From: an uncultured Oscillibacter sp.
GTDB taxonomy: Bacteria; Bacillota; Clostridia; Oscillospirales; Oscillospiraceae
Length of the DNA stretch: 50,561 nt
Assembly: GCA_946494635.1 (NCBI GenBank)
Contig: CAMMCS010000001.1
Location: 1-50,561 of the forward strand
Reading direction: 5' to 3'
Numbering within the stretch: the stretch's first letter is position 1; every line of letters begins with the position of its first letter. Shown one piece after another: positions 1 through 50,561 of this stretch. The notes beneath the pieces are model-generated. The model was not told the DNA's origin. It did not search any database and saw only the letters and a list, made by a program, of their open reading frames with translations. Made by a program: the position numbers and the translations under genes.

Positions 1-61
1 CTTGCGCCCGCGCGCGGCTCGCCGGCACGCCCCCCCCCGCCCGAACCCCGGCCCCCCGCCA

Positions 62-107
62 TAAAAAAGGGCGCCCGGCCTGTCCACTGGACAGCCGGGG
101 CTCCTTT
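62..107 (-). terminator. Imperfect GC-rich hairpin with T-tail on the minus strand; putative intrinsic terminator
   Basis: aaaaaagggcgcccggcctgtcca-c-tggacagccggggctccttt; the A-run gives a U-tail on the minus strand. Confidence 0.4.
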
Positions 108-456
108 GATTGTGACCGGCGGAGAGAGTGCGCAGAGACGGCTGCCGCGCTTTTGGGACAGCGCAGGGAAGGGGCATCGCCCGCAAGCGCCCATCATTTT
201 ACAAAGAATTTACGGAGTGCAGCTTTTACATTCAATATACAGGCTTTATAGTAACGGAAGTGCCGGCAGCGAAGCTGACCGGACGAAGCGGAGCAGACGG
301 GCGGAAAGCGCCTGGCGTACAGCTGATGCAAGGGGCAGGGAAAAGGCCCTTCCGCAGCGCGGCGGCCCCGCGGCCGAGGTGTCTGCGCAGACCGTATAAT
401 CGTTTGCGGTGAAAAGACACAAATTGTTCCAGCCAACTTTGTAGAATTATGTGATA

Positions 457-531
457 TTTACTTTTGGAGGAATATAATGTAATATATGAACGTGAACATT
501 TTTTATTTTTAAATATGTTCACGTTCATATA
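457..531 (+). promoter_or_regulatory. AT-rich promoter with a 17-bp perfect inverted repeat (two LacI-type operator-like sites)
   Basis: tatatgaacgtgaacat (483-499) and atgttcacgttcatata (515-531), 15-nt spacer; each arm is an imperfect CG-centred palindrome; possible TTTACT(457-462)-17-TAATAT(480-485). Confidence 0.7.
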
Positions 532-946
532 GAACTTTTTTGATAGATACATAAAAAGCGGAGAGGAGGGGGCCAGACGGAAAGACTTTCAGGCCTGTGA
601 GAAAACACAGGCTGCGGATCGCACAGACTCTTGATTTTGGGACACACACAGAACAGACGACAGACAGACGTAAAGGAGCAGTGTTTTATGAAAGTCCCTT
701 TTCAAGATAAGTGTTGCTGGGGTAATCGTCGAATAAATATTCCCAAGAAAGTTTGAGTAACCCAGAAAACAGCTGGTCTAAGAAAATATCGCTCTGTTGA
801 ATTGTAAACGCTCTTTTCTGGGGTGAGACAAGCAGACCAAAGTATGCTATGATATAGTTATAGCTTGGAACATTTTTCTAATTTTTTCGTCTATATAGAC
901 AAGGAACAGTTAGACAAACTTGTATTTGACAAAGGAGTGTGTTTGT

Positions 947-1171
947 ATGAAAAAGAAAACTGTATCCATAGTGTTGTTTTTGATTGCCTTTATTGCAACT
1001 TATTTGATTATTTGCTTTGCAATCCCTGGCATGAGAATTAAGTTAGAAGCAGAACCGATAGAAATATTCTTTAAGAGTATCACCCATATGGTGTTTTTCA
1101 AAACGATGATATCTCTTGTCGTTGCAATTATATTTGGTGCAATTCCCTTGTTCTTTGGAAAGAAGAAGTAA
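947..1171 (+). CDS. Small two-TM membrane protein (cargo of the inserted element)
   Basis: RBS aaggag, ATG 947, MKKKTVSIVLFLIAF..., two hydrophobic helices, basic tail, terminator downstream. Confidence 0.75.
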   Translation: MKKKTVSIVLFLIAFIATYLIICFAIPGMRIKLEAEPIEIFFKSITHMVFFKTMISLVVAIIFGAIPLFFGKKK

Positions 1172-1212
1172 GCCAATTCCAATTAGTTGAACTGAATAGT
1201 ATATCCCATAGG

Positions 1213-1243
1213 AGGAGCAAGGTCGATACACCTTGCTCCTTTT
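1213..1243 (+). terminator. Intrinsic terminator after the cargo gene
   Basis: aggagcaaggt-cgatac-accttgctcct followed by ttt. Confidence 0.7.
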
Positions 1244-1479
1244 CATTGGGCATTCATAAAAAATGAATAAAAAGGTCAGTTATGCATACCAATACTTATC
1301 TCGGACAGAGAGTTTTCCATTCCTACAAGCAGAAAGGAGCGACCAGCCATGACGAAACTGAGGGAGAAAGAAACTGGCCTTCAAGGTTTAAGGTGGAGCC
1401 TCGTTATGTCCCCTAATGAATATTTCTACATCAGAATCAATGGGGCGAGCATTAGCAACACTTAACCTAAAAGGGAGTT

Positions 1480-2541
1480 ATGAAAAAGAAATTCTCAATG
1501 TTTCTGGCCATGATCCTCATTGCCAGCGCCCTGACCGGATGCGGCGGCAGCGGCTCCACAGCTGAAACGACGCCTCCTGCAGACAGCGGAGAAGGGACGG
1601 GAGATTCGGCCGCCGCGGCAGTTTCCGGAGATATCATGATCTATACCTCGGCGGAGGACGCCTTCATCTCCGAAGTGTGCGCCATGTTCAATGAGAAGTA
1701 CCCCGATGCCAATGCGGAGTATTACCGCTCCGGCACTGAGGAAGTCATCAGCAAAATCATGGCGGAGCAGATGACCAACAGCATGCAGGCGGACCTGATC
1801 ATGGTTTCTGACGCGCCGACCTTTGAGAGCCTGAAGGCCAACGATCTTCTCCAGCCCTATGACTCCCCGGAGCTGGAGAATATCTACACAGAGTTCGTAG
1901 ACCCCGAGCACTACTATTACGGCACCTTCCCTGCGGCTATGGGAATTGTGTACAACACCAACTTGGTGTCTGAGGCGCCTACCAGCTGGAAGGATCTGCT
2001 GAGCGAGGACGCCAGGGCCAACACCGTGATGCCGAACCCCCTGTACTCCGGAACGGCCGCCAATGCCCTGATGGAGCTGACCCGGGCGGACGGCCTGGGC
2101 TGGGACTATTACCAGGGCCTTTGCGACAATGAGGTCATGGTGGTCAACGGCAACGGCGGCGTTATCAATTCCGTGGCCGCCGGCGAGAACGCCTATGGCA
2201 TCGTCTGCGACTCCAATGCCCTGGCGGCGGCAGCCAGCGGCTCCCCCCTGGCCTTTGCTTACCCGGAGGAGGGCGTCCCCGCCACGGCGGACCCCATCGG
2301 CATCACCAGCACCACGGACAACCTCACCACGGCGCAGGCCTTCCTGGACTTCATGCTGTCTGAAGAGGTGCAGACCCTGGGCCGCGACCTGATCGGAAAG
2401 GCCCCTGTCCGCAAGGGGATGGAAAACCCGGAGGGCAGCCTGGCTGTGGAGGACCGCGTCAACCTGATCACGGATGCCAAGGTCCTCTATGAGACCCGGG
2501 AACAGGATAAGGAGCAGTTTGCCGAGATGTTCGGCTTCTGA
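1480..2541 (+). CDS. ABC transporter substrate-binding lipoprotein, AfuA/FbpA family (Fe3+/sugar-phosphate/phosphonate class)
   Basis: Lipobox ALTGC; IYTS, YNTNLV, PTSWKDLL, PNPLYSGT, YPEEG motifs. Confidence 0.9.
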   Translation: MKKKFSMFLAMILIASALTGCGGSGSTAETTPPADSGEGTGDSAAAAVSGDIMIYTSAEDAFISEVCAMFNEKYPDANAEYYRSGTEEVISKIMAEQMTNSMQADLIMVSDAPTFESLKANDLLQPYDSPELENIYTEFVDPEHYYYGTFPAAMGIVYNTNLVSEAPTSWKDLLSEDARANTVMPNPLYSGTAANALMELTRADGLGWDYYQGLCDNEVMVVNGNGGVINSVAAGENAYGIVCDSNALAAAASGSPLAFAYPEEGVPATADPIGITSTTDNLTTAQAFLDFMLSEEVQTLGRDLIGKAPVRKGMENPEGSLAVEDRVNLITDAKVLYETREQDKEQFAEMFGF

Positions 2542-2643
2542 GAGCCTCGGGAGAGGACGGCCCGTCTGCACACCCGTCAGACATGCGGCGGGCCGCCCTC
2601 TTCTTGCAGCAGACTCGGAAGAACATAGGAAAGTGGGGGAATT

Positions 2644-4368
2644 ATGGAAAAACGTGCGCTGCGCCCTGCCGGACGGAGGCTCTCGGCCAAAACACTGGCG
2701 TTGTATATTCTGGTGGTCTTCGGCCTGCTGGCGGTATTCGGCCTGTTCTTCCTGCCGCTGTGGAAGCTGGTTGAGGTGGCCTTTCAGGAAGAGGGCAGAC
2801 TGAGCTTTGGCATTTTACAGGAACAGCTGACAGACCCAAAGACCCTGAAGGTCATTTGGGATACGCTTTACATCAACATCCTCTCATCGTTTTTCGCCAC
2901 AGTGATCGGCGTTGTGATGGCGTATTTCGTCGCATACGCTGACATCCGCGGGAAAAAGCTGATTCATTACGCGCTGCTGCTGCCGCTGATTATCCCGGGG
3001 TACATCATCACCCTGGCCTGGATGCAGTTTTTTGCGAAAAGCGGCTTTGTGGCCTCTCTGGTGCAGAGCCTTGTGCCGAATGCGGTGATGCCGGACATCT
3101 ATTCCTACTGGGGCATCATTTTCGTCTTTTCTGTGACGAAATATCCGCTGATCTACACACTGACCCTCAGCACCTTCCGGAAGATCTCCACCGACATGGA
3201 GCTGGCGGCGGCGATTTCCGGCTGCAACAAGATCAAGACATTTTTCAAGGTTACGCTGCCCATGTCCCTCTCCGGCGTTGCCAATGGGCTGCTCCTTGTG
3301 TTCATCTCCTGCCTGGACAACTTCGGCACAGTGGCCTTTTTGGGCATCCCCGCCCGGATCACCGTGCTCTCCACGGACATCTATCAGTCCATCATCTCCT
3401 TCACAGGCAACGGCTTCGGCGAGGCGGCGGCAAAGTCTGTGATCCTTGGCGTGATCGGCGTGGTGTCCTCCCTGGTCCTGTGGCGGGTGGCGAAGATGTT
3501 CCAGACCATGCAGACAGACCTGGAGGACCTGTCTCCCAGGTTCTTTCTCGGCCGCAGGAAGATCCTGGTGGAGGGCCTGATGTGGCTGGCAATTTTCATA
3601 ATCAACTTTGTGCCGCTGCTGACCCTGATCGTCACCGGATTCATGAAGGGAATCGGCGGCGGATACGGTCTGGACAACATGACACTTGACAATTTTATCT
3701 TCGTGTTCAGCAACGATAAAAGCTTCAACGCCATCAAGAACAGCATCTTCCTGGGAATTTCCACCGCTGTGATCTGCGTGATTCTGGGAACCATCGTGGC
3801 GTATCTGATGGTCCGGCGTCCGTCCATCCTGATCCGGGTGGTGGAGAGCGTCATCTCCGTGCCCTACTCGATCCCGGGGATTATCCTGGGCCTGGCCCTG
3901 ATTCTGACCTGGGCCAGCCCGCTGCCCATCATCAACCGGACCATCTACGCCACAGTGTTTATGCTGCTGGTCTCGTATGTGGTGCGCTTTACATCCCTGC
4001 AGATCCGAAACAGCACCACCGGCGTGCTGCAGACAGACATCTCCATGGAGGAGGCCGCTGAGATCTGCGGCGCCACCACCTTCAGAAAGTGGACATCGGT
4101 GATCATTCCGCTGATCTTCCCGGCAACGGCCTCCGGCATGGGGCTGGTTTTCCTGAACGCCCTGACAGAGCTGACCACGTCCTCACTGCTGTGGTCCGCC
4201 GGATCAGAGACGCTGGGCGTTGTGATTTACAATTATACGTCCGCCGGATATACCACGTCCGCCTGCGCATTGTCCACCGTTGTCTGCGTTATCATCCTGG
4301 TTCTGGTGCTGCTGTACCAGGGCGTTTCCGCGGTGCTGCGCCGCAAATTGGGGAGGAATGAATCATGA
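2644..4368 (+). CDS. ABC permease, fused two-domain FbpB/AfuB type
   Basis: About 12 TM segments; two EAA loops ([18 protein letters not shown]). Confidence 0.92.
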
Positions 4369-5399
4369 GTACGGAAATTCAAAATATCGTGATGGATTTC
4401 AACGGCTTCAAGGCCTTGAACAACATCAGTCTGAAAATCCAGGACGGGGAGTTCATCGCCATCCTGGGACCCTCCGGCTGCGGAAAGACAACGCTGCTCC
4501 GCCTGCTGGCGGGATTTAACCACCCCACCTCCGGCGAAATCAAAATCGGGGATCAGGTGGTGGCAAACCGGGACTATGTGCTGCCGCCCAACGAGCGGTT
4601 CATCAGTATGGTGTTTCAGTCCTATGCCCTCTGGCCCCACATGAGCGTGCGGAAGAATGTGGCATTCCCCATCAAAAACAGCAGGTTTGTCTCTCCGGAG
4701 ATCCGGTCCAACTGCGACCGGCGCGTCCAGGAGCTGATAGACATGGTGGGTCTGACCGGCATGGAAAAGCGTCTGCCGGCACAGCTGTCCGGCGGGCAGC
4801 GGCAGCGGGTCGCCCTGGCCCGGGCGCTGGCTGTGAACCCGGACCTGCTGCTGATGGATGAGCCGCTTTCCAACCTGGACACGGAGCTGCGGGTGGAGAT
4901 GCGCCAGGAGATCAAGGCACTGCATCAGAAGACCAGGGTGACTGTGGTTTATGTAACGCACGACCAGTCGGAGGCCCTGGCCCTGGCGGACCGGATCGTG
5001 GTGATGAACCACGGACAGATCGAGCAGGTGGGGACGCCCCAGGAGATTTATGGGCATCCGGAGACTGCCTTTGTAGCCAAATTTGTGGGCCGGTCCAACC
5101 TGATTTCCGGTACCTGGGAGGGGGACGCGTTTCTTCCCGCAGGATCGTCCGCCCGCTGGGACGGCAGCCAGATCGCCCCGGTGTTCCGGGAGAACGGGCA
5201 ATATCCCGTCAAGCCGGAGCATCTGAAGGTCACCCACGGCGGCACGGACGGTGTGCGGGCCGAGATCTACGAGATCGAGTACCAGGGCGTGGAAGTCCGC
5301 ATGATGCTGCGCAGCTGCGCCGGCCAGGAGACCCTGGAGGTCCGCTATCGCGGCACAGAGAGCTATCAGGTAGGAGACGAGGTGGTCCTGACCTTATGA
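4365..5399 (+). CDS. ABC ATPase, PotA/FbpC family with C-terminal TOBE domain
   Basis: [27 protein letters not shown]. Confidence 0.95.
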
Positions 5400-6265
5400 G
5401 TGAGCTGCACATCCTGGATGTGGGCCGTGCAGACTGCTGCGTACTGCTGCTGGATACCCCTGAGGGCGTGCGGACGGTGGTGGTGGATGGCGGCAGCAAA
5501 TATCACGGGGGCCGCCGTCCGCTGCTGGAGTTCCTGTCTCAGCGAGGGATTACGGTCATTGATCTGCTCATTCTGACCCATCTGCATCAGGACCACTTCG
5601 GCGGGTTTGTCCACCTGGTGGATCAGGTAAAAATCCGCCGGGCCATTGCCCCCTGCGGGGACCTGCGGTTTGCGGACTGCGTCTATCCCGTGTTCGGCAA
5701 CTCGGAATACTATCGGGAGTACCATGCCTTTTTCCAGTATCTGGGCCGTAGCGGGACGGAGCTGCTCACATCCGCCGGCTGCGCCGGCAAAGCGTTTTCC
5801 TTTGGGGCATACACGCTGGAATGTCTCTACCCGCTCGCCGGCAGCGACCTGCGTTCCGTGACCTATGCGCAGGCCCTGTGCAGCCCGGCTCTCACGCAGG
5901 AAAGCATGGCATGGCTGCTGGAGGCCCACAAGCAGACCTGCAATGAGGACAGCAGCATCTGGCTGCTGCGGGAGGGGGAGCGGGACCTGGCGCTGCTCTC
6001 CGGAGACAGTACGGATGAGACGATGCGGGCGGCGCTGTGCGGGCGGCAGGTCCATCCCCGGCTGCAAAAATTGTCACATCATGGAATTTGCCGGCGCTAT
6101 TTTTCCGAATATGTAGAAAATTTGACTCAGCCAGAAATTTTGGTGGTCAGCGTCGATCGAATGCATTATACTGAAGAAATGGAACGGCAGATTGACGCGC
6201 TGTGTGCCGCGGGAGGCTCCCGGGCGTATTACACCTTTCAGGGAGATCTGGACATTTCACTCTGA
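5396..6265 (+). CDS. MBL-fold metallo-hydrolase, ComEC/Rec2-like subgroup
   Basis: [34 protein letters not shown]; no signal peptide; start overlaps the ATPase stop. Confidence 0.85.
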
Positions 6266-6286
6266 GCGGCACGGAAGGGAAGGGCT

Positions 6287-7315
6287 ATGGAGCGGCTGAC
6301 CATCAAGGACATTGCGAGAATGGCGGGAGTGTCACATACCACCGTATCCCGGGCCCTGAACGGGGCGCGGAATATCCGGCCGGAGACCTACGAGCGAATC
6401 ATGGAGATCTGCCGCAGCACCGGCTATACGCTGAACGCGGCGGCCAGGCAGCTCAAGCGCAGCGATTCCGGCGCTATCGGGATCATTGTGCCGGATATCT
6501 CAAATGCGTTTTTCTGCGAGCTGACCCGGCACCTGGAGTGGCTGACCCGCCAGGAAGGGCGCAATGTCTTCATTTCCAGCTCCTTTTATGACTATGACAT
6601 CGAGGACCAGAACATCCGGGCGCTGATGGAGAACCGGGTTTCGGGAATCATTCTCTCCGGTGTGGGGGATCAGACCTATCTGCGCCTCCGGGATTATTTT
6701 GGGAAGGTTCCCATCGTCTTTCTGGGGGACAATCTTCCGGAGGGAATGGTCTCTCAGATTACCGTCAACAATTATGAGGGAACCTATATGGCTGCCCGGT
6801 ATCTGATTTCCCTGGGGCATCGGGATCTGATGTTCCTGGGGGGCAGGAAGTCCTCCGTGACGCACTGCCGCCGCCAGCAGGGATTTCTGGACGCAGTATC
6901 CGGGGCGGAGGGCGTGCATGGCGAGATATTCACCATGCTTTCCGGCAGCCGGATCGAGGATGGGTACCACACGGGACTCGCCTATTTTACCCGCTGCCTG
7001 GAGGAGAAGCGCCCCTTTGCAACGGGGATTCTGTGCATCAGCGACCACTTTGCCCTCGGCGTCATGCAGGCGGCGGTGGAAGCCGGCGTGGAGATTCCCG
7101 AGCAGGTCTCCCTGATCGGCTTTGACGATGTCTCGTTTGCCTCCCTGCCGCGGATCCAACTCACCACGGTCTCCCAGCCGAAAGAGGAGATCTGCACCGC
7201 CGCCGTGCAGACGCTTGAGGAGCTGATCCGGGCGGACAGGCCGGCTGCAGTCAGCTACAAGGCGATACAGCCTGTTTTGATCTGCCGGGAAACCTGCGGC
7301 CCGCCGAGTCGCTGA
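6287..7315 (+). CDS. LacI family transcriptional regulator
   Basis: TIKDIARMAGVSHTTVSRALN HTH; IGFDD and LTTV in the ligand-binding domain. Confidence 0.95.
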   Translation: MERLTIKDIARMAGVSHTTVSRALNGARNIRPETYERIMEICRSTGYTLNAAARQLKRSDSGAIGIIVPDISNAFFCELTRHLEWLTRQEGRNVFISSSFYDYDIEDQNIRALMENRVSGIILSGVGDQTYLRLRDYFGKVPIVFLGDNLPEGMVSQITVNNYEGTYMAARYLISLGHRDLMFLGGRKSSVTHCRRQQGFLDAVSGAEGVHGEIFTMLSGSRIEDGYHTGLAYFTRCLEEKRPFATGILCISDHFALGVMQAAVEAGVEIPEQVSLIGFDDVSFASLPRIQLTTVSQPKEEICTAAVQTLEELIRADRPAAVSYKAIQPVLICRETCGPPSR

Positions 7316-7391
7316 AGGGGGCCGTGAGCGCCGTCCGCTCCTGCGCGGCGGCTCGGGCGGGATGCCCTGCTGCCAGACAATATCACGCGAA

Positions 7392-7427
7392 AAAGGCACT
7401 GCCGGTTTTCCGGCAGTGCCTTTCTTC
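7392..7427. terminator. Intrinsic terminator after lacI (possibly bidirectional)
   Basis: aaaggcactgccgg-tttt-ccggcagtgccttt, perfect 14-bp stem. Confidence 0.8.
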
Positions 7428-7499
7428 GTGGGCTGAGCAAGGGCCTTCCGCCGGAGCGGAGTTTTCAGAATATTCATACATTTTTCAAAAAATACTTAC

Positions 7500-7552
7500 A
7501 GACGAAGCCGTCTATATATACTATACTTCTGTTATAGACGAAATCGTCTATA
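7500..7552 (+). promoter_or_regulatory. Two palindromic TetR-type operators
   Basis: AGACG-aagc-CGTCT (7500-7513) and TATAGACG-aaat-CGTCTATA (7533-7552) in the AT-rich promoter of the tetR gene. Confidence 0.75.
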
Positions 7553-7680
7553 TTTGAGAGCGAACCGCGCGGGATGGCGGGAGACCGCAAGCAGCACTCC
7601 CGTGTGCGGCGGCCGCCGCGGGAGCTGCGGAAGAGAGCACCGGCAGATCCGCTTCGCTCTTGCGGGGGAGGAGAAGGAAC

Positions 7681-8355
7681 ATGCGGCAAAAGGAGCGGCA
7701 GGAGCGCAGCAGGGAGGAAATCTACCAGGCGGCGCTGGAGGAGTTTGGAACCTATGGGTACGACAGGGTGAACATGGAGCGGATCTGTGGGAAGCATGGG
7801 ATTTCCAAGGGGATGATGTATCACTACTACGCCAACAAGGATGCGCTGTTTCTGCTCTGCGTGGAGCGGACCTTTTCGGCGCTGGAATCTTATGTGGCAG
7901 CCCATGCGGCAGACCTGGCGGGGAAGGATGTGCTGGAGGACATCAAAAATTATTTTTTGATCAGGGAGCACTTTTTTGAGGAGAACCTCCTGCAGAAACT
8001 GATTTTTGAAAATGCCATGCTCCGCCCGCCGAAGCATCTGGCGGAGCAGATCCAGGTCCTGCGGGCGCCGATCCGGAACATGAACCGGATGTTTCTCCGG
8101 CAGCTGGTGCGTAAGATGCCGCTGCGCCCCGGCCTGGATCCGGAAAAAGTGACTCGGTATCTGGAGAGCGTGGGGTACTTTTTCGAGAGCACAATGGCCT
8201 GCTATTACCAGAGCGGAACAGCCGGGGAGGATTTCCATGCCCTGCTGGAACGCGCGGGAGAGATGCTGGACCTGGTTCTCTTCGGTGTGATCCGCCAGAC
8301 GCAGGAACCTGCGGATACCCGGACGCCGCCGGAAGGCGGCGGGGAGACCAGATGA
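7681..8355 (+). CDS. TetR/AcrR family transcriptional regulator
   Basis: IYQAALEEFGTYGY...GISKGMMYHYYANKDALF HTH; RBS ggaggagaagga, ATG 7681. Confidence 0.93.
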   Translation: MRQKERQERSREEIYQAALEEFGTYGYDRVNMERICGKHGISKGMMYHYYANKDALFLLCVERTFSALESYVAAHAADLAGKDVLEDIKNYFLIREHFFEENLLQKLIFENAMLRPPKHLAEQIQVLRAPIRNMNRMFLRQLVRKMPLRPGLDPEKVTRYLESVGYFFESTMACYYQSGTAGEDFHALLERAGEMLDLVLFGVIRQTQEPADTRTPPEGGGETR

Positions 8356-8630
8356 TCCGGGAAAGAGCCGGGAGGCCCGCGCTGCGGCCCCCGGCAGATT
8401 CATTTTGGAAAAAGAGAGAAAAACTGGCCGGCCTTTGCTGCCGGGGGCGTCAGGCCTGGTCCGACTGCCGGAAAGGGGCGTTTGTGCATCCGGGCCTGCG
8501 GCTGCGCCGCCCCTTGGAGCCGGATCCGGCCCTTGCTGCTTACGGAAGCTGCCTGGTTGCCGCTGACAGGGGTTCCCCTTGCCTGCGGTGAAAGGCGAAC
8601 ATTTTGAATGAAGGGATCAGGAGGAACCAT

Positions 8631-10391
8631 ATGCTGAAACTGCTTCACAATCTGCGGCGGCGGGAGTGGACCATGGCCGCTGTCTGCGCCGTGCTCATCC
8701 TGGGGCAGATCTACTTCGATCTGTCTCTGCCTGACTACATGAGCGACCTGACTGTTCTGATCAAGACGCCGGACAGCACCATGGCGGACATTTTCCACAC
8801 CGGGCTGGAGATGCTGGGCTGCACCCTGGCCAGTGCGCTGCTGTGCGTCATCTGCGGGTATCTCACCGCCAAGGTGGCCGCCGGATTCAGCTATTCCATC
8901 CGGGAGGCGGTGTTCCGCAAGATCGCCGGCTTCGGCCAGCAGGAGATGATGGCTTTCTCCATACCCAGCCTCATCAACCGCACCACCAACGACATCACCC
9001 AGGTGCAGATGCTGACAGCCATGGGCCTGCAAATCCTGTTCAAATCTCCCGTTATGGCGGTGTGGGCCATTGTCAAGATCGTGGGCAAGAGCTGGACCCT
9101 CTCCGCCATCACGGCGGGCTTTGTTGCGGCCCTGCTGGTGATGATGGTGGTCATCATCGGCGTGGTGGTGCCCCGGTTCCGCCGGGTGCAGAAGCTCACC
9201 GACCGCATCAACCTGGTGGCCCGGGAGAACCTGAACGGAATCAACGTGGTTCACGCCTACAACGCCGAGGGATATCAGAACGCCAAGTTCCGCAAGGGCA
9301 ATGAGGAGCTGATGCATACCCAGCTGTTCAACCAGCGGGCCTTCGCCTTCCTGATGCCCGGCGTCACCCTGGCCATGAATGCCCTGTCCCTGGTGATCTA
9401 CTGGGTGGGCGCCTCCATTGTGAACGGCGTTCCCGCAGCGGACGCCGCCGCAAGGCTCGCCACCTTCAGCGACATCGTGGTGTTCGGAACCTACGCCACC
9501 TATGTGATCATGTCCATCATGATGATGGTCATGATCATCATGCTGATCCCGGCGGCCCAGGTGTCCGCTCAGCGGATCAACGAGGTGCTGGAGACCCGGA
9601 ACAGCCTGACCCAGGGCACCCGCTCTGACGCTCCGGAGACCGGCACCGTGGAGTTCCGGGACGTCTCCTTCCACTATCCTTCCTCCGATAAGAACGTGCT
9701 GGAGCACATCAGCTTCACCGCCAGGCGGGGAGAGACGGTGGCCTTCATCGGCGCCACCGGCAGCGGCAAGACCACCCTGGTCAGTCTGGCGGCCCGGTTC
9801 TATGACGCCACGGAGGGCCAGGTGCTGGTGGACGGAGTGGATGTGCGGGACTACACCTTTGACGCCCTGTATGACCGTGTCGGCTATATGACCCAGAAGG
9901 CCGTCCTGTTCTCCGGAGACGTCCGAAGCAACGTGCTGTTCGGCGCCAGCCGGGGCGGGGACTCTGATGAGGACGTCCAAAGGGCCCTGGATCTGGCCCA
10001 GGCCAGCGAGTTTGTGGAGAAGCTGCCCGGCGGCATCCGCGCTCCTATCGCCGAGGGAGGCACCAATGTCTCCGGCGGGCAGAAGCAGCGGCTCTCCATC
10101 GCCAGAGCACTGGCGCGGAGGCCGGAGATCCTGGTGTTCGACGACTCCTTCTCCGCCCTGGACTACCGGACAGACGCCAGACTCCGCGCCGGCCTTGACC
10201 GGGAGCTGAAGGACACCACCCGGCTGATCGTGGCACAGCGGATCGGCACCATCCGGGATGCGGACAAGATCATCGTCCTGGATGAGGGGAAGATGGTGGG
10301 GATGGGCACCCACGAGGAACTGATGAAGACCTGCCCCGTCTATCAGGAGATCGCCCGGTCTCAGCTCTCCCGGGAAGAGCTGGGGGCATAA
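8631..10391 (+). CDS. Multidrug-type ABC exporter subunit (TMD+NBD), degenerate-site half of a heterodimer
   Basis: GATGSGKT, VSGGQKQR, LVFDDS (Asp for catalytic Glu), VAQR (Gln for switch His). Confidence 0.93.
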   Translation: MLKLLHNLRRREWTMAAVCAVLILGQIYFDLSLPDYMSDLTVLIKTPDSTMADIFHTGLEMLGCTLASALLCVICGYLTAKVAAGFSYSIREAVFRKIAGFGQQEMMAFSIPSLINRTTNDITQVQMLTAMGLQILFKSPVMAVWAIVKIVGKSWTLSAITAGFVAALLVMMVVIIGVVVPRFRRVQKLTDRINLVARENLNGINVVHAYNAEGYQNAKFRKGNEELMHTQLFNQRAFAFLMPGVTLAMNALSLVIYWVGASIVNGVPAADAAARLATFSDIVVFGTYATYVIMSIMMMVMIIMLIPAAQVSAQRINEVLETRNSLTQGTRSDAPETGTVEFRDVSFHYPSSDKNVLEHISFTARRGETVAFIGATGSGKTTLVSLAARFYDATEGQVLVDGVDVRDYTFDALYDRVGYMTQKAVLFSGDVRSNVLFGASRGGDSDEDVQRALDLAQASEFVEKLPGGIRAPIAEGGTNVSGGQKQRLSIARALARRPEILVFDDSFSALDYRTDARLRAGLDRELKDTTRLIVAQRIGTIRDADKIIVLDEGKMVGMGTHEELMKTCPVYQEIARSQLSREELGA

Positions 10392-10404
10392 GGAGGAATA
10401 CAAG

Positions 10405-12204
10405 ATGCCAAATATGATGCAGAACAGGATGCGGGCGCCGGCGAAGAGCAAGCGGGGGATCGGCGGCGTGCTGAAGGAGCTGTTCACCTATTCCAGCAAA
10501 CTGAAAGTACCCTCCGCGGCGGCCTTCTGCTTCGCTGTGGCCGGCGCGGTGCTGACCATCATCGGCCCCAATCTGCTCAGCCAGATCACGGACCTGATCT
10601 CCGACGCCCTGGGCGGGGAGATCGATCTCGCCGCCATCGGCCACATCGGCGTGATCCTGCTGGTTGTCTACGGCCTCAGTGCCGTATTCACCTATGTGGA
10701 GCACTTCATCATGGCCACCGTCACCCTGGAGCTGTCCCAGGACATGCGGCAGGACCTGTCCAGGAAGATCAACCGGGTGCCCGTGGGCTATTTCAGCAAG
10801 GTGTCCTACGGCGACATCCTCAGCCGGGTCACCAACGACGTCAGCACCCTGCAGCAGGCCCTGGCCAACAGCCTGCCCTCCATGATCAGCGCGGCGGCCC
10901 AGTTCATCGGCTGCCTGGTGATGATGTTTGTCACCGAGTGGCGCATGGCCCTGGCGGCCATTGCCGTCACGGTGCTGGGATTCCTCATCATGGCCGCGGT
11001 GATGCTCCGGTCCCAGAAGTATTTTTCCGCCCGGCAGGAGAATCTGAGTGCCCTGAACGGCTACATCGAGGAGATGTACTCCGGCCACGACGTGGTGCGC
11101 CTCTCCCGGGCCAATGAGCAGGTGAAAGCGGCCTTCGGCTCCATGAATACTGCCCTGTACGACGCGGAGTGGCGCAGCCAGTTCCTCTCCGGCATCATGC
11201 AGCCGCTGATGACCATTATCGGAAATCTGGGGTATGTGGTGGTCTGCGTCCTGGGTTCCGCCCTGGCCATGAGCGGGGAGATTTCCTTCGGCGTCATCGT
11301 GGCCTTCATCCTCTATGTGCGGCTGTTTACCTCGCCCCTGAGCACCCTGGCCCAGGGCATGACCCAGATGCAGACAGCGGCCGCCGCCGGCGATCACATC
11401 TTCGACTTCCTCCACGAGGAGGAGCTGCCCGACGAGGCCGGAAAGCGCGCCGCCCCGTCCCCTGTGCGGGGGGAGGTGGAGTTTGACCACGTCCGGTTCA
11501 GCTATCCGGACAACCCGGAGAAAATCATCATCAAGGACTTCTCCGCCCACATCCAGCCGGGGCAGAAGGTGGCCATCGTGGGTCCCACCGGCGCCGGCAA
11601 GACCACTCTGGTGAACCTGCTGATGCGGTTCTTTGAGATCAACAGCGGCAGTATTCGGATCGACGGCGTCCCCACCTCGGAGATGACCAGGGAGAGCGTC
11701 CATGACCTGTTCAGCATGGTCCTGCAGGACACCTGGCTGTTCGAGGGCACCGTCCGGGAGAATCTGGTCTACAACAAGACCGGCGTGACGGATCAGCAGC
11801 TGGAGGAGGCCTGCCGGGCCTGCGGCATCTACCATTTCATCGAGACGCTGCCCCGGGGATTCGACACTGTGCTGGACGACAGCATCGCCATCTCCGCCGG
11901 ACAGAAGCAGCTGCTGACCATCGCCCGGGCTATGATCCAGGGCAACCCCATGCTGATTCTGGACGAGGCCACCTCCTCCGTGGACACCCGGACGGAGCTC
12001 ATCACCCAAAAGGCCATGGACCGTCTGACGGAACATCGCACCAGCTTTGTCATCGCCCACCGGCTGTCCACCATCAAGAACGCCGACCTGATCCTGGTAT
12101 TGAAGGACGGCGATATCATCGAGCAGGGCACCCACGGCCAGCTCCTGGCTCAGGACGGCTTCTACGCGGATCTCTACAACAGCCAGTTTGAAAAGGCTGC
12201 CTGA
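10405..12204 (+). CDS. Multidrug-type ABC exporter subunit (TMD+NBD), consensus half of a heterodimer
   Basis: GPTGAGKT, ISAGQKQ, LILDEATS, IAHRLST. Confidence 0.93.
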   Translation: MPNMMQNRMRAPAKSKRGIGGVLKELFTYSSKLKVPSAAAFCFAVAGAVLTIIGPNLLSQITDLISDALGGEIDLAAIGHIGVILLVVYGLSAVFTYVEHFIMATVTLELSQDMRQDLSRKINRVPVGYFSKVSYGDILSRVTNDVSTLQQALANSLPSMISAAAQFIGCLVMMFVTEWRMALAAIAVTVLGFLIMAAVMLRSQKYFSARQENLSALNGYIEEMYSGHDVVRLSRANEQVKAAFGSMNTALYDAEWRSQFLSGIMQPLMTIIGNLGYVVVCVLGSALAMSGEISFGVIVAFILYVRLFTSPLSTLAQGMTQMQTAAAAGDHIFDFLHEEELPDEAGKRAAPSPVRGEVEFDHVRFSYPDNPEKIIIKDFSAHIQPGQKVAIVGPTGAGKTTLVNLLMRFFEINSGSIRIDGVPTSEMTRESVHDLFSMVLQDTWLFEGTVRENLVYNKTGVTDQQLEEACRACGIYHFIETLPRGFDTVLDDSIAISAGQKQLLTIARAMIQGNPMLILDEATSSVDTRTELITQKAMDRLTEHRTSFVIAHRLSTIKNADLILVLKDGDIIEQGTHGQLLAQDGFYADLYNSQFEKAA

Positions 12205-12405
12205 TCTGTCCGGGCGGGGGACATATCCTGTGGGATATGGGCATCCTATGGAGGGCGGGCAGGCGCCCTGGGCTCAGGTCATCCCCGGGCGTACAATGGC
12301 CTGGGACTGCCGCAGTGGCCCTATCCTATGCAAATGCGGGGAGGCGCCTGGGAGGGGCTCCTCCGGCGCGGGGATGGTTCCCGGCGGAACAGGGAGGGAG
12401 CGGAT

Positions 12406-13398
12406 GTGAAAAAGCGGAGGAAAAATACGGCGGTCACAGGGCTGCTGACCGTTGCGGCCCTGACGGTCGTCCTCCTGATCTTGCTGCGGGATCACGCTGA
12501 TACCATGATCGCGGCCATATCCGGCCTCTCCCTGCCGGATCTCCTGCTCCTGATCGGTCTGGGCTTCCTGTATCAGTTTTTTGAGGCGTGCATCTGCTGC
12601 GCCATGGTGCGGACCAGGCTCCCGGATTTCCACTTGCGCAGGGCGCTGAAGGTGATCTATCTGAAGCTTTTCGGGTCTGTGGTCTCTCTGGGCTCGGCCT
12701 CGATCCTGCTGGAGTGTTACGCGCTTCAACAAAATGGGCTGTCGGCCGGGTCCGGCGCCGGCCTGATGACGCTGGAATATGTCTTCCACAAAATTTCCAT
12801 TACGCTCTATGCCACTGCGGCACTGGCTGTCCAGTGGCCCTGGCTGCGGCAGAGCAGCCCGGGTCTTGCCAGGTATCTGCTGCCAGCCTATTTCGCCATT
12901 GCCCTGATCATTGCCGCCCTGGTGCTGCTGTGTACCTGGTCCTGGATCCAGAGGGCGGCGCTCCGGCTGATTGGATGGCTGCCGGACACGGACAAGTGGA
13001 ACAGGCGCAGGGAGACATGCCGGGAACAGCTGCAGGTGGTTTATACAGAATCTCATGCACTCTTCGCCAATCGGGCCTGCTGCGTCAAAATCCTGGCTCT
13101 GAACGCCGTCAAGCTGTTTACCCTGTACGCCATTCCCTGTCTCTGCATGCGGATTCTGGACGTTGAGAGCCCGGGGTTCTTCCAGATGCAGGCCCTGGCG
13201 GCCGTAATGCTGTTTCTGATCAGTATTCTGCCGAATGTGGCGGGGATGGGCCCAACGGAGCTTGCGTTCCTGCTGATCTTCTCCCCCTATGTAGGTGAGG
13301 GCACCGCGGCGTCGGCTCTGATTCTCTACCGTATTTCCACATACTATGCGCCGATGATGATGGGCATTTACCCCTTCTGCACCATCCGAACCCCCTGA
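12406..13398 (+). CDS. Lysylphosphatidylglycerol-synthase TM-domain (UPF0104/flippase-like) membrane protein
   Basis: Multi-TM; C-terminal PNVAGMGPTE...LILYRISTYY motif; GTG start after ggagggag. Confidence 0.8.
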   Translation: MKKRRKNTAVTGLLTVAALTVVLLILLRDHADTMIAAISGLSLPDLLLLIGLGFLYQFFEACICCAMVRTRLPDFHLRRALKVIYLKLFGSVVSLGSASILLECYALQQNGLSAGSGAGLMTLEYVFHKISITLYATAALAVQWPWLRQSSPGLARYLLPAYFAIALIIAALVLLCTWSWIQRAALRLIGWLPDTDKWNRRRETCREQLQVVYTESHALFANRACCVKILALNAVKLFTLYAIPCLCMRILDVESPGFFQMQALAAVMLFLISILPNVAGMGPTELAFLLIFSPYVGEGTAASALILYRISTYYAPMMMGIYPFCTIRTP

Positions 13399-13517
13399 AA
13401 TGAGGAGATTTCTCCGGGAAGCGAATCTGCCGGGGAGCTCTGCGCCTGCAGGCGGTTTTGGACATGCACAGCCCCGCCCGCAGAATCCGGAATGGGGGTA
13501 GGATTTTGCAGGCGAAT

Positions 13518-13559
13518 AAGGCAGGAGCTCTCCCGCTTTTGCGGGAGAGCTCCTGCCTT
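13518..13559. terminator. Bidirectional terminator between convergent genes
   Basis: 19-bp perfect stem aaggcaggagctctcccgc-tttt-gcgggagagctcctgcctt. Confidence 0.85.
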
Positions 13560-13566
13560 TATGGAA

Positions 13567-14007
13567 TTATGCGATGGCGATGGTGCTGCTCTTTGGCAGC
13601 TCCTTTTTCCCCTGCTTGGGCAGGGAGATCCGCAGCACGCCGTGTTCATACTTGGCGGAGATCTGGTCGGGCTCCAGATCGCCCACATAGAAGCTCCGGC
13701 TCATGGCGCCGGCGTACCGCTCCTGGCGGATGTACTTGCCGTTCTTGTCCTCCTGATCCCTGTCCAGGCCCTTGGCGGCCTGGATGGTCAGGTTGCCGTC
13801 TTTCAGATCCACATGGATCTCATCCTTCCGGAAGCCGGGCAGGTCCACATCCACCTCATAGGTGCTGTCCGTCTCCCGGACGTCGGTCTTCATCATGTTT
13901 CTGGCATGCTTTCCGTACAGGGGATTCCGGCCGCCCCACATGGGGACCATATCAAAACCATCAAAGAAATCATCAAACAGATTTTCACCAAAAATGCTGG
14001 GCAACAT
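13567..14007 (-). CDS. hsp20: Hsp20/alpha-crystallin small heat-shock protein
   Basis: MKTDVRE, DLPG, ERYAG...RSF, AKYEHGVLRISLPK. Confidence 0.95.
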   Translation of the reverse strand: MLPSIFGENLFDDFFDGFDMVPMWGGRNPLYGKHARNMMKTDVRETDSTYEVDVDLPGFRKDEIHVDLKDGNLTIQAAKGLDRDQEDKNGKYIRQERYAGAMSRSFYVGDLEPDQISAKYEHGVLRISLPKQGKKELPKSSTIAIA

Positions 14008-14096
14008 AAGTCATTCCTCCATTCCTCGCACTTATTTCTTGCCCTGCGGGAGGGCCCCATTTCTCTTTCCGGGCCCCTCTCTCTTGGAACGACTCT

Positions 14097-14139
14097 GTTA
14101 TAGCACCACGGATTAGCACTGTCAAGAGGAGAGCGCTAA
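14097..14139 (-). promoter_or_regulatory. sigma-A promoter overlapped by a CIRCE element (HrcA operator)
   Basis: TTAGCACTg-N9-GAGcGCTAA at 14113-14139 (consensus TTAGCACTC-N9-GAGTGCTAA); minus-strand TTGACA(14125-14120)-17-TATAAC(14102-14097). Confidence 0.85.
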
Positions 14140-14171
14140 AGTTCACAAAAGAAGCACCATCTGTTCACAAA

Positions 14172-14645
14172 TTATGCGATTTCTTCCGGAGAATCCGGCT
14201 TCCGCCCGGAATTTCGGGCATCGTCATAGAGCTTCTGGATCTCCGGCGGCAGATGGTCCGGCATCATGGCGCGGATCCGATCCTCATTGCCGTCCCGGAT
14301 GGCCTGCCCATAGTACCAGCATTTGAAGTCGATCATGGCCAGCGTTCTCTCCAGCTGGCGGATCTGCCCCTCTACCACCTGGCGCTGGTGCTCGAACAGG
14401 GCCTTCCGCTGGGGGTAGGTGCCGCTGCCCTCACAACACCACTGCATAAACCGCTTGATGTCCTTGATCTCCAGACCGGACTGCTTCAGGCACTCAATGA
14501 CCCGGAGGGCCTCCAGCTCCGTTTCACCGAACCGGCGGATACCGGAGGTACGCTCCAGGCCGGGAAACAGCCCCTCCTTATCATAGTAGCGGAGGGTGGA
14601 AATGGGGATGTGGAACATCTCAGATACCTGACCGATCGTAAACAT
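14172..14645 (-). CDS. MerR family regulator, AdhR/NmlR-like
   Basis: MFTIGQVSE...STLRYYDKEGL...GIRRF; conserved Cys in VIECLKQSG. Confidence 0.92.
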   Translation of the reverse strand: MFTIGQVSEMFHIPISTLRYYDKEGLFPGLERTSGIRRFGETELEALRVIECLKQSGLEIKDIKRFMQWCCEGSGTYPQRKALFEHQRQVVEGQIRQLERTLAMIDFKCWYYGQAIRDGNEDRIRAMMPDHLPPEIQKLYDDARNSGRKPDSPEEIA

Positions 14646-14668
14646 ACGCAAAACCTCCTAAAAAACAC

Positions 14669-14699
14669 TTGACCTAAAGTGAGGTTTAGGTTTTATGAT
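14669..14699 (+). promoter_or_regulatory. MerR-type promoter with 19-bp spacer and dyad operator
   Basis: TTGACC(14669-14674)-19-TATGAT(14694-14699); ACCTAAA-N6-TTTAGGT dyad at 14672-14691. Confidence 0.85.
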
Positions 14700-14786
14700 A
14701 GAATCATACCAGAGATGACGTTGCCTGTCAACTCAATCCGGCAAGCCTAACGTTCAAAATATTCTTTTATCAGGAGGAATTCATCC

Positions 14787-15782
14787 ATGCTGAAACCCGC
14801 GGAACTTCATCTGACCCGGGAGTGGGACAAGACCTTTCCCCAGAGCGACCGGGTGGACCACCGGAAGGTCACCTTCCTCAACCGCTTTGGGATTACCCTG
14901 GCGGCAGACCTGTACACACCGCAGAATGTCTCCGGAAAGCTGGCGGCCATCGCCCTGTGCGGCCCCTTCGGGGCAGTGAAGGAGCAGTGCTCCGGCCTCT
15001 ACGCCCAGACGCTGGCGGAACGGGGCTTCCTCACGCTGGCTTTTGACCCCTCCTTCACCGGCGAGAGCGGCGGCGAGCCCCGGTACACCGCCTCCCCGGA
15101 CATCAACACCGAGGACTTCCAGGCGGCGGTGGACTTTCTCTCCGTCCAGGGCAACGTGGACCCGGACCGCATCGGCATCCTGGGCATCTGCGGCTGGGGC
15201 GGCCTGGCGCTGAACACGGCGGCCATCGACACCCGGATCAAGGCCACCGTGGTCTCCACCATGTACGACATGAGCCGCATCGCCGCCAAGGGCTATTTCG
15301 ATTCCGCCGACAGCGAGGAGGCCCGTCACCAGGCCCGGGAGGCCTACAGCACCGCACGGACCGCCATCTGCCGCAGCGGCGACTATGGCCGCGCCGGCGG
15401 CTGCCTGCCCCTGCCCGTGCCGGAGGACGTCCCCTTTTATGTAAAGGATTACAGCGAATACTACAAGGGACGGGCCTATCATCTCCGCTCCCTGAACTCC
15501 AACGAGGGCTGGAACACCATCGGCACCATGTCCTTCCTGAACCAGCCGATCCTCCAGTACACCAACGAGATCCGCAGTGCCGTGCTGATCATCCACGGGG
15601 AGAAGGCCCACTCCTGCTACATGGGCCGGGACGCCTATGCCCACATGATGGAGGGGAATCCGAACCCGGAGAACAAGGAGCTGCTGATCATCCCCGGCGC
15701 CGTACACACAGACCTGTACGACAATCTGGATGTCATTCCCTTTGACAGGATCCAGAACTTTTTCCAGACCTATCTGAAGTGA
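14787..15782 (+). CDS. Alpha/beta hydrolase, YcjY/PA2218-like (Cys nucleophile)
   Basis: GPFGAVKEQ, FDPSFTGESGGEPR, nucleophile elbow GICGWGG, HTDLYD. Confidence 0.9.
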   Translation: MLKPAELHLTREWDKTFPQSDRVDHRKVTFLNRFGITLAADLYTPQNVSGKLAAIALCGPFGAVKEQCSGLYAQTLAERGFLTLAFDPSFTGESGGEPRYTASPDINTEDFQAAVDFLSVQGNVDPDRIGILGICGWGGLALNTAAIDTRIKATVVSTMYDMSRIAAKGYFDSADSEEARHQAREAYSTARTAICRSGDYGRAGGCLPLPVPEDVPFYVKDYSEYYKGRAYHLRSLNSNEGWNTIGTMSFLNQPILQYTNEIRSAVLIIHGEKAHSCYMGRDAYAHMMEGNPNPENKELLIIPGAVHTDLYDNLDVIPFDRIQNFFQTYLK

Positions 15783-15817
15783 GCCGGAGCTGAATACCAA
15801 GAGAGGAAGGAACCGCT

Positions 15818-16492
15818 GTGAAGAAACCGTATATCATCTGCCATATGATGACCTCCCTGGATGGCCGGATCGACTGCGCCATGACAGAGCAGCTGCCCGG
15901 GGTACAGGAGTATTATCAGACTCTGGAGGCGCTGAACGTCCCCACCACTGTTACCGGCCGGGTGACGGCAGAGCTGGAGATGGCCCTGCCCGGGAAGTTC
16001 CAGGCCAGCGATCCCACGCCGGTAGGGCGGGAGGCGTTCTCCAAAAAAGCGGATGCCCCCGGCTATGAGGCCGTCGTGGATACCCGCGGCAGGCTCCTGT
16101 GGCCGGACGCCGGAGAGGCGGAAAAGCCCCTGCTGATCCTCACCAGCCAGCAGGTGCCCCGGGAGTACCTGGCCGATCTGGACAGCCGGAGCATCTCCTG
16201 GATCGCCGCAGGCGAGGAGCGAATTGATTTAGCCCGGGCCGCGGAGATCCTGGCCACAGAGTTCGGCGTGGAGCGCATGGCCGTGGTAGGCGGCTCCGCC
16301 ATCAACACCGGTTTTCTGGAAGCCGGGCTGCTGGGCGAAATCAGCGTCCTGATCGGCGCCGGCATCGACGGCCGGGGAGGCATGCCGGCGGTATTCGACG
16401 GCCGGGCCATGGACTACCCGGTGACACCGCTGCGCCTGACCGGCGTAAAGCAGTTTGACAGCGGCGCCGTCTGGCTGCGGTACAAAGTGTGA
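15818..16492 (+). CDS. RibD C-terminal / dihydrofolate-reductase-like protein
   Basis: KPYIICHMMTSLDGRI, VDTRG, VVGGSAIN, VWLRY. Confidence 0.88.
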   Translation: MKKPYIICHMMTSLDGRIDCAMTEQLPGVQEYYQTLEALNVPTTVTGRVTAELEMALPGKFQASDPTPVGREAFSKKADAPGYEAVVDTRGRLLWPDAGEAEKPLLILTSQQVPREYLADLDSRSISWIAAGEERIDLARAAEILATEFGVERMAVVGGSAINTGFLEAGLLGEISVLIGAGIDGRGGMPAVFDGRAMDYPVTPLRLTGVKQFDSGAVWLRYKV

Positions 16493-16789
16493 GTGGCCCA
16501 CCGGCCAAAGCCTGTGGCATTTTAAGACGTCCGAGGGGAACCGGCAGAGAAACCAGATGCAAGCAGATCGTCTGTCCTTATAGCAGGCGGTCTGCTTGCT
16601 TGTATCTATGCCGATCTGTGCCGCTGGGGATGGAGAACCCTGGCACATGCGCGGTGTTTTACAGCAGACGGTACTGGATTTTGCAAGGGGATAGGAGACA
16701 GGCGAAATGAACCAATGTTCACCGAGCAAACTGGAAAAGTTTGAATGCGGTTTTTCCACGGGAGGAGGCAAGCAGAAGTTCATTTACGA

Positions 16790-17225
16790 ATTCTTGCTTT
16801 CTATATCTATGTTCCCATGAGGCTGGGAATCTGATGTCCTGCCTTGCCTTCCAGGGGGATGACAAGGAAATGGAGACATTGCTGGAGAGAAATCCCCGGC
16901 CCTGGCGCAAGGTCCTCTATGTGAACCCGTCCAGCTATGCGCAAATCGGCGGCTGGACCTTTGACAAGGAGGGCCACCGGATAGAACTCAACTTTAACAC
17001 CTGCTACCCCACAATCAAGGGAGCGCCCGGCAAAATATCCCCTGTCTGCATCGGCCGGTCACGGGAAGACACCTGCGCCCCCACTGCGGCGGGCGGATGG
17101 TGGATATGCTGGTGCTGGACGGCCAGGACGATCGGCTGAAATTCCTGGGGCTGGGCGACATCCTCACCGCCGCCTGCTGTCCTAGCTGTGTGGGATTCCT
17201 AAAAGGCCCCGCCCTCAACCGCTGG
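16790..17225 (+). pseudogene. Frameshifted fragment of a Cys-rich conserved hypothetical protein (immunity-island type)
   Basis: Pieces join across frames: MSCLAFQGDD...RNPRPWRK..PSSYAQIGGWTFD...C-PHCGGRMVDMLVLDG..CCPSC; no intact start or stop. Confidence 0.55.
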
Positions 17226-17244
17226 CGGCACGGAAATCTTCCCC

Positions 17245-18150
17245 TCAGAACTCTTTGACAGCTCGGAGCAGTACATCGAAAAGCAGGTGCGGGATCGGTA
17301 CTTTGCGGTCGGAGAACGGGAGGATTTTTTTACGGTTTTCCCTCCCTGCACCGTGTAGCCGGAACTGCGGCCAGAGGAAGTGGATGACGGCCTGCTGCAT
17401 TTCGCCTGCTATGTGGCAATCTGCTATACTGTGTATGGGCTGAGCTTTGAGTATCTCACCACCGAACATATCCTTGGCCTGGTTTCCCAGCTCCGCCCGA
17501 CATGGTGAAGGAGCTGAAGAACAGTGGCAGCGGTAAACTGCCGCCAAGAATCCAAAAGCGGGAAAAAAGCACCTGACCGCCTCGGCCAACGACCCTTTTA
17601 CCATCCGCATCACCCACCAAGGGGTGCTGCGACGAGGCACTACGCTATCTGGCGGAGGTGCTGGAGCAGCCGGAGTTCCCCCGCAGCTACTCCATCGAGT
17701 TCCGCAGACCGGAAAAACCACCTGCCCAACCCTGGCCTGCCCAGGAAGGGCGTCAATCAGCTCTTTGCCTGCGCGGTGCGGTATCCGCACCTCCATGTCC
17801 GAATGGAGAATTATGCCCGGCTTGCCATGCAGGAGGATGAGATGTACCAAAACCTCTCCGATGAGATCTGCGTTCGGTCCGGCACCTTTGCCGTGTTCGC
17901 CCTGGGGCTGGAGAGGCCGAAGTGGTGGCGGCTGGTGTGCGATTACCTGGATCGCTGTGACGGTGAGCACTCCTCCCTGCAGGAGAAGTTCATCCACGCG
18001 CTTTTCAAGAAATACGGCTTCACCGCACAGTCCCTGTCGGTGCTGGTTCACGGCGTCCAGTCTATGCAGAAACTGAAGCCCGCAAAGGAGTTCCGCACCC
18101 TGACCGCCAATGAGAAGAGCCTGGACGCCCTGCTGGAAAAATCAAGGGGC
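17245..18150 (+). pseudogene. Frameshifted DUF6138-like protein remnant
   Basis: DDGLLHFACYVAIC...TASAND (other frames), then GVNQLFACAVRYP...GTFAVFALGL...DYLDRCDGEHSSLQ; several indels; family recognised from memory only. Confidence 0.55.
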
Positions 18151-18362
18151 ATCACAGATCTTCTATTTCTCCCATGCCGGCGTGAACCACGCCTAGGTAG
18201 CCGGCTGCACAGAGGAGGAATTGGACGCGGCTGTGGGGAACTATGTCCGGGCCCAAAAGCAGTATGATACTTGGACGGATGAGGACGAAGCAGGTTACCA
18301 GATCCATCTTCAGGAGCGGGTGTCTCAGCTTAAGCTATTCCCAGACAAAAGGAGGAGACCAG

Positions 18363-19050
18363 ATGAGCAATCAAGTGTTCCTGCAAAACCTAGATGAGAA
18401 AAACGGCCTACTTCCGGCGGCCCCTTTCTCATTCAGATGCTGTTCAAAGAAAAGGCGTTCATGCTGGACAAAGCGGCCATGACCGCCGCGATGAAAAACA
18501 CATTGGGCCGATGGAGTGCTTCTGCCATGGCAGAAAGACGGCGGGTTTTGCAGCGCTGGAGCATTTTGCGGCTTTCAGAGATGCCAGGGTCCCGGTGCTG
18601 CTCATGGGGATGGGGTGCAACAGCTTCAAGGGCAGAAGCTTTGACGCATTCCTCCTGAGCCAGATATAGGACTGCCGGGAAGATCGGGACCGGATTTTCC
18701 AAGAGTGCCGGTATCAGGTCGTGCCACCGATATGCTGGCGGCGCTCCTAGCATTTGAGCAAGCCGATCTGGACATGGACTTCTTGGAGACGCTGTCGGAA
18801 CTGTACCCAGCCTGGAGATGTTCTATTTCCAGAACTGCGGAAAGCTGGTTCTGGGCGAAGATGTGCGCTCCCACCAGCTCGAGGGGGAGGACCGCTTCAT
18901 CCGTTTCGGCGTCAATGTCCGCTTCTTCAACATTCAGGGTGCGAGGATATGCTCATTGACACAGTGGGTATGGGCACCCTGTTCCTGCCGGATCTCCAGT
19001 ACCATTTCCGCGGCATGGATCCAAACTGGATGGTGAACCATGCCTACAAT
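18363..19050 (+). pseudogene. Frameshifted, truncated DUF4261-like protein remnant
   Basis: RBS aggagg, MSNQVFLQNL; frame changes; in-frame TAG in SQI*DC; GVNVRFFNIQG...DTVGM..LFLPDLQYHF...VNHAYN, then an abrupt end. Confidence 0.65.
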
Positions 19051-19225
19051 CGAAGGCATTCTGGATGTGCGCACTCTGCAGAAACAGAGTGGTGGCATGG
19101 ACAGATTCATAGGAACATGGACTGTGCTACACTATGGAAAGAAAAAGCACGAATGGGGTATATGGACAGCACTAAATTGTGCGGACAATACAAAAGGCCC
19201 CGTGGCAGAAATCTATCAAGTTTGA

Positions 19226-19265
19226 CAGGAGTGGCGCAGCGTGAGCAGCGCCACTCCTGATTTTA
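19226..19265 (+). terminator. Hairpin, putative terminator
   Basis: caggagtggcgc...gcgccactcctg followed by atttt. Confidence 0.5.
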
Positions 19266-19272
19266 GCTGAAT

Positions 19273-19840
19273 GCGCTTTGGCCTGTCAGCCTGAAACGCT
19301 CTGTTTAGCGCAGATTTTCATATTTGTGAATCTGCGAATCCATCTGTCTCCACTTTCTGCAGCGGATGATGCTGGAAAATTCTGCATCATAGCCGGCTGG
19401 TCCAGGTGCCCGACATAGTCATAATAACCGCTACGTAACACTCTGAAGAACGACACATCACGGATACTGGATAATGGTCACGATTCATATAGACAATTTG
19501 GCACTTCATTTGCGACCTTATGTTCTTCATGTCAATCGCAGAAAATCCCACAGCAATTCCACTTCCATCTTTGACCGCTTGTTTTCGTATTTGTATTCCT
19601 GCAGTATCTTTGCGGGTTTTCCCTCGCAATACTTCGGCTTTCCTTTTTTCGTCTTTGCGGCGTTACCTCTTTAAGAGGTTGTGAATGTGAGGATCTCCTT
19701 CCAAGCTTCTAGATGGCTCATTCCACAAGCAATTCTTCCTTCGATTACAGGCAACATCTTTTTTTGAATCTTTGTGTATTTTTTCATAACGAATTCCCCT
19801 TGACGTACTCATTTTTCTACACCAAGAGGGATTCTGGCTA
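19273..19840 (-). mobile_element. Degenerate IS3-family insertion sequence remnant (orfA plus truncated orfB)
   Basis: Minus strand: MKKYTKIQ... (ATG 19787), EYKYENKRSKMEVELLWDFLRLT, YPVSVMCR..RSGYYDYV, RKWRQM.SQIHKYENL-LNRAFQADRP; frameshifts, internal deletion, no DDE core. Confidence 0.75.
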
Positions 19841-19893
19841 TTGCCCGTTTTTACTGGTCTTGTTCATATGCCCCACTCGGGCTTTTTTGCTAC

Positions 19894-19983
19894 TCCCAGT
19901 TCTGGTTTGTGCTACTGTGCAGTTTCTGCCCTTGGCAGCATAAGGCTTTGACGTCGCTGAGAACACGAAATCGAATTGGGACT
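19894..19983 (-). repeat. Copy A of a ~90-nt hairpin-forming element (inverted relative to copy B)
   Basis: Reverse complement aligns without gaps to 20267-20357; closed by tcccaattc/gaactggga. Confidence 0.8.
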
Positions 19984-20170
19984 TTTGCTAGAAGAATTCA
20001 ATATCAAAAGATCAAAAAATATATGAACATGGGTTATGCATAAATCTTACCAAAAAAACACAAAAGTGATTAATATTTAGAATTAATAGGGAATTAAAGA
20101 TGTGAAATCCACAAAGAAACCTTGCCACTATGGATAAATCGACAAAAATTTTCTATTTTATGAATTTAAA

Positions 20171-20198
20171 TTGACAAAAAACACAAAATATGTATAAT
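20171..20198 (+). promoter_or_regulatory. Consensus sigma-A promoter of the catabolic operon
   Basis: TTGACA(20171-20176)-16-TATAAT(20193-20198); overlapping caaaaaacacaaaa motif also found near 20051-20065. Confidence 0.75.
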
Positions 20199-20266
20199 TA
20201 AAGATAACCAAAATGCTCATATATTTAAAACAAAAATAGAAATGAGCAAGTTTGGTGCAAAAAAGA

Positions 20267-20357
20267 AGTCCCAGTTCGGCTTCGTGTTCCCGGTGGCGCC
20301 AAAACCTTGTGCTGTCAAAGACCAGAGCGGCATAGGAACATACAAAAGAATTGGGAC
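20267..20357 (+). repeat. Copy B of the ~90-nt hairpin element, in the 5' leader of livK
   Basis: gtcccagttc...gtgttcc...ggaacat...gaattgggac, ending about 10 nt before the RBS gaggagg. Confidence 0.8.
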
Positions 20358-20382
20358 AAAAAGAATTGAGGAGGAAGACATC

Positions 20383-21627
20383 ATGAAAAGAGCATTTGCA
20401 CTTTTGCTAGTTTTGTCGATGATGTTCAGCTTGTCAGCGTGTAACACATCCGACGCCCCTGAGGAAGAAACCGCAGACACCCCCTCCGGCGAGACAATCA
20501 AAATGGCAGCAATTTACGGATTTACAGGTTCTGGCTCGCAAGTGGCGACTTCCTGCCAAAATGCAATCGACCTCGTTGTGAGCAATATCAATGAGACAGG
20601 AATTGAGAATTTTGGTGGAGCGAAATTGGAAGTTGTATATGGCGATAACCAATCTACTGAAAATGTCGCGAGAACAACTGCCGAACGTGTTTTGGAAGAT
20701 GAGGACATTCTTTTCTGCATTGGCGCGGGATCTAGTGCCTTATTAATTCCGATGCTGCCTGTAACAGAGAGACTACATGTTCCGGTTTTGACAAATAACA
20801 GCGGCGATTCTATTACAGAACAAGGGTATCAGTATGTTTTTCGCTGCAGCGATAAGAGCGGAACGATTGCCGAGTTTAAGACAGATTTTTACCAGTGGCT
20901 TGGGGATGAGAGAGGCTATGATCTGGATAAGATCGGAGTTCTCTATGTAGACTATGACTTTGGAATTTCTGCGGCTGAAAGTGCAGAAGAAAATTACACA
21001 AAAATCGGGACCATTATTGAAAGCGAAAGTTTTCCTGCGGATATTTCAGATATGTCTGCTTTAATCACAAAATTCAAAGCATCTGGCGTTGAGATTATTG
21101 ATTTTACTGGAGAACTCCAAAATGCGAGGCTTTTCTTTGATACGCTGGACGCTATGGACTATCATCCACTCGTAATCGGTGGCGGTGGCGGAATGGCCCA
21201 AAATGAGTTTGCGACAGGCCTGGGTGACTCTTCTATTGGTGTACTTCTCAGCTGCGCATTTACCGTTGATCAGAAGAATATTCTGGAAAATGACAGACTG
21301 AATGGGTTAATCCAGCAGTACCACGATACATATGGGATGTATCCTGATGAAAACGCCATGTTTGCGCTTGAGGAAATGTTGGTGGCATGGGATGCCTTGG
21401 AGAGTGCAGCGGAGCCGACACGGGAAGCAGTTCGGGATGCGATCGCCGCATCTCAAACGGAAGGATTCACCTGGAATCAGCCTGTTACATTTGATGAAAC
21501 GGGAAATAATACCGGAGCGAGCTGGGTGATGGCCCAGTGGAAGAAAAATGAAGAGACAGGGGAGTATTACCTTTCCTGCGTTTATCCGGAGGCAGCTGCT
21601 TCCAGCGAGTTTATTGATCCCGAATAA
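20383..21627 (+). CDS. livK: HAAT (Liv-type) ABC substrate-binding lipoprotein
   Basis: RBS gaggagg, MKRAFALLL...LSAC lipobox; GDNQS, GYQYVFR, DYDFG; symbol is family-level. Confidence 0.9.
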   Translation: MKRAFALLLVLSMMFSLSACNTSDAPEEETADTPSGETIKMAAIYGFTGSGSQVATSCQNAIDLVVSNINETGIENFGGAKLEVVYGDNQSTENVARTTAERVLEDEDILFCIGAGSSALLIPMLPVTERLHVPVLTNNSGDSITEQGYQYVFRCSDKSGTIAEFKTDFYQWLGDERGYDLDKIGVLYVDYDFGISAAESAEENYTKIGTIIESESFPADISDMSALITKFKASGVEIIDFTGELQNARLFFDTLDAMDYHPLVIGGGGGMAQNEFATGLGDSSIGVLLSCAFTVDQKNILENDRLNGLIQQYHDTYGMYPDENAMFALEEMLVAWDALESAAEPTREAVRDAIAASQTEGFTWNQPVTFDETGNNTGASWVMAQWKKNEETGEYYLSCVYPEAAASSEFIDPE

Positions 21628-21669
21628 AAATCTTTTAAAACTTCTAAATAGATAAGCCTTTGGGCTCAA

Positions 21670-21701
21670 AAAACGCGCCGGAGGTAACTCCGGCGCGTTT
21701 T
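21670..21701. terminator. Intercistronic 14-bp hairpin after livK (mRNA stabiliser or attenuator)
   Basis: aaaacgcgccggag-gtaa-ctccggcgcgtttt. Confidence 0.7.
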
Positions 21702-21736
21702 CGCAATCGTACAGAGTGTCTTGGAGAGGAGACGTT

Positions 21737-22609
21737 ATGTGGATCTTCACACAATCAATTATTAACGGGATTTTAGCGGGAGGCGTATATGCACTGATTG
21801 CAGTTGGGATCACTGTAATTTTTGGAGTGATGCGTCTTGTTAACTTTGCAAGCGGCGCTTTTTTTACATTAAGCATGTACCTTGGTTACTTTGTCTATTC
21901 ATTTACTGGCTGGAATTGCTATCAATTAATTCCTGCAGTTGCAATTCTTTCAGCCGCAGTCGCCTATGTAACATTCAAATTTACGATTTCTCCAGTGCTT
22001 GGAAAAAGCAGTGATGCAACGATCTTGGTGACTGTTGGTCTCTCGTTTTTCTTACAGAACCTGGTTATTGTTCTGTTTGGTGGAACTGCTTTAACGCTTC
22101 CATCTGAAATTAGCAATGTTTCCATCCGAATTGGAGAATACACATTGGGATTGCCGCGGACGATTGCTTTTATGGTGGCTATTGTACTTGTTCTTGGGGT
22201 CTCCCTCTTAGTTAATAAGAGCAATTTTGGACGTTCCATGCGAGCAACAGCGGAAAACCCGGAAGTAGCAGAGATGCTTGGCATTAAAAGCCGTCGCGTG
22301 TATACATTGGCATGGATAATTGGAATTGTTATGACGAGTATCGGCGGTTTGCTTCTTACCCCAATTTACTATGTCAACAATACGGTGGGTGCGCCGTTCC
22401 GCACAGTGAGCCTGATGGCAGTTGTTTTGGGCGGACTGGGAGATATTCGCGGAGCGTTTATTTGCGGGTTGCTGTTAGGGATTATTGAGAGCGTATTTTC
22501 CGCTTATTTTTCTGCATACATCGGTTTATTGGGAATTTTTATTGTGTATCTCATCATTTTCCTTTTTAAACCCCAGGGGATTTTTGGAAGAAAGGAGCGT
22601 GTGGGATGA
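21737..22609 (+). CDS. livH: HAAT ABC permease
   Basis: GGVYALIAVGITVIFGVMRLVNFA, GRSMRATAEN, VLGGLG, KPQGIFG. Confidence 0.92.
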   Translation: MWIFTQSIINGILAGGVYALIAVGITVIFGVMRLVNFASGAFFTLSMYLGYFVYSFTGWNCYQLIPAVAILSAAVAYVTFKFTISPVLGKSSDATILVTVGLSFFLQNLVIVLFGGTALTLPSEISNVSIRIGEYTLGLPRTIAFMVAIVLVLGVSLLVNKSNFGRSMRATAENPEVAEMLGIKSRRVYTLAWIIGIVMTSIGGLLLTPIYYVNNTVGAPFRTVSLMAVVLGGLGDIRGAFICGLLLGIIESVFSAYFSAYIGLLGIFIVYLIIFLFKPQGIFGRKERVG

Positions 22610-23646
22610 AGACTGAACAAAAAAAGAAATGGATTCACCAGGTTCTGCCGTTAAGTTGTATAGCAATTGTGATTTTACTTCTTCCGTTTGGGATCCAAAG
22701 CAACTACATCATCACAGTAGCTGTCACATGCTTCCTGTTTTCGTGCTTTGGAGTTTGCTGGAATATGATCAGCGGCTATGGAGGGCAGATATCATGGTGC
22801 CATGCAGTATTTGTCTCCATCGGCGCCTATACCACAATTCTGATGAACAACCTGGCGGGTTGGTCACCTTTTATAGCCATTCCGGTTAGCATGATTCTAT
22901 CCTTTATCATTTCCACTGTGATTGGTAAGATTTCATTTCGATACCGTGGACCATTTTTTTCAATCACAACCATTGCCTTTGCGGAAATTGTCCGGGTTCT
23001 CCTGCTGAACTTCAGAGATTTTACCGGTGGTTCCGCAGGAATCACCCGTCCATACATCGGAGCAAGTTTCTGGAATTTGATGTTCGAAAATGACACTCCT
23101 TTTTATTATATTTCCTTTGTCCTTATGGTTGGAGTTGTCTATATAACATACCGCTTTGAAAAGTCCAAGACAGGGTACTATCTGAAGGCGATTAAAGGCG
23201 ATGAAGACGCCGCAATCTCTCTAGGAATTGATACAAGCCGTATAAAGCTAACGGCGTTTCAGCTCAGCGCTGTTCTGACGGCGGTAATAGGTGTTTTCTA
23301 CGGGGCATTTATCAATTATGTGCAGCCAAATACGATCTGTGGAATGGACTTTTCTGTTCAGATTGGATCGGTAGTCATCGTTGGCGGACTTGGAACGGTC
23401 TGGGGATCGATGATCGGCGCATTTATCCTGATTCCACTTATTGAATTGGCGAATATTCTTCTTGGCGCACAGGGGGGCGCACAGCTGCTTTATGGCCTTG
23501 CCCTTATTTTCGTAGTCATTGCACAACCGCGGGGTGTTATTTATCTCTTCAGCAAAGAGAACCGCGATCGGATTGCGCAGAAACTCGGAAAAGGTGCGAA
23601 GAAAACCTCTGAGAAAATCCGAGAAAAGGGGCGGGAAGATATATGA
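22606..23646 (+). CDS. livM: HAAT ABC permease
   Basis: WNMISGYGGQIS, FSITTIAFAE, AIKGDEDAA, VGGLGT. Confidence 0.92.
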   Translation: MKTEQKKKWIHQVLPLSCIAIVILLLPFGIQSNYIITVAVTCFLFSCFGVCWNMISGYGGQISWCHAVFVSIGAYTTILMNNLAGWSPFIAIPVSMILSFIISTVIGKISFRYRGPFFSITTIAFAEIVRVLLLNFRDFTGGSAGITRPYIGASFWNLMFENDTPFYYISFVLMVGVVYITYRFEKSKTGYYLKAIKGDEDAAISLGIDTSRIKLTAFQLSAVLTAVIGVFYGAFINYVQPNTICGMDFSVQIGSVVIVGGLGTVWGSMIGAFILIPLIELANILLGAQGGAQLLYGLALIFVVIAQPRGVIYLFSKENRDRIAQKLGKGAKKTSEKIREKGREDI

Positions 23647-24365
23647 GTATTTTGCTGGAAGCAAATGACATTTCGATTTCTTTTGGAGGTATTCATGCTG
23701 TCCAGAACCTCAGCTTTCAAGTGAAAAAAGGGGAGGTATTGGGTTTCATCGGACCAAATGGTGCCGGAAAATCTACCTGTATCAACCTGATCACTGGTGT
23801 TTATATGCCTGATACTGGAAGCATTACATTTGACGGTGTGAAATTGACAGAGAAACATACCATCCGGGAGCGTGTTCACATGGGAATGGGAAGGACATTC
23901 CAAACCCCGCGCCCGTTTGGAAACATGACCGTTTATGACAATATTTTTACAGTTGCACTTCAACAAAACAGCTTTGCGGCAGCTCATGAAAAAACAAAAG
24001 AAGTTTTAAAGCTGACTGAGATGGAGCATTGGGCTGATGTCGCAAGTGCAAAGCTACCCATTGAAATGAGAAAATGGCTGGATCTGGCCAGAATTTTGGC
24101 AAACGATCCCAAATTCATTATGATGGATGAGGTCATGGCGGGTCTAAATCCCAATGAGATGGAGAACAGCTTTGCTTTGATTGAGCGTCTGAATCAGGCC
24201 GGCATCACGATTCTGTTTATTGAACATGTGCTGCGGGCCGTTGTGAGAGTATGCTCTCGAGTAATTGTTATCAATGAAGGACGTTTTCTTGCAGAAGGAG
24301 AGCCGAGAGAAGTTTTAGATCGTCCGGAAGTAATAGAGGCGTATATAGGAGGTAAGCGTTCGTGA
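23643..24365 (+). CDS. livG: HAAT ABC ATPase
   Basis: FGG, GPNGAGKS, RTFQ, MMDE, IEH, VIEAYIG. Confidence 0.93.
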   Translation: MSILLEANDISISFGGIHAVQNLSFQVKKGEVLGFIGPNGAGKSTCINLITGVYMPDTGSITFDGVKLTEKHTIRERVHMGMGRTFQTPRPFGNMTVYDNIFTVALQQNSFAAAHEKTKEVLKLTEMEHWADVASAKLPIEMRKWLDLARILANDPKFIMMDEVMAGLNPNEMENSFALIERLNQAGITILFIEHVLRAVVRVCSRVIVINEGRFLAEGEPREVLDRPEVIEAYIGGKRS

Positions 24366-25075
24366 GACTGTTGGAAATATCCGGCGTGAGTGCTGCCTAT
24401 GGAGATCTGAAAGTTCTGCATGATGTTTCGCTGCATGTAGATGAAGGTGAGATTGTTTCTCTGGTGGGATCAAATGGGGCAGGGAAGACGATGCTACTTC
24501 GCATTATATCAGGACTGGTTCCAGTGACGGAAGGACAGATTACCCTAGGGGGAAAAAATCTTTTAAAAGTGAGACCATATGAACGCGTATCTGTAGGACT
24601 TTCCCATATCCCGCAAGGAAGAGGGACTTTAGCAAAGCTTACGGTTAAGGAAAATTTGATTCTCGGTGCATATAGCCTGAAATCTTCTCAACAACGTGAG
24701 GAAAATATTGAACGCGCTTACGGAATGTTCCCAAAGCTCAGAGAGAGGAAAAATCAAATTGCCGGTTCATTGTCCGGCGGAGAGCAGCAGATGCTTGCCA
24801 TTGCAAGAGCCCTCATGTGTGATCCCAAAATTATTGCTATGGATGAGCCCTCTCTTGGACTTGCGCCGATTGTTGTAGAGAATGTCTTTGAGATTATTCA
24901 ACGAGTTTCAAGTGAGAGAAAGATTGCAATTCTGATTGTAGAGCAAAATCTTGTTCAATCCCTGTCCATCGCACATCGGGGCTATGTACTGGAAAATGGC
25001 CGCATTGTCCGGGAGGGAGAAGCAAAGGCCCTCTTGGAGGATAAGGATATTCGGTCTGCATATCTTGGAATTTGA
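24362..25075 (+). CDS. livF: HAAT ABC ATPase
   Basis: GSNGAGK, LSGGEQQMLAIARAL, DEPSLGLAP, VEQN, AYLG. Confidence 0.95.
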   Translation: MRLLEISGVSAAYGDLKVLHDVSLHVDEGEIVSLVGSNGAGKTMLLRIISGLVPVTEGQITLGGKNLLKVRPYERVSVGLSHIPQGRGTLAKLTVKENLILGAYSLKSSQQREENIERAYGMFPKLRERKNQIAGSLSGGEQQMLAIARALMCDPKIIAMDEPSLGLAPIVVENVFEIIQRVSSERKIAILIVEQNLVQSLSIAHRGYVLENGRIVREGEAKALLEDKDIRSAYLGI

Positions 25076-25091
25076 GATAAGGAACTTGATT

Positions 25092-25991
25092 ATGAAGAAT
25101 AAACTGGCGCTTCACATGTGCTACTGGTCTGGAACAGAAATTGGAAACAGTTTGGAACAGATCATCTCCTATACTGCTGAGACCGGTGTGGATTCGCTCG
25201 AACTGGGGCCGGACATGTTCTTAAATCTCGACAGGCAAAGGCGCAAAGACCTGTTACACCGAATTGAAGACCACGGCCTCAGCGTTTCGGTGAACGGTGG
25301 CCTGATGAATGAACGCAACGACACGTCCAGTCCGGATCCCGCAATTCGCAGGGCGGGCATTGAGCACTGCCGACGAGTTTTAGAGGCGTGCGCTGACATG
25401 AGGTCTCCTTATTGGTCGGGACTGATGCACAGCGCATGGTGCCTAAAACCGGATATGGAGAATCCACAGGAATGTAAAAGACGAACATGGGATCGTAGTG
25501 TAGAGGCAATGAAAACGGTAACTAAAATTGCGGCGGACTATGGAGTAGTATGCGCTATTGAAATTGTGAATCGTTATGAGCATTTTTTGCTCAATACAGC
25601 GAAGGATGGTATTGATTTTTGCGGGGAAGTGGGAAGCCCGTACTGCAAACTGTGCCTGGATGTCTTCCACATGTCCATTGAAGAAAATGATATGCCATCT
25701 GCAGTTATGGAAACGCAAAATCGGGGCTATTTGGCATGCATCCACCTGGGAGAAACAAACCGCCGGATTCCAACAGGTGGCCCGACAAATATCAACTGGA
25801 GTCGCTTTGGAAATGCGGTTCGGGATGGCAAGTATTCAGGAACAATGGTGTTTGAGCCGCTGCAGTTTTCCGGAGCATCTACTGCAGCCAAAACCTGTCT
25901 GTGGCGAGATGTTGCGGATCCAAATGATTTGAATGGACTTGTTGTGAATGGACAGAAGGCAGTCTCATTTATGCGCGGCCTTTTGGAATAG
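25092..25991 (+). CDS. D-psicose/D-tagatose/L-ribulose 3-epimerase family protein
   Basis: Metal/catalytic motifs EIVNRYE, LDVFHMSIEE, HLGETNRR, VFEP; ATG 25092. Confidence 0.85.
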   Translation: MKNKLALHMCYWSGTEIGNSLEQIISYTAETGVDSLELGPDMFLNLDRQRRKDLLHRIEDHGLSVSVNGGLMNERNDTSSPDPAIRRAGIEHCRRVLEACADMRSPYWSGLMHSAWCLKPDMENPQECKRRTWDRSVEAMKTVTKIAADYGVVCAIEIVNRYEHFLLNTAKDGIDFCGEVGSPYCKLCLDVFHMSIEENDMPSAVMETQNRGYLACIHLGETNRRIPTGGPTNINWSRFGNAVRDGKYSGTMVFEPLQFSGASTAAKTCLWRDVADPNDLNGLVVNGQKAVSFMRGLLE

Positions 25992-26004
25992 GAAGTTGTG
26001 GAAC

Positions 26005-27480
26005 ATGAGCTATGTAATAGGAATTGACGTAGGAACAACAAACATCAAAGCGCTTGTGATTGATCAGAGTGGTCAGACGGTTGCTTTTGCAAAGAGAAAC
26101 TCACCCTTTCAAGATTTCAATGGCCATGACGCCTATGAGTACCACTCTTTCTGGGAAAATATCTGTCAGCTTCTAAGAGAAACCATAGCCAACATGCAAA
26201 AACAGGGAGCCTCGCCTAAAGATCTGCGCGGAATTGCTGTTGCAAGTATGGGAGAGATGGGATTTCCAGTCGGAAGCAAAGATGCGGTTTTTCCTGCAAT
26301 TTCCTGGTATGATTTGTGCAGCACAAAATATTGGGAAGAGTTATGCGACAAGATTTCCCAAGAGAGGCAGGTTGATATCACAGGGCAAAAGATTATTCAC
26401 ATCTTTTCAATAGCGAAACTGATGTGGCTGAAAGCGGAATATCCACATATATATGATGAAATGGCTACTTGGCTCTGCATTGCAGACTATGTATCGTTTA
26501 AGTTATGCGGAAGCCGCTGTATGGAGAGATCATTGGCAGCGCGGACAGGATTGCTGGATTATAAAACTGGTACCTGGTCAGAAGAAATTTTACAAATAGC
26601 CGGAATTGATGAAGAAAAAATGCCCAGGCTGGTACATGGCGGAGCATACTTAGGAGCAATCACAGATCAAGCAGCAGATGACACGGGGTTACCTCCAGGA
26701 ACACCTGTTTTTGCCGGTGGACATGATCATATCTGCGCATCCTTTGCTACAGGGGTATGGGAGCCTGGAACTATTATGGATTCCAGCGGAACAACTGAGG
26801 TTGTTGTACGGACAGAGGCTCAAAGGGAAAACACACTGACAGCAGGACAAAAGGGCTTCAACATTGGACCGCATGTGCGCCTTGATCACTATTATATTAT
26901 GGGGGGAATCTCTGCAGCAGGCGTCTCTGTGGACTGGTATCGAAAAGAATTTTACGGGGGTTCCCCGCAGCATACTGAAATTGGAAGTCTGATCTATTTG
27001 CCCCACCTGCGCGGAAGCAGTAGCCCTACCAGAGACCCGAGGTCAAAAGGTGCATTTCTGGGAATCACAGACCGGCATGGAAACTCGGATTTTCTGCAGG
27101 CGATCTATGAAGGGGTCGCGTTTGAACTGAAACAAACCATTGATGGCATGGGCAAGTATCCAAAAAAGATCATTGGAGTTGGAGGTGGATACCAAAATGA
27201 TCGATGGACACAGATTAAGGCCGATGTGATGCAGACTGAAATTGAACTTCCTTCTATTAAAGAGGCTACGGCGTTAGGAGCAGCTTTGCTCGCAGGAGTT
27301 GGAAGCGGAATGTTTCCGACTCCTGAGGATGCGTTCCACAACACCTTCCGCATTGAAAAAAGATTTGTACCAAATTTCAAGTATCAGAAATACTATGAGG
27401 AAAAGTACCGGATCTTTCAATCGCTATACAGCACATTGATAGACGTAAATAATGGACTGAGTACATTAAACGCATATTGA
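26005..27480 (+). CDS. FGGY-family carbohydrate kinase (fuculokinase-like subgroup)
   Basis: IGIDVGTT, ASMGE, WYD, GGHDH, SSGT, YLPHLRG, EATALGAALLAG. Confidence 0.9.
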   Translation: MSYVIGIDVGTTNIKALVIDQSGQTVAFAKRNSPFQDFNGHDAYEYHSFWENICQLLRETIANMQKQGASPKDLRGIAVASMGEMGFPVGSKDAVFPAISWYDLCSTKYWEELCDKISQERQVDITGQKIIHIFSIAKLMWLKAEYPHIYDEMATWLCIADYVSFKLCGSRCMERSLAARTGLLDYKTGTWSEEILQIAGIDEEKMPRLVHGGAYLGAITDQAADDTGLPPGTPVFAGGHDHICASFATGVWEPGTIMDSSGTTEVVVRTEAQRENTLTAGQKGFNIGPHVRLDHYYIMGGISAAGVSVDWYRKEFYGGSPQHTEIGSLIYLPHLRGSSSPTRDPRSKGAFLGITDRHGNSDFLQAIYEGVAFELKQTIDGMGKYPKKIIGVGGGYQNDRWTQIKADVMQTEIELPSIKEATALGAALLAGVGSGMFPTPEDAFHNTFRIEKRFVPNFKYQKYYEEKYRIFQSLYSTLIDVNNGLSTLNAY

Positions 27481-27499
27481 GGTAGGGGGCTGTGTTTTT

Positions 27500-28345
27500 A
27501 TGTATGTGTCGCCCAAGGAAATACTGCAGGATGCCATCGATAGGCATTACGCTGTTGCGGCTTTCAACTTTTACAATTTAGATACTCTTTTGGCAATTAT
27601 TGAAGCGGCAGAGGAGGAGCGTTCTCCGGTAATTGCTCAAATTTATGCAGATCATTTCACATTCTATAATGGAGGAGGTTCCATTGCAAAGGCAGCCCTT
27701 CGGCTGATTGAAGAGACGCCAGTCCCGGTCTATTTGCATCTGGATCATGCAAGCAACTACGAAACGATTCTATACGCTATTGAGCTTGGGTTCCATTCTG
27801 TTATGTATGATGGTTCGGAACTGCCATTAGACGAAAACATCAGCATTTCCAAAACTGTGGTGGAGGCAGCCCATAAGCATGGAATTTTCACCGAAGTCGA
27901 GCTTGGTCGGATTGGCCGGCTGTCCGGCGGACAGGAAGACGCTGTCTATGATGATTGCACTGGCGTAGAAGAAGCATGCCAACTGATTTCAAACTGCAAA
28001 GCAGATTCCCTTGCACCGGCGATTGGAACAGCGCATGGATTATATAGGACAGTTCCAAAGCTTAACTTCAGGAGACTGGAGGAGCTGCAGAAAGCGTTGG
28101 AAGTTCCGCTGGTGCTGCATGGAGGCTCAGGAATTCCAGATGAGTTGATTCGTAAGTCGATTGATTTGGGAATCGCGAAAATCAATGTTGGCACAGAACT
28201 CAAATACCAGTGGAGTTCCACGATGAAAGCAGGCCTGGAACAAGGACTGAAAGAGCCAATTAAATTGGAAAATAATGCAAAACAGGCAGTCAAAGAAATT
28301 GCAAAAAGAAAAATCTCTTTATTTGGATCAGCCGGAAAAGCTTAA
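27500..28345 (+). CDS. Class II ketose-(bis)phosphate aldolase
   Basis: AFN, HLDH, SVMYDGS, EVELG, GTAHG, LHGGSG, KINVGT. Confidence 0.95.
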   Translation: MYVSPKEILQDAIDRHYAVAAFNFYNLDTLLAIIEAAEEERSPVIAQIYADHFTFYNGGGSIAKAALRLIEETPVPVYLHLDHASNYETILYAIELGFHSVMYDGSELPLDENISISKTVVEAAHKHGIFTEVELGRIGRLSGGQEDAVYDDCTGVEEACQLISNCKADSLAPAIGTAHGLYRTVPKLNFRRLEELQKALEVPLVLHGGSGIPDELIRKSIDLGIAKINVGTELKYQWSSTMKAGLEQGLKEPIKLENNAKQAVKEIAKRKISLFGSAGKA

Positions 28346-28351
28346 GGAGGA

Positions 28352-29398
28352 ATGAAAATGCGTGCAATGGTTGTTACAAAGCCTTATACATTGGAAGAAC
28401 GGCAAGTACCCATTCCTGAGATCCATAAAGACGAGGCATTAATAAAAATTGCATATACAGGAATATGCGGGTCAGATGTTCACATTTACAAAGGTGAGAC
28501 ACCTACAGCAAAGCCGGATGTCATCACAGGTCACGAATACAGCGGCGTGATTGAAGAGATTGCACCTGGATCTGTAAATCCAGCTGGGCTGAAAAAAGGA
28601 GACAAGGTGGTCGGTTGGATCGTCGAAGCGTGCGGAACGTGTGATGCCTGTTTAGGCGGGCATACGAATCTTTGCAGGAACCTCAAATGCTACGGAACGC
28701 AAGTGGATGGCACATTTAGAGAGTATATTTCTGCTCCGCTTACAATGCTGTATAAGATTCCGGATTCGGCAGATCTGCGATTATATGCATTGGTAGAGCC
28801 TATGGCAGTTGCGGTCTATGCAGTTCGGGAAGCGCCTGTACAGTTGGGCGATACTGTGTTGATCATTGGGGGCGGCGCGATTGGAATGTGTGCGGCTCTT
28901 GCGGCCAAGATGGCAGGCGGAACTAAAATCACAATTTCTGAAATTGCTTCAGAAAAAATTGAAAGAATTAAAAAGATGGGCTTTCATGTTGTAAATCCAA
29001 AAGAGAAAGATGCAGTAAAAAGCTGCATGGATTTGACGGATGGTCATGGCTTCAATTGCATTTTTGAGGCATCTGGTGCTCCCAGTGGATATGATCTTTT
29101 AACGAAGGTAGGCTCTTATAGAGCAAAGGCTGTCAATATTGGCATGAATTTTAGACCTTCCCCCCTGGTGACGCGAGAGATTATGGTTACGGAAACTGGT
29201 ATCAAAGCAATTCGAATCCATCAGCAATCTGTTTTTGGGCTTACGGAAAGATTGTTTGAGTCTTTGAGTGAAAAGGAACAAAGAGATCTCTACAGTCTTA
29301 TATCCGACGACTATGATTTTGACCATTTGAAAGAGGCGTTTGATTTTTGTGTCAATGACCAGTCATATTGTAAGGTAATGGTAAAAGTAGGACTCTGA
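28352..29398 (+). CDS. Zn-dependent MDR dehydrogenase (polyol/aldonate type, probably NAD-linked)
   Basis: GICGSD, GHE, structural C-x2-C-x2-C-x7-C, EP, GGGAIG followed by acidic SE. Confidence 0.92.
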   Translation: MKMRAMVVTKPYTLEERQVPIPEIHKDEALIKIAYTGICGSDVHIYKGETPTAKPDVITGHEYSGVIEEIAPGSVNPAGLKKGDKVVGWIVEACGTCDACLGGHTNLCRNLKCYGTQVDGTFREYISAPLTMLYKIPDSADLRLYALVEPMAVAVYAVREAPVQLGDTVLIIGGGAIGMCAALAAKMAGGTKITISEIASEKIERIKKMGFHVVNPKEKDAVKSCMDLTDGHGFNCIFEASGAPSGYDLLTKVGSYRAKAVNIGMNFRPSPLVTREIMVTETGIKAIRIHQQSVFGLTERLFESLSEKEQRDLYSLISDDYDFDHLKEAFDFCVNDQSYCKVMVKVGL

Positions 29399-29457
29399 AA
29401 AAGGGACGCAATCAGCAGTGCGGATACCGCAAAAACAGTAGATTGCGTCCCTTTTTT
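29398..29457. terminator. Bidirectional terminator
   Basis: aaaaagggacgcaatc ... gattgcgtcccttttt, 16-bp arms. Confidence 0.7.
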
Positions 29458-29573
29458 ACACGATATGTAAAGGGCATATTCTTTTTTGGCGTTTATCAAT
29501 ATGATGTGGCAAAAAGAAGGATGCAGCTTATTTTGTTTAGAAGGAAAGAGAAGTTTATGAGTAACTTTGCAAG

Positions 29574-30362
29574 TTATTGTCCCTCATACAGCTCAGGAAA
29601 AATGCACTTTACATTTTGAGCGGCAAAGCTTTTTAGAATTTCGGGGGCAGGCCTTTCATTTGTGACAATGGCGCTTAAAGAGCTAATTGGGCAGAAACTG
29701 AAGGTCGCCATTTTAGAAAATTTGCTGCCGTCGATCATTGCAACGATGGACTTTCCGACATTTTGATTGATAACTGTGCTTTTAATCTCGGCCTCTAGAT
29801 AATTATTATTAGCCAAGCCACCACGAAAAGAGATGCTGGATGCCGAAATAAAAACAGTGTCAATCTGCATACCGGAAAGCCCTTTTGAAGTGGACAACCC
29901 AACAAAGGAAACTGTATCTGGATTGTAGATACCTCCTAAGGCAACTAGGCGGATGGAGGGGTATTTTGATGCTTCATACATAGCGGATAGAGAATGTGTA
30001 ACGACTGTGACATTCTCTTTTTCCGCTAAAAAAGGGATTATTTTTTCCGTGGTACTTCCAGAATCCAGAAAAATGGAACTGTTATTCCGAACCAGCCCAG
30101 CGGCAAGCCGCCCAATGATTTGCTTTGCCTGACTGTTTTCTGAAGTACGAACAGACATGGGAGGAACGGAATCAAATTCTGACTTTGGGGCTGCACAAAC
30201 ACCTCCGTATACCTTTTTAATGTTGCCGCGGTCTACAAGAATATTAAGATCTCTGCGGATAGTATTCGTGGAAACATGGAAGATTTCCACAAGTTTATCC
30301 AACGACACTGAACGATTCTTTAGAATGTACTGCTCTATTGCGTTTAAACGCTCGATTTTCAT
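29574..30362 (-). CDS. DeoR/GlpR family transcriptional regulator
   Basis: VSTNTIRRDL...KVYGG, IFLDSGSTT, DGSKF. Confidence 0.95.
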   Translation of the reverse strand: MKIERLNAIEQYILKNRSVSLDKLVEIFHVSTNTIRRDLNILVDRGNIKKVYGGVCAAPKSEFDSVPPMSVRTSENSQAKQIIGRLAAGLVRNNSSIFLDSGSTTEKIIPFLAEKENVTVVTHSLSAMYEASKYPSIRLVALGGIYNPDTVSFVGLSTSKGLSGMQIDTVFISASSISFRGGLANNNYLEAEIKSTVINQNVGKSIVAMIDGSKFSKMATFSFCPISSLSAIVTNERPAPEILKSFAAQNVKCIFPELYEGQ

Positions 30363-30494
30363 TCTTGAAATAAGAATCACCTCTTTTGTTAAATTTTGTA
30401 TAGATTATAACATATATTTGGAAAAAGGAAAAGAAAATTTTTCATAAAGAGATAAAAATGATCAATTTATTTTGCGTGAAATGAGGAGATTTCG

Positions 30495-31673
30495 ATGAAA
30501 CCTTTGGAGGGAATCCGAATTATTGATCTAGGAAGATTTGTTTCAGCGCCATTTTGTGGAATGTTGTTAGGGGATCTCGGAGCGGAAGTGATTAAAGTGG
30601 AAAAGCCTGTGTCCGGAGAGGACTCAAGAGGTGTTGGGCCATTTTTGAATGGGGCGTCTCTATACGTTCCGACTTTTAACCGCAACAAAAAGGGCGTTAC
30701 TATCCAAACCCGAAAGCAAGAGGGTATTCAGCTATTGAAGGAACTCATTCAAACGGCAGATGTGCTTCTTGAGAATTATCGTCCGGGGACACTTGAAAAG
30801 ATGGGTTTGGGCTATAAAACCATACAGAAGATTAATCCGCGGATGATTGTAGCGTCTATTTCCGGGTTCGGACAAACAGGGCCGGATGCGTTGCGGTCGG
30901 CTTTTGATCCCATTGCGCAGGCAGTGGGCGGACTGTATGCGATAACGGGAACAGAACAGTCTGGTCCCCTTGGAGCCGGAACGGTCATTGCAGATCTGAC
31001 GACTGGACTATATACAGCCTATGCGATTTTGGCTGCTGTCATTCAGCGTGGGAGGACAGGCAAGGGCCAATACATCGATATTGCGATGACCGACTGCATG
31101 GTTTCCCTACTGCATATCTATGTCCCTGATTATGCGGCCAATGGGACAGTTCCCAAACGTCATGGAAACAGGGATCCGCTTTCCGCTCCAGCGGACTGCT
31201 ATCAGACGGCTGATGGTTACATTGTCATGCATGCAGGTGAAGATAAGGCCTATGCGAGTCTGAAGCAATTGATTGCGGACGCGAGACTTGCTGATCCAAA
31301 ATTTGACTCGCATCAGGGGCGCGTTCTATATCAGGAAGAGTTGGAGAAGTATCTTCGGGATTGGTTTAAAGATAAGACAACGGATGAGGCGGAGCGCACG
31401 TTGCTTAATAACGGAATTATGGCAGCGCGTGTTTATGACATGCCTCATATCTTCACATCTGAACAGATTAAGCAGAGGGGGATGCTGGTTGAAATGGATG
31501 TCCCCAATGCCGGCACTTGTATTTTCCAAGGGAACCCGATTCATATGTCGGATCTGCAAATTTCCTATAAAAGAGCACCCATGGTAGGCGAGCACAATCA
31601 GGAAATCTTTGGAACTTTACTGAAAAAAGAGGATGGAATACTGAGGAGTATGCAGGAAGAGGGCATCATCTAA
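30495..31673 (+). CDS. CaiB/BaiF family III CoA-transferase
   Basis: PLEGIRIID, LGDLGAEVIKVE, NRNKK, ENYRPG, SGFGQTGP, catalytic Asp in IADLTTG. Confidence 0.95.
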   Translation: MKPLEGIRIIDLGRFVSAPFCGMLLGDLGAEVIKVEKPVSGEDSRGVGPFLNGASLYVPTFNRNKKGVTIQTRKQEGIQLLKELIQTADVLLENYRPGTLEKMGLGYKTIQKINPRMIVASISGFGQTGPDALRSAFDPIAQAVGGLYAITGTEQSGPLGAGTVIADLTTGLYTAYAILAAVIQRGRTGKGQYIDIAMTDCMVSLLHIYVPDYAANGTVPKRHGNRDPLSAPADCYQTADGYIVMHAGEDKAYASLKQLIADARLADPKFDSHQGRVLYQEELEKYLRDWFKDKTTDEAERTLLNNGIMAARVYDMPHIFTSEQIKQRGMLVEMDVPNAGTCIFQGNPIHMSDLQISYKRAPMVGEHNQEIFGTLLKKEDGILRSMQEEGII

Positions 31674-31693
31674 AAACACAGAAGGAGATTGAA

Positions 31694-32458
31694 ATGGAAT
31701 TTGTTAAATTAGATATTCAAAATCATATTGGGGTTGTGACTTTTTCCAGACCACCTATCAATGCAGTTAATCTGCAGTGCAACTTGGAAATAGCAGAGGT
31801 CTTTGAACAGATCAACCATTGCGATGAAATCTGGTGCGTGGTGCTGCGGGCATTGGGAAAGGGATTTATTTCCGGCAGTGATGTGGATGATTTTGCTGCT
31901 TATGATGAAGAACTGCTGAAAGCCAACGAGGATGCGGATGTGAGAAGCATCATGGCCATTTACCACTGTCGCGTCCCTGTGATTTGCCAAGTGCAGGGGT
32001 ATGTATTGGGCCATGGCACGACATTTGCAGCCGCAAGCGACATGATTGTGGCAGCTGATGATACATATTTTGGAATCCCAGAAGTTACTCTTTGTGTAGT
32101 GGGGGGAACGGATGCAATCCGCCAGCTTGTGCCGGAGAAATTCCTGCGTTATATGGCATACACCGGGAAAAAGATCAGCGTACAGAAAATTGCGGAATAT
32201 GGAAATATTTTGAGAGTTGTTCCCCGGGCCCTTGCATTTGAGACGGCGATGGAGGTTGCGGCGGAGATTACCAGCCAATATCCAAAGGCGGTACAATGTG
32301 TAAAGGCGGCGGTTCAAGATCTCACAAACCACGACAAAGAGCGGGACTTCTATGTTGACTGCACCTATACACATGAGCTGCTGAAGGACCCTGAGAGAGA
32401 AAAAGCCTTGGAAACTTATTATGCAAAACTGAGGGAGAAAAAAGCTGGGAGAATATGA
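31694..32458 (+). CDS. Enoyl-CoA hydratase/isomerase (crotonase) family protein, paralogue 1
   Basis: RPPINA, FISGSD, GYVLGHG, FGIPE. Confidence 0.9.
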   Translation: MEFVKLDIQNHIGVVTFSRPPINAVNLQCNLEIAEVFEQINHCDEIWCVVLRALGKGFISGSDVDDFAAYDEELLKANEDADVRSIMAIYHCRVPVICQVQGYVLGHGTTFAAASDMIVAADDTYFGIPEVTLCVVGGTDAIRQLVPEKFLRYMAYTGKKISVQKIAEYGNILRVVPRALAFETAMEVAAEITSQYPKAVQCVKAAVQDLTNHDKERDFYVDCTYTHELLKDPEREKALETYYAKLREKKAGRI

Positions 32459-32459
32459 G

Positions 32460-33209
32460 ATGAGATGCATTACACTTGAAACATTGGAAGATCATATTGC
32501 CGTAGTAACTTTCCACAGGCCTCCAATTAATGCAATAGATCTTGCCGCTAATATTGAAATTGCTGAGACATTTGAAGAACTCAGCCGAAATGATCAGATC
32601 AGGTGTGTTGTTTTTAGAAGTATTGGGAAAGGATTTATTTCCGGAAGTGACACAGGCGACTTTTCAGCATTTGACGAAGAGATCCTGAAAGCAAATGAAG
32701 ATGCAGATATCCGGAGTGTTTTGGCGATTGAAAGCTGCCGCGTTCCTGTGATCTGCCAGGTACAAGGCTATGTTATGGGGCTTGGAACCTGTCTGGCTGC
32801 AGCATCGGATTTTATTGTTGCGGCAGAGAATACTTATTTTTCACAACCAGAGGTAAGACTCTGTGTAGTTGGAGGGACAGGGGCACTCCGGCAGTTGGTT
32901 CCAGAAAAATTTATGCGGTACATGGTCTATACTGGGAAAAAGATCGGAGTAGAAACTATTGCAAAATTTGGAAGCATACACATGGTTGTTCCCTTGGAGG
33001 ATGCTTTTGGTACGGCACTGGATTTAGGGCGCGAAATCGCAAGGAACAGCTCAAAAGCGGTATACAGTGTAAAAGCTGCCATTCACGATCTTATTCGAAG
33101 AGACTCAGAAGAAGAGTACCGGATCGACTGTCAACAGACACATATAATGCTGCGGGATCCAATGAGAGATGAAATACTGACGAATTATAATCAGAAAATT
33201 AAAAAGTAG
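32460..33209 (+). CDS. Enoyl-CoA hydratase/isomerase (crotonase) family protein, paralogue 2
   Basis: RPPINA, FISGSD, GYVMGLG, FSQPE; colinear with paralogue 1. Confidence 0.9.
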   Translation: MRCITLETLEDHIAVVTFHRPPINAIDLAANIEIAETFEELSRNDQIRCVVFRSIGKGFISGSDTGDFSAFDEEILKANEDADIRSVLAIESCRVPVICQVQGYVMGLGTCLAAASDFIVAAENTYFSQPEVRLCVVGGTGALRQLVPEKFMRYMVYTGKKIGVETIAKFGSIHMVVPLEDAFGTALDLGREIARNSSKAVYSVKAAIHDLIRRDSEEEYRIDCQQTHIMLRDPMRDEILTNYNQKIKK

Positions 33210-33337
33210 CCGGCCGATGCACGTTTACTCCTATACGCTAGAATATTGGCGGCGCAGCAGGGAAGCGCAAGACAGCACCGAAAAATAACAGAAGATTTTC
33301 AGACGATGGGATTCCAGTTGAGCCACCATGTATATAA

Positions 33338-33367
33338 AAAGAGCCACCGGGAAACCGGTGGCTCTTT
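33338..33367. terminator. Bidirectional terminator
   Basis: aaagagccaccgg-gaaa-ccggtggctcttt. Confidence 0.8.
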
Positions 33368-33610
33368 GCGAAGAACATCCGTCATGTAATCGGAAATTTT
33401 GGGGGCATGTGGTTTTGAGCTTTGCCTTTTCACCTGCTGCAGGACATGTTGTGTGCTTATGGTTTTGAACGAAAGAATCTCCTGAAGAGTTTCCACACCA
33501 CAATCTGGAAGGGGAATATGTGCTGAGCGGGAGGAAATGGCTGCCATTTACATATTCGGCGAGAAGCAATATGGGCCAGGCATCGCGCCAAAATCTGACA
33601 TTGGCTTCGG

Positions 33611-34819
33611 TCACAGCAGCTCCCGACGCTTCTGCCGCCGGCAGGCCAGAAGGCACAGGCCCAGCCCCAGCGCCAGCAGGACAGCCGCCGCGGCGGCCTC
33701 GATGCCCCGGGGCAGCCAGAGAGCACCATTGCCCAGGTTGCGGAACATGAACGGCATATCCAGCAGCCAGGTGCCCAGCACCGCACCCACTGCCACGAAC
33801 AGGGGAACGGCCTTCAGCAGCATGGCGATGTAGCTGCCGCTGTACTGGGAGAGGAACACCGTCAGCCCGGCGGCCCCCAGGGACAGGGCCAGGAGCAGTC
33901 CCGCCAGCACCAGCAGATAGGTGCCGTAGCTCCAGTCGAACCAGGGGGTGCCCCACTCCCAGATGCCGCCCAAACTACAGGCGGCGAACCGCAGGGGCCC
34001 CTGGGCCAGGAAGGGAACGGCATAGACGGTTATATTCACCGCCGCCAGCACCAGCGCGGAGAGCAGGGCGGCTCCCATCTGCGTGTTCAAAATGGTCCGC
34101 CCCTGGCGGGAGGCCCACTGCATGGGCCGGGTGTTCCGCAGCCGGTCCCGCACCAGGGTGGGGGAGAGCAGGAGCACGATGCTGAGGACGCACCACACGG
34201 CCAGGTCCTTGCCGTACTCCTGGGTGGAGTGCTTCACGGAGGACGGCAGCAGGGAGTGGGCCATCTCTGAGCTTGCCAGCTCTGCCTCCCGCCGGACAAT
34301 GGCCTCCGGCTGGCCGTCCGCCCGTCGGTTGGAGACGATCTGAGCGTGGCGCTCCGCCTGGGTGTCATAGGCCTCCATGGCCTGCTTCAGTACGGCTATC
34401 GTATACCAGCTGGTGCCGCCGTACACCCGGTTCAGCAGATATTCCGTGTCCATATCCGCTTGGCCGTCAGCGTTGAGCACGCCATTCAGGTACTCCTCCC
34501 GAAAGGAGAGAAAAGATTCATAGTCCGTCAGTCCCGCCGCCGAGGCCTCCGGGATAGAGGAGATCTGTTGGCCAAAGGAGGCGATCTCCTCGGCCAGCTG
34601 TCCGTCCAGCTGCGCCCGCTCCCCGGGCTCCAGGGTGGGGCCGTACTGCGCCACCCAGCCAGAGGCCAGATCGAACTGGGCCTCTGCATTGGGCCCGTTG
34701 CAGAAATATTCGATGTAGAACTGGGGGAACATCCAGTAGTACACCGCCCCCAGCAGCAGGATGGCCGCCAGGATGCCGGGCCGCCAGATCTTCCGCAGCT
34801 CCCATTTCAAAAGTTCCAT
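33611..34819 (-). CDS. ABC-2-type permease-like membrane protein with extracellular domain
   Basis: MELLKWELRKIW; N-terminal TM, large loop, ASRQGR, five or more C-terminal TMs. Confidence 0.8.
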   Translation of the reverse strand: MELLKWELRKIWRPGILAAILLLGAVYYWMFPQFYIEYFCNGPNAEAQFDLASGWVAQYGPTLEPGERAQLDGQLAEEIASFGQQISSIPEASAAGLTDYESFLSFREEYLNGVLNADGQADMDTEYLLNRVYGGTSWYTIAVLKQAMEAYDTQAERHAQIVSNRRADGQPEAIVRREAELASSEMAHSLLPSSVKHSTQEYGKDLAVWCVLSIVLLLSPTLVRDRLRNTRPMQWASRQGRTILNTQMGAALLSALVLAAVNITVYAVPFLAQGPLRFAACSLGGIWEWGTPWFDWSYGTYLLVLAGLLLALSLGAAGLTVFLSQYSGSYIAMLLKAVPLFVAVGAVLGTWLLDMPFMFRNLGNGALWLPRGIEAAAAAVLLALGLGLCLLACRRQKRRELL

Positions 34820-35964
34820 CAGGACACGTCCTTTCTCTCAAACCAACGGAGGGCCAGCAGGGCTCCGCCGCCCCAGAGCAGCAGGTTCAGACCGCTTGCA
34901 ATCGTCTCCTGCCAGGGGAGGACGGCGTTGAGCCCCAGCTCCGTGAACCAGGCGCTGCAGGAGAGCCAGACCATCACCGGCTGGAAGCAGGCGATGAGAT
35001 ACGCCGCCCACCAGCCCAGCTCCCCAAAGGCGGAGACAAGCCCCATCCCGCCGAAGCACAGGATCCCCAGCACCAGCGCGGCCAGATAGGGGCTTCGCAC
35101 CAGCGTTCCGCACACCGACGCCAGCAGGGAGAACACCGCCGTCAGCACCGCCCCCAGGGCCAGGGCGGCGGCCAGGTACTGGGCCACGGTGAAGTCCCCC
35201 CAGGTGAGGAAGGGGCGCACCACCAGCATATCGGAGAAGTAGTTGAACTGGCTGGACACGCTGGCATCCCAGATACCGCCGTAGTCGTACAGCAGGAAAT
35301 AGGGCACCAGGGTGCAGACCGCCAGCAGACCGTACAGCGCCGCCGACGCCGGGAGGGCCGCCAGCACCTTGACCCGCCGCAGCTTCCGTCCCGTCCGGGA
35401 GGAGCAGGCCAGGCCCTCCGTGCGGTGCATCCCCTCGTAGCCCAGCGGGTACAGCGTCCCCAGCATGGCCAGGATGGCGCTCTCGCACAGGACGGCCCGG
35501 AACAGGGAGCCGAAGAGGAACTGGTGGCTGCCGTAGGTGACGGGGCCCGCGTACAGGTCCATGGCCGCATCGGTCTCCGCCAGATGCGCCACCCGGCCAG
35601 CCAGCAGGCCATACTTAAAGGTCATCCACTTTACAGCCAGGGGCGAGCTCTCCACCACGCCGGTGTAGAAGTCCGAAAGCTCTCGGGTGTCGTATGTCTC
35701 GAAGATGTCCTCCATTCCGGTGACGGACTGGAGCAGCAGCTCCCGATTCTCCGTGGCGGGCATAGCGTCCAGAGCGGCAAGAAAATCTTCATCCACCCGC
35801 TGGCCCAGGGCCTCTGATACGGCGGACGTCTCGTTGAAGAGCGCCCGGTCATAGGGGGACAGACTGGCGAAGAGCAGGGCGTTGAAGGCCAGGCACAGCG
35901 CCAGGAACACCCACAGGGCCGGCAGGCGGAAGAGCTTCCGCCACTCATAGACCGCCAGATTCAT
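34819..35964 (-). CDS. ABC-2-type permease-like membrane protein
   Basis: MNLAVYEWRKLF (ATG 35964), SSRTGR motif, multi-TM. Confidence 0.8.
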   Translation of the reverse strand: MNLAVYEWRKLFRLPALWVFLALCLAFNALLFASLSPYDRALFNETSAVSEALGQRVDEDFLAALDAMPATENRELLLQSVTGMEDIFETYDTRELSDFYTGVVESSPLAVKWMTFKYGLLAGRVAHLAETDAAMDLYAGPVTYGSHQFLFGSLFRAVLCESAILAMLGTLYPLGYEGMHRTEGLACSSRTGRKLRRVKVLAALPASAALYGLLAVCTLVPYFLLYDYGGIWDASVSSQFNYFSDMLVVRPFLTWGDFTVAQYLAAALALGAVLTAVFSLLASVCGTLVRSPYLAALVLGILCFGGMGLVSAFGELGWWAAYLIACFQPVMVWLSCSAWFTELGLNAVLPWQETIASGLNLLLWGGGALLALRWFERKDVS

Positions 35965-36811
35965 GGCTGTCCCTCCCGGTAGATGGCGAGAAACGCGTCC
36001 TCCAGCCCCGGCGTTACCGGCGTCCCATTGGCGGGGGCGTCTCGCAGAGCACCCGGAGCACCGGGCCGTCCGCCCCCTGCCCCTCACTGAGCAGGAACTG
36101 CCCCGGGGCCAGGGGCGTCCCGGCGGGGAGCTGGAACACCTGGCCCTGGAACTGGGCGCAGATATGGGCAGGGCTGTCACAGCAGTAGAGGCGGTGGTCC
36201 CGGAACATGATGATCTGCCCGGCGATGGTCTCAATGTCCGAGACGATATGGGTGGAGAGGATGACGATGCGTTCCCCGGACAGGGCGTGGATCAGGTTCC
36301 GGAACCGCACCCGCTCCCGGGGGTCCAGCCCGGCGGTGGGCTCGTCCAGGATCAGCAGCTGCGGGTCGTTCAGCATGGCGGTGGCGATGCCCACCCGCTG
36401 GAGCATCCCACCGGAGAACTTCTTCATCTTTTTATCCGCCACATCGCCGAGCCCCACCGTCTCCAGCAGCTGGCCGATGCGGCCGTCCGCCTCCCGCCGG
36501 GGGATGCACTGGAGGGCGGCGGCATAGCGGAGGAACTGACGGGGCGTGTAGTTGGGATAGTACCCGAACTGCTGGGGGAGATACCCCAGCAGACCCCGGT
36601 ACTCCGCCCCCAGAGCCTGGATGTCCTCCCCCTCCCACAGGATCTGGCCCCTGGTAGGGAACAGGAGGGTGGTGAGCATCTTGATGAGGGTGGTCTTGCC
36701 CGCCCCATTGGGGGACAGCAGGCCGTAGACGCCGGGGGTGAAGGTCAGGGAGATGTCCTCCAGGGCGGTAAAGCTCCCATAGGTTTTCGTGACGTGCTCA
36801 ACGGAGAGCAT
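35961..36811 (-). pseudogene. ABC ATPase with a frameshift near the C-terminus
   Basis: SPNGAGKT, FSGGM, LDEPTAGLDP; frame ends PMGRR* at 36014, while the conserved tail PGLEDAFLAIY continues in another frame to a TGA overlapping the next ATG. Confidence 0.8.
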
Positions 36812-37547
36812 AGCAGACGCCTCCTTCCATCGGGCGCCGGCAGAAGCGGCGCAGTTCCATGAGGTACAGGGTGATCCCGGCGGCTGCCAGCAGGCAGAAC
36901 ACCGCGGCGGGGACGGCCGTCAGCCACGCGGCTGCCCGGGGCCAGATCAGCGGCACCAGGCCCAGCAGAACCCAGCCGACCGGCGCCGCCAGCCACCCGG
37001 CAGGCCCCCGCAGCCGCTGGCACAGCAGGGAGAGGGCACCGTACAGAAACAGGCTGGCCAGGGACAGGGCCAGCATCCAGCCCAGGGGCATCTCCCGCCC
37101 GGTGAGGGCCCACAGCAGCAGATCTGCCGGGACACAAACCAGCACGGACACGCCGCCGAAGCACAGCATCCGCAGGGCCGCCACCATCCGGGCGGAGATT
37201 TGGAAGGTCTAGGCCCACTCCCAGAGGCCGGTCTGAAGGGCCTTCCAGCCGGTCAGCAGGGAGAGGGCGGCATACAGCAGGGGAGAGAACAGGAACAGGG
37301 CCGGCGCCAGGGAGCCGGTGGAGCTGGCCACAAAGAGGGCCGGCAGCAGGCACAGGGCCCAGATCAGCAGGGACAGGGCCAGGCAGTCCCAGGTGCCGAA
37401 GAACAGCGCCGGCGCGCCCACAGCCCGCAGGGTCTCCAGCAGCTCCCGCCCCAGGCTCGGCCGGGGGGGCAGGCCCGCGTCCAAAATGCGGGCAATGGCC
37501 CGCTGCTTTTCCGCCTCTGTGGGCATGGGAATTTTTTGATTATCCAT
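36798..37547 (-). pseudogene. Multi-TM membrane protein (anti-sigma-like position) interrupted by an in-frame TAG
   Basis: MDNQKIPMP...LWEWA*TFQISARMVAALRM...; TAG at 37211-37209; both halves in the same frame. Confidence 0.75.
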
Positions 37548-38076
37548 CCGCTCCAAACTCCTTTCGCAGCCGCCCAATCAGGCGGTAGTAGCGGGATTTC
37601 ACCGCCGCCTCCGGCTCCTCCAGGGCGGCGGCGATCTCCGGAAAGGTCTTTTCTCCGTAGATCCGCAGGCGGAACACCGCCTGTTCCCCGAGATCCAGGC
37701 CGGAGACATAGGACTCGATGGCCTCCAGCAGGGCCCGGTCATGGACGCGGGCCACGAAGTCCTCTGCCGCGGGGATCTCCATTTCCTCGATGGGAAGGGA
37801 GAACGGCCGGGCCCTGCGGCGGGCGTCGATGACCTTGTTGGCGGCGATGCGGTACAGCTAGGTGCGGAAGGACGCCCGTTCCGCCCGGTAGCCAGGCAAT
37901 GCCCGCAGGACGGCGACGAAGATGGACTGGGTCAGGTCCATGGCGTCCTCCTTGCTGCCGGTCTGGCGGCAGACGAAGCGGTAGATCTCATCATAGTAGG
38001 ATTGGATCAGATGCTCCGCCGCCTCCCGGGAATTCCGCCGCTGGATGGCTCTGATCCACTTTTGCTCCTGCTCCAC
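37540..38076 (-). pseudogene. ECF RNA polymerase sigma factor interrupted by an in-frame TAG
   Basis: GTG start; DAMDLTQSIF, ASFRT*LYRIAAN (TAG at 37860-37858 replaces the conserved Trp), region 4 TFPEIAAALE..AVKSRYYR. Confidence 0.88.
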
Positions 38077-38099
38077 TGCCTCACCGCCTTTCGTAGGTA

Positions 38100-38128
38100 T
38101 ATTCGTTCTTAGAGGCGCCGCCGTTTCA
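38100..38128 (-). promoter_or_regulatory. Putative autoregulatory ECF promoter
   Basis: TGAAAC-17-CGAATA upstream of the sigma RBS. Confidence 0.6.
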
Positions 38129-38193
38129 GAAGACAGAAAAAAATTCGGGGAGCGGCCAATAGAAAACGTCCGTCCCTGTCCGGGAGAAACCTG

Positions 38194-38226
38194 AAACAGG
38201 CCCGCCATACGGCGGGCCTGCTTTTT
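38194..38226. terminator. Intrinsic terminator after the regulator gene
   Basis: caggcccgcc-atac-ggcgggcctg flanked by A/T runs. Confidence 0.7.
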
Positions 38227-38284
38227 GTTCACGGATTTTCGGCACGCCTTTCCGCCGCGGGGCTGTCCTGCCTGACAGCAGATG

Positions 38285-39598
38285 TCAGGTGCCGCGCAGG
38301 CTTTCCGGCAGGGAGACCTTCAGAACCCGGGCGGGCCTGCCTTTTCCGCCGGAACGCTTTCCAACGGTCGTGATGCAGCCGGCTTCCTCAAGCCGGGTGA
38401 TGATCCGGTTGGCGCTGCGGGTTGTGATGCCAAGGCGCGCGGCCATCTCCTCCGAGGTCATGGTGTCGCCCTCCTGCTGCAGGCTCTGGTTCAGCCGCAT
38501 GAGGGTCTCTCTGCCGATGCCGATGCGGCGGATAAAGAACTCCGCGCTGCTGCTGCTGTCCTCAAAGCTGATGGAGGCAGCCGTTGCACGTTTTTCATCC
38601 TCCACCAGATAGGAGCTGCCGGCCCGGTCTGCGATGGCGTGATTGATGGCCATTAAGCAGCGGGATTTCGCCTCCAGCGTGGTATTGCCGACCCCCATGC
38701 CGATCCAGACCTTGTATTCGGAGCTGCGACGGCCGAACTGCATCAGCTTCCAGTGCTCCCCGTTTTTCAGGAAAACATTCATCAGCATATTGCGGGTTGT
38801 GACAATGAAGAAATGGTCGATACCGATTTCGAAAACGGCGGCCTCCATGCGCTGGGCTACGCTGTAGACCTTTGCCTTGAACTCATTCTGGTACTGCATC
38901 TTTTCCCATTCCCGGATAAAGAGATCCTGCACATCGTCGAAAACATAATTAAAGTGAATGGCGATCATGGCCAGCTTTCCCCTGTTTTCGCGGGCCGTAA
39001 ATTCCTGAACCTGCAGATAGTAGATCTGTTCCCGGATCATCTCCTCGGCAGGATAGGTGCGGATACAGGGAATCCCCTCAGCCAGCAGCGGCTCCCGGAC
39101 GTGCTCCATGCTGGTAAAGCAGGCGGATACCAGCCCCTGCCGGTAGCAGTCCCTGTGGAAATCCTGGACCTTTTTCTCGTAGCCGCCCTCTTCCGGATCG
39201 TATGGGGCCTGATAAATCTGCGCGTTGTGGACGCCGGCAGACTCCAGGACCTCCCGCAGGAGCTCGGGGCTGTACCGGTCCACGCTGATGGCGTGCAGAT
39301 CACTGCCATAAACAGCAATGGCCTGCAAAAACGACTGCTGCGCAGCCGTTCGGCTGTGAGGCAGATATCCCCAGGGAATCCTGGGCCTGACCCGATGCCG
39401 CGCATAGGCGTAGTTGGTCGGGCCGGAGAAGAGGATCGCATCCACATCCTTTTGCTTCTGCAGCTTGGCCGCCAGTTCCCCGGATTCCTCATAAAATTCC
39501 GTGCAGCAGTAGACGAACTGTACGTCAGCCGCGTCTCTTTCTGCCACGTTTTTGACAATTTTCACGGTGGTTTCAGGCCCGATCACACCAATTTTCAA
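38285..39598 (-). CDS. Large transcriptional regulator: N-terminal sensor, GGDEF-like middle, C-terminal winged HTH
   Basis: TTG start after aggagg, KIGVIGP, FSGP, IGMGVG, TSEEMAARLGITTRSANRII...GRP. Confidence 0.8.
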   Translation of the reverse strand: MKIGVIGPETTVKIVKNVAERDAADVQFVYCCTEFYEESGELAAKLQKQKDVDAILFSGPTNYAYARHRVRPRIPWGYLPHSRTAAQQSFLQAIAVYGSDLHAISVDRYSPELLREVLESAGVHNAQIYQAPYDPEEGGYEKKVQDFHRDCYRQGLVSACFTSMEHVREPLLAEGIPCIRTYPAEEMIREQIYYLQVQEFTARENRGKLAMIAIHFNYVFDDVQDLFIREWEKMQYQNEFKAKVYSVAQRMEAAVFEIGIDHFFIVTTRNMLMNVFLKNGEHWKLMQFGRRSSEYKVWIGMGVGNTTLEAKSRCLMAINHAIADRAGSSYLVEDEKRATAASISFEDSSSSAEFFIRRIGIGRETLMRLNQSLQQEGDTMTSEEMAARLGITTRSANRIITRLEEAGCITTVGKRSGGKGRPARVLKVSLPESLRGT

Positions 39599-39623
39599 GG
39601 GTTTTCCTCCTTTTTCTACAGAA

Positions 39624-39723
39624 TTAAAGACTTGATTTTCTATTTTGGACACTATTTTACACCTATTAAAGACACGCTGCAAGTGGTAATCTGCCTCTAT
39701 AGTTTAAAGACAGCTGTCTTTAA
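39624..39723. promoter_or_regulatory. Candidate operator set in the divergent promoter region
   Basis: Perfect 20-bp palindrome TTAAAGACAGCTGTCTTTAA (39704-39723); half-sites TTAAAGAC at 39624-39631 and 39666-39673. Confidence 0.7.
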
Positions 39724-39751
39724 GAGAAATACACCCCGGAGGAGGGATGCT

Positions 39752-40879
39752 ATGAAACAGGAAACCATGTATGCGGAGCTGCTGGAACTGATTACCACAG
39801 ACGCAGCGTCCGGAAAAGAGGCGGCCATTGCCCGGCGTCTGGCCGGCAAGCTGGAGAAACTGGGATTTACCGTCACTGCGGATCAGGCCGGAGAGACCTT
39901 TGGGGGCGAATGCGGCAACCTGCTGGGCGTGCAGGAGGGAACGCTGGACGGCGCCCTGCTCCTCTGCTCCCATATGGACCGGGTACCCAACGGCCTCGGG
40001 ATCCGCCCGGTGGAGCGGGACGGAATCCTGTATTCCGACGGCACCACCATCCTGGCGGCAGACGACGTCTCTGGCATCTGTGCCATCTTTGAGGGGCTCC
40101 GCCGGGTGCTGACATCGGGAAAACCGCTGCCGCGGCTGGAGGTGTACTTCACTGTGGGAGAGGAGTCCGGCCTGTACGGCGCAAAGGCTACGGACGTCTC
40201 CCGGTTCCACGCCCGCCTGGGATATATCTTCGACTCCCCCGGACGGGTGGGACGGTTTGTCACCTCAGCTCCCGGCCATTATCACCTGGGGGCGGAGATC
40301 ACGGGCCTGGCTGCCCATGCGGGCAATGAGCCGGAAAAGGGCATCGACGCCGCCAAGATCATGTGCGACATGCTCTCGTCATTGAAGCAGGGGCGTTTGG
40401 ACGCGGTGACGACCGCAAACTTCCCGATTCTCTCCACCGGAAGCACCGCCACCAATGTGGTGTGCGACGCCGCCGCCTTCAGCGGAGAGGCCCGCAGCCG
40501 GGATCCGCAGAGGCTGGCGGACTATGTGGCCTATTTTGAGGCCCACTGCCAGAAGGTGGCAGAGAAGTGCGGGGCCGGCCTGAAGCTCGAGAAGATTGAG
40601 TCGTTCCTGCCGTTCCGGATCCCGGAGGAGGACGAGGTGGTACAGATCGCCAAGGCGGCGTGTGCCAGTCTGGGAATCCCCTGCAGCTTTGAGTCCGGCG
40701 GCGGGGGAATGGACGCAAACATCTTCAACGCCCGGGGGCTGACCACCATCGGCGTGGCCACCGGCTATACGAAGAACCATACGAAATCCGAGCAGCTGGT
40801 TCTGGAGGATTTTTACCGCTCCGGGGAGCTGGCGGCGGCCCTGATCGAGACGTTCGCAGAGCGATGCGTGGCCAAATAA
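39752..40879 (+). CDS. M20 family peptidase T-like metallo-hydrolase (YqjE-like)
   Basis: SHMD, GTTILAADD, GEE, AHAG, GGGMDAN, H; RBS ggagg, ATG 39752. Confidence 0.9.
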   Translation: MKQETMYAELLELITTDAASGKEAAIARRLAGKLEKLGFTVTADQAGETFGGECGNLLGVQEGTLDGALLLCSHMDRVPNGLGIRPVERDGILYSDGTTILAADDVSGICAIFEGLRRVLTSGKPLPRLEVYFTVGEESGLYGAKATDVSRFHARLGYIFDSPGRVGRFVTSAPGHYHLGAEITGLAAHAGNEPEKGIDAAKIMCDMLSSLKQGRLDAVTTANFPILSTGSTATNVVCDAAAFSGEARSRDPQRLADYVAYFEAHCQKVAEKCGAGLKLEKIESFLPFRIPEEDEVVQIAKAACASLGIPCSFESGGGGMDANIFNARGLTTIGVATGYTKNHTKSEQLVLEDFYRSGELAAALIETFAERCVAK

Positions 40880-40917
40880 ATCCGTGTGTCTGAGTGATTT
40901 CAAGGAGGGAAATTGAT

Positions 40918-42129
40918 ATGGAAATGACTACTTATCAGGCGGTATTCGCGATTCTGCTCATCTTTTTTATCGGCGACTTTGTCGGAGCAGTCACAAAGGC
41001 GAAGATCTCCTCCATGTTCGTCATCATGATGGGCTTCCTGGTGCTGTTCCTCACCGGGGTCTATCCTGCCGACATCATGGAAATCTCCGGCTTTGCCAGC
41101 GTGGCGACGCTGGGCCAGTACTTCCTGCTGTTTAACATGGGTACATCCGTTGATATCCACGCCCTGAAAAAGGAATGGAGAACCGTGGCCTGCGCCATTG
41201 TGGGCATGGCGGCCGCCATCGTGGGCTGCGCCGTGGCCATTCCCATTGTGGGCAAGGAATTTGCCATCGTATCCGCCCCTGTTGTCAACGGCGGCATCGT
41301 GGCCACCACTACCATGGTGGACGCCGCCATGGGGAAGGGCCTGAATACGGCGGCGGCCCTAGCCACCTTCGTCTATGCCGTGCAGAAGTTCGTGGGCACC
41401 CTGCCCGCCTCCAACTGTGGGCTGAACGTGGCCAACAAGCTGGTGGCCGACATCCGCGCCAAGCACGCCGCCGACCCCAATTACAGCTGGTACGATGAGA
41501 TTGCCGGTACCACCGCTGCCCAGAAGAAGACCTTCTTCTGGGAGAAGTACAAGAAGTACTACACCACATTCATCTGCCTGGCGGTTGCCGCCCTCATGAT
41601 CCTGGTTTCCAACCTTCTCTCCAGCGCCCTCTCCAGTGTGGGCTTTACATACCTGAACATGTCCATCTGGTGCATGGTTCTGGGCATTGTCTGCCGCAAC
41701 ACAGGCCTGGTCCCCTCCAATATGCTGCGGGACTACGCCAAGGCCAACGGCTTCTTCTCTTTTCTGTCCCTGTGCACCATCATCCCGTCCCTGGCCAACG
41801 TGAACCTGGCGGATCTGCCTACCATTGGCTTTGCTGCCGTGGTGATCTTCGTGCTGGTGCTGGTCTTTACCTTTGTGGTGTTCTACCTCACCCCCGCCTG
41901 GAAGATCGTCGGCAGCAAGCAGCTGTCCATCGGCATCGCCATGTGCCAGCTGATCGGCTATCCCGGCACGGAGCTGATCGCCACCGAGATTAACAACGCC
42001 GTGGCCCAGACCCCCGAGGAGCGGGACGCCATCACCAACAAGATCCAGACGGCCTACGTCATCTCCGGCTTTACATCCGTAACCATCTTGTCAGTGGTGA
42101 TCGCCAGTGTTCTGGCGGAATTCCTGTAA
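40918..42129 (+). CDS. Integral membrane protein, probable amino-acid/peptide transporter
   Basis: About 11-12 hydrophobic segments; GGIVA and GYPGT motifs; operon context. Confidence 0.75.
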   Translation: MEMTTYQAVFAILLIFFIGDFVGAVTKAKISSMFVIMMGFLVLFLTGVYPADIMEISGFASVATLGQYFLLFNMGTSVDIHALKKEWRTVACAIVGMAAAIVGCAVAIPIVGKEFAIVSAPVVNGGIVATTTMVDAAMGKGLNTAAALATFVYAVQKFVGTLPASNCGLNVANKLVADIRAKHAADPNYSWYDEIAGTTAAQKKTFFWEKYKKYYTTFICLAVAALMILVSNLLSSALSSVGFTYLNMSIWCMVLGIVCRNTGLVPSNMLRDYAKANGFFSFLSLCTIIPSLANVNLADLPTIGFAAVVIFVLVLVFTFVVFYLTPAWKIVGSKQLSIGIAMCQLIGYPGTELIATEINNAVAQTPEERDAITNKIQTAYVISGFTSVTILSVVIASVLAEFL

Positions 42130-42201
42130 AGCGTTTTAGCTTTTCGGACGTGTGACCGATGTGTATTCAACATTTATTTTCAGACAGAAAGGTGATTCTT
42201 C

Positions 42202-43827
42202 ATGCCGCAGTTTGATCCGCTGAAGTATTCCTACGCATCCCACCGCAATGTGGTCTACGCCAAGAAGGGAATGGCCTGCTCCACTTCACCCATCGCGTCC
42301 CAGGTGGGGCTGGACATTCTGAAGGCCGGCGGCAACGCCATGGACGCGGCCGTCGCCATGGCCACGACTCTGCCTCTGGTGGAGCCCACCGGCAACGGCC
42401 TCGGCTCAGACTGCTTCGCCCTGGTGTGGAGCGAGCAGGACCACAGGCTGTTCGGCCTGGACGGCTCCGGCGTGGCCCCCATGGCCCTCTCTGCGGAGAC
42501 GGTCAGGGCTGCCGGCTACAACGCCGTCCCCGTCAACGGCTGGCTGCCCACCATGGTGCCCGGCGCCCCCAGCGCCTGGGCGGAACTGCGCCGCCGCTTC
42601 GGCACCAAGTCCATGGCGGAGCTGATGGCCCCGGCCATCCAGTACGCCCGGGAGGGCTTCTGCATCCCGGTGAACGTCTACAAGCAGTGGCGGGCCGAGG
42701 TGGTGCGCTTCACGGCCGCCGCGGAGAAGGAGCCTGAAGTCTACGGCCCCTGGCTGCAGTATTTCACCAAGGACGGAAAGACCTATGAGCCCGGCGACAC
42801 CTTCAGGAACCCGGATTATGCCAAGACGCTGGAATCCCTGGCCGCCACGGACTGCGAGAGCTATTACCGCGGCGAGATTATGCAGAAGATCGTGGACTTC
42901 TCCAACAGGACTGGCGGCTTCTTCGCCGAGAGCGACTTTGAAACCTACCATGCCCAGTGGGTGGAACCCATCTCCGTCAACTACAAGGGTTATGACGTGT
43001 GTGAGATGCCCCCCAACGGCCACGGCATCACCGCCCTGATGGCCCTGAACATGCTCAAGGGCCTGGCGCTGGGCGATGACCGCGAGACCGCTGACGTCTA
43101 CCACAAGATGATTGAGGCCACCAAGCTGGCCTTCGTGGACACGAAGAAATTTGTGGCGGATCCCCGCTACATGCGCACCAAGGTGTCCGACATGCTGTCC
43201 GACCGGTATGCCGACGTCCGCCGGGCCCTGATCACCGACAAGGCTGTCTACCCCGAGGCGGGGGATCCCTCCTGCGGCGGCACGGTGTATTTCTGCGTCG
43301 CTGACGGCATGGGGAATATGGTCTCCTTCATCCAGAGCAACTACAACCGCTTCGGCTCCGGCATTGCCGTGCCCGGAACCGGCATCACCATTCAGGACCG
43401 GGGAGCCAACTTCTCCCTGGATCCGGAGAGCGATAACTACCTGGAGGGCGGCAAGAAGGCCTATCACACCATCATCCCCGGCTTTTTGATGAAGGATGGA
43501 AAGCCTGTGGGCCCCTTCGGCGTCATGGGCGGCTTCATGCAGCCCCAGGGCCATGTTCAGGTGGTGGTGAACACGGTGGACTACCATATGAATCCCCAGG
43601 AGTGCCTGGACGCGCCCCGCTTCCAGTGGGTGGGGGAGAAGAAGGTCCAGCTGGAGCGGGAGGTCCCGGCCCATCTGGCCCAGAAGCTCTCCGACATGGG
43701 CCATCAGGTGGAGATTGTCAACTCCAACCTGGGGATGGGCCGCGGGGAGATTATCTGGCGGCTGGAGGACGGCACTCTGGTCGGCGGAACCGAGCCCCGG
43801 GCCGACGGGACCATTGCCGCCTGGTGA
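42202..43827 (+). CDS. ggt: Gamma-glutamyltransferase, cytoplasmic YwrD-like
   Basis: GGNAMDAAVA, VPG, PPNGHG, nucleophile Thr in GGTVYF, FGSG, HTIIP, GVMGG.MQPQGH; no signal peptide. Confidence 0.93.
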   Translation: MPQFDPLKYSYASHRNVVYAKKGMACSTSPIASQVGLDILKAGGNAMDAAVAMATTLPLVEPTGNGLGSDCFALVWSEQDHRLFGLDGSGVAPMALSAETVRAAGYNAVPVNGWLPTMVPGAPSAWAELRRRFGTKSMAELMAPAIQYAREGFCIPVNVYKQWRAEVVRFTAAAEKEPEVYGPWLQYFTKDGKTYEPGDTFRNPDYAKTLESLAATDCESYYRGEIMQKIVDFSNRTGGFFAESDFETYHAQWVEPISVNYKGYDVCEMPPNGHGITALMALNMLKGLALGDDRETADVYHKMIEATKLAFVDTKKFVADPRYMRTKVSDMLSDRYADVRRALITDKAVYPEAGDPSCGGTVYFCVADGMGNMVSFIQSNYNRFGSGIAVPGTGITIQDRGANFSLDPESDNYLEGGKKAYHTIIPGFLMKDGKPVGPFGVMGGFMQPQGHVQVVVNTVDYHMNPQECLDAPRFQWVGEKKVQLEREVPAHLAQKLSDMGHQVEIVNSNLGMGRGEIIWRLEDGTLVGGTEPRADGTIAAW

Positions 43828-43965
43828 GCACGGTATTCTCCTGGGGAGGCCCCAGGAGCTGTGAGAACTGGATTTGAAAATCGGAATTGGCGCAGCCATG
43901 CCCCCCTGATGGAGCATGGCGCGCTTTTCCTGTCAATATATCGACGTGAGGAAGAGGGGTTTGAA

Positions 43966-44529
43966 TTGTTTCGCGACCTGATCACATTGTATCTGCTGTT
44001 TTTCCGTATGGGCGCGGTCACCTTCGGCGGAGGCTACGCCATGCTGCCGATTCTGCGCAGGGAATTTATTCAGAGCCGCAGCTGGATGGACGAGGAGACC
44101 ATCATGGATTACTATGCCCTCAGTCAGGGCCTGCCCGGTATCATCGCAATCAACGTCTCTGTGTTTATCGGCTACCGCCGCCGCGGCGTCCCCGGCGGTA
44201 TTGCCGCCGCTCTGGGTATGGTTTCGCCCTGCATTATCATTATTTCCATCATCGCGTTCCTGCTGGCGGGCTTTCAGGACAATCCCTATGTCCGCCATGC
44301 CCTGGCGGGGATCTCTGTCTGCGTCATCGCCCTGATTCTGGATGCCGTCATCAGCCTGTGGAAAAAGGGCGTCAAGGACAAGGTGGGGCTTGCCATCTGC
44401 CTGGTGATGCTGGTTTTAAGCGTGTTTACCAGCATTTCCCCCATCCTGCTGGTCATTTCCTGCGCACTGCTGGGCATTGCCGTACGGACGCCCCAGCGCA
44501 GAGCTGAAAAAGGAGGGGAGAAGCCGTGA
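43966..44529 (+). CDS. chrA: Short-chain chromate transporter family protein (first of pair)
   Basis: GAVTFGGGYA, SQGLPGIIA; TTG start inferred. Confidence 0.88.
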   Translation: MFRDLITLYLLFFRMGAVTFGGGYAMLPILRREFIQSRSWMDEETIMDYYALSQGLPGIIAINVSVFIGYRRRGVPGGIAAALGMVSPCIIIISIIAFLLAGFQDNPYVRHALAGISVCVIALILDAVISLWKKGVKDKVGLAICLVMLVLSVFTSISPILLVISCALLGIAVRTPQRRAEKGGEKP

Positions 44530-45092
44530 TTTATCTGCAGCTGTTCTGGGAATTTTTCAAGATCGGCCTGTTCGCCGTGGGAGGCGGGATGGCGACGCTG
44601 CCATTCCTGCAGGAGCTGGCGGAGAAAACCGGCTGGTATCCGCAATCCCTCATCACGGATATGATCGCAATTTCAGAATCGACGCCCGGCCCCATCGGCA
44701 TTAATATGGCCACCTATGTGGGATGCAATGTGGCGGGCATTTTCGGGGGAGTCGTGGCGACCCTGGGAGAGATCATCCCCTCTGTCATCATTGTGGTGAT
44801 TGTCTCCAAATACCTGGAAAAATTCCGGGGGAGCAAGCTGGTCAACGACGCCTTTTACGGCCTGCGCCCGGCCGTCACCGGCCTGATTGCCGCCGCAGGG
44901 ATCAGCGTGATCCAGGAGGCGTCTATCTTCCACTGGGACCTCTATCAGCAGACGGGGGAGCTGCTGGCCTTTTTTGACTTCAAGAAAATCCTCTATTTTG
45001 CCCTGGTGTTCTTTGCAATCAAGAAATTCAAAAAGCACCCGATCGTGTATATCGCGGCCTCCGCGGCCGTGGGCATCCTGCTGGCCTTCTGA
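44526..45092 (+). CDS. chrA: Short-chain chromate transporter family protein (second of pair)
   Basis: FFKIGLFAVGGG, SESTPGPIG, GLRPAVTGLI. Confidence 0.92.
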   Translation: MIYLQLFWEFFKIGLFAVGGGMATLPFLQELAEKTGWYPQSLITDMIAISESTPGPIGINMATYVGCNVAGIFGGVVATLGEIIPSVIIVVIVSKYLEKFRGSKLVNDAFYGLRPAVTGLIAAAGISVIQEASIFHWDLYQQTGELLAFFDFKKILYFALVFFAIKKFKKHPIVYIAASAAVGILLAF

Positions 45093-45292
45093 GCTTCCGG
45101 CGCCACGCGCGGGAGGAAGCAGGCACCGCCATTCCGCGCCGGAGCCAGCATTTATCGCAGCATCCGACCCGCTTTGCGCGGCAGGCCCTGTGTTTTTCGG
45201 GCGCCGAAAAACGGCCGCCGCGGGGCCTCGAGCCCGGAAGATCCCGCCGGCGTATGGACGCTGGCTTGCCGGCATCAGAATTTCGGGCAGAT

Positions 45293-45337
45293 AAAAGCAC
45301 TCTGTGCCGCCTTGGGCGAAAACACAGAGTGCTTTTT
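45293..45337. terminator. Bidirectional terminator
   Basis: aaaagcactctgtg ... cacagagtgctttt, 14-bp arms. Confidence 0.75.
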
Positions 45338-45439
45338 CATCAGTCCGGATTTGGCTGCCGCAGGCCTCCGGGCAAGGAGGGGAGCGGCGGCACCGCAAAC
45401 GCATGGTTCCGGAAGGCTTGAAAAGCTGCCGGAAGCAGG

Positions 45440-46915
45440 TCAGAACTTCAGCGCGAACACGACATCCCCCAAAGAGATCTGATCGCCGCTGCGCAGAACA
45501 CTGGCCATCTCAATCCGGCTGCCATTGACGCAGGTGCCGTTCTGAGAGCCGAGATCCTCCAGATATACGGTCCCATTGGTCATGAAGACTCTGGCGTGCT
45601 GCCGGGAGACAGAGTTGTCTCCAAAGGGAATATCGCACGCAGCGTCCCGGCCGATGATCAGTTCGTGCCGAAGCGTGAACTCCAGGCCGCTCCCCTGATA
45701 GGCGCCCTGGAATATTTCGAGCCGCATGTAAATGCCGTCCTCCTCCGGCTGAGAGGGCTGCGGGACAGGGGCGGGCTGCGGAGCAGCTGCGGGAGAGGAT
45801 TTCTTCCGCCGCAGAAGGAAAATCCCTGCGGCAGCGGCAAGTGCGACGGCAACGCCGATGGCTGGCAGCAGGATCATATGGGCAGAGGACTCCCCGGCGC
45901 TTTCGGAGGGAGCGCCGGCTCCTGCGGGAGCAGAGTCTGCAGCGGGGAGCTCAGCTTCCGGAGAGGAGGGGGGAAGGGGGGCAGGCTCCTCCTCCGCAGG
46001 ATCCCCCGCCGTCTCGCCATCTGACGGAAACGGGATGGCAGTTGTCCCGCGGCATACCAGTTCCCCATCAGAGGCGAATGTGACAGAGAGCTGCGGCGTC
46101 CCGTCAGAGGGCGTGAAGCCCGAGAGGGAAAAGCTGGTGACATAGAGCTCGCCGGTCTGTGCCGAAAGGGAGGCCGCGGCCTCTTCCGCAGTGAGGCCAT
46201 CGCCAACGACCTGATGGGTTCCGCCGGACGCCTCTGTCAGGGAGGCCAGGCTTTCCAGGGCGGCTGTATCTGTGCCGAAGCCCACCGAATGGAGCATCAC
46301 GTCAGAAGCATTGACCCGCTCCAGAAGCTCCTCATAAGAGACACTGGCTCCCGGATCGTACTGCACCGCGTCAGACAGAACAATCAGGCCGCGGAGCTCA
46401 TTTCCGGTGCGAGGCATGCCGTTGAAGCAGTCCAGCGCCTGGCTGATGGAGCTGTGGAGCCGGGTAACCGTCTCATCCATTGGGATGGCGGCCATTTCTC
46501 CGGCCAGATCCTCCGGGGAAACATCCTCCGCCAAGAGTGAAAAGGAGTCCCCGAAGGAGGCCAGAAGAAAGCGGGTATTCTCGCCGCCGGCAGCGGCCAG
46601 ACTCTCAGCAAAGGCCACCGCATCCTCCCGGAAGGGGGGCATGGAGTTGGAGTTGTCCACCAGCAGCATCCAGGTCACAGGAAACCCCGCCTGCCGGACG
46701 GTTTCCAGAGTGCTGTCGGCAGGGAAGGTCCGGCCCTCGATCTCTGCGTCGGCCTTTGTGATGGGCTGGTCGGTCCCCGAGATCTCCACATAGGTGTAAA
46801 CGTTGTCCTGATACACAAAAGCCCGCACCAGCCGGGCCGCGGCGGCTGCCTGGGCACCGGCCGCCAGCGCCAGGGACAATGCCAGGGCTGCGGCCAGAGA
46901 AACCATTCGTTTCAT
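45440..46915 (-). CDS. Signal peptide + vWA (MIDAS) domain + TM + cytoplasmic FHA domain protein
   Basis: MKRMVSLAAAL..AQA; LLVDNSNSM, T, LSD; P/A/E linker; TM then RRKK; IGRD..SVSRQHA..DLGSQNGT. Confidence 0.88.
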   Translation of the reverse strand: MKRMVSLAAALALSLALAAGAQAAAAARLVRAFVYQDNVYTYVEISGTDQPITKADAEIEGRTFPADSTLETVRQAGFPVTWMLLVDNSNSMPPFREDAVAFAESLAAAGGENTRFLLASFGDSFSLLAEDVSPEDLAGEMAAIPMDETVTRLHSSISQALDCFNGMPRTGNELRGLIVLSDAVQYDPGASVSYEELLERVNASDVMLHSVGFGTDTAALESLASLTEASGGTHQVVGDGLTAEEAAASLSAQTGELYVTSFSLSGFTPSDGTPQLSVTFASDGELVCRGTTAIPFPSDGETAGDPAEEEPAPLPPSSPEAELPAADSAPAGAGAPSESAGESSAHMILLPAIGVAVALAAAAGIFLLRRKKSSPAAAPQPAPVPQPSQPEEDGIYMRLEIFQGAYQGSGLEFTLRHELIIGRDAACDIPFGDNSVSRQHARVFMTNGTVYLEDLGSQNGTCVNGSRIEMASVLRSGDQISLGDVVFALKF

Positions 46916-47631
46916 CCGCATTCCTCCACAAAAACGGCGATCAGAGAGAAATTGTCATTGCCCGGGGGCGTTCTCCGAATGTGGCGGAGCAGCATCCCCT
47001 CCGCCCACTCCTTCGGCGTATGGGCCTTACAGAGCTCAGCCAGAATCTCCTCATTGTAGACATACTCCCAGAACCCGTCGGAGCAGAGGAGGAAGGCGTC
47101 TCCCGCGGCCACATCCCCGTGCCCGGCCTCGGGGCGGCAGGGCTCCTTGCCCAGCACCCGCAGCAGACGGCTGCGGTCGTCATCGTGGTAGACATCCATG
47201 TAGGAGATCTCGCCGCCAAGGAATTTTTTGTAGGTGACGGAGTGGTCGGCGGTGACGCCGGCCGGCATCCCGCCCGAAAACCGGTAGAGCCGGGAATCCC
47301 CGATGTGGGCCCAGACCGCCTGGCTTCCCCGCAGGGACAGGGCCACGGCAGTGGTGCGCATTTCCTCCTGTCCAGGCTGCGCCTGCTGACGGAGGATCTC
47401 CTGATTGGCGGACTGGAACAGATCCAGCAGTCCGGTCTCATCCAGCGTATCCGCCTGGGAGATGCCGGTGAAGATGGCGTCTACCGCCGCGGCGGAGGCA
47501 ACCTCGCCGCAGCTGTGTCCGCCCAGGCCGTCCGCCAGGACAAAGATGCCCTGCTCTGCCGAGGCCCGGAGGCTGTCCTCGTTATGTTCCCGGCCGCCGC
47601 GGTTTGTATAGGCGTAAGCGCTCACCTTCAT
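46912..47631 (-). CDS. PP2C-family Ser/Thr phosphatase
   Basis: GGREHNED, ADGLGG, HIGDSR, LCSDG, DNFS. Confidence 0.93.
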   Translation of the reverse strand: MKVSAYAYTNRGGREHNEDSLRASAEQGIFVLADGLGGHSCGEVASAAAVDAIFTGISQADTLDETGLLDLFQSANQEILRQQAQPGQEEMRTTAVALSLRGSQAVWAHIGDSRLYRFSGGMPAGVTADHSVTYKKFLGGEISYMDVYHDDDRSRLLRVLGKEPCRPEAGHGDVAAGDAFLLCSDGFWEYVYNEEILAELCKAHTPKEWAEGMLLRHIRRTPPGNDNFSLIAVFVEECG

Positions 47632-47636
47632 GGCAC

Positions 47637-48842
47637 TTACTCCAGATCCACATAGATGGTATTATCCACCTCACCCAGATAGAAGGAGCTCTTGGGCGGC
47701 AGCTTGGTGGGAGACTGGGGCTGAATCCGCTGGCCGCCAGCCAGGAAGGTGCCGTAGGTGGAGTTGAGATCCGTCACGACGAAGACGTTTTCCCGCTCGT
47801 CATAATAGACCTGGCAGTGGTGGGAGCTGACGCCCGGTGTGCCGTCCTGATACACCAGGCGGCAGGTGGCGCTGTCCCGGCCGATCTGCACCGGCTGCTG
47901 ATGGTGCAGCTGCACCACAAGCCCGCCATGCTGGGGAGACATGGAGCGAAGCACCGGGGAGCCGGACGGCTTTTCCGCTGCAGCAGCGGGGGCGGGCTTC
48001 TTCTTCCGCGCCAGCGCCACAATCACGATGACGGCTGCGACCACCACCACGGCGGCAATGCCCACATAGAGCATGGTGCTGCCGGAGGAGGAGCCGCTGT
48101 ACAGGGAGTAGGCGATGTTATTCCGGTCCAGCATGGGCAGGACCTCGCCAACGCTGACCGCGTAAAACAGGTTTTGATCCAGGTTGGAGGCAGCGGTATT
48201 GATGCCCAGCACCGCGCCGTTTCCGTCGATCAGGGGGCCGCCGGAGTTGCCGCCGCTCATGGCGGTATCCGTCTGGATCAACTGGCGGCCGGTGCCGCTC
48301 TCTGTCAGCAGGCGGCCGATGCTGCCGGCAGTGACGGTGGCGTCGTCCGGGCTGAAGGAGTTCACGGCCTGCACCGTCATATCCGCCGCCAGCGGATACC
48401 CAACGGCGTAGACCTCGTCGCCCAGCATGGTGTCCTCCACCTCCCGCATCTGGAGGGCAGAGCGCTTGTCAGTAGGCTCCTCCAGGCGAAGAACGGCGAT
48501 ATCCTTTTCCACGTCATAGTCCACCAGGTATGCCTCTTCCTCTTCATCCTGGTCAAAGAGCACATGGAGTTCTCCGCCGCCCAGGGCCTTGCCGGCAAGA
48601 ATGAAATCATCCACTACATGGCAGTTGGTGACGATGTACTCCGGATCCTCCCCAGGCGTACCCACAAAGAAGCCGGTGCCGCGCCAGTAGTTCATGACGC
48701 CGTTTTCGTCCGGAGCGCCGGTTCGGATCAGAACAATCCCGTTGAGCGTTTCCTGATTGAAGGCCGCCATGGACGGCACCGCCAGGGCTGCCGCCAGTAC
48801 AGCCGCCAGCAGCGCCGCGGCCAATTTCCGCAAAATAGTCAT
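47637..48842 (-). CDS. Signal peptide + trypsin-like serine protease + TM + cytoplasmic FHA domain
   Basis: GTGFFV, TNCHVV, DIAVL, GNSGGP triad intact; TM then RKKK; IGRD..VSSHHC..DLNSTYGT. Confidence 0.9.
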   Translation of the reverse strand: MTILRKLAAALLAAVLAAALAVPSMAAFNQETLNGIVLIRTGAPDENGVMNYWRGTGFFVGTPGEDPEYIVTNCHVVDDFILAGKALGGGELHVLFDQDEEEEAYLVDYDVEKDIAVLRLEEPTDKRSALQMREVEDTMLGDEVYAVGYPLAADMTVQAVNSFSPDDATVTAGSIGRLLTESGTGRQLIQTDTAMSGGNSGGPLIDGNGAVLGINTAASNLDQNLFYAVSVGEVLPMLDRNNIAYSLYSGSSSGSTMLYVGIAAVVVVAAVIVIVALARKKKPAPAAAAEKPSGSPVLRSMSPQHGGLVVQLHHQQPVQIGRDSATCRLVYQDGTPGVSSHHCQVYYDERENVFVVTDLNSTYGTFLAGGQRIQPQSPTKLPPKSSFYLGEVDNTIYVDLE

Positions 48843-48864
48843 AGTCCTCTCTCCTGTCTTTTTG

Positions 48865-49695
48865 TTATTGATAGGCGATCATGACGCCTGTGTAGTTGTC
48901 CTGAGCAGGCAGGGCCTTTTCCAGCACCATGGTCTCCAGCAGCCGGCAGCCCTCGTCCGGGGACAGGGACATGGCCTCTCTCAGCTCAGGGACGCTCAGC
49001 ACGCCGCTGATCCCGTCGGAACACAGCAGGATCACATCTCCCGGCTCCAGACGCCAGGGCCGCAGGCTCTGGTCCACAAGCTCCAGGTGGTCAATCCCCA
49101 CAAAGGCGGTAAGCCGCCGGGCGTCCTCATCCTGCTCCGCCCGCTCTTTCCGGATGGGCTCCTGATAGAGCTCCTCCAGATACAGGTCATTCAGGCAGGT
49201 ATGCTCCCGGTTCAGCTGGAAGACGCAGTCCCCCCGCTTGAGGAAGATGGCGCTGTCCCCCACGCTGATCCAGTGCAGCTTGTCGCGCAGAAGCCGCACC
49301 GCCACGGCCGTGGTTCCGCTGTGCCCCTGAAACCGCTGGAAGATCCCGTCGCTTGCAGCCAGGATCCCCTCCCGCAGCTGCTGGGGGACGTCACCCTCCT
49401 CCAGAAGGGAGCGGAAGAGCTGTATGAGGGCCTCCACCGCGGCTTCGCTGGCCTCATTGCCGTCAGCCATGCCGCCCATGCCGTCCGCCACCACGGCGAA
49501 AAGCCCCTGGCGGGCCAGCGCGTCCGGATCGGAGACATTGCAGAGGGCGAAAGAGTCCTCCTGCCGTTCCCGCTGGCCGACGCCCTGCACATTGCCCACC
49601 TGAAGGGCGGGACGCCGGGACACCGGAAGCTCCACAGTGGCGCCGTCCTCCGTCACCCGGCGGGCACGGCCGAAGAGCCGATCAAACATCCCCAT
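48865..49695 (-). CDS. PP2C-family Ser/Thr phosphatase with N-terminal extension
   Basis: GQRERQED, ADGMGG, VGDS, LCSDG, DNYT. Confidence 0.93.
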   Translation of the reverse strand: MGMFDRLFGRARRVTEDGATVELPVSRRPALQVGNVQGVGQRERQEDSFALCNVSDPDALARQGLFAVVADGMGGMADGNEASEAAVEALIQLFRSLLEEGDVPQQLREGILAASDGIFQRFQGHSGTTAVAVRLLRDKLHWISVGDSAIFLKRGDCVFQLNREHTCLNDLYLEELYQEPIRKERAEQDEDARRLTAFVGIDHLELVDQSLRPWRLEPGDVILLCSDGISGVLSVPELREAMSLSPDEGCRLLETMVLEKALPAQDNYTGVMIAYQ

Positions 49696-50500
49696 GGTCC
49701 TTCTGCTCCTCCTGCTTCCAGGTGAAACGTTCGCCGCAGAGCGGGATGAACAGCAGCTTGGTCTCGCCGAAGTCGATCAGGTCATAGGCCTGCAGCGGTG
49801 TGGCGGAGAATACTTCCTCGCCGTTGAGATAGATGATATTCCGCCCGTCCCCCGGCAGCAGGTTGAACCGGTTGTTCCGGTCGCTGTAGCTGATCTTGGC
49901 GTGATTTTCCATGGAGATGGTCCGGTCGCCGGTGATGGTGATATCCATTCGGTCGCCCCGGCCGATGGCGTTGATGCCGCCCCGGATGGTATAGCTCTTG
50001 CCCCGGCTGGGGCCCTCCACACAGGCCAGCCATCCCACCACCGGGTCGAAGCCCATCTTCTCCTGCATCATGCCCACGGTCTTGCCGGCATCCAGGACGC
50101 TGGGGCCGTGAAACTTAGGCGGCGCGGTGGGCTCCGGCGCCTCAGGGGGGATGGGGGCGGGCGGCGCATAGCCTCTGGGGGGCATGGTCTTCTGGGGGGC
50201 GGTCACCGGGATGGAGCCCTGAGGCGCGTAGCCCTTGGGCGGCATGGTCTTGGAGTCCGCCGTTACTGGGATGGCGCCCGCGGGAGCGGAGGGCTGCTGC
50301 GGCGTGAGGGGCGCCGTCTTTTGCTCCGCTGTCACCGGCACGGCGGAGAGAGGCGCGGTGCGGCCCGCGTCCGTCACCCGGATGGGGGCGGTGCGGCCCG
50401 CGGCCGCCACGGTGATCTGCTGGTTGTTCTTGCAATAGGGACAGGTGGGGTATTTCTCCGGGTCATAGAGATGCCCCCGCCCGCATTCGATCTGGGCCAT
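49682..50500 (-). CDS. N-terminal Zn-ribbon + Pro/Thr-rich repeats + FHA domain protein
   Basis: CGRGHLYD..KYPTCPYC; repeated VT-x3-[RK]T[AM]P; PVVGWL, IGRG..ISMENHA..YLNG. Confidence 0.88.
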   Translation of the reverse strand: MAQIECGRGHLYDPEKYPTCPYCKNNQQITVAAAGRTAPIRVTDAGRTAPLSAVPVTAEQKTAPLTPQQPSAPAGAIPVTADSKTMPPKGYAPQGSIPVTAPQKTMPPRGYAPPAPIPPEAPEPTAPPKFHGPSVLDAGKTVGMMQEKMGFDPVVGWLACVEGPSRGKSYTIRGGINAIGRGDRMDITITGDRTISMENHAKISYSDRNNRFNLLPGDGRNIIYLNGEEVFSATPLQAYDLIDFGETKLLFIPLCGERFTWKQEEQKDHGDV

Positions 50501-50534
50501 TTGGGATTCCTCCTATTACAATAAATTTGGACAG

Positions 50535-50561
50535 GAAAGCCGGGCAGCCAGTCCGGCTTTC
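50535..50561. other. 9-bp hairpin upstream of the FHA operon
   Basis: gaaagccgg ... ccggctttc at the window edge. Confidence 0.4.

What the first reader, a model, noticed from the sequence alone, without database searches (positions are those of the whole stretch)
19894..20357. Two diverged, inverted copies of a ~90-nt hairpin element flanking an AT-rich promoter region: candidate new cis-regulatory RNA
Seen: the reverse complement of 19894-19983 aligns without gaps to 20267-20357 (hand count about 64/90 identical, differences mostly transitions). Both copies keep the same nested pairings: tcccaRttc/gaaYtggga, gtgtt/aRcaY, cRg/cKg and an apical cctt-Rtgctg-Ycaa arm. Copy B lies between a consensus TTGACA/TATAAT promoter and the livK RBS. 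Copy A points the other way, into an IS3 remnant that has probably replaced the original gene. Inference: a conserved leader structure (riboswitch-like, protein-bound antiterminator or processing site) or a small mobile palindromic element. It matches no RNA family I recognise.
Basis: partly seen in the sequence, partly recalled or inferred. Interest (0 to 1): 0.7.

Follow-up and report, generated by a model that had tools for sequence, protein, structure and literature searches.

The report
Two jumping mini-elements, unusual parent transposon
The two hairpins are separate insertions of a small mobile DNA element (a MITE) rather than a regulatory RNA, and the transposon that likely moves them is unusual because it is predicted to join a restriction-type nuclease to its transposase by reading through a stop codon.

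Summary
The two 90-bp copies are real (63/90 identical) but are not a cis-regulatory RNA. Each has terminal inverted repeats and its own exact 8-bp target-site duplication (AAAAAGAA; TTTTGCTA). Contigs from four runs in four studies carry the livK leader without copy B (98 = 90 + 8 bases skipped), and identical copies of B sit at other loci. Seventeen copies show no covariation. The same ends and 8-bp duplications bound 90-bp to 4.7-kb elements in relatives; the longest encode an IS1595-family transposase whose left end matches B at 24/26. So both copies are MITEs, likely moved in trans by that clade. That much is ordinary. The parent is not: an Mrr-like PD-(D/E)xK nuclease gene precedes the transposase. 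In 47 of 96 loci it is in frame across a TGA-AG stop. None of 23 linkers has an in-frame stop, 16 carry a small hairpin, one clade has a CTT-TAG +1 site instead, and two clades are outright fusions. This predicts a recoded nuclease-transposase fusion, untested and not found in my literature searches.

The parts
20268..20357 (+). MITE copy B, 90 bp; about 24-bp bipartite terminal inverted repeats (CCCAATTC-N6-GTGTTC type) around a 42-bp core; lies in the predicted livK 5' leader
   Evidence: empty site and identical copies elsewhere
20260..20267 (+). Left target-site duplication of copy B (AAAAAGAA)
   Evidence: joint 'skips 98, both 8'
20358..20365 (+). Right target-site duplication of copy B (AAAAAGAA)
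19893..19982 (-). MITE copy A, 90 bp, a second subtype (63/90 identical to B), inserted independently
   Evidence: other flanks at its ends in other runs
19885..19892 (+). Target-site duplication left of copy A (TTTTGCTA on +)
19983..19990 (+). Target-site duplication right of copy A (TTTTGCTA on +)
20171..20198 (+). Sigma-70-type promoter match TTGACA-16-TATAAT (12/12), likely the promoter of the transporter operon; host DNA, not part of the element
   Evidence: consensus match only
20368..20374 (+). Shine-Dalgarno-like GAGGAGG of the livK-like gene, outside the element
   Evidence: sequence
20383..21627 (+). livK-like periplasmic-binding-protein gene, first of a low-GC ABC transporter and sugar-catabolism cluster
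19163..19866 (-). Internally deleted IS3-family remnant, 704 bp, TG...CA ends; neighbour, not part of the MITE family
   Evidence: full-length relative in G150 (L212) hits NF033516
19142..19162 (+). Left arm of a terminator-like hairpin split by the IS3 remnant
   Evidence: inverted repeat I2; fold
19867..19887 (+). Right arm and T-run of that hairpin; copy A's target follows directly

Best explanation
[quoted passage not shown] Shown: the ends, the duplications, an empty site for copy B, identical copies of B elsewhere, and long elements with the same ends that encode the transposase. Inferred: the transposase binds the two bipartite terminal repeats, excises or copies the element (a circular intermediate is reported for the IS1595 element MTnSag1, PMC5704250), and joins it to AT-rich DNA through cuts staggered by 8 bp. 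The hairpin is a by-product of the terminal repeats; the 'inverted pair around a promoter' is two hits on one AT-rich intergenic stretch. Copy B would be transcribed in the livK leader and may change its expression, as an accident of insertion.
For: Exact 8/8 flanking repeats at both copies (about 3e-5 each by local composition). Of 9 copies examined in G000, 4 have 8/8, one 7/8, and one has 8/8 as part of a 337-bp form; their positions relative to genes vary. Empty site for B (skip of 98 bases, 8 ambiguous) in 4 of 6 DNA runs laid, from 4 studies; B with 0 differences on other contigs in X6, X8, X11. End motif in 44 of 165 genus genomes, reversed control 1 match. 16 of 19 assessable end pairs fetched from relatives have 7/8 or 8/8 duplications, lengths 89-3926 bp; 27 of 59 loosely called pairs at offset 0 against 0-3 at shifted offsets, duplications 88% AT. 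The 3926-bp element L071 encodes an IS1595 transposase (NF033547 87.8 bits, cut-off 75; PF12762); its left end matches B at 24/26. A de novo search for inverted ends plus 8-bp duplication around transposase loci returns the same ends. IS1595 elements are described with about 25-bp ends, 8-bp direct repeats and AT-rich targets (PMC5704250, PMC12561309, passages).
Against: No such transposase was found in G000, which is only 67% complete, so the mobiliser of these two copies is not identified. No empty site for copy A in 6 DNA runs. Three of the 9 G000 copies (C9, C11, C67) have no duplication. The 42-bp core does not match the sequence inside the ends of L071, so the MITE is not a simple deletion of that element. 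The link to IS1595 rests on shared ends, not on a transposition assay.
Confidence: 0.95

Rival explanations
1. A conserved cis-regulatory RNA (riboswitch-like leader, antiterminator or processing site) of the transporter operon.
For: B lies between a 12/12 promoter match and the RBS and folds well (z -3.47). No Rfam family explains it.
Against: Absent from the same leader in other strains. On 17 copies all five covariation measures are at or below the shuffles (391-499 of 500 shuffles reach them); RNAalifold keeps 13 pairs, all in the terminal repeats, none compensatory. Copies lie upstream, downstream and antisense of genes. The same ends bound kilobase elements.
Confidence: 0.02
2. A MITE by origin, but copy B now tunes livK operon expression (leader hairpin stabilising the mRNA, or an RNase III site). 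Compatible with the best explanation.
For: B would add a -33.8 kcal/mol hairpin to the leader. MITE hairpins are RNase III sites in Neisseria (PMC10969869, passages).
Against: B is polymorphic and identical to copies elsewhere, so it is recent. Predicted SD accessibility is similar with and without it. No expression data: the two RNA runs cover neither B nor the promoter.
Confidence: 0.25
3. The pair A+B is one unit: an invertible promoter switch or a composite mini-transposon carrying the promoter.
For: Inverted repeats flank a strong promoter 281 bp apart. A 337-bp form in G000 C112 does carry a 90-bp unit plus an extra right end inside one duplication.
Against: A and B have different duplications, each on both of its own sides; B is missing where A is present; no joint showing an inversion in 6 DNA runs; only 70% identity.
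Confidence: 0.02
4. A MITE, but moved by a different 8-bp-duplicating transposase (IS256/Mutator, IS6, ISL3, IS1).
For: The IS1595 clade is not seen in G000; these families also make 8-9-bp duplications (recalled).
Against: The only transposase found between these ends is IS1595-type; 24/26 end identity to B.
Confidence: 0.03

Closest known systems
Prokaryotic MITEs (Correia, RUP, MITEAba12 and others; PMC10969869, PMC11602168, passages)
   Same: Short, non-coding, terminal inverted repeats, target-site duplication, AT-rich intergenic targets, hairpin-forming transcript.
   Different: Sequence and ends not matched to a named MITE in my searches; the catalogue in the supplement of PMC11602168 could not be read and may hold it.
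IS1595-family transporter ISs MTnSag1 (tISSag10) and tISCpe8 (PMC5704250, passages)
   Same: IS1595 DDE transposase, about 25-bp ends, 8-bp duplications, AT-rich targets, passenger genes, Bacillota hosts.
   Different: Here the passengers are an ECF sigma factor and a downstream gene (L071), and an Mrr-like nuclease gene is fixed upstream of the transposase. End sequences were not compared with those elements (the tISCpe8 paper is not held). The IS1595 subgroup was not assigned.
IS1 and IS3 recoded transposases (PMC5009743, passages)
   Same: An upstream ORF is joined to the catalytic ORF by recoding.
   Different: Those use frameshifting to join a DNA-binding ORF. Here the predicted event is in-frame UGA readthrough (or +1 shift in one clade), the upstream ORF is a nuclease, and the downstream ORF is already a whole transposase with its own RBS.
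Tn7 TnsA-TnsB heteromeric transposase (abstract of PMC8188705 in a search listing; TnsA fold recalled)
   Same: A restriction-endonuclease-fold protein paired, sometimes fused, with a DDE transposase.
   Different: Different transposase family, no TnsC/TnsD, 8-bp duplication; TnsA was not among the listed fold matches; no cleavage role is shown.
Release factor 2 (prfB) +1 frameshift site CUU-UGA-C (PMC5009743, passages)
   Same: One clade has CTT-TAG-C where a +1 shift would enter the transposase frame.
   Different: Stop is UAG and no upstream internal Shine-Dalgarno is visible.

Membership tests
MITE | Short (50-800 bp) and without a transposase gene | tested here: met
   90 bp; no own ORF; size range from PMC11602168
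MITE | Terminal inverted repeats of 10 bp or more | tested here: met
   about 24-bp bipartite repeats
MITE | Target-site duplication | tested here: met
   8/8 at both copies; shifted controls 0-3 of 59
MITE | Dispersed copies and empty sites | tested here: met
   9 copies in G000; empty site for B in 4 of 6 DNA runs; none seen for A
MITE | Autonomous element with the same ends | tested here: met
   L071, L088, L093-L095, L125, L128, L130, L131, L134, L204
MITE | Mobilisation in trans shown by experiment | not testable with these tools
   needs a transposition assay
IS1595 family (parent element) | Transposase matches the family model | tested here: met
   NF033547 87.8 bits over cut-off 75; PF12762 37 over 27; N-terminal zinc domain NF050000
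IS1595 family (parent element) | Catalytic residues conserved | tested here: met
   D161, E162, D278 invariant and N313 nearly invariant in 30 sequences; their catalytic role is read from likeness to the motif quoted in PMC12561309
IS1595 family (parent element) | 8-bp AT-rich direct repeats and terminal inverted repeats | tested here: met
   family values from PMC5704250 and PMC12561309
IS1595 family (parent element) | Membership of a named subgroup (ISPna2, ISNwi1 and others) | not tested
   ISfinder is not available; the defining paper (PMID 19286454) was seen only as a reference
Cis-regulatory structured RNA | Covariation-supported structure | tested here: not met
Cis-regulatory structured RNA | Fixed position upstream of related genes | tested here: not met
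   absent from the same leader in other strains
Known Rfam family | Match at gathering score | tested here: not met
PD-(D/E)xK (Mrr-like) nuclease, upstream ORF of the parent | Fold and catalytic motif | tested here: met
   PF04471; D48, Q65, K67 invariant in 60 sequences; model pLDDT 80.6, AF1548 Z 12.7 (rmsd 2.4, 110 aligned), FokI Z 10.1 (rmsd 3.7, 139 aligned)
Tn7 TnsA | Structural match to TnsA | tested here: inconclusive
   not among the listed rows; absence from the list does not exclude it
Selenocysteine recoding (SECIS) | Host has selA and selB | tested here: not met
   0 of 5 host genomes over cut-off for either gene; genomes 88-97% complete
Programmed stop-codon readthrough | Conserved stop, open in-frame linker and 3' stimulator | tested here: met
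   47 of 47 in-frame stops are TGA-AG; 0 of 23 linkers with an in-frame stop; hairpin in 16 of 23
Programmed stop-codon readthrough | Fusion protein detected | not testable with these tools
   needs a reporter, western blot or mass spectrometry

The most novel reading that the evidence does not exclude
These MITEs are the non-autonomous wing of an undescribed IS1595 clade with a two-nuclease transposase. A restriction-fold (Mrr-like) nuclease is joined to the DDE transposase by hairpin-stimulated UGA readthrough, by a +1 frameshift in one clade, or by outright fusion in two others, and acts in transposition itself (for example as a TnsA-like second-strand cutter or target selector). The recoding rate would set the activity of a family of MITEs and gene cassettes that moves genes among gut Clostridia.
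Probability: 0.4. Interest if true: 0.78.

Novelty: new variant of a known kind. Interest (0 to 1): 0.5.

Why it matters
The flagged hairpins themselves are ordinary MITEs, and the result removes a false riboswitch candidate. The family is active: copy B is present or absent between strains, and the same ends carry cassettes with regulators and sigma factors among gut Clostridia. What lifts the interest is the parent. Recoding in insertion sequences is described as frameshifting (IS1, IS3, IS5, IS630 in PMC5009743). A conserved, hairpin-flanked UGA readthrough that can be swapped for a +1 shift or a fusion would be a different route, and a restriction-fold nuclease as a fixed partner of an IS1595 transposase would be a new transposase architecture. 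Both are cheap to test with a reporter and a transposition assay. I put recoding at about 0.65 and a role of the nuclease in transposition, given recoding, at about 0.6.

Tried and rejected
Rfam: nothing significant at E up to 10 in 19-21 kb; only tRNAs at gathering score in the window and 7 other G000 stretches. Plasmid and phage collections: only 22-24-bp chance matches to copy B. Viral contigs: no relative of the transposase. livK relatives for an empty-site comparison: 0 of 300 family genomes at E 1e-30, so read data were used instead. RNA runs X16 and X17: contigs cover part of livK and part of copy A only, and say nothing on start site or level. Summed contig depth over copy A is several times the flank in X8 and X15, but that is no copy number and I did not use it. 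Complex prediction of nuclease with transposase gave no verdict (score 0.00); it is not evidence either way. Search for longer forms of the nuclease returned only P0095 from 7995 scored candidates, a weak search that missed the other fusions seen. De novo end search found no ends for the 12 nuclease-less sister loci and L182, nor for several 41-43% clades within 4 kb, so the shared ends are shown only for part of the clade. PADLOC: only domain-level likeness to the Mrr-like part of ZorD and type IV restriction enzymes; a defence cargo role is not excluded. Selenocysteine rejected. att/res-site and REP readings dropped once the duplications were found. Earlier scan findings: nothing returned. 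Literature: no paper held with IS1595 + Mrr + transposase + restriction endonuclease; searches listed nothing on an IS1595 nuclease partner or readthrough (titles and abstract starts only). The tree is the quick tree, not the finished careful one.

Full report
Observation. The repeat is real. The arms at 19894-19984 and 20266-20356 are the longest inverted repeat in 18-22 kb, 71% complementary, and align without gaps. With exact ends, copy A is 19893-19982 (minus) and copy B is 20268-20357 (plus); they are 63/90 identical with 20 transitions and 7 transversions. B lies between a 12/12 sigma-70 match (20171-20198) and a livK-like gene at the left edge of a low-GC block, about 19-33 kb. There is no Rfam match. 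B folds well (z -3.47); A in the same orientation does not (z -1.05).

Each copy is flanked by its own exact 8-bp direct repeat: AAAAAGAA for B, TTTTGCTA for A. An iterated profile search finds 9 full-length copies in G000, with no hit in the reversed-genome control. Four of the 9 have 8/8 duplications, one has 7/8, one (C112) has 8/8 around a 337-bp form, and three have none. Copies lie upstream of genes, antisense to gene starts, after terminator-like hairpins and near tRNA genes. Conservation is confined to two symmetric blocks, CCCAATTC-N6-GTGTTC at each end, at a nearly fixed spacing.

It moves. In 4 of 6 DNA runs laid (X6, X11, X8, X15; four studies, listed as chicken gut, gut or unlabelled) one contig crosses the livK leader and skips 98 bases with 8 ambiguous, which is the element plus one duplication. 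X2 has the filled site; X10 is uninformative. In X6, X8 and X11, copy B occurs with 0 differences on contigs with other flanks. In X8 it sits at the target that G000 contig C66 fills with a different subtype: the 30 left-flank letters match by eye, which suggests a preferred site. For copy A no empty site was seen, but contigs leave its ends into several other flanks.

It is not a conserved RNA. On 17 copies, with B's fold as the structure, all five measures are at or below the shuffle control (391-499 of 500 shuffles reach the observed value). RNAalifold keeps 13 pairs, all within the terminal repeats, none compensatory. The inner pairings are kept in a minority of copies.

The family and its parent. 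The end motif occurs in 44 of 165 genomes of the genus, against 1 match for the reversed control. Of 20 end pairs fetched, 19 could be assessed and 16 have 7/8 or 8/8 duplications. They span about 90 bp, 384-388 bp, 600-810 bp (cassettes with an HTH or SMI1/KNR4 gene), 1.8-1.9 kb (ECF sigma factor plus a downstream gene) and 3.9 kb. The 3926-bp element L071 encodes an IS1595-family transposase. The same protein occurs at 100% identity in records titled Oscillibacter, Flintibacter and Lachnospiraceae, within the same ends and with different 8-bp duplications. Its left end matches B at 24/26. A search for any inverted ends with an exact 8-bp duplication around transposase loci returns these ends for clades at 60-100% identity and a variant for one clade at 42%, but none for several other distant clades. 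About 25-bp ends, 8-bp repeats and AT-rich targets are what is reported for IS1595 elements (PMC5704250 and PMC12561309, passages). G000 shows no such transposase, but it is 67% complete.

Mechanism. Shown: ends, duplications, empty site, dispersed identical copies, autonomous relatives. Inferred: the IS1595 enzyme binds both ends in trans and inserts the element into AT-rich DNA with an 8-bp stagger. A and B are separate hits on one AT-rich intergenic stretch. B would lie about 60 nt into the livK leader if the promoter match is used. Predicted SD accessibility changes little with or without it, so any effect on expression is open.

The IS3 neighbour. Positions 19163-19866 are a 704-bp remnant with TG...CA ends; both ends match a 1.27-kb element in G150 whose ORFs hit the IS3 model. 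It splits a terminator-like hairpin (-22 kcal/mol when the flanks are folded together). Copy A follows that hairpin's T-run. Nothing suggests that A once led a gene.

The unusual part, outside the window. In L071 an Mrr_cat-domain gene precedes the transposase. Of 96 transposase loci examined (many near-identical), 47 have it in frame across a stop, 2 are fused, 6 (one clade) are out of frame at CTT-TAG-C, 1 is otherwise out of frame, 20 lack it (mostly one sister clade; a few are broken or interrupted) and 20 have too little upstream sequence (a looser count gave 49 in frame, 9 out, 38 without). All 47 stops are TGA followed by AG, whereas long ORFs in these loci end in TGA in 44 of 93 cases. 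Stop-to-start spacers are 36, 45, 51, 54, 57 or 60 nt. Of 24 distinct stop contexts I used 23 (L127 dropped as a near-copy of L088): none has an in-frame stop in the linker, against 22 and 16 in the other two frames and 15.1 expected from shuffles; for 11 lineage representatives, 0, 11 and 7. Part of the frame-1 excess comes from the TTAGGAGG ribosome site. A 4-7-bp hairpin starts 7-8 nt after the UGA in 16 of 23, against 2.2 in shuffles, with A-T/G-C and C-G/T-A swaps at some positions; seven linkers lack it, kin are not independent, and the stem boundaries were fitted per sequence. In the CTT-TAG clade the 37-nt spacer means a +1 shift would enter the transposase frame, as at the CUU-U shift site of release factor 2 (PMC5009743, passages), though no upstream SD is visible. 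Six fused proteins of 612-628 residues appear among the best 120 of 222 homologues and fall in two separate clades of the quick tree, one of them sister to the CTT-TAG clade. The nuclease keeps D48, Q65 and K67 invariant in 60 sequences and models as a restriction-endonuclease fold plus a 50-residue helix. Five host genomes lack selA and selB, so selenocysteine is unlikely. The simplest reading is programmed recoding that yields a nuclease-transposase fusion beside the free transposase. Rivals are a passenger defence nuclease, or an old split fusion whose linker stayed open for another reason; the second is hard to square with frame-keeping indels between lineages only 34-43% identical. Nothing here shows that the fusion is made or that the nuclease acts in transposition.

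Novelty and verdict. The flagged feature is a new member of a known kind, a MITE, and the regulatory-RNA idea is refuted. The parent is an IS1595-family member with a feature I did not find described (searches; ISfinder, the IS1595 defining paper and the supplement of PMC11602168 were not available), so I rate the system a new variant of a known kind. Papers were seen as passages (PMC5704250, PMC12561309, PMC11602168, PMC10969869, PMC5009743, PMC2853133) or as search listings only. Interest 0.5: about 0.25 for the MITEs alone, lifted by a testable recoding and two-nuclease hypothesis for their likely mobiliser.

Noticed in passing
L071:902-2839 and relatives L088-L102, L124-L206: Mrr-like nuclease gene held in frame with an IS1595 transposase across a conserved TGA-AG stop with a small 3' hairpin; +1 CTT-TAG variant and fused variants exist. 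Candidate programmed readthrough.
   Followed up: yes
L034:3246-3352 (G000 C66) and run X8: The same 8-bp target upstream of a transporter-like ORF holds a different MITE subtype in G000 and in run X8, which points to an insertion hot spot or to conversion between copies.
   Followed up: partly
L031:1760-2096 (G000 C112): A 337-bp form made of a 90-bp unit, about 220 bp of other DNA and a second right end, all inside one 8-bp duplication; a possible snapshot of how the family captures cargo.
   Followed up: partly
L068, L069, L070, L073-L080, L087: Transposase-less cassettes with the same ends carry an ECF sigma factor with a downstream gene, an HTH regulator, an SMI1/KNR4 protein or unknown ORFs.
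   Followed up: partly
window 19142-19887: A 704-bp IS3-family remnant sits in the loop of a terminator-like hairpin, leaving 27-bp inverted arms outside its ends.
   Followed up: yes
window 19200-33200: Low-GC block (about 45% against about 60% around it) with a branched-chain-type ABC transporter, TIM-barrel isomerase, FGGY kinase, class II aldolase, dehydrogenase, DeoR regulator, CoA-transferase and two enoyl-CoA hydratases; the binding protein had no close relative in 300 family genomes.
   Followed up: no
window 16700-19260: DUF6138 and DUF4261 genes look broken by frameshifts; other runs show small indels at several of these places.
   Followed up: no
window 20242-21627: With copy B present, an upstream ATG at 20242 reads through the element in frame with livK (461 aa); it has no obvious RBS and would stop early in the empty allele.
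   Followed up: no
L174: About 1.5 kb of other, transposase-like DNA separates the nuclease gene from the transposase in a member of a fused clade.
   Followed up: no
run X17, window 19826-19984: One contig has copy A with the window's left flank but another right flank; either an assembly join across copies or a rearrangement at the element.
   Followed up: no

What the first reader, a model, noticed from the sequence alone, without database searches (positions are those of the whole stretch)
45440..50500. Candidate trans-membrane phosphothreonine signalling system: trypsin-TM-FHA, vWA-TM-FHA, Zn-ribbon FHA and two PP2C phosphatases
Seen: five tightly coupled minus-strand genes (overlapping or <=22-nt spaced). 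Two are single-pass receptors with an extracellular domain (trypsin protease with intact His/Asp/Ser; vWA with intact DxSxS MIDAS) and a cytoplasmic FHA. One is a soluble FHA protein, and two are intact PP2C phosphatases. Established: FHA domains bind pThr and PP2Cs reverse Hanks-kinase phosphorylation. Inference: a phospho-switch that recruits or activates a surface protease and an adhesin/sensor from inside the cell, possibly for cell-contact, defence or envelope remodelling. I know of no characterised system with this architecture in gut Clostridia.
Basis: partly seen in the sequence, partly recalled or inferred. Interest (0 to 1): 0.8.

Follow-up and report, generated by a model that had tools for sequence, protein, structure and literature searches.

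The report
Variable receptor kinases steering surface protease
Five real genes of a gut bacterium form the output half of a conserved cluster whose relatives start with a membrane kinase carrying a highly variable outer domain; the kinase likely tags an inner scaffold protein that would gather a predicted outward-facing protease where something touches the cell, possibly as a defence.

Summary
In detail: all five genes, domains, catalytic residues and topology are as described. The missing kinase exists in relatives. The contig stops at an IS110 end just upstream of the first gene; 16 of 20 related loci have a Zn-ribbon–kinase–TM–LRR gene there. The kinase's best solved relative is the T6SS kinase PpkA, yet no T6SS sheath gene was found (0 of 5 genomes). 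Kinase domains are near-constant (88% identity) while ectodomains vary (47.5%, most on the LRR concave face) or are swapped (MORN, β-propeller, PASTA). This genome has three unlinked paralogs. Kinase and protease-FHA co-occur in 27 of 32 and 27 of 30 genomes among 300. The soluble FHA protein carries 3–7 [KR]TxP repeats, likely phospho-acceptors. The protease is the constant output. The vWA protein is accessory (8 of 18 loci) and its FHA is often degenerate (48 of 114 intact). Best model (inferred): a PpkA/Fha-like switch without a T6SS that clusters a PDZ-less HtrA-like protease at contact sites. My nine literature searches found no description. The scan noted a similar cluster on other DNA (e1-2319681). 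Function is untested.

The parts
49682..50500 (-). Soluble Zn-finger (C6/H10/C20/C23) - Pro/Thr-rich repeat linker - FHA protein; likely phospho-acceptor scaffold
   Evidence: closest solved sequence GarA, E 1e-5
50180..50395 (-). Five [KR]T[AM]P[LIP] repeats (T37, T48, T62, T85, T105) in the linker; 3-7 copies in homologues; predicted pThr docking sites
   Evidence: counts in 120 homologues; 5 observed, 0 of 20000 shuffles reach 5
48865..49695 (-). PP2C phosphatase A, metal-binding motifs intact
47637..48842 (-). Signal peptide - PDZ-less HtrA/MarP-like serine protease (H75, D114, S200) - TM (about 253-278) - FHA (G321, R322, S339, H342; Tyr363 in place of Asn)
46912..47631 (-). PP2C phosphatase B, metal-binding motifs intact
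45440..46921 (-). Signal peptide - beta-sandwich/vWA with MIDAS (D89, S91, S93, T153, D184) - Pro-rich stalk - TM (about 351-371) - FHA (intact here, often degenerate in homologues)
50512..50561 (+). End of a multicopy IS110-family element inserted just upstream of the Shine-Dalgarno of the first gene; it ends the contig where relatives have the LRR kinase gene
   Evidence: same end at 8 contig ends; last-bin depth 311-507 against mostly 6-30; contigs of three runs diverge at 50514; NF033542 above cut-off

Best explanation
The five genes are the output half of a conserved cluster headed, in relatives, by a PpkA-like membrane kinase with a variable outer domain; the kinase likely senses something touching the cell and likely phosphorylates the threonine repeats of the soluble FHA protein, which would then gather the FHA tails of a predicted outward-facing protease (and, where present, the vWA protein) at that spot, with two phosphatases likely resetting it. 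Shown: gene order, domains, residues, co-occurrence, ectodomain variability, several kinases per genome. Inferred: (1) ligand-induced kinase activation, by analogy to PpkA; (2) the [KR]TxP repeats are the substrate; (3) multivalent FHA docking clusters the PDZ-less HtrA-like protease and switches it on by local concentration or oligomerisation; (4) its target is a foreign attacher (phage, epibiont, contact toxin) rather than the cell's own envelope. The confidence given is for the whole chain; the signalling wiring alone I put near 0.75.
For: Order kinase-ZnFHA-PP2C-protease-PP2C-vWA is kept: kinase adjacent in 16 of 20 loci, and the other four are cut short by contig or locus ends. The same 6 of 40 relatives carry both kinase and protease-FHA. 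In 300 family genomes, 32 have the kinase, 30 the protease and 27 both, against about 3 if independent. Best PDB hit of the kinase is PpkA 5HNV, E 5e-50, against StkP 5e-28. In Serratia, PpkA phosphorylates Fha Thr438 and PppA reverses it (PMC6082577 passages). Kinase domain 88% against ectodomain 47.5% identity (416-635 aa) in 12 loci; own-genome paralogs 95-98% against 33-36%. LRR concave positions 25.5% identical against 39-40% at other non-core positions. Ectodomains are swapped among LRR_4, LRR_5, MORN, DUF5050, pectate-lyase-like, PASTA, beta-lactamase-like and Sel1. 1-7 kinases per genome, some in tandem arrays; patchy presence in 24 of 101 genera. Protease FHA keeps R in 141, S in 143 and H in 143 of 144. 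In the Esr pathway, Thr phosphorylation in the disordered linker of an FHA protein drives anti-epibiont defence (10.64898/2026.09.08.750141).
Against: No experiment and no phosphosite data. The protease FHA lacks the canonical Asn in 142 of 144, so pThr binding is not assured. The vWA FHA is intact in only 48 of 114. Concave-face variability is expected of any LRR binding family and does not itself show an arms race. Some accessories (PASTA, beta-lactamase-like, PrsW, RDD, S-layer neighbours) fit envelope upkeep equally well. PADLOC gives only generic domain hits. In this assembly the IS110 separates the five genes from any upstream kinase, and the adjacent kinase is not in the 67%-complete genome. 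Genomes are related and the thresholds were mine, so the co-occurrence is not an independent statistic.
Confidence: 0.45

Rival explanations
1. Same wiring, housekeeping purpose: the kinases sense cell-wall or S-layer state, and the protease does local envelope quality control or remodelling, as HtrA and PrsW proteases do.
For: The protease fold is HtrA/Deg/MarP-like. Some loci have PASTA or beta-lactamase-like ectodomains, PrsW-FHA, RDD-FHA, and SLH or Cu-amine-oxidase-N neighbours.
Against: Present in only about 10% of family genomes and patchily within genera. The genome has three other HtrA-like trypsin genes and a separate kinase match on C49. A housekeeping sensor would not need hypervariable, swappable, multi-copy ectodomains.
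Confidence: 0.25
2. Feedback model: the protease FHA docks on the autophosphorylated kinase itself, and the protease sheds or destroys the ligand-bound ectodomain (or releases the vWA ectodomain). It resets or relays the signal; the real output is the Zn-finger FHA protein acting elsewhere.
For: The protease is the one constant membrane partner whatever the ectodomain. The ZnF-FHA family also sits in unrelated contexts (dynamin loci in Roseobacteraceae plasmids, DnaJ/TPR loci in Bacillota), as a general output would. EsrG and ArnA are FHA outputs with Zn fingers in some or all members (the ArnA Zn finger is recalled).
Against: The variable-number Thr repeats suit a multivalent scaffold for several FHA-tailed membrane proteins. 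No DNA-binding domain was found on the ZnF-FHA.
Confidence: 0.18
3. Host-interaction model: internalin-type LRRs bind host gut proteins, and the protease and vWA act on mucus, antibodies or epithelium for colonisation.
For: The ectodomain scores against internalin models (InlA E 4e-67, far below cut-off). vWA/MIDAS domains are typical adhesion modules (established knowledge).
Against: The same core with trypsin, DUF805 and two PP2Cs is on a plasmid of the plant-associated Azospirillum lipoferum, and the kinase-FHA-PP2C core is in marine Roseobacteraceae. Many ectodomains are not LRR.
Confidence: 0.1

Closest known systems
T6SS threonine phosphorylation pathway (PpkA / PppA / Fha)
   Same: Kinase is closest to PpkA among solved structures; membrane kinase plus PP2C plus FHA protein. 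Contact-triggered local assembly is described in PMC6082577 (passages). P. aeruginosa PpkA carries a C-terminal vWA (PMC1262709 passages).
   Different: No TssC in 0 of 5 genomes tested. Monoderm host. Sensors are fused, variable and multi-copy. Outputs are FHA-tailed membrane proteins (protease, vWA, RDD, DUF805, PrsW). Two PP2Cs.
Esr epibiont-sensing pathway of Actinomycetes (bioRxiv 10.64898/2026.09.08.750141)
   Same: Variable surface sensor, Ser/Thr kinase and phosphatase, vWA, and an FHA protein phosphorylated on a Thr in a disordered linker, with Zn fingers in some members.
   Different: Esr uses a separate beta-propeller/Ig sensor, MoxR and a transglutaminase, is linked to Esx and is confined to Actinomycetes. 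No MoxR-level match and no linked WXG100 here. Esr has no FHA-tailed protease in the parts I read.
ArnA/ArnB of Sulfolobus (PMC6509490) and DRA0331-0334 of Deinococcus (10.64898/2026.01.23.701218)
   Same: FHA plus vWA plus kinase/phosphatase modules (abstracts). ArnAB is the top fold hit of the vWA protein.
   Different: In ArnA/ArnB the FHA binds the phosphorylated C-terminus of the vWA protein. Here vWA and FHA are in one chain on opposite sides of a predicted TM, so they cannot pair that way. No protease is mentioned in either abstract.
GAP1-N2 ternary conflict systems, kinase-PP2C-vWA theme (PMC7159879, section 29)
   Same: Zn-ribbon or TM kinase next to PP2C and vWA in predicted conflict loci.
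   Different: That theme is restricted to actinobacteria and needs GAP1/GTPase components. None was seen as a conserved gene in the 20 close loci or in the Pfam scans.
Plant LRR receptor-like kinases with the FHA-PP2C KAPP (recalled, no call)
   Same: LRR ectodomain, single TM, Ser/Thr kinase, FHA readers, PP2C erasers and an expanded, variable receptor set.
   Different: Analogy only: opposite orientation (kinase N-terminal), internalin-type LRR, PpkA-class kinase.

Membership tests
T6SS TPP (PpkA/PppA/Fha) | Membrane Ser/Thr kinase of the PpkA class | tested here: met
   Relatives' kinase: best PDB hit PpkA, 174 against 102 bits. This is a similarity rank; no tree including PpkA was built.
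T6SS TPP (PpkA/PppA/Fha) | Adjacent PP2C and FHA protein | tested here: met
T6SS TPP (PpkA/PppA/Fha) | Encoded with a T6SS core (sheath TssC etc.) | tested here: not met
   PF05943 in 0 of 5 genomes, 4 of them at least 95% complete; the control rings in E. coli. Only this one core gene was searched.
T6SS TPP (PpkA/PppA/Fha) | Kinase phosphorylates a Thr of the FHA protein | not testable with these tools
   Candidate repeats only
Esr pathway / MoxR-vWA ternary systems | MoxR AAA+ ATPase in the locus | tested here: not met
   PF07726 gives only weak hits (best 27.7 bits; 1 of 5 genomes just over the cut-off), none on the contig of the window or of the four main loci. No such conserved gene in 20 loci.
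Esr pathway / MoxR-vWA ternary systems | Separate beta-propeller/Ig sensor and transglutaminase | tested here: inconclusive
   No such conserved cluster in the 20 loci. One-off flanking genes were not all scanned, and no genome-wide search was made.
Esr pathway / MoxR-vWA ternary systems | Link to Esx/T7SS | tested here: not met
   WXG100 in 1 of 5 genomes, on a different contig from the locus
HtrA/Deg proteases (S1C) | Chymotrypsin fold with intact triad, closest to Deg/HtrA | tested here: met
HtrA/Deg proteases (S1C) | C-terminal PDZ domain(s) | tested here: not met
   TM and FHA follow the protease domain; no PDZ; below all NCBIfam cut-offs
Canonical pThr-binding FHA (GR, SxxH, NG; PMC1262709) | All three motifs present | tested here: inconclusive
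   Window vWA-FHA: all present, but R+S+H in only 48 of 114 homologues. Protease FHA: GR and SxxH kept, Asn replaced in 142 of 144. ZnF-FHA: GR, S, H and N in 120 of 120.
IS110 family (contig end) | IS110 transposase inside the element | tested here: met
   The ORF following the same 50-nt end in L140 scores NF033542 244 bits against cut-off 140. The element body is not in this assembly.

The most novel reading that the evidence does not exclude
Gut Clostridia carry an innate-immune-like receptor repertoire. Several single-pass LRR/MORN/beta-propeller receptor kinases with a near-constant PpkA-type kinase domain and hypervariable ligand faces all feed one shared phospho-scaffold, which assembles an extracellular protease at the point of contact to cut off whatever has attached. 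It would be the T6SS targeting circuit re-used to aim a protease instead of a needle.
Probability: 0.3. Interest if true: 0.87.

Novelty: new variant of a known kind. Interest (0 to 1): 0.62.

Why it matters
If right, it is inside-out control of an extracellular protease through an FHA tail, and a bacterial parallel to variable LRR receptor kinases, in about a tenth of the sampled genomes of an abundant gut family. It would show the PpkA-Fha circuit working without a secretion system. It also gives a tractable way to ask what gut Firmicutes sense on contact, since many ectodomains plug into one kinase and one readable phosphosite array.

Tried and rejected
(1) Finding the adjacent kinase in this genome: none of the three LRR-kinase paralogs (C22, C38, C78) ends at a contig end or is followed by the FHA gene. 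The sequence seen upstream in IS-free contigs of runs X3 and X5 has 0 matches in G000, so it stays unknown. (2) Expression: contigs from four RNA-labelled runs cover parts of the genes, some with no differences. They are contigs, one run is probably DNA and no silent control was laid, so this is no evidence either way. (4) A kinase-domain tree (24 rows, 2 left out for lacking the motif, 9 of 21 branches open) did not resolve concerted evolution; some paralogs group by genome and others do not. (5) PADLOC: only generic kinase, trypsin and PP2C similarities; not filed as a known defence system. (6) tRNA/island context for the unlinked kinases: ARAGORN found no tRNA on C22, C46, C78, C38 or C25. 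(7) The contig-end repeat as a cassette or shuffling site: rejected; it precedes unrelated genes and is an IS110 end. (8) Literature searches found no paper on this cluster. A 2008 protease survey lists only an FHA-FHA-trypsin of Bacteroides. (9) Sequence look-up in earlier findings: nothing; genome look-up: nothing.
Full report
OBSERVATION. Both receptor-like proteins have an N-terminal hydrophobic segment and one internal TM followed by basic residues. AlphaFold models agree: pLDDT 85.4 for the vWA protein and 90.9 for the protease. Among 150 protease representatives at the 50% cluster level, 134 have both the catalytic-Ser and FHA motifs. All 134 have a TM between them, 123 have an N-terminal hydrophobic segment and 122 have at least 2 K/R after the TM. 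The protease outside and the FHA inside is therefore a conserved prediction, not a measurement. The protease fold is HtrA/Deg/MarP-like and lacks PDZ. The vWA sits in a beta-sandwich, with ArnAB and ITIH1 as top fold hits.

WHY THE KINASE IS MISSING. The window is the whole contig C1 of a 67%-complete genome. Its last 50 bases recur at 8 contig ends, beside ribosome-binding motifs of unrelated genes. Read depth in the last bin is 311-507 against mostly 6-30 elsewhere, and contigs of three runs leave the window at 50514. The same end occurs in at least 119 metagenome stretches. In L140 it leads into an IS110 transposase. What lies beyond it in this strain is unknown.

SYNTENY. Twenty related loci (named mostly Oscillospiraceae/Oscillibacter, 57-86% identity) all keep ZnFHA-PP2C-protease-PP2C. 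Nineteen show the vWA gene next; the twentieth ends there. Sixteen have a kinase immediately upstream; the other four are cut short. The 16 operon and tandem kinases I scanned from these loci and L040 all carry LRR domains, with Pkinase in the 15 that include that domain (architecture Zn-ribbon-kinase-TM-LRR). Some loci appear in more than one call, so counts from different calls are not added.

DISTRIBUTION. The same 6 of 40 relatives have the kinase and the protease-FHA. In a draw of 300 family genomes (handles agree between the two calls), 32 have the kinase, 30 the protease and 27 both. Five have the kinase only and three the protease only, with weak scores. Kin are not independent and the thresholds were mine. 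I fetched 20 stretches around these hits, chosen because the hits were adjacent. In the 18 with a protease gene, all have a PP2C and a kinase (in L113's coordinates), 16 have a called ZnFHA and only 8 have vWA-TM-FHA. Other FHA-tailed membrane proteins appear instead or as well: RDD, DUF805, PrsW, Big_2, DUF4234, FHA-FHA-ABC. Across Bacillota the ZnFHA family is in 18 of 400 genomes. Of 19 loci fetched, 7 have trypsin-FHA and 4 have vWA; 9 are a different DnaJ/TPR cluster (105 of 268 called ORFs scanned). Alphaproteobacterial plasmids hold the core too (19 records; 3 read).

THE RECEPTORS. In 12 loci the kinase domain averages 88% identity and the ectodomain 47.5% (416-635 aa), against 50-78% for the five genes. 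Three unlinked paralogs in this genome are 95-98% identical in the shared kinase stretch and 33-36% outside. In 19 LRR ectodomains (171 pairs), concave positions are 25.5% identical against 39-40% for other non-core positions; in the 10 closest pairs the figures are 49% against 58-63%. Of 27 further ectodomains scanned, Pfam finds LRR_4 in 4, LRR_5 in 3, MORN in 7 (one with DUF5050), pectate-lyase-like in 3, an extensin-like hit in 1 and nothing in 9. PASTA, beta-lactamase-like, GYF_2 and Sel1 occur further out. Following earlier finding e1-2319681, I tested the kinase class: the best solved relative is PpkA (E 5e-50; next StkP 5e-28). TssC is absent from 5 of 5 genomes tested, WXG100 is unlinked, and MoxR is not found beyond noise.

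THE SCAFFOLD. The soluble protein has an invariant C-H-C-C motif and an FHA with GR, S, H and N in 120 of 120 homologues. Its Pro-rich linker carries 3-7 [KR]T[AMQ]P[LIVP] repeats; the five in the window exceed all 20000 shuffles. That FHA domains often read the pT+3 residue is established knowledge, recalled; many repeats have Leu, Ile or Val there. That these are phosphosites is inference, by analogy to Fha Thr438 (PMC6082577) and EsrG1 Thr152 (Esr preprint).

AGAINST. The protease FHA has Tyr, His or Phe instead of Asn in 141 of 144. Alignment A4 was preselected on the FHA motif, so I rely on the unselected count. The vWA FHA keeps R+S+H in 48 of 114 while its DxSxS is in 120 of 120. RNA data are inconclusive. 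No complex prediction was available. The tree was uninformative. PADLOC gives no specific system. The purpose (defence, envelope upkeep, feedback, host contact) rests on distribution and analogy.

MECHANISM. Most likely a PpkA/Fha-like switch without a T6SS: a variable ectodomain binds a ligand, the kinase phosphorylates the repeat scaffold, FHA tails cluster, the PDZ-less protease acts locally outside, and two PP2Cs reset it (0.45 for the whole chain). Rivals are envelope upkeep (0.25), protease as receptor feedback (0.18) and host interaction (0.10). It works like the T6SS TPP and Esr pathways but is a member of neither.

LITERATURE SEEN. PMC7159879: passages and section 29. 10.64898/2026.09.08.750141: parts 1, 3 and 4 of 9 and passages. 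PMC6082577, PMC1262709, PMC2605481, PMC2176072 and 10.64898/2026.10.19.760177: passages. PMC6509490 and 10.64898/2026.01.23.701218: abstracts. Searches found no description of this cluster. The library lacks most subscription papers, and I read no supplements; the neighbourhood tables of PMC7159879 and the Esr preprint could bear on novelty. The plant RLK/KAPP comparison is recalled.

VERDICT. A real, conserved, apparently undescribed signalling module; a new variant of a known kind; interest 0.62. The scan recorded a similar cluster in another genome.

Noticed in passing
window 50512-50561; ends of G000 contigs C242, C137, C70, C98, C194, C28, C155; L122-L201: An IS110 element (about 1.63 kb) that inserts just upstream of Shine-Dalgarno sequences. 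All 8 contig-end copies abut a GGAG-type motif, 7 of them with an ATG a few bases on; 71 of 80 metagenome loci examined have a start codon within about 18 nt of the junction. A ribosome-binding-site-targeting IS110 whose bridge RNA could be mapped.
   Followed up: partly
G000 C22:1-2226 (N-terminus on the end of C46), C38:10879-12660, C78:7471-8934: Three unlinked LRR-kinase paralogs with 95-98% identical kinase stretches. The C78 copy's LRR breaks off after about 130 aa where an opposite-strand surface-protein ORF overlaps it, near an integrase-like ORF.
   Followed up: partly
G000 C12:15489-18014; upstream of the kinase in L019, L023, L024, L028, L030, L031, L035: A second cassette (HTH gene; divergent small soluble kinase; Zn-ribbon-TM-beta-helix protein, sometimes tandem) lies directly upstream of the LRR kinase in many relatives but stands alone in this genome.
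   Followed up: partly
L090, L093-L100 (9 of 19 Bacillota loci): The same ZnF-FHA family plus PP2C in a different cluster with DnaJ, a second FHA, a PP2C-like/TPR protein and several Pfam-less proteins of about 720, 430, 230, 880 and 258 aa. Four of nine loci were scanned; the rest are grouped by ORF-size pattern. Unexplained.
   Followed up: partly
L080, L082 (Leisingera and Ruegeria plasmids); L081 (Azospirillum plasmid): Kinase-FHA-PP2C next to dynamin-family gene pairs in Roseobacteraceae; FHA, FHA, PP2C, PP2C, trypsin, DUF805, kinase and OmpA next to an integrase in Azospirillum.
   Followed up: no
window about 20000-33200: A low-GC block (42-47% against about 60%) with ORFs that look like ABC transport and sugar or CoA metabolism; probably acquired (labels from reading the sequences, no family scan).
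   Followed up: no
window 50086-50371: Contigs of several runs skip 82-157 bases within the Thr-repeat linker, consistent with repeat-number variants in related strains; joints are short-sided and may come from other organisms.
   Followed up: no
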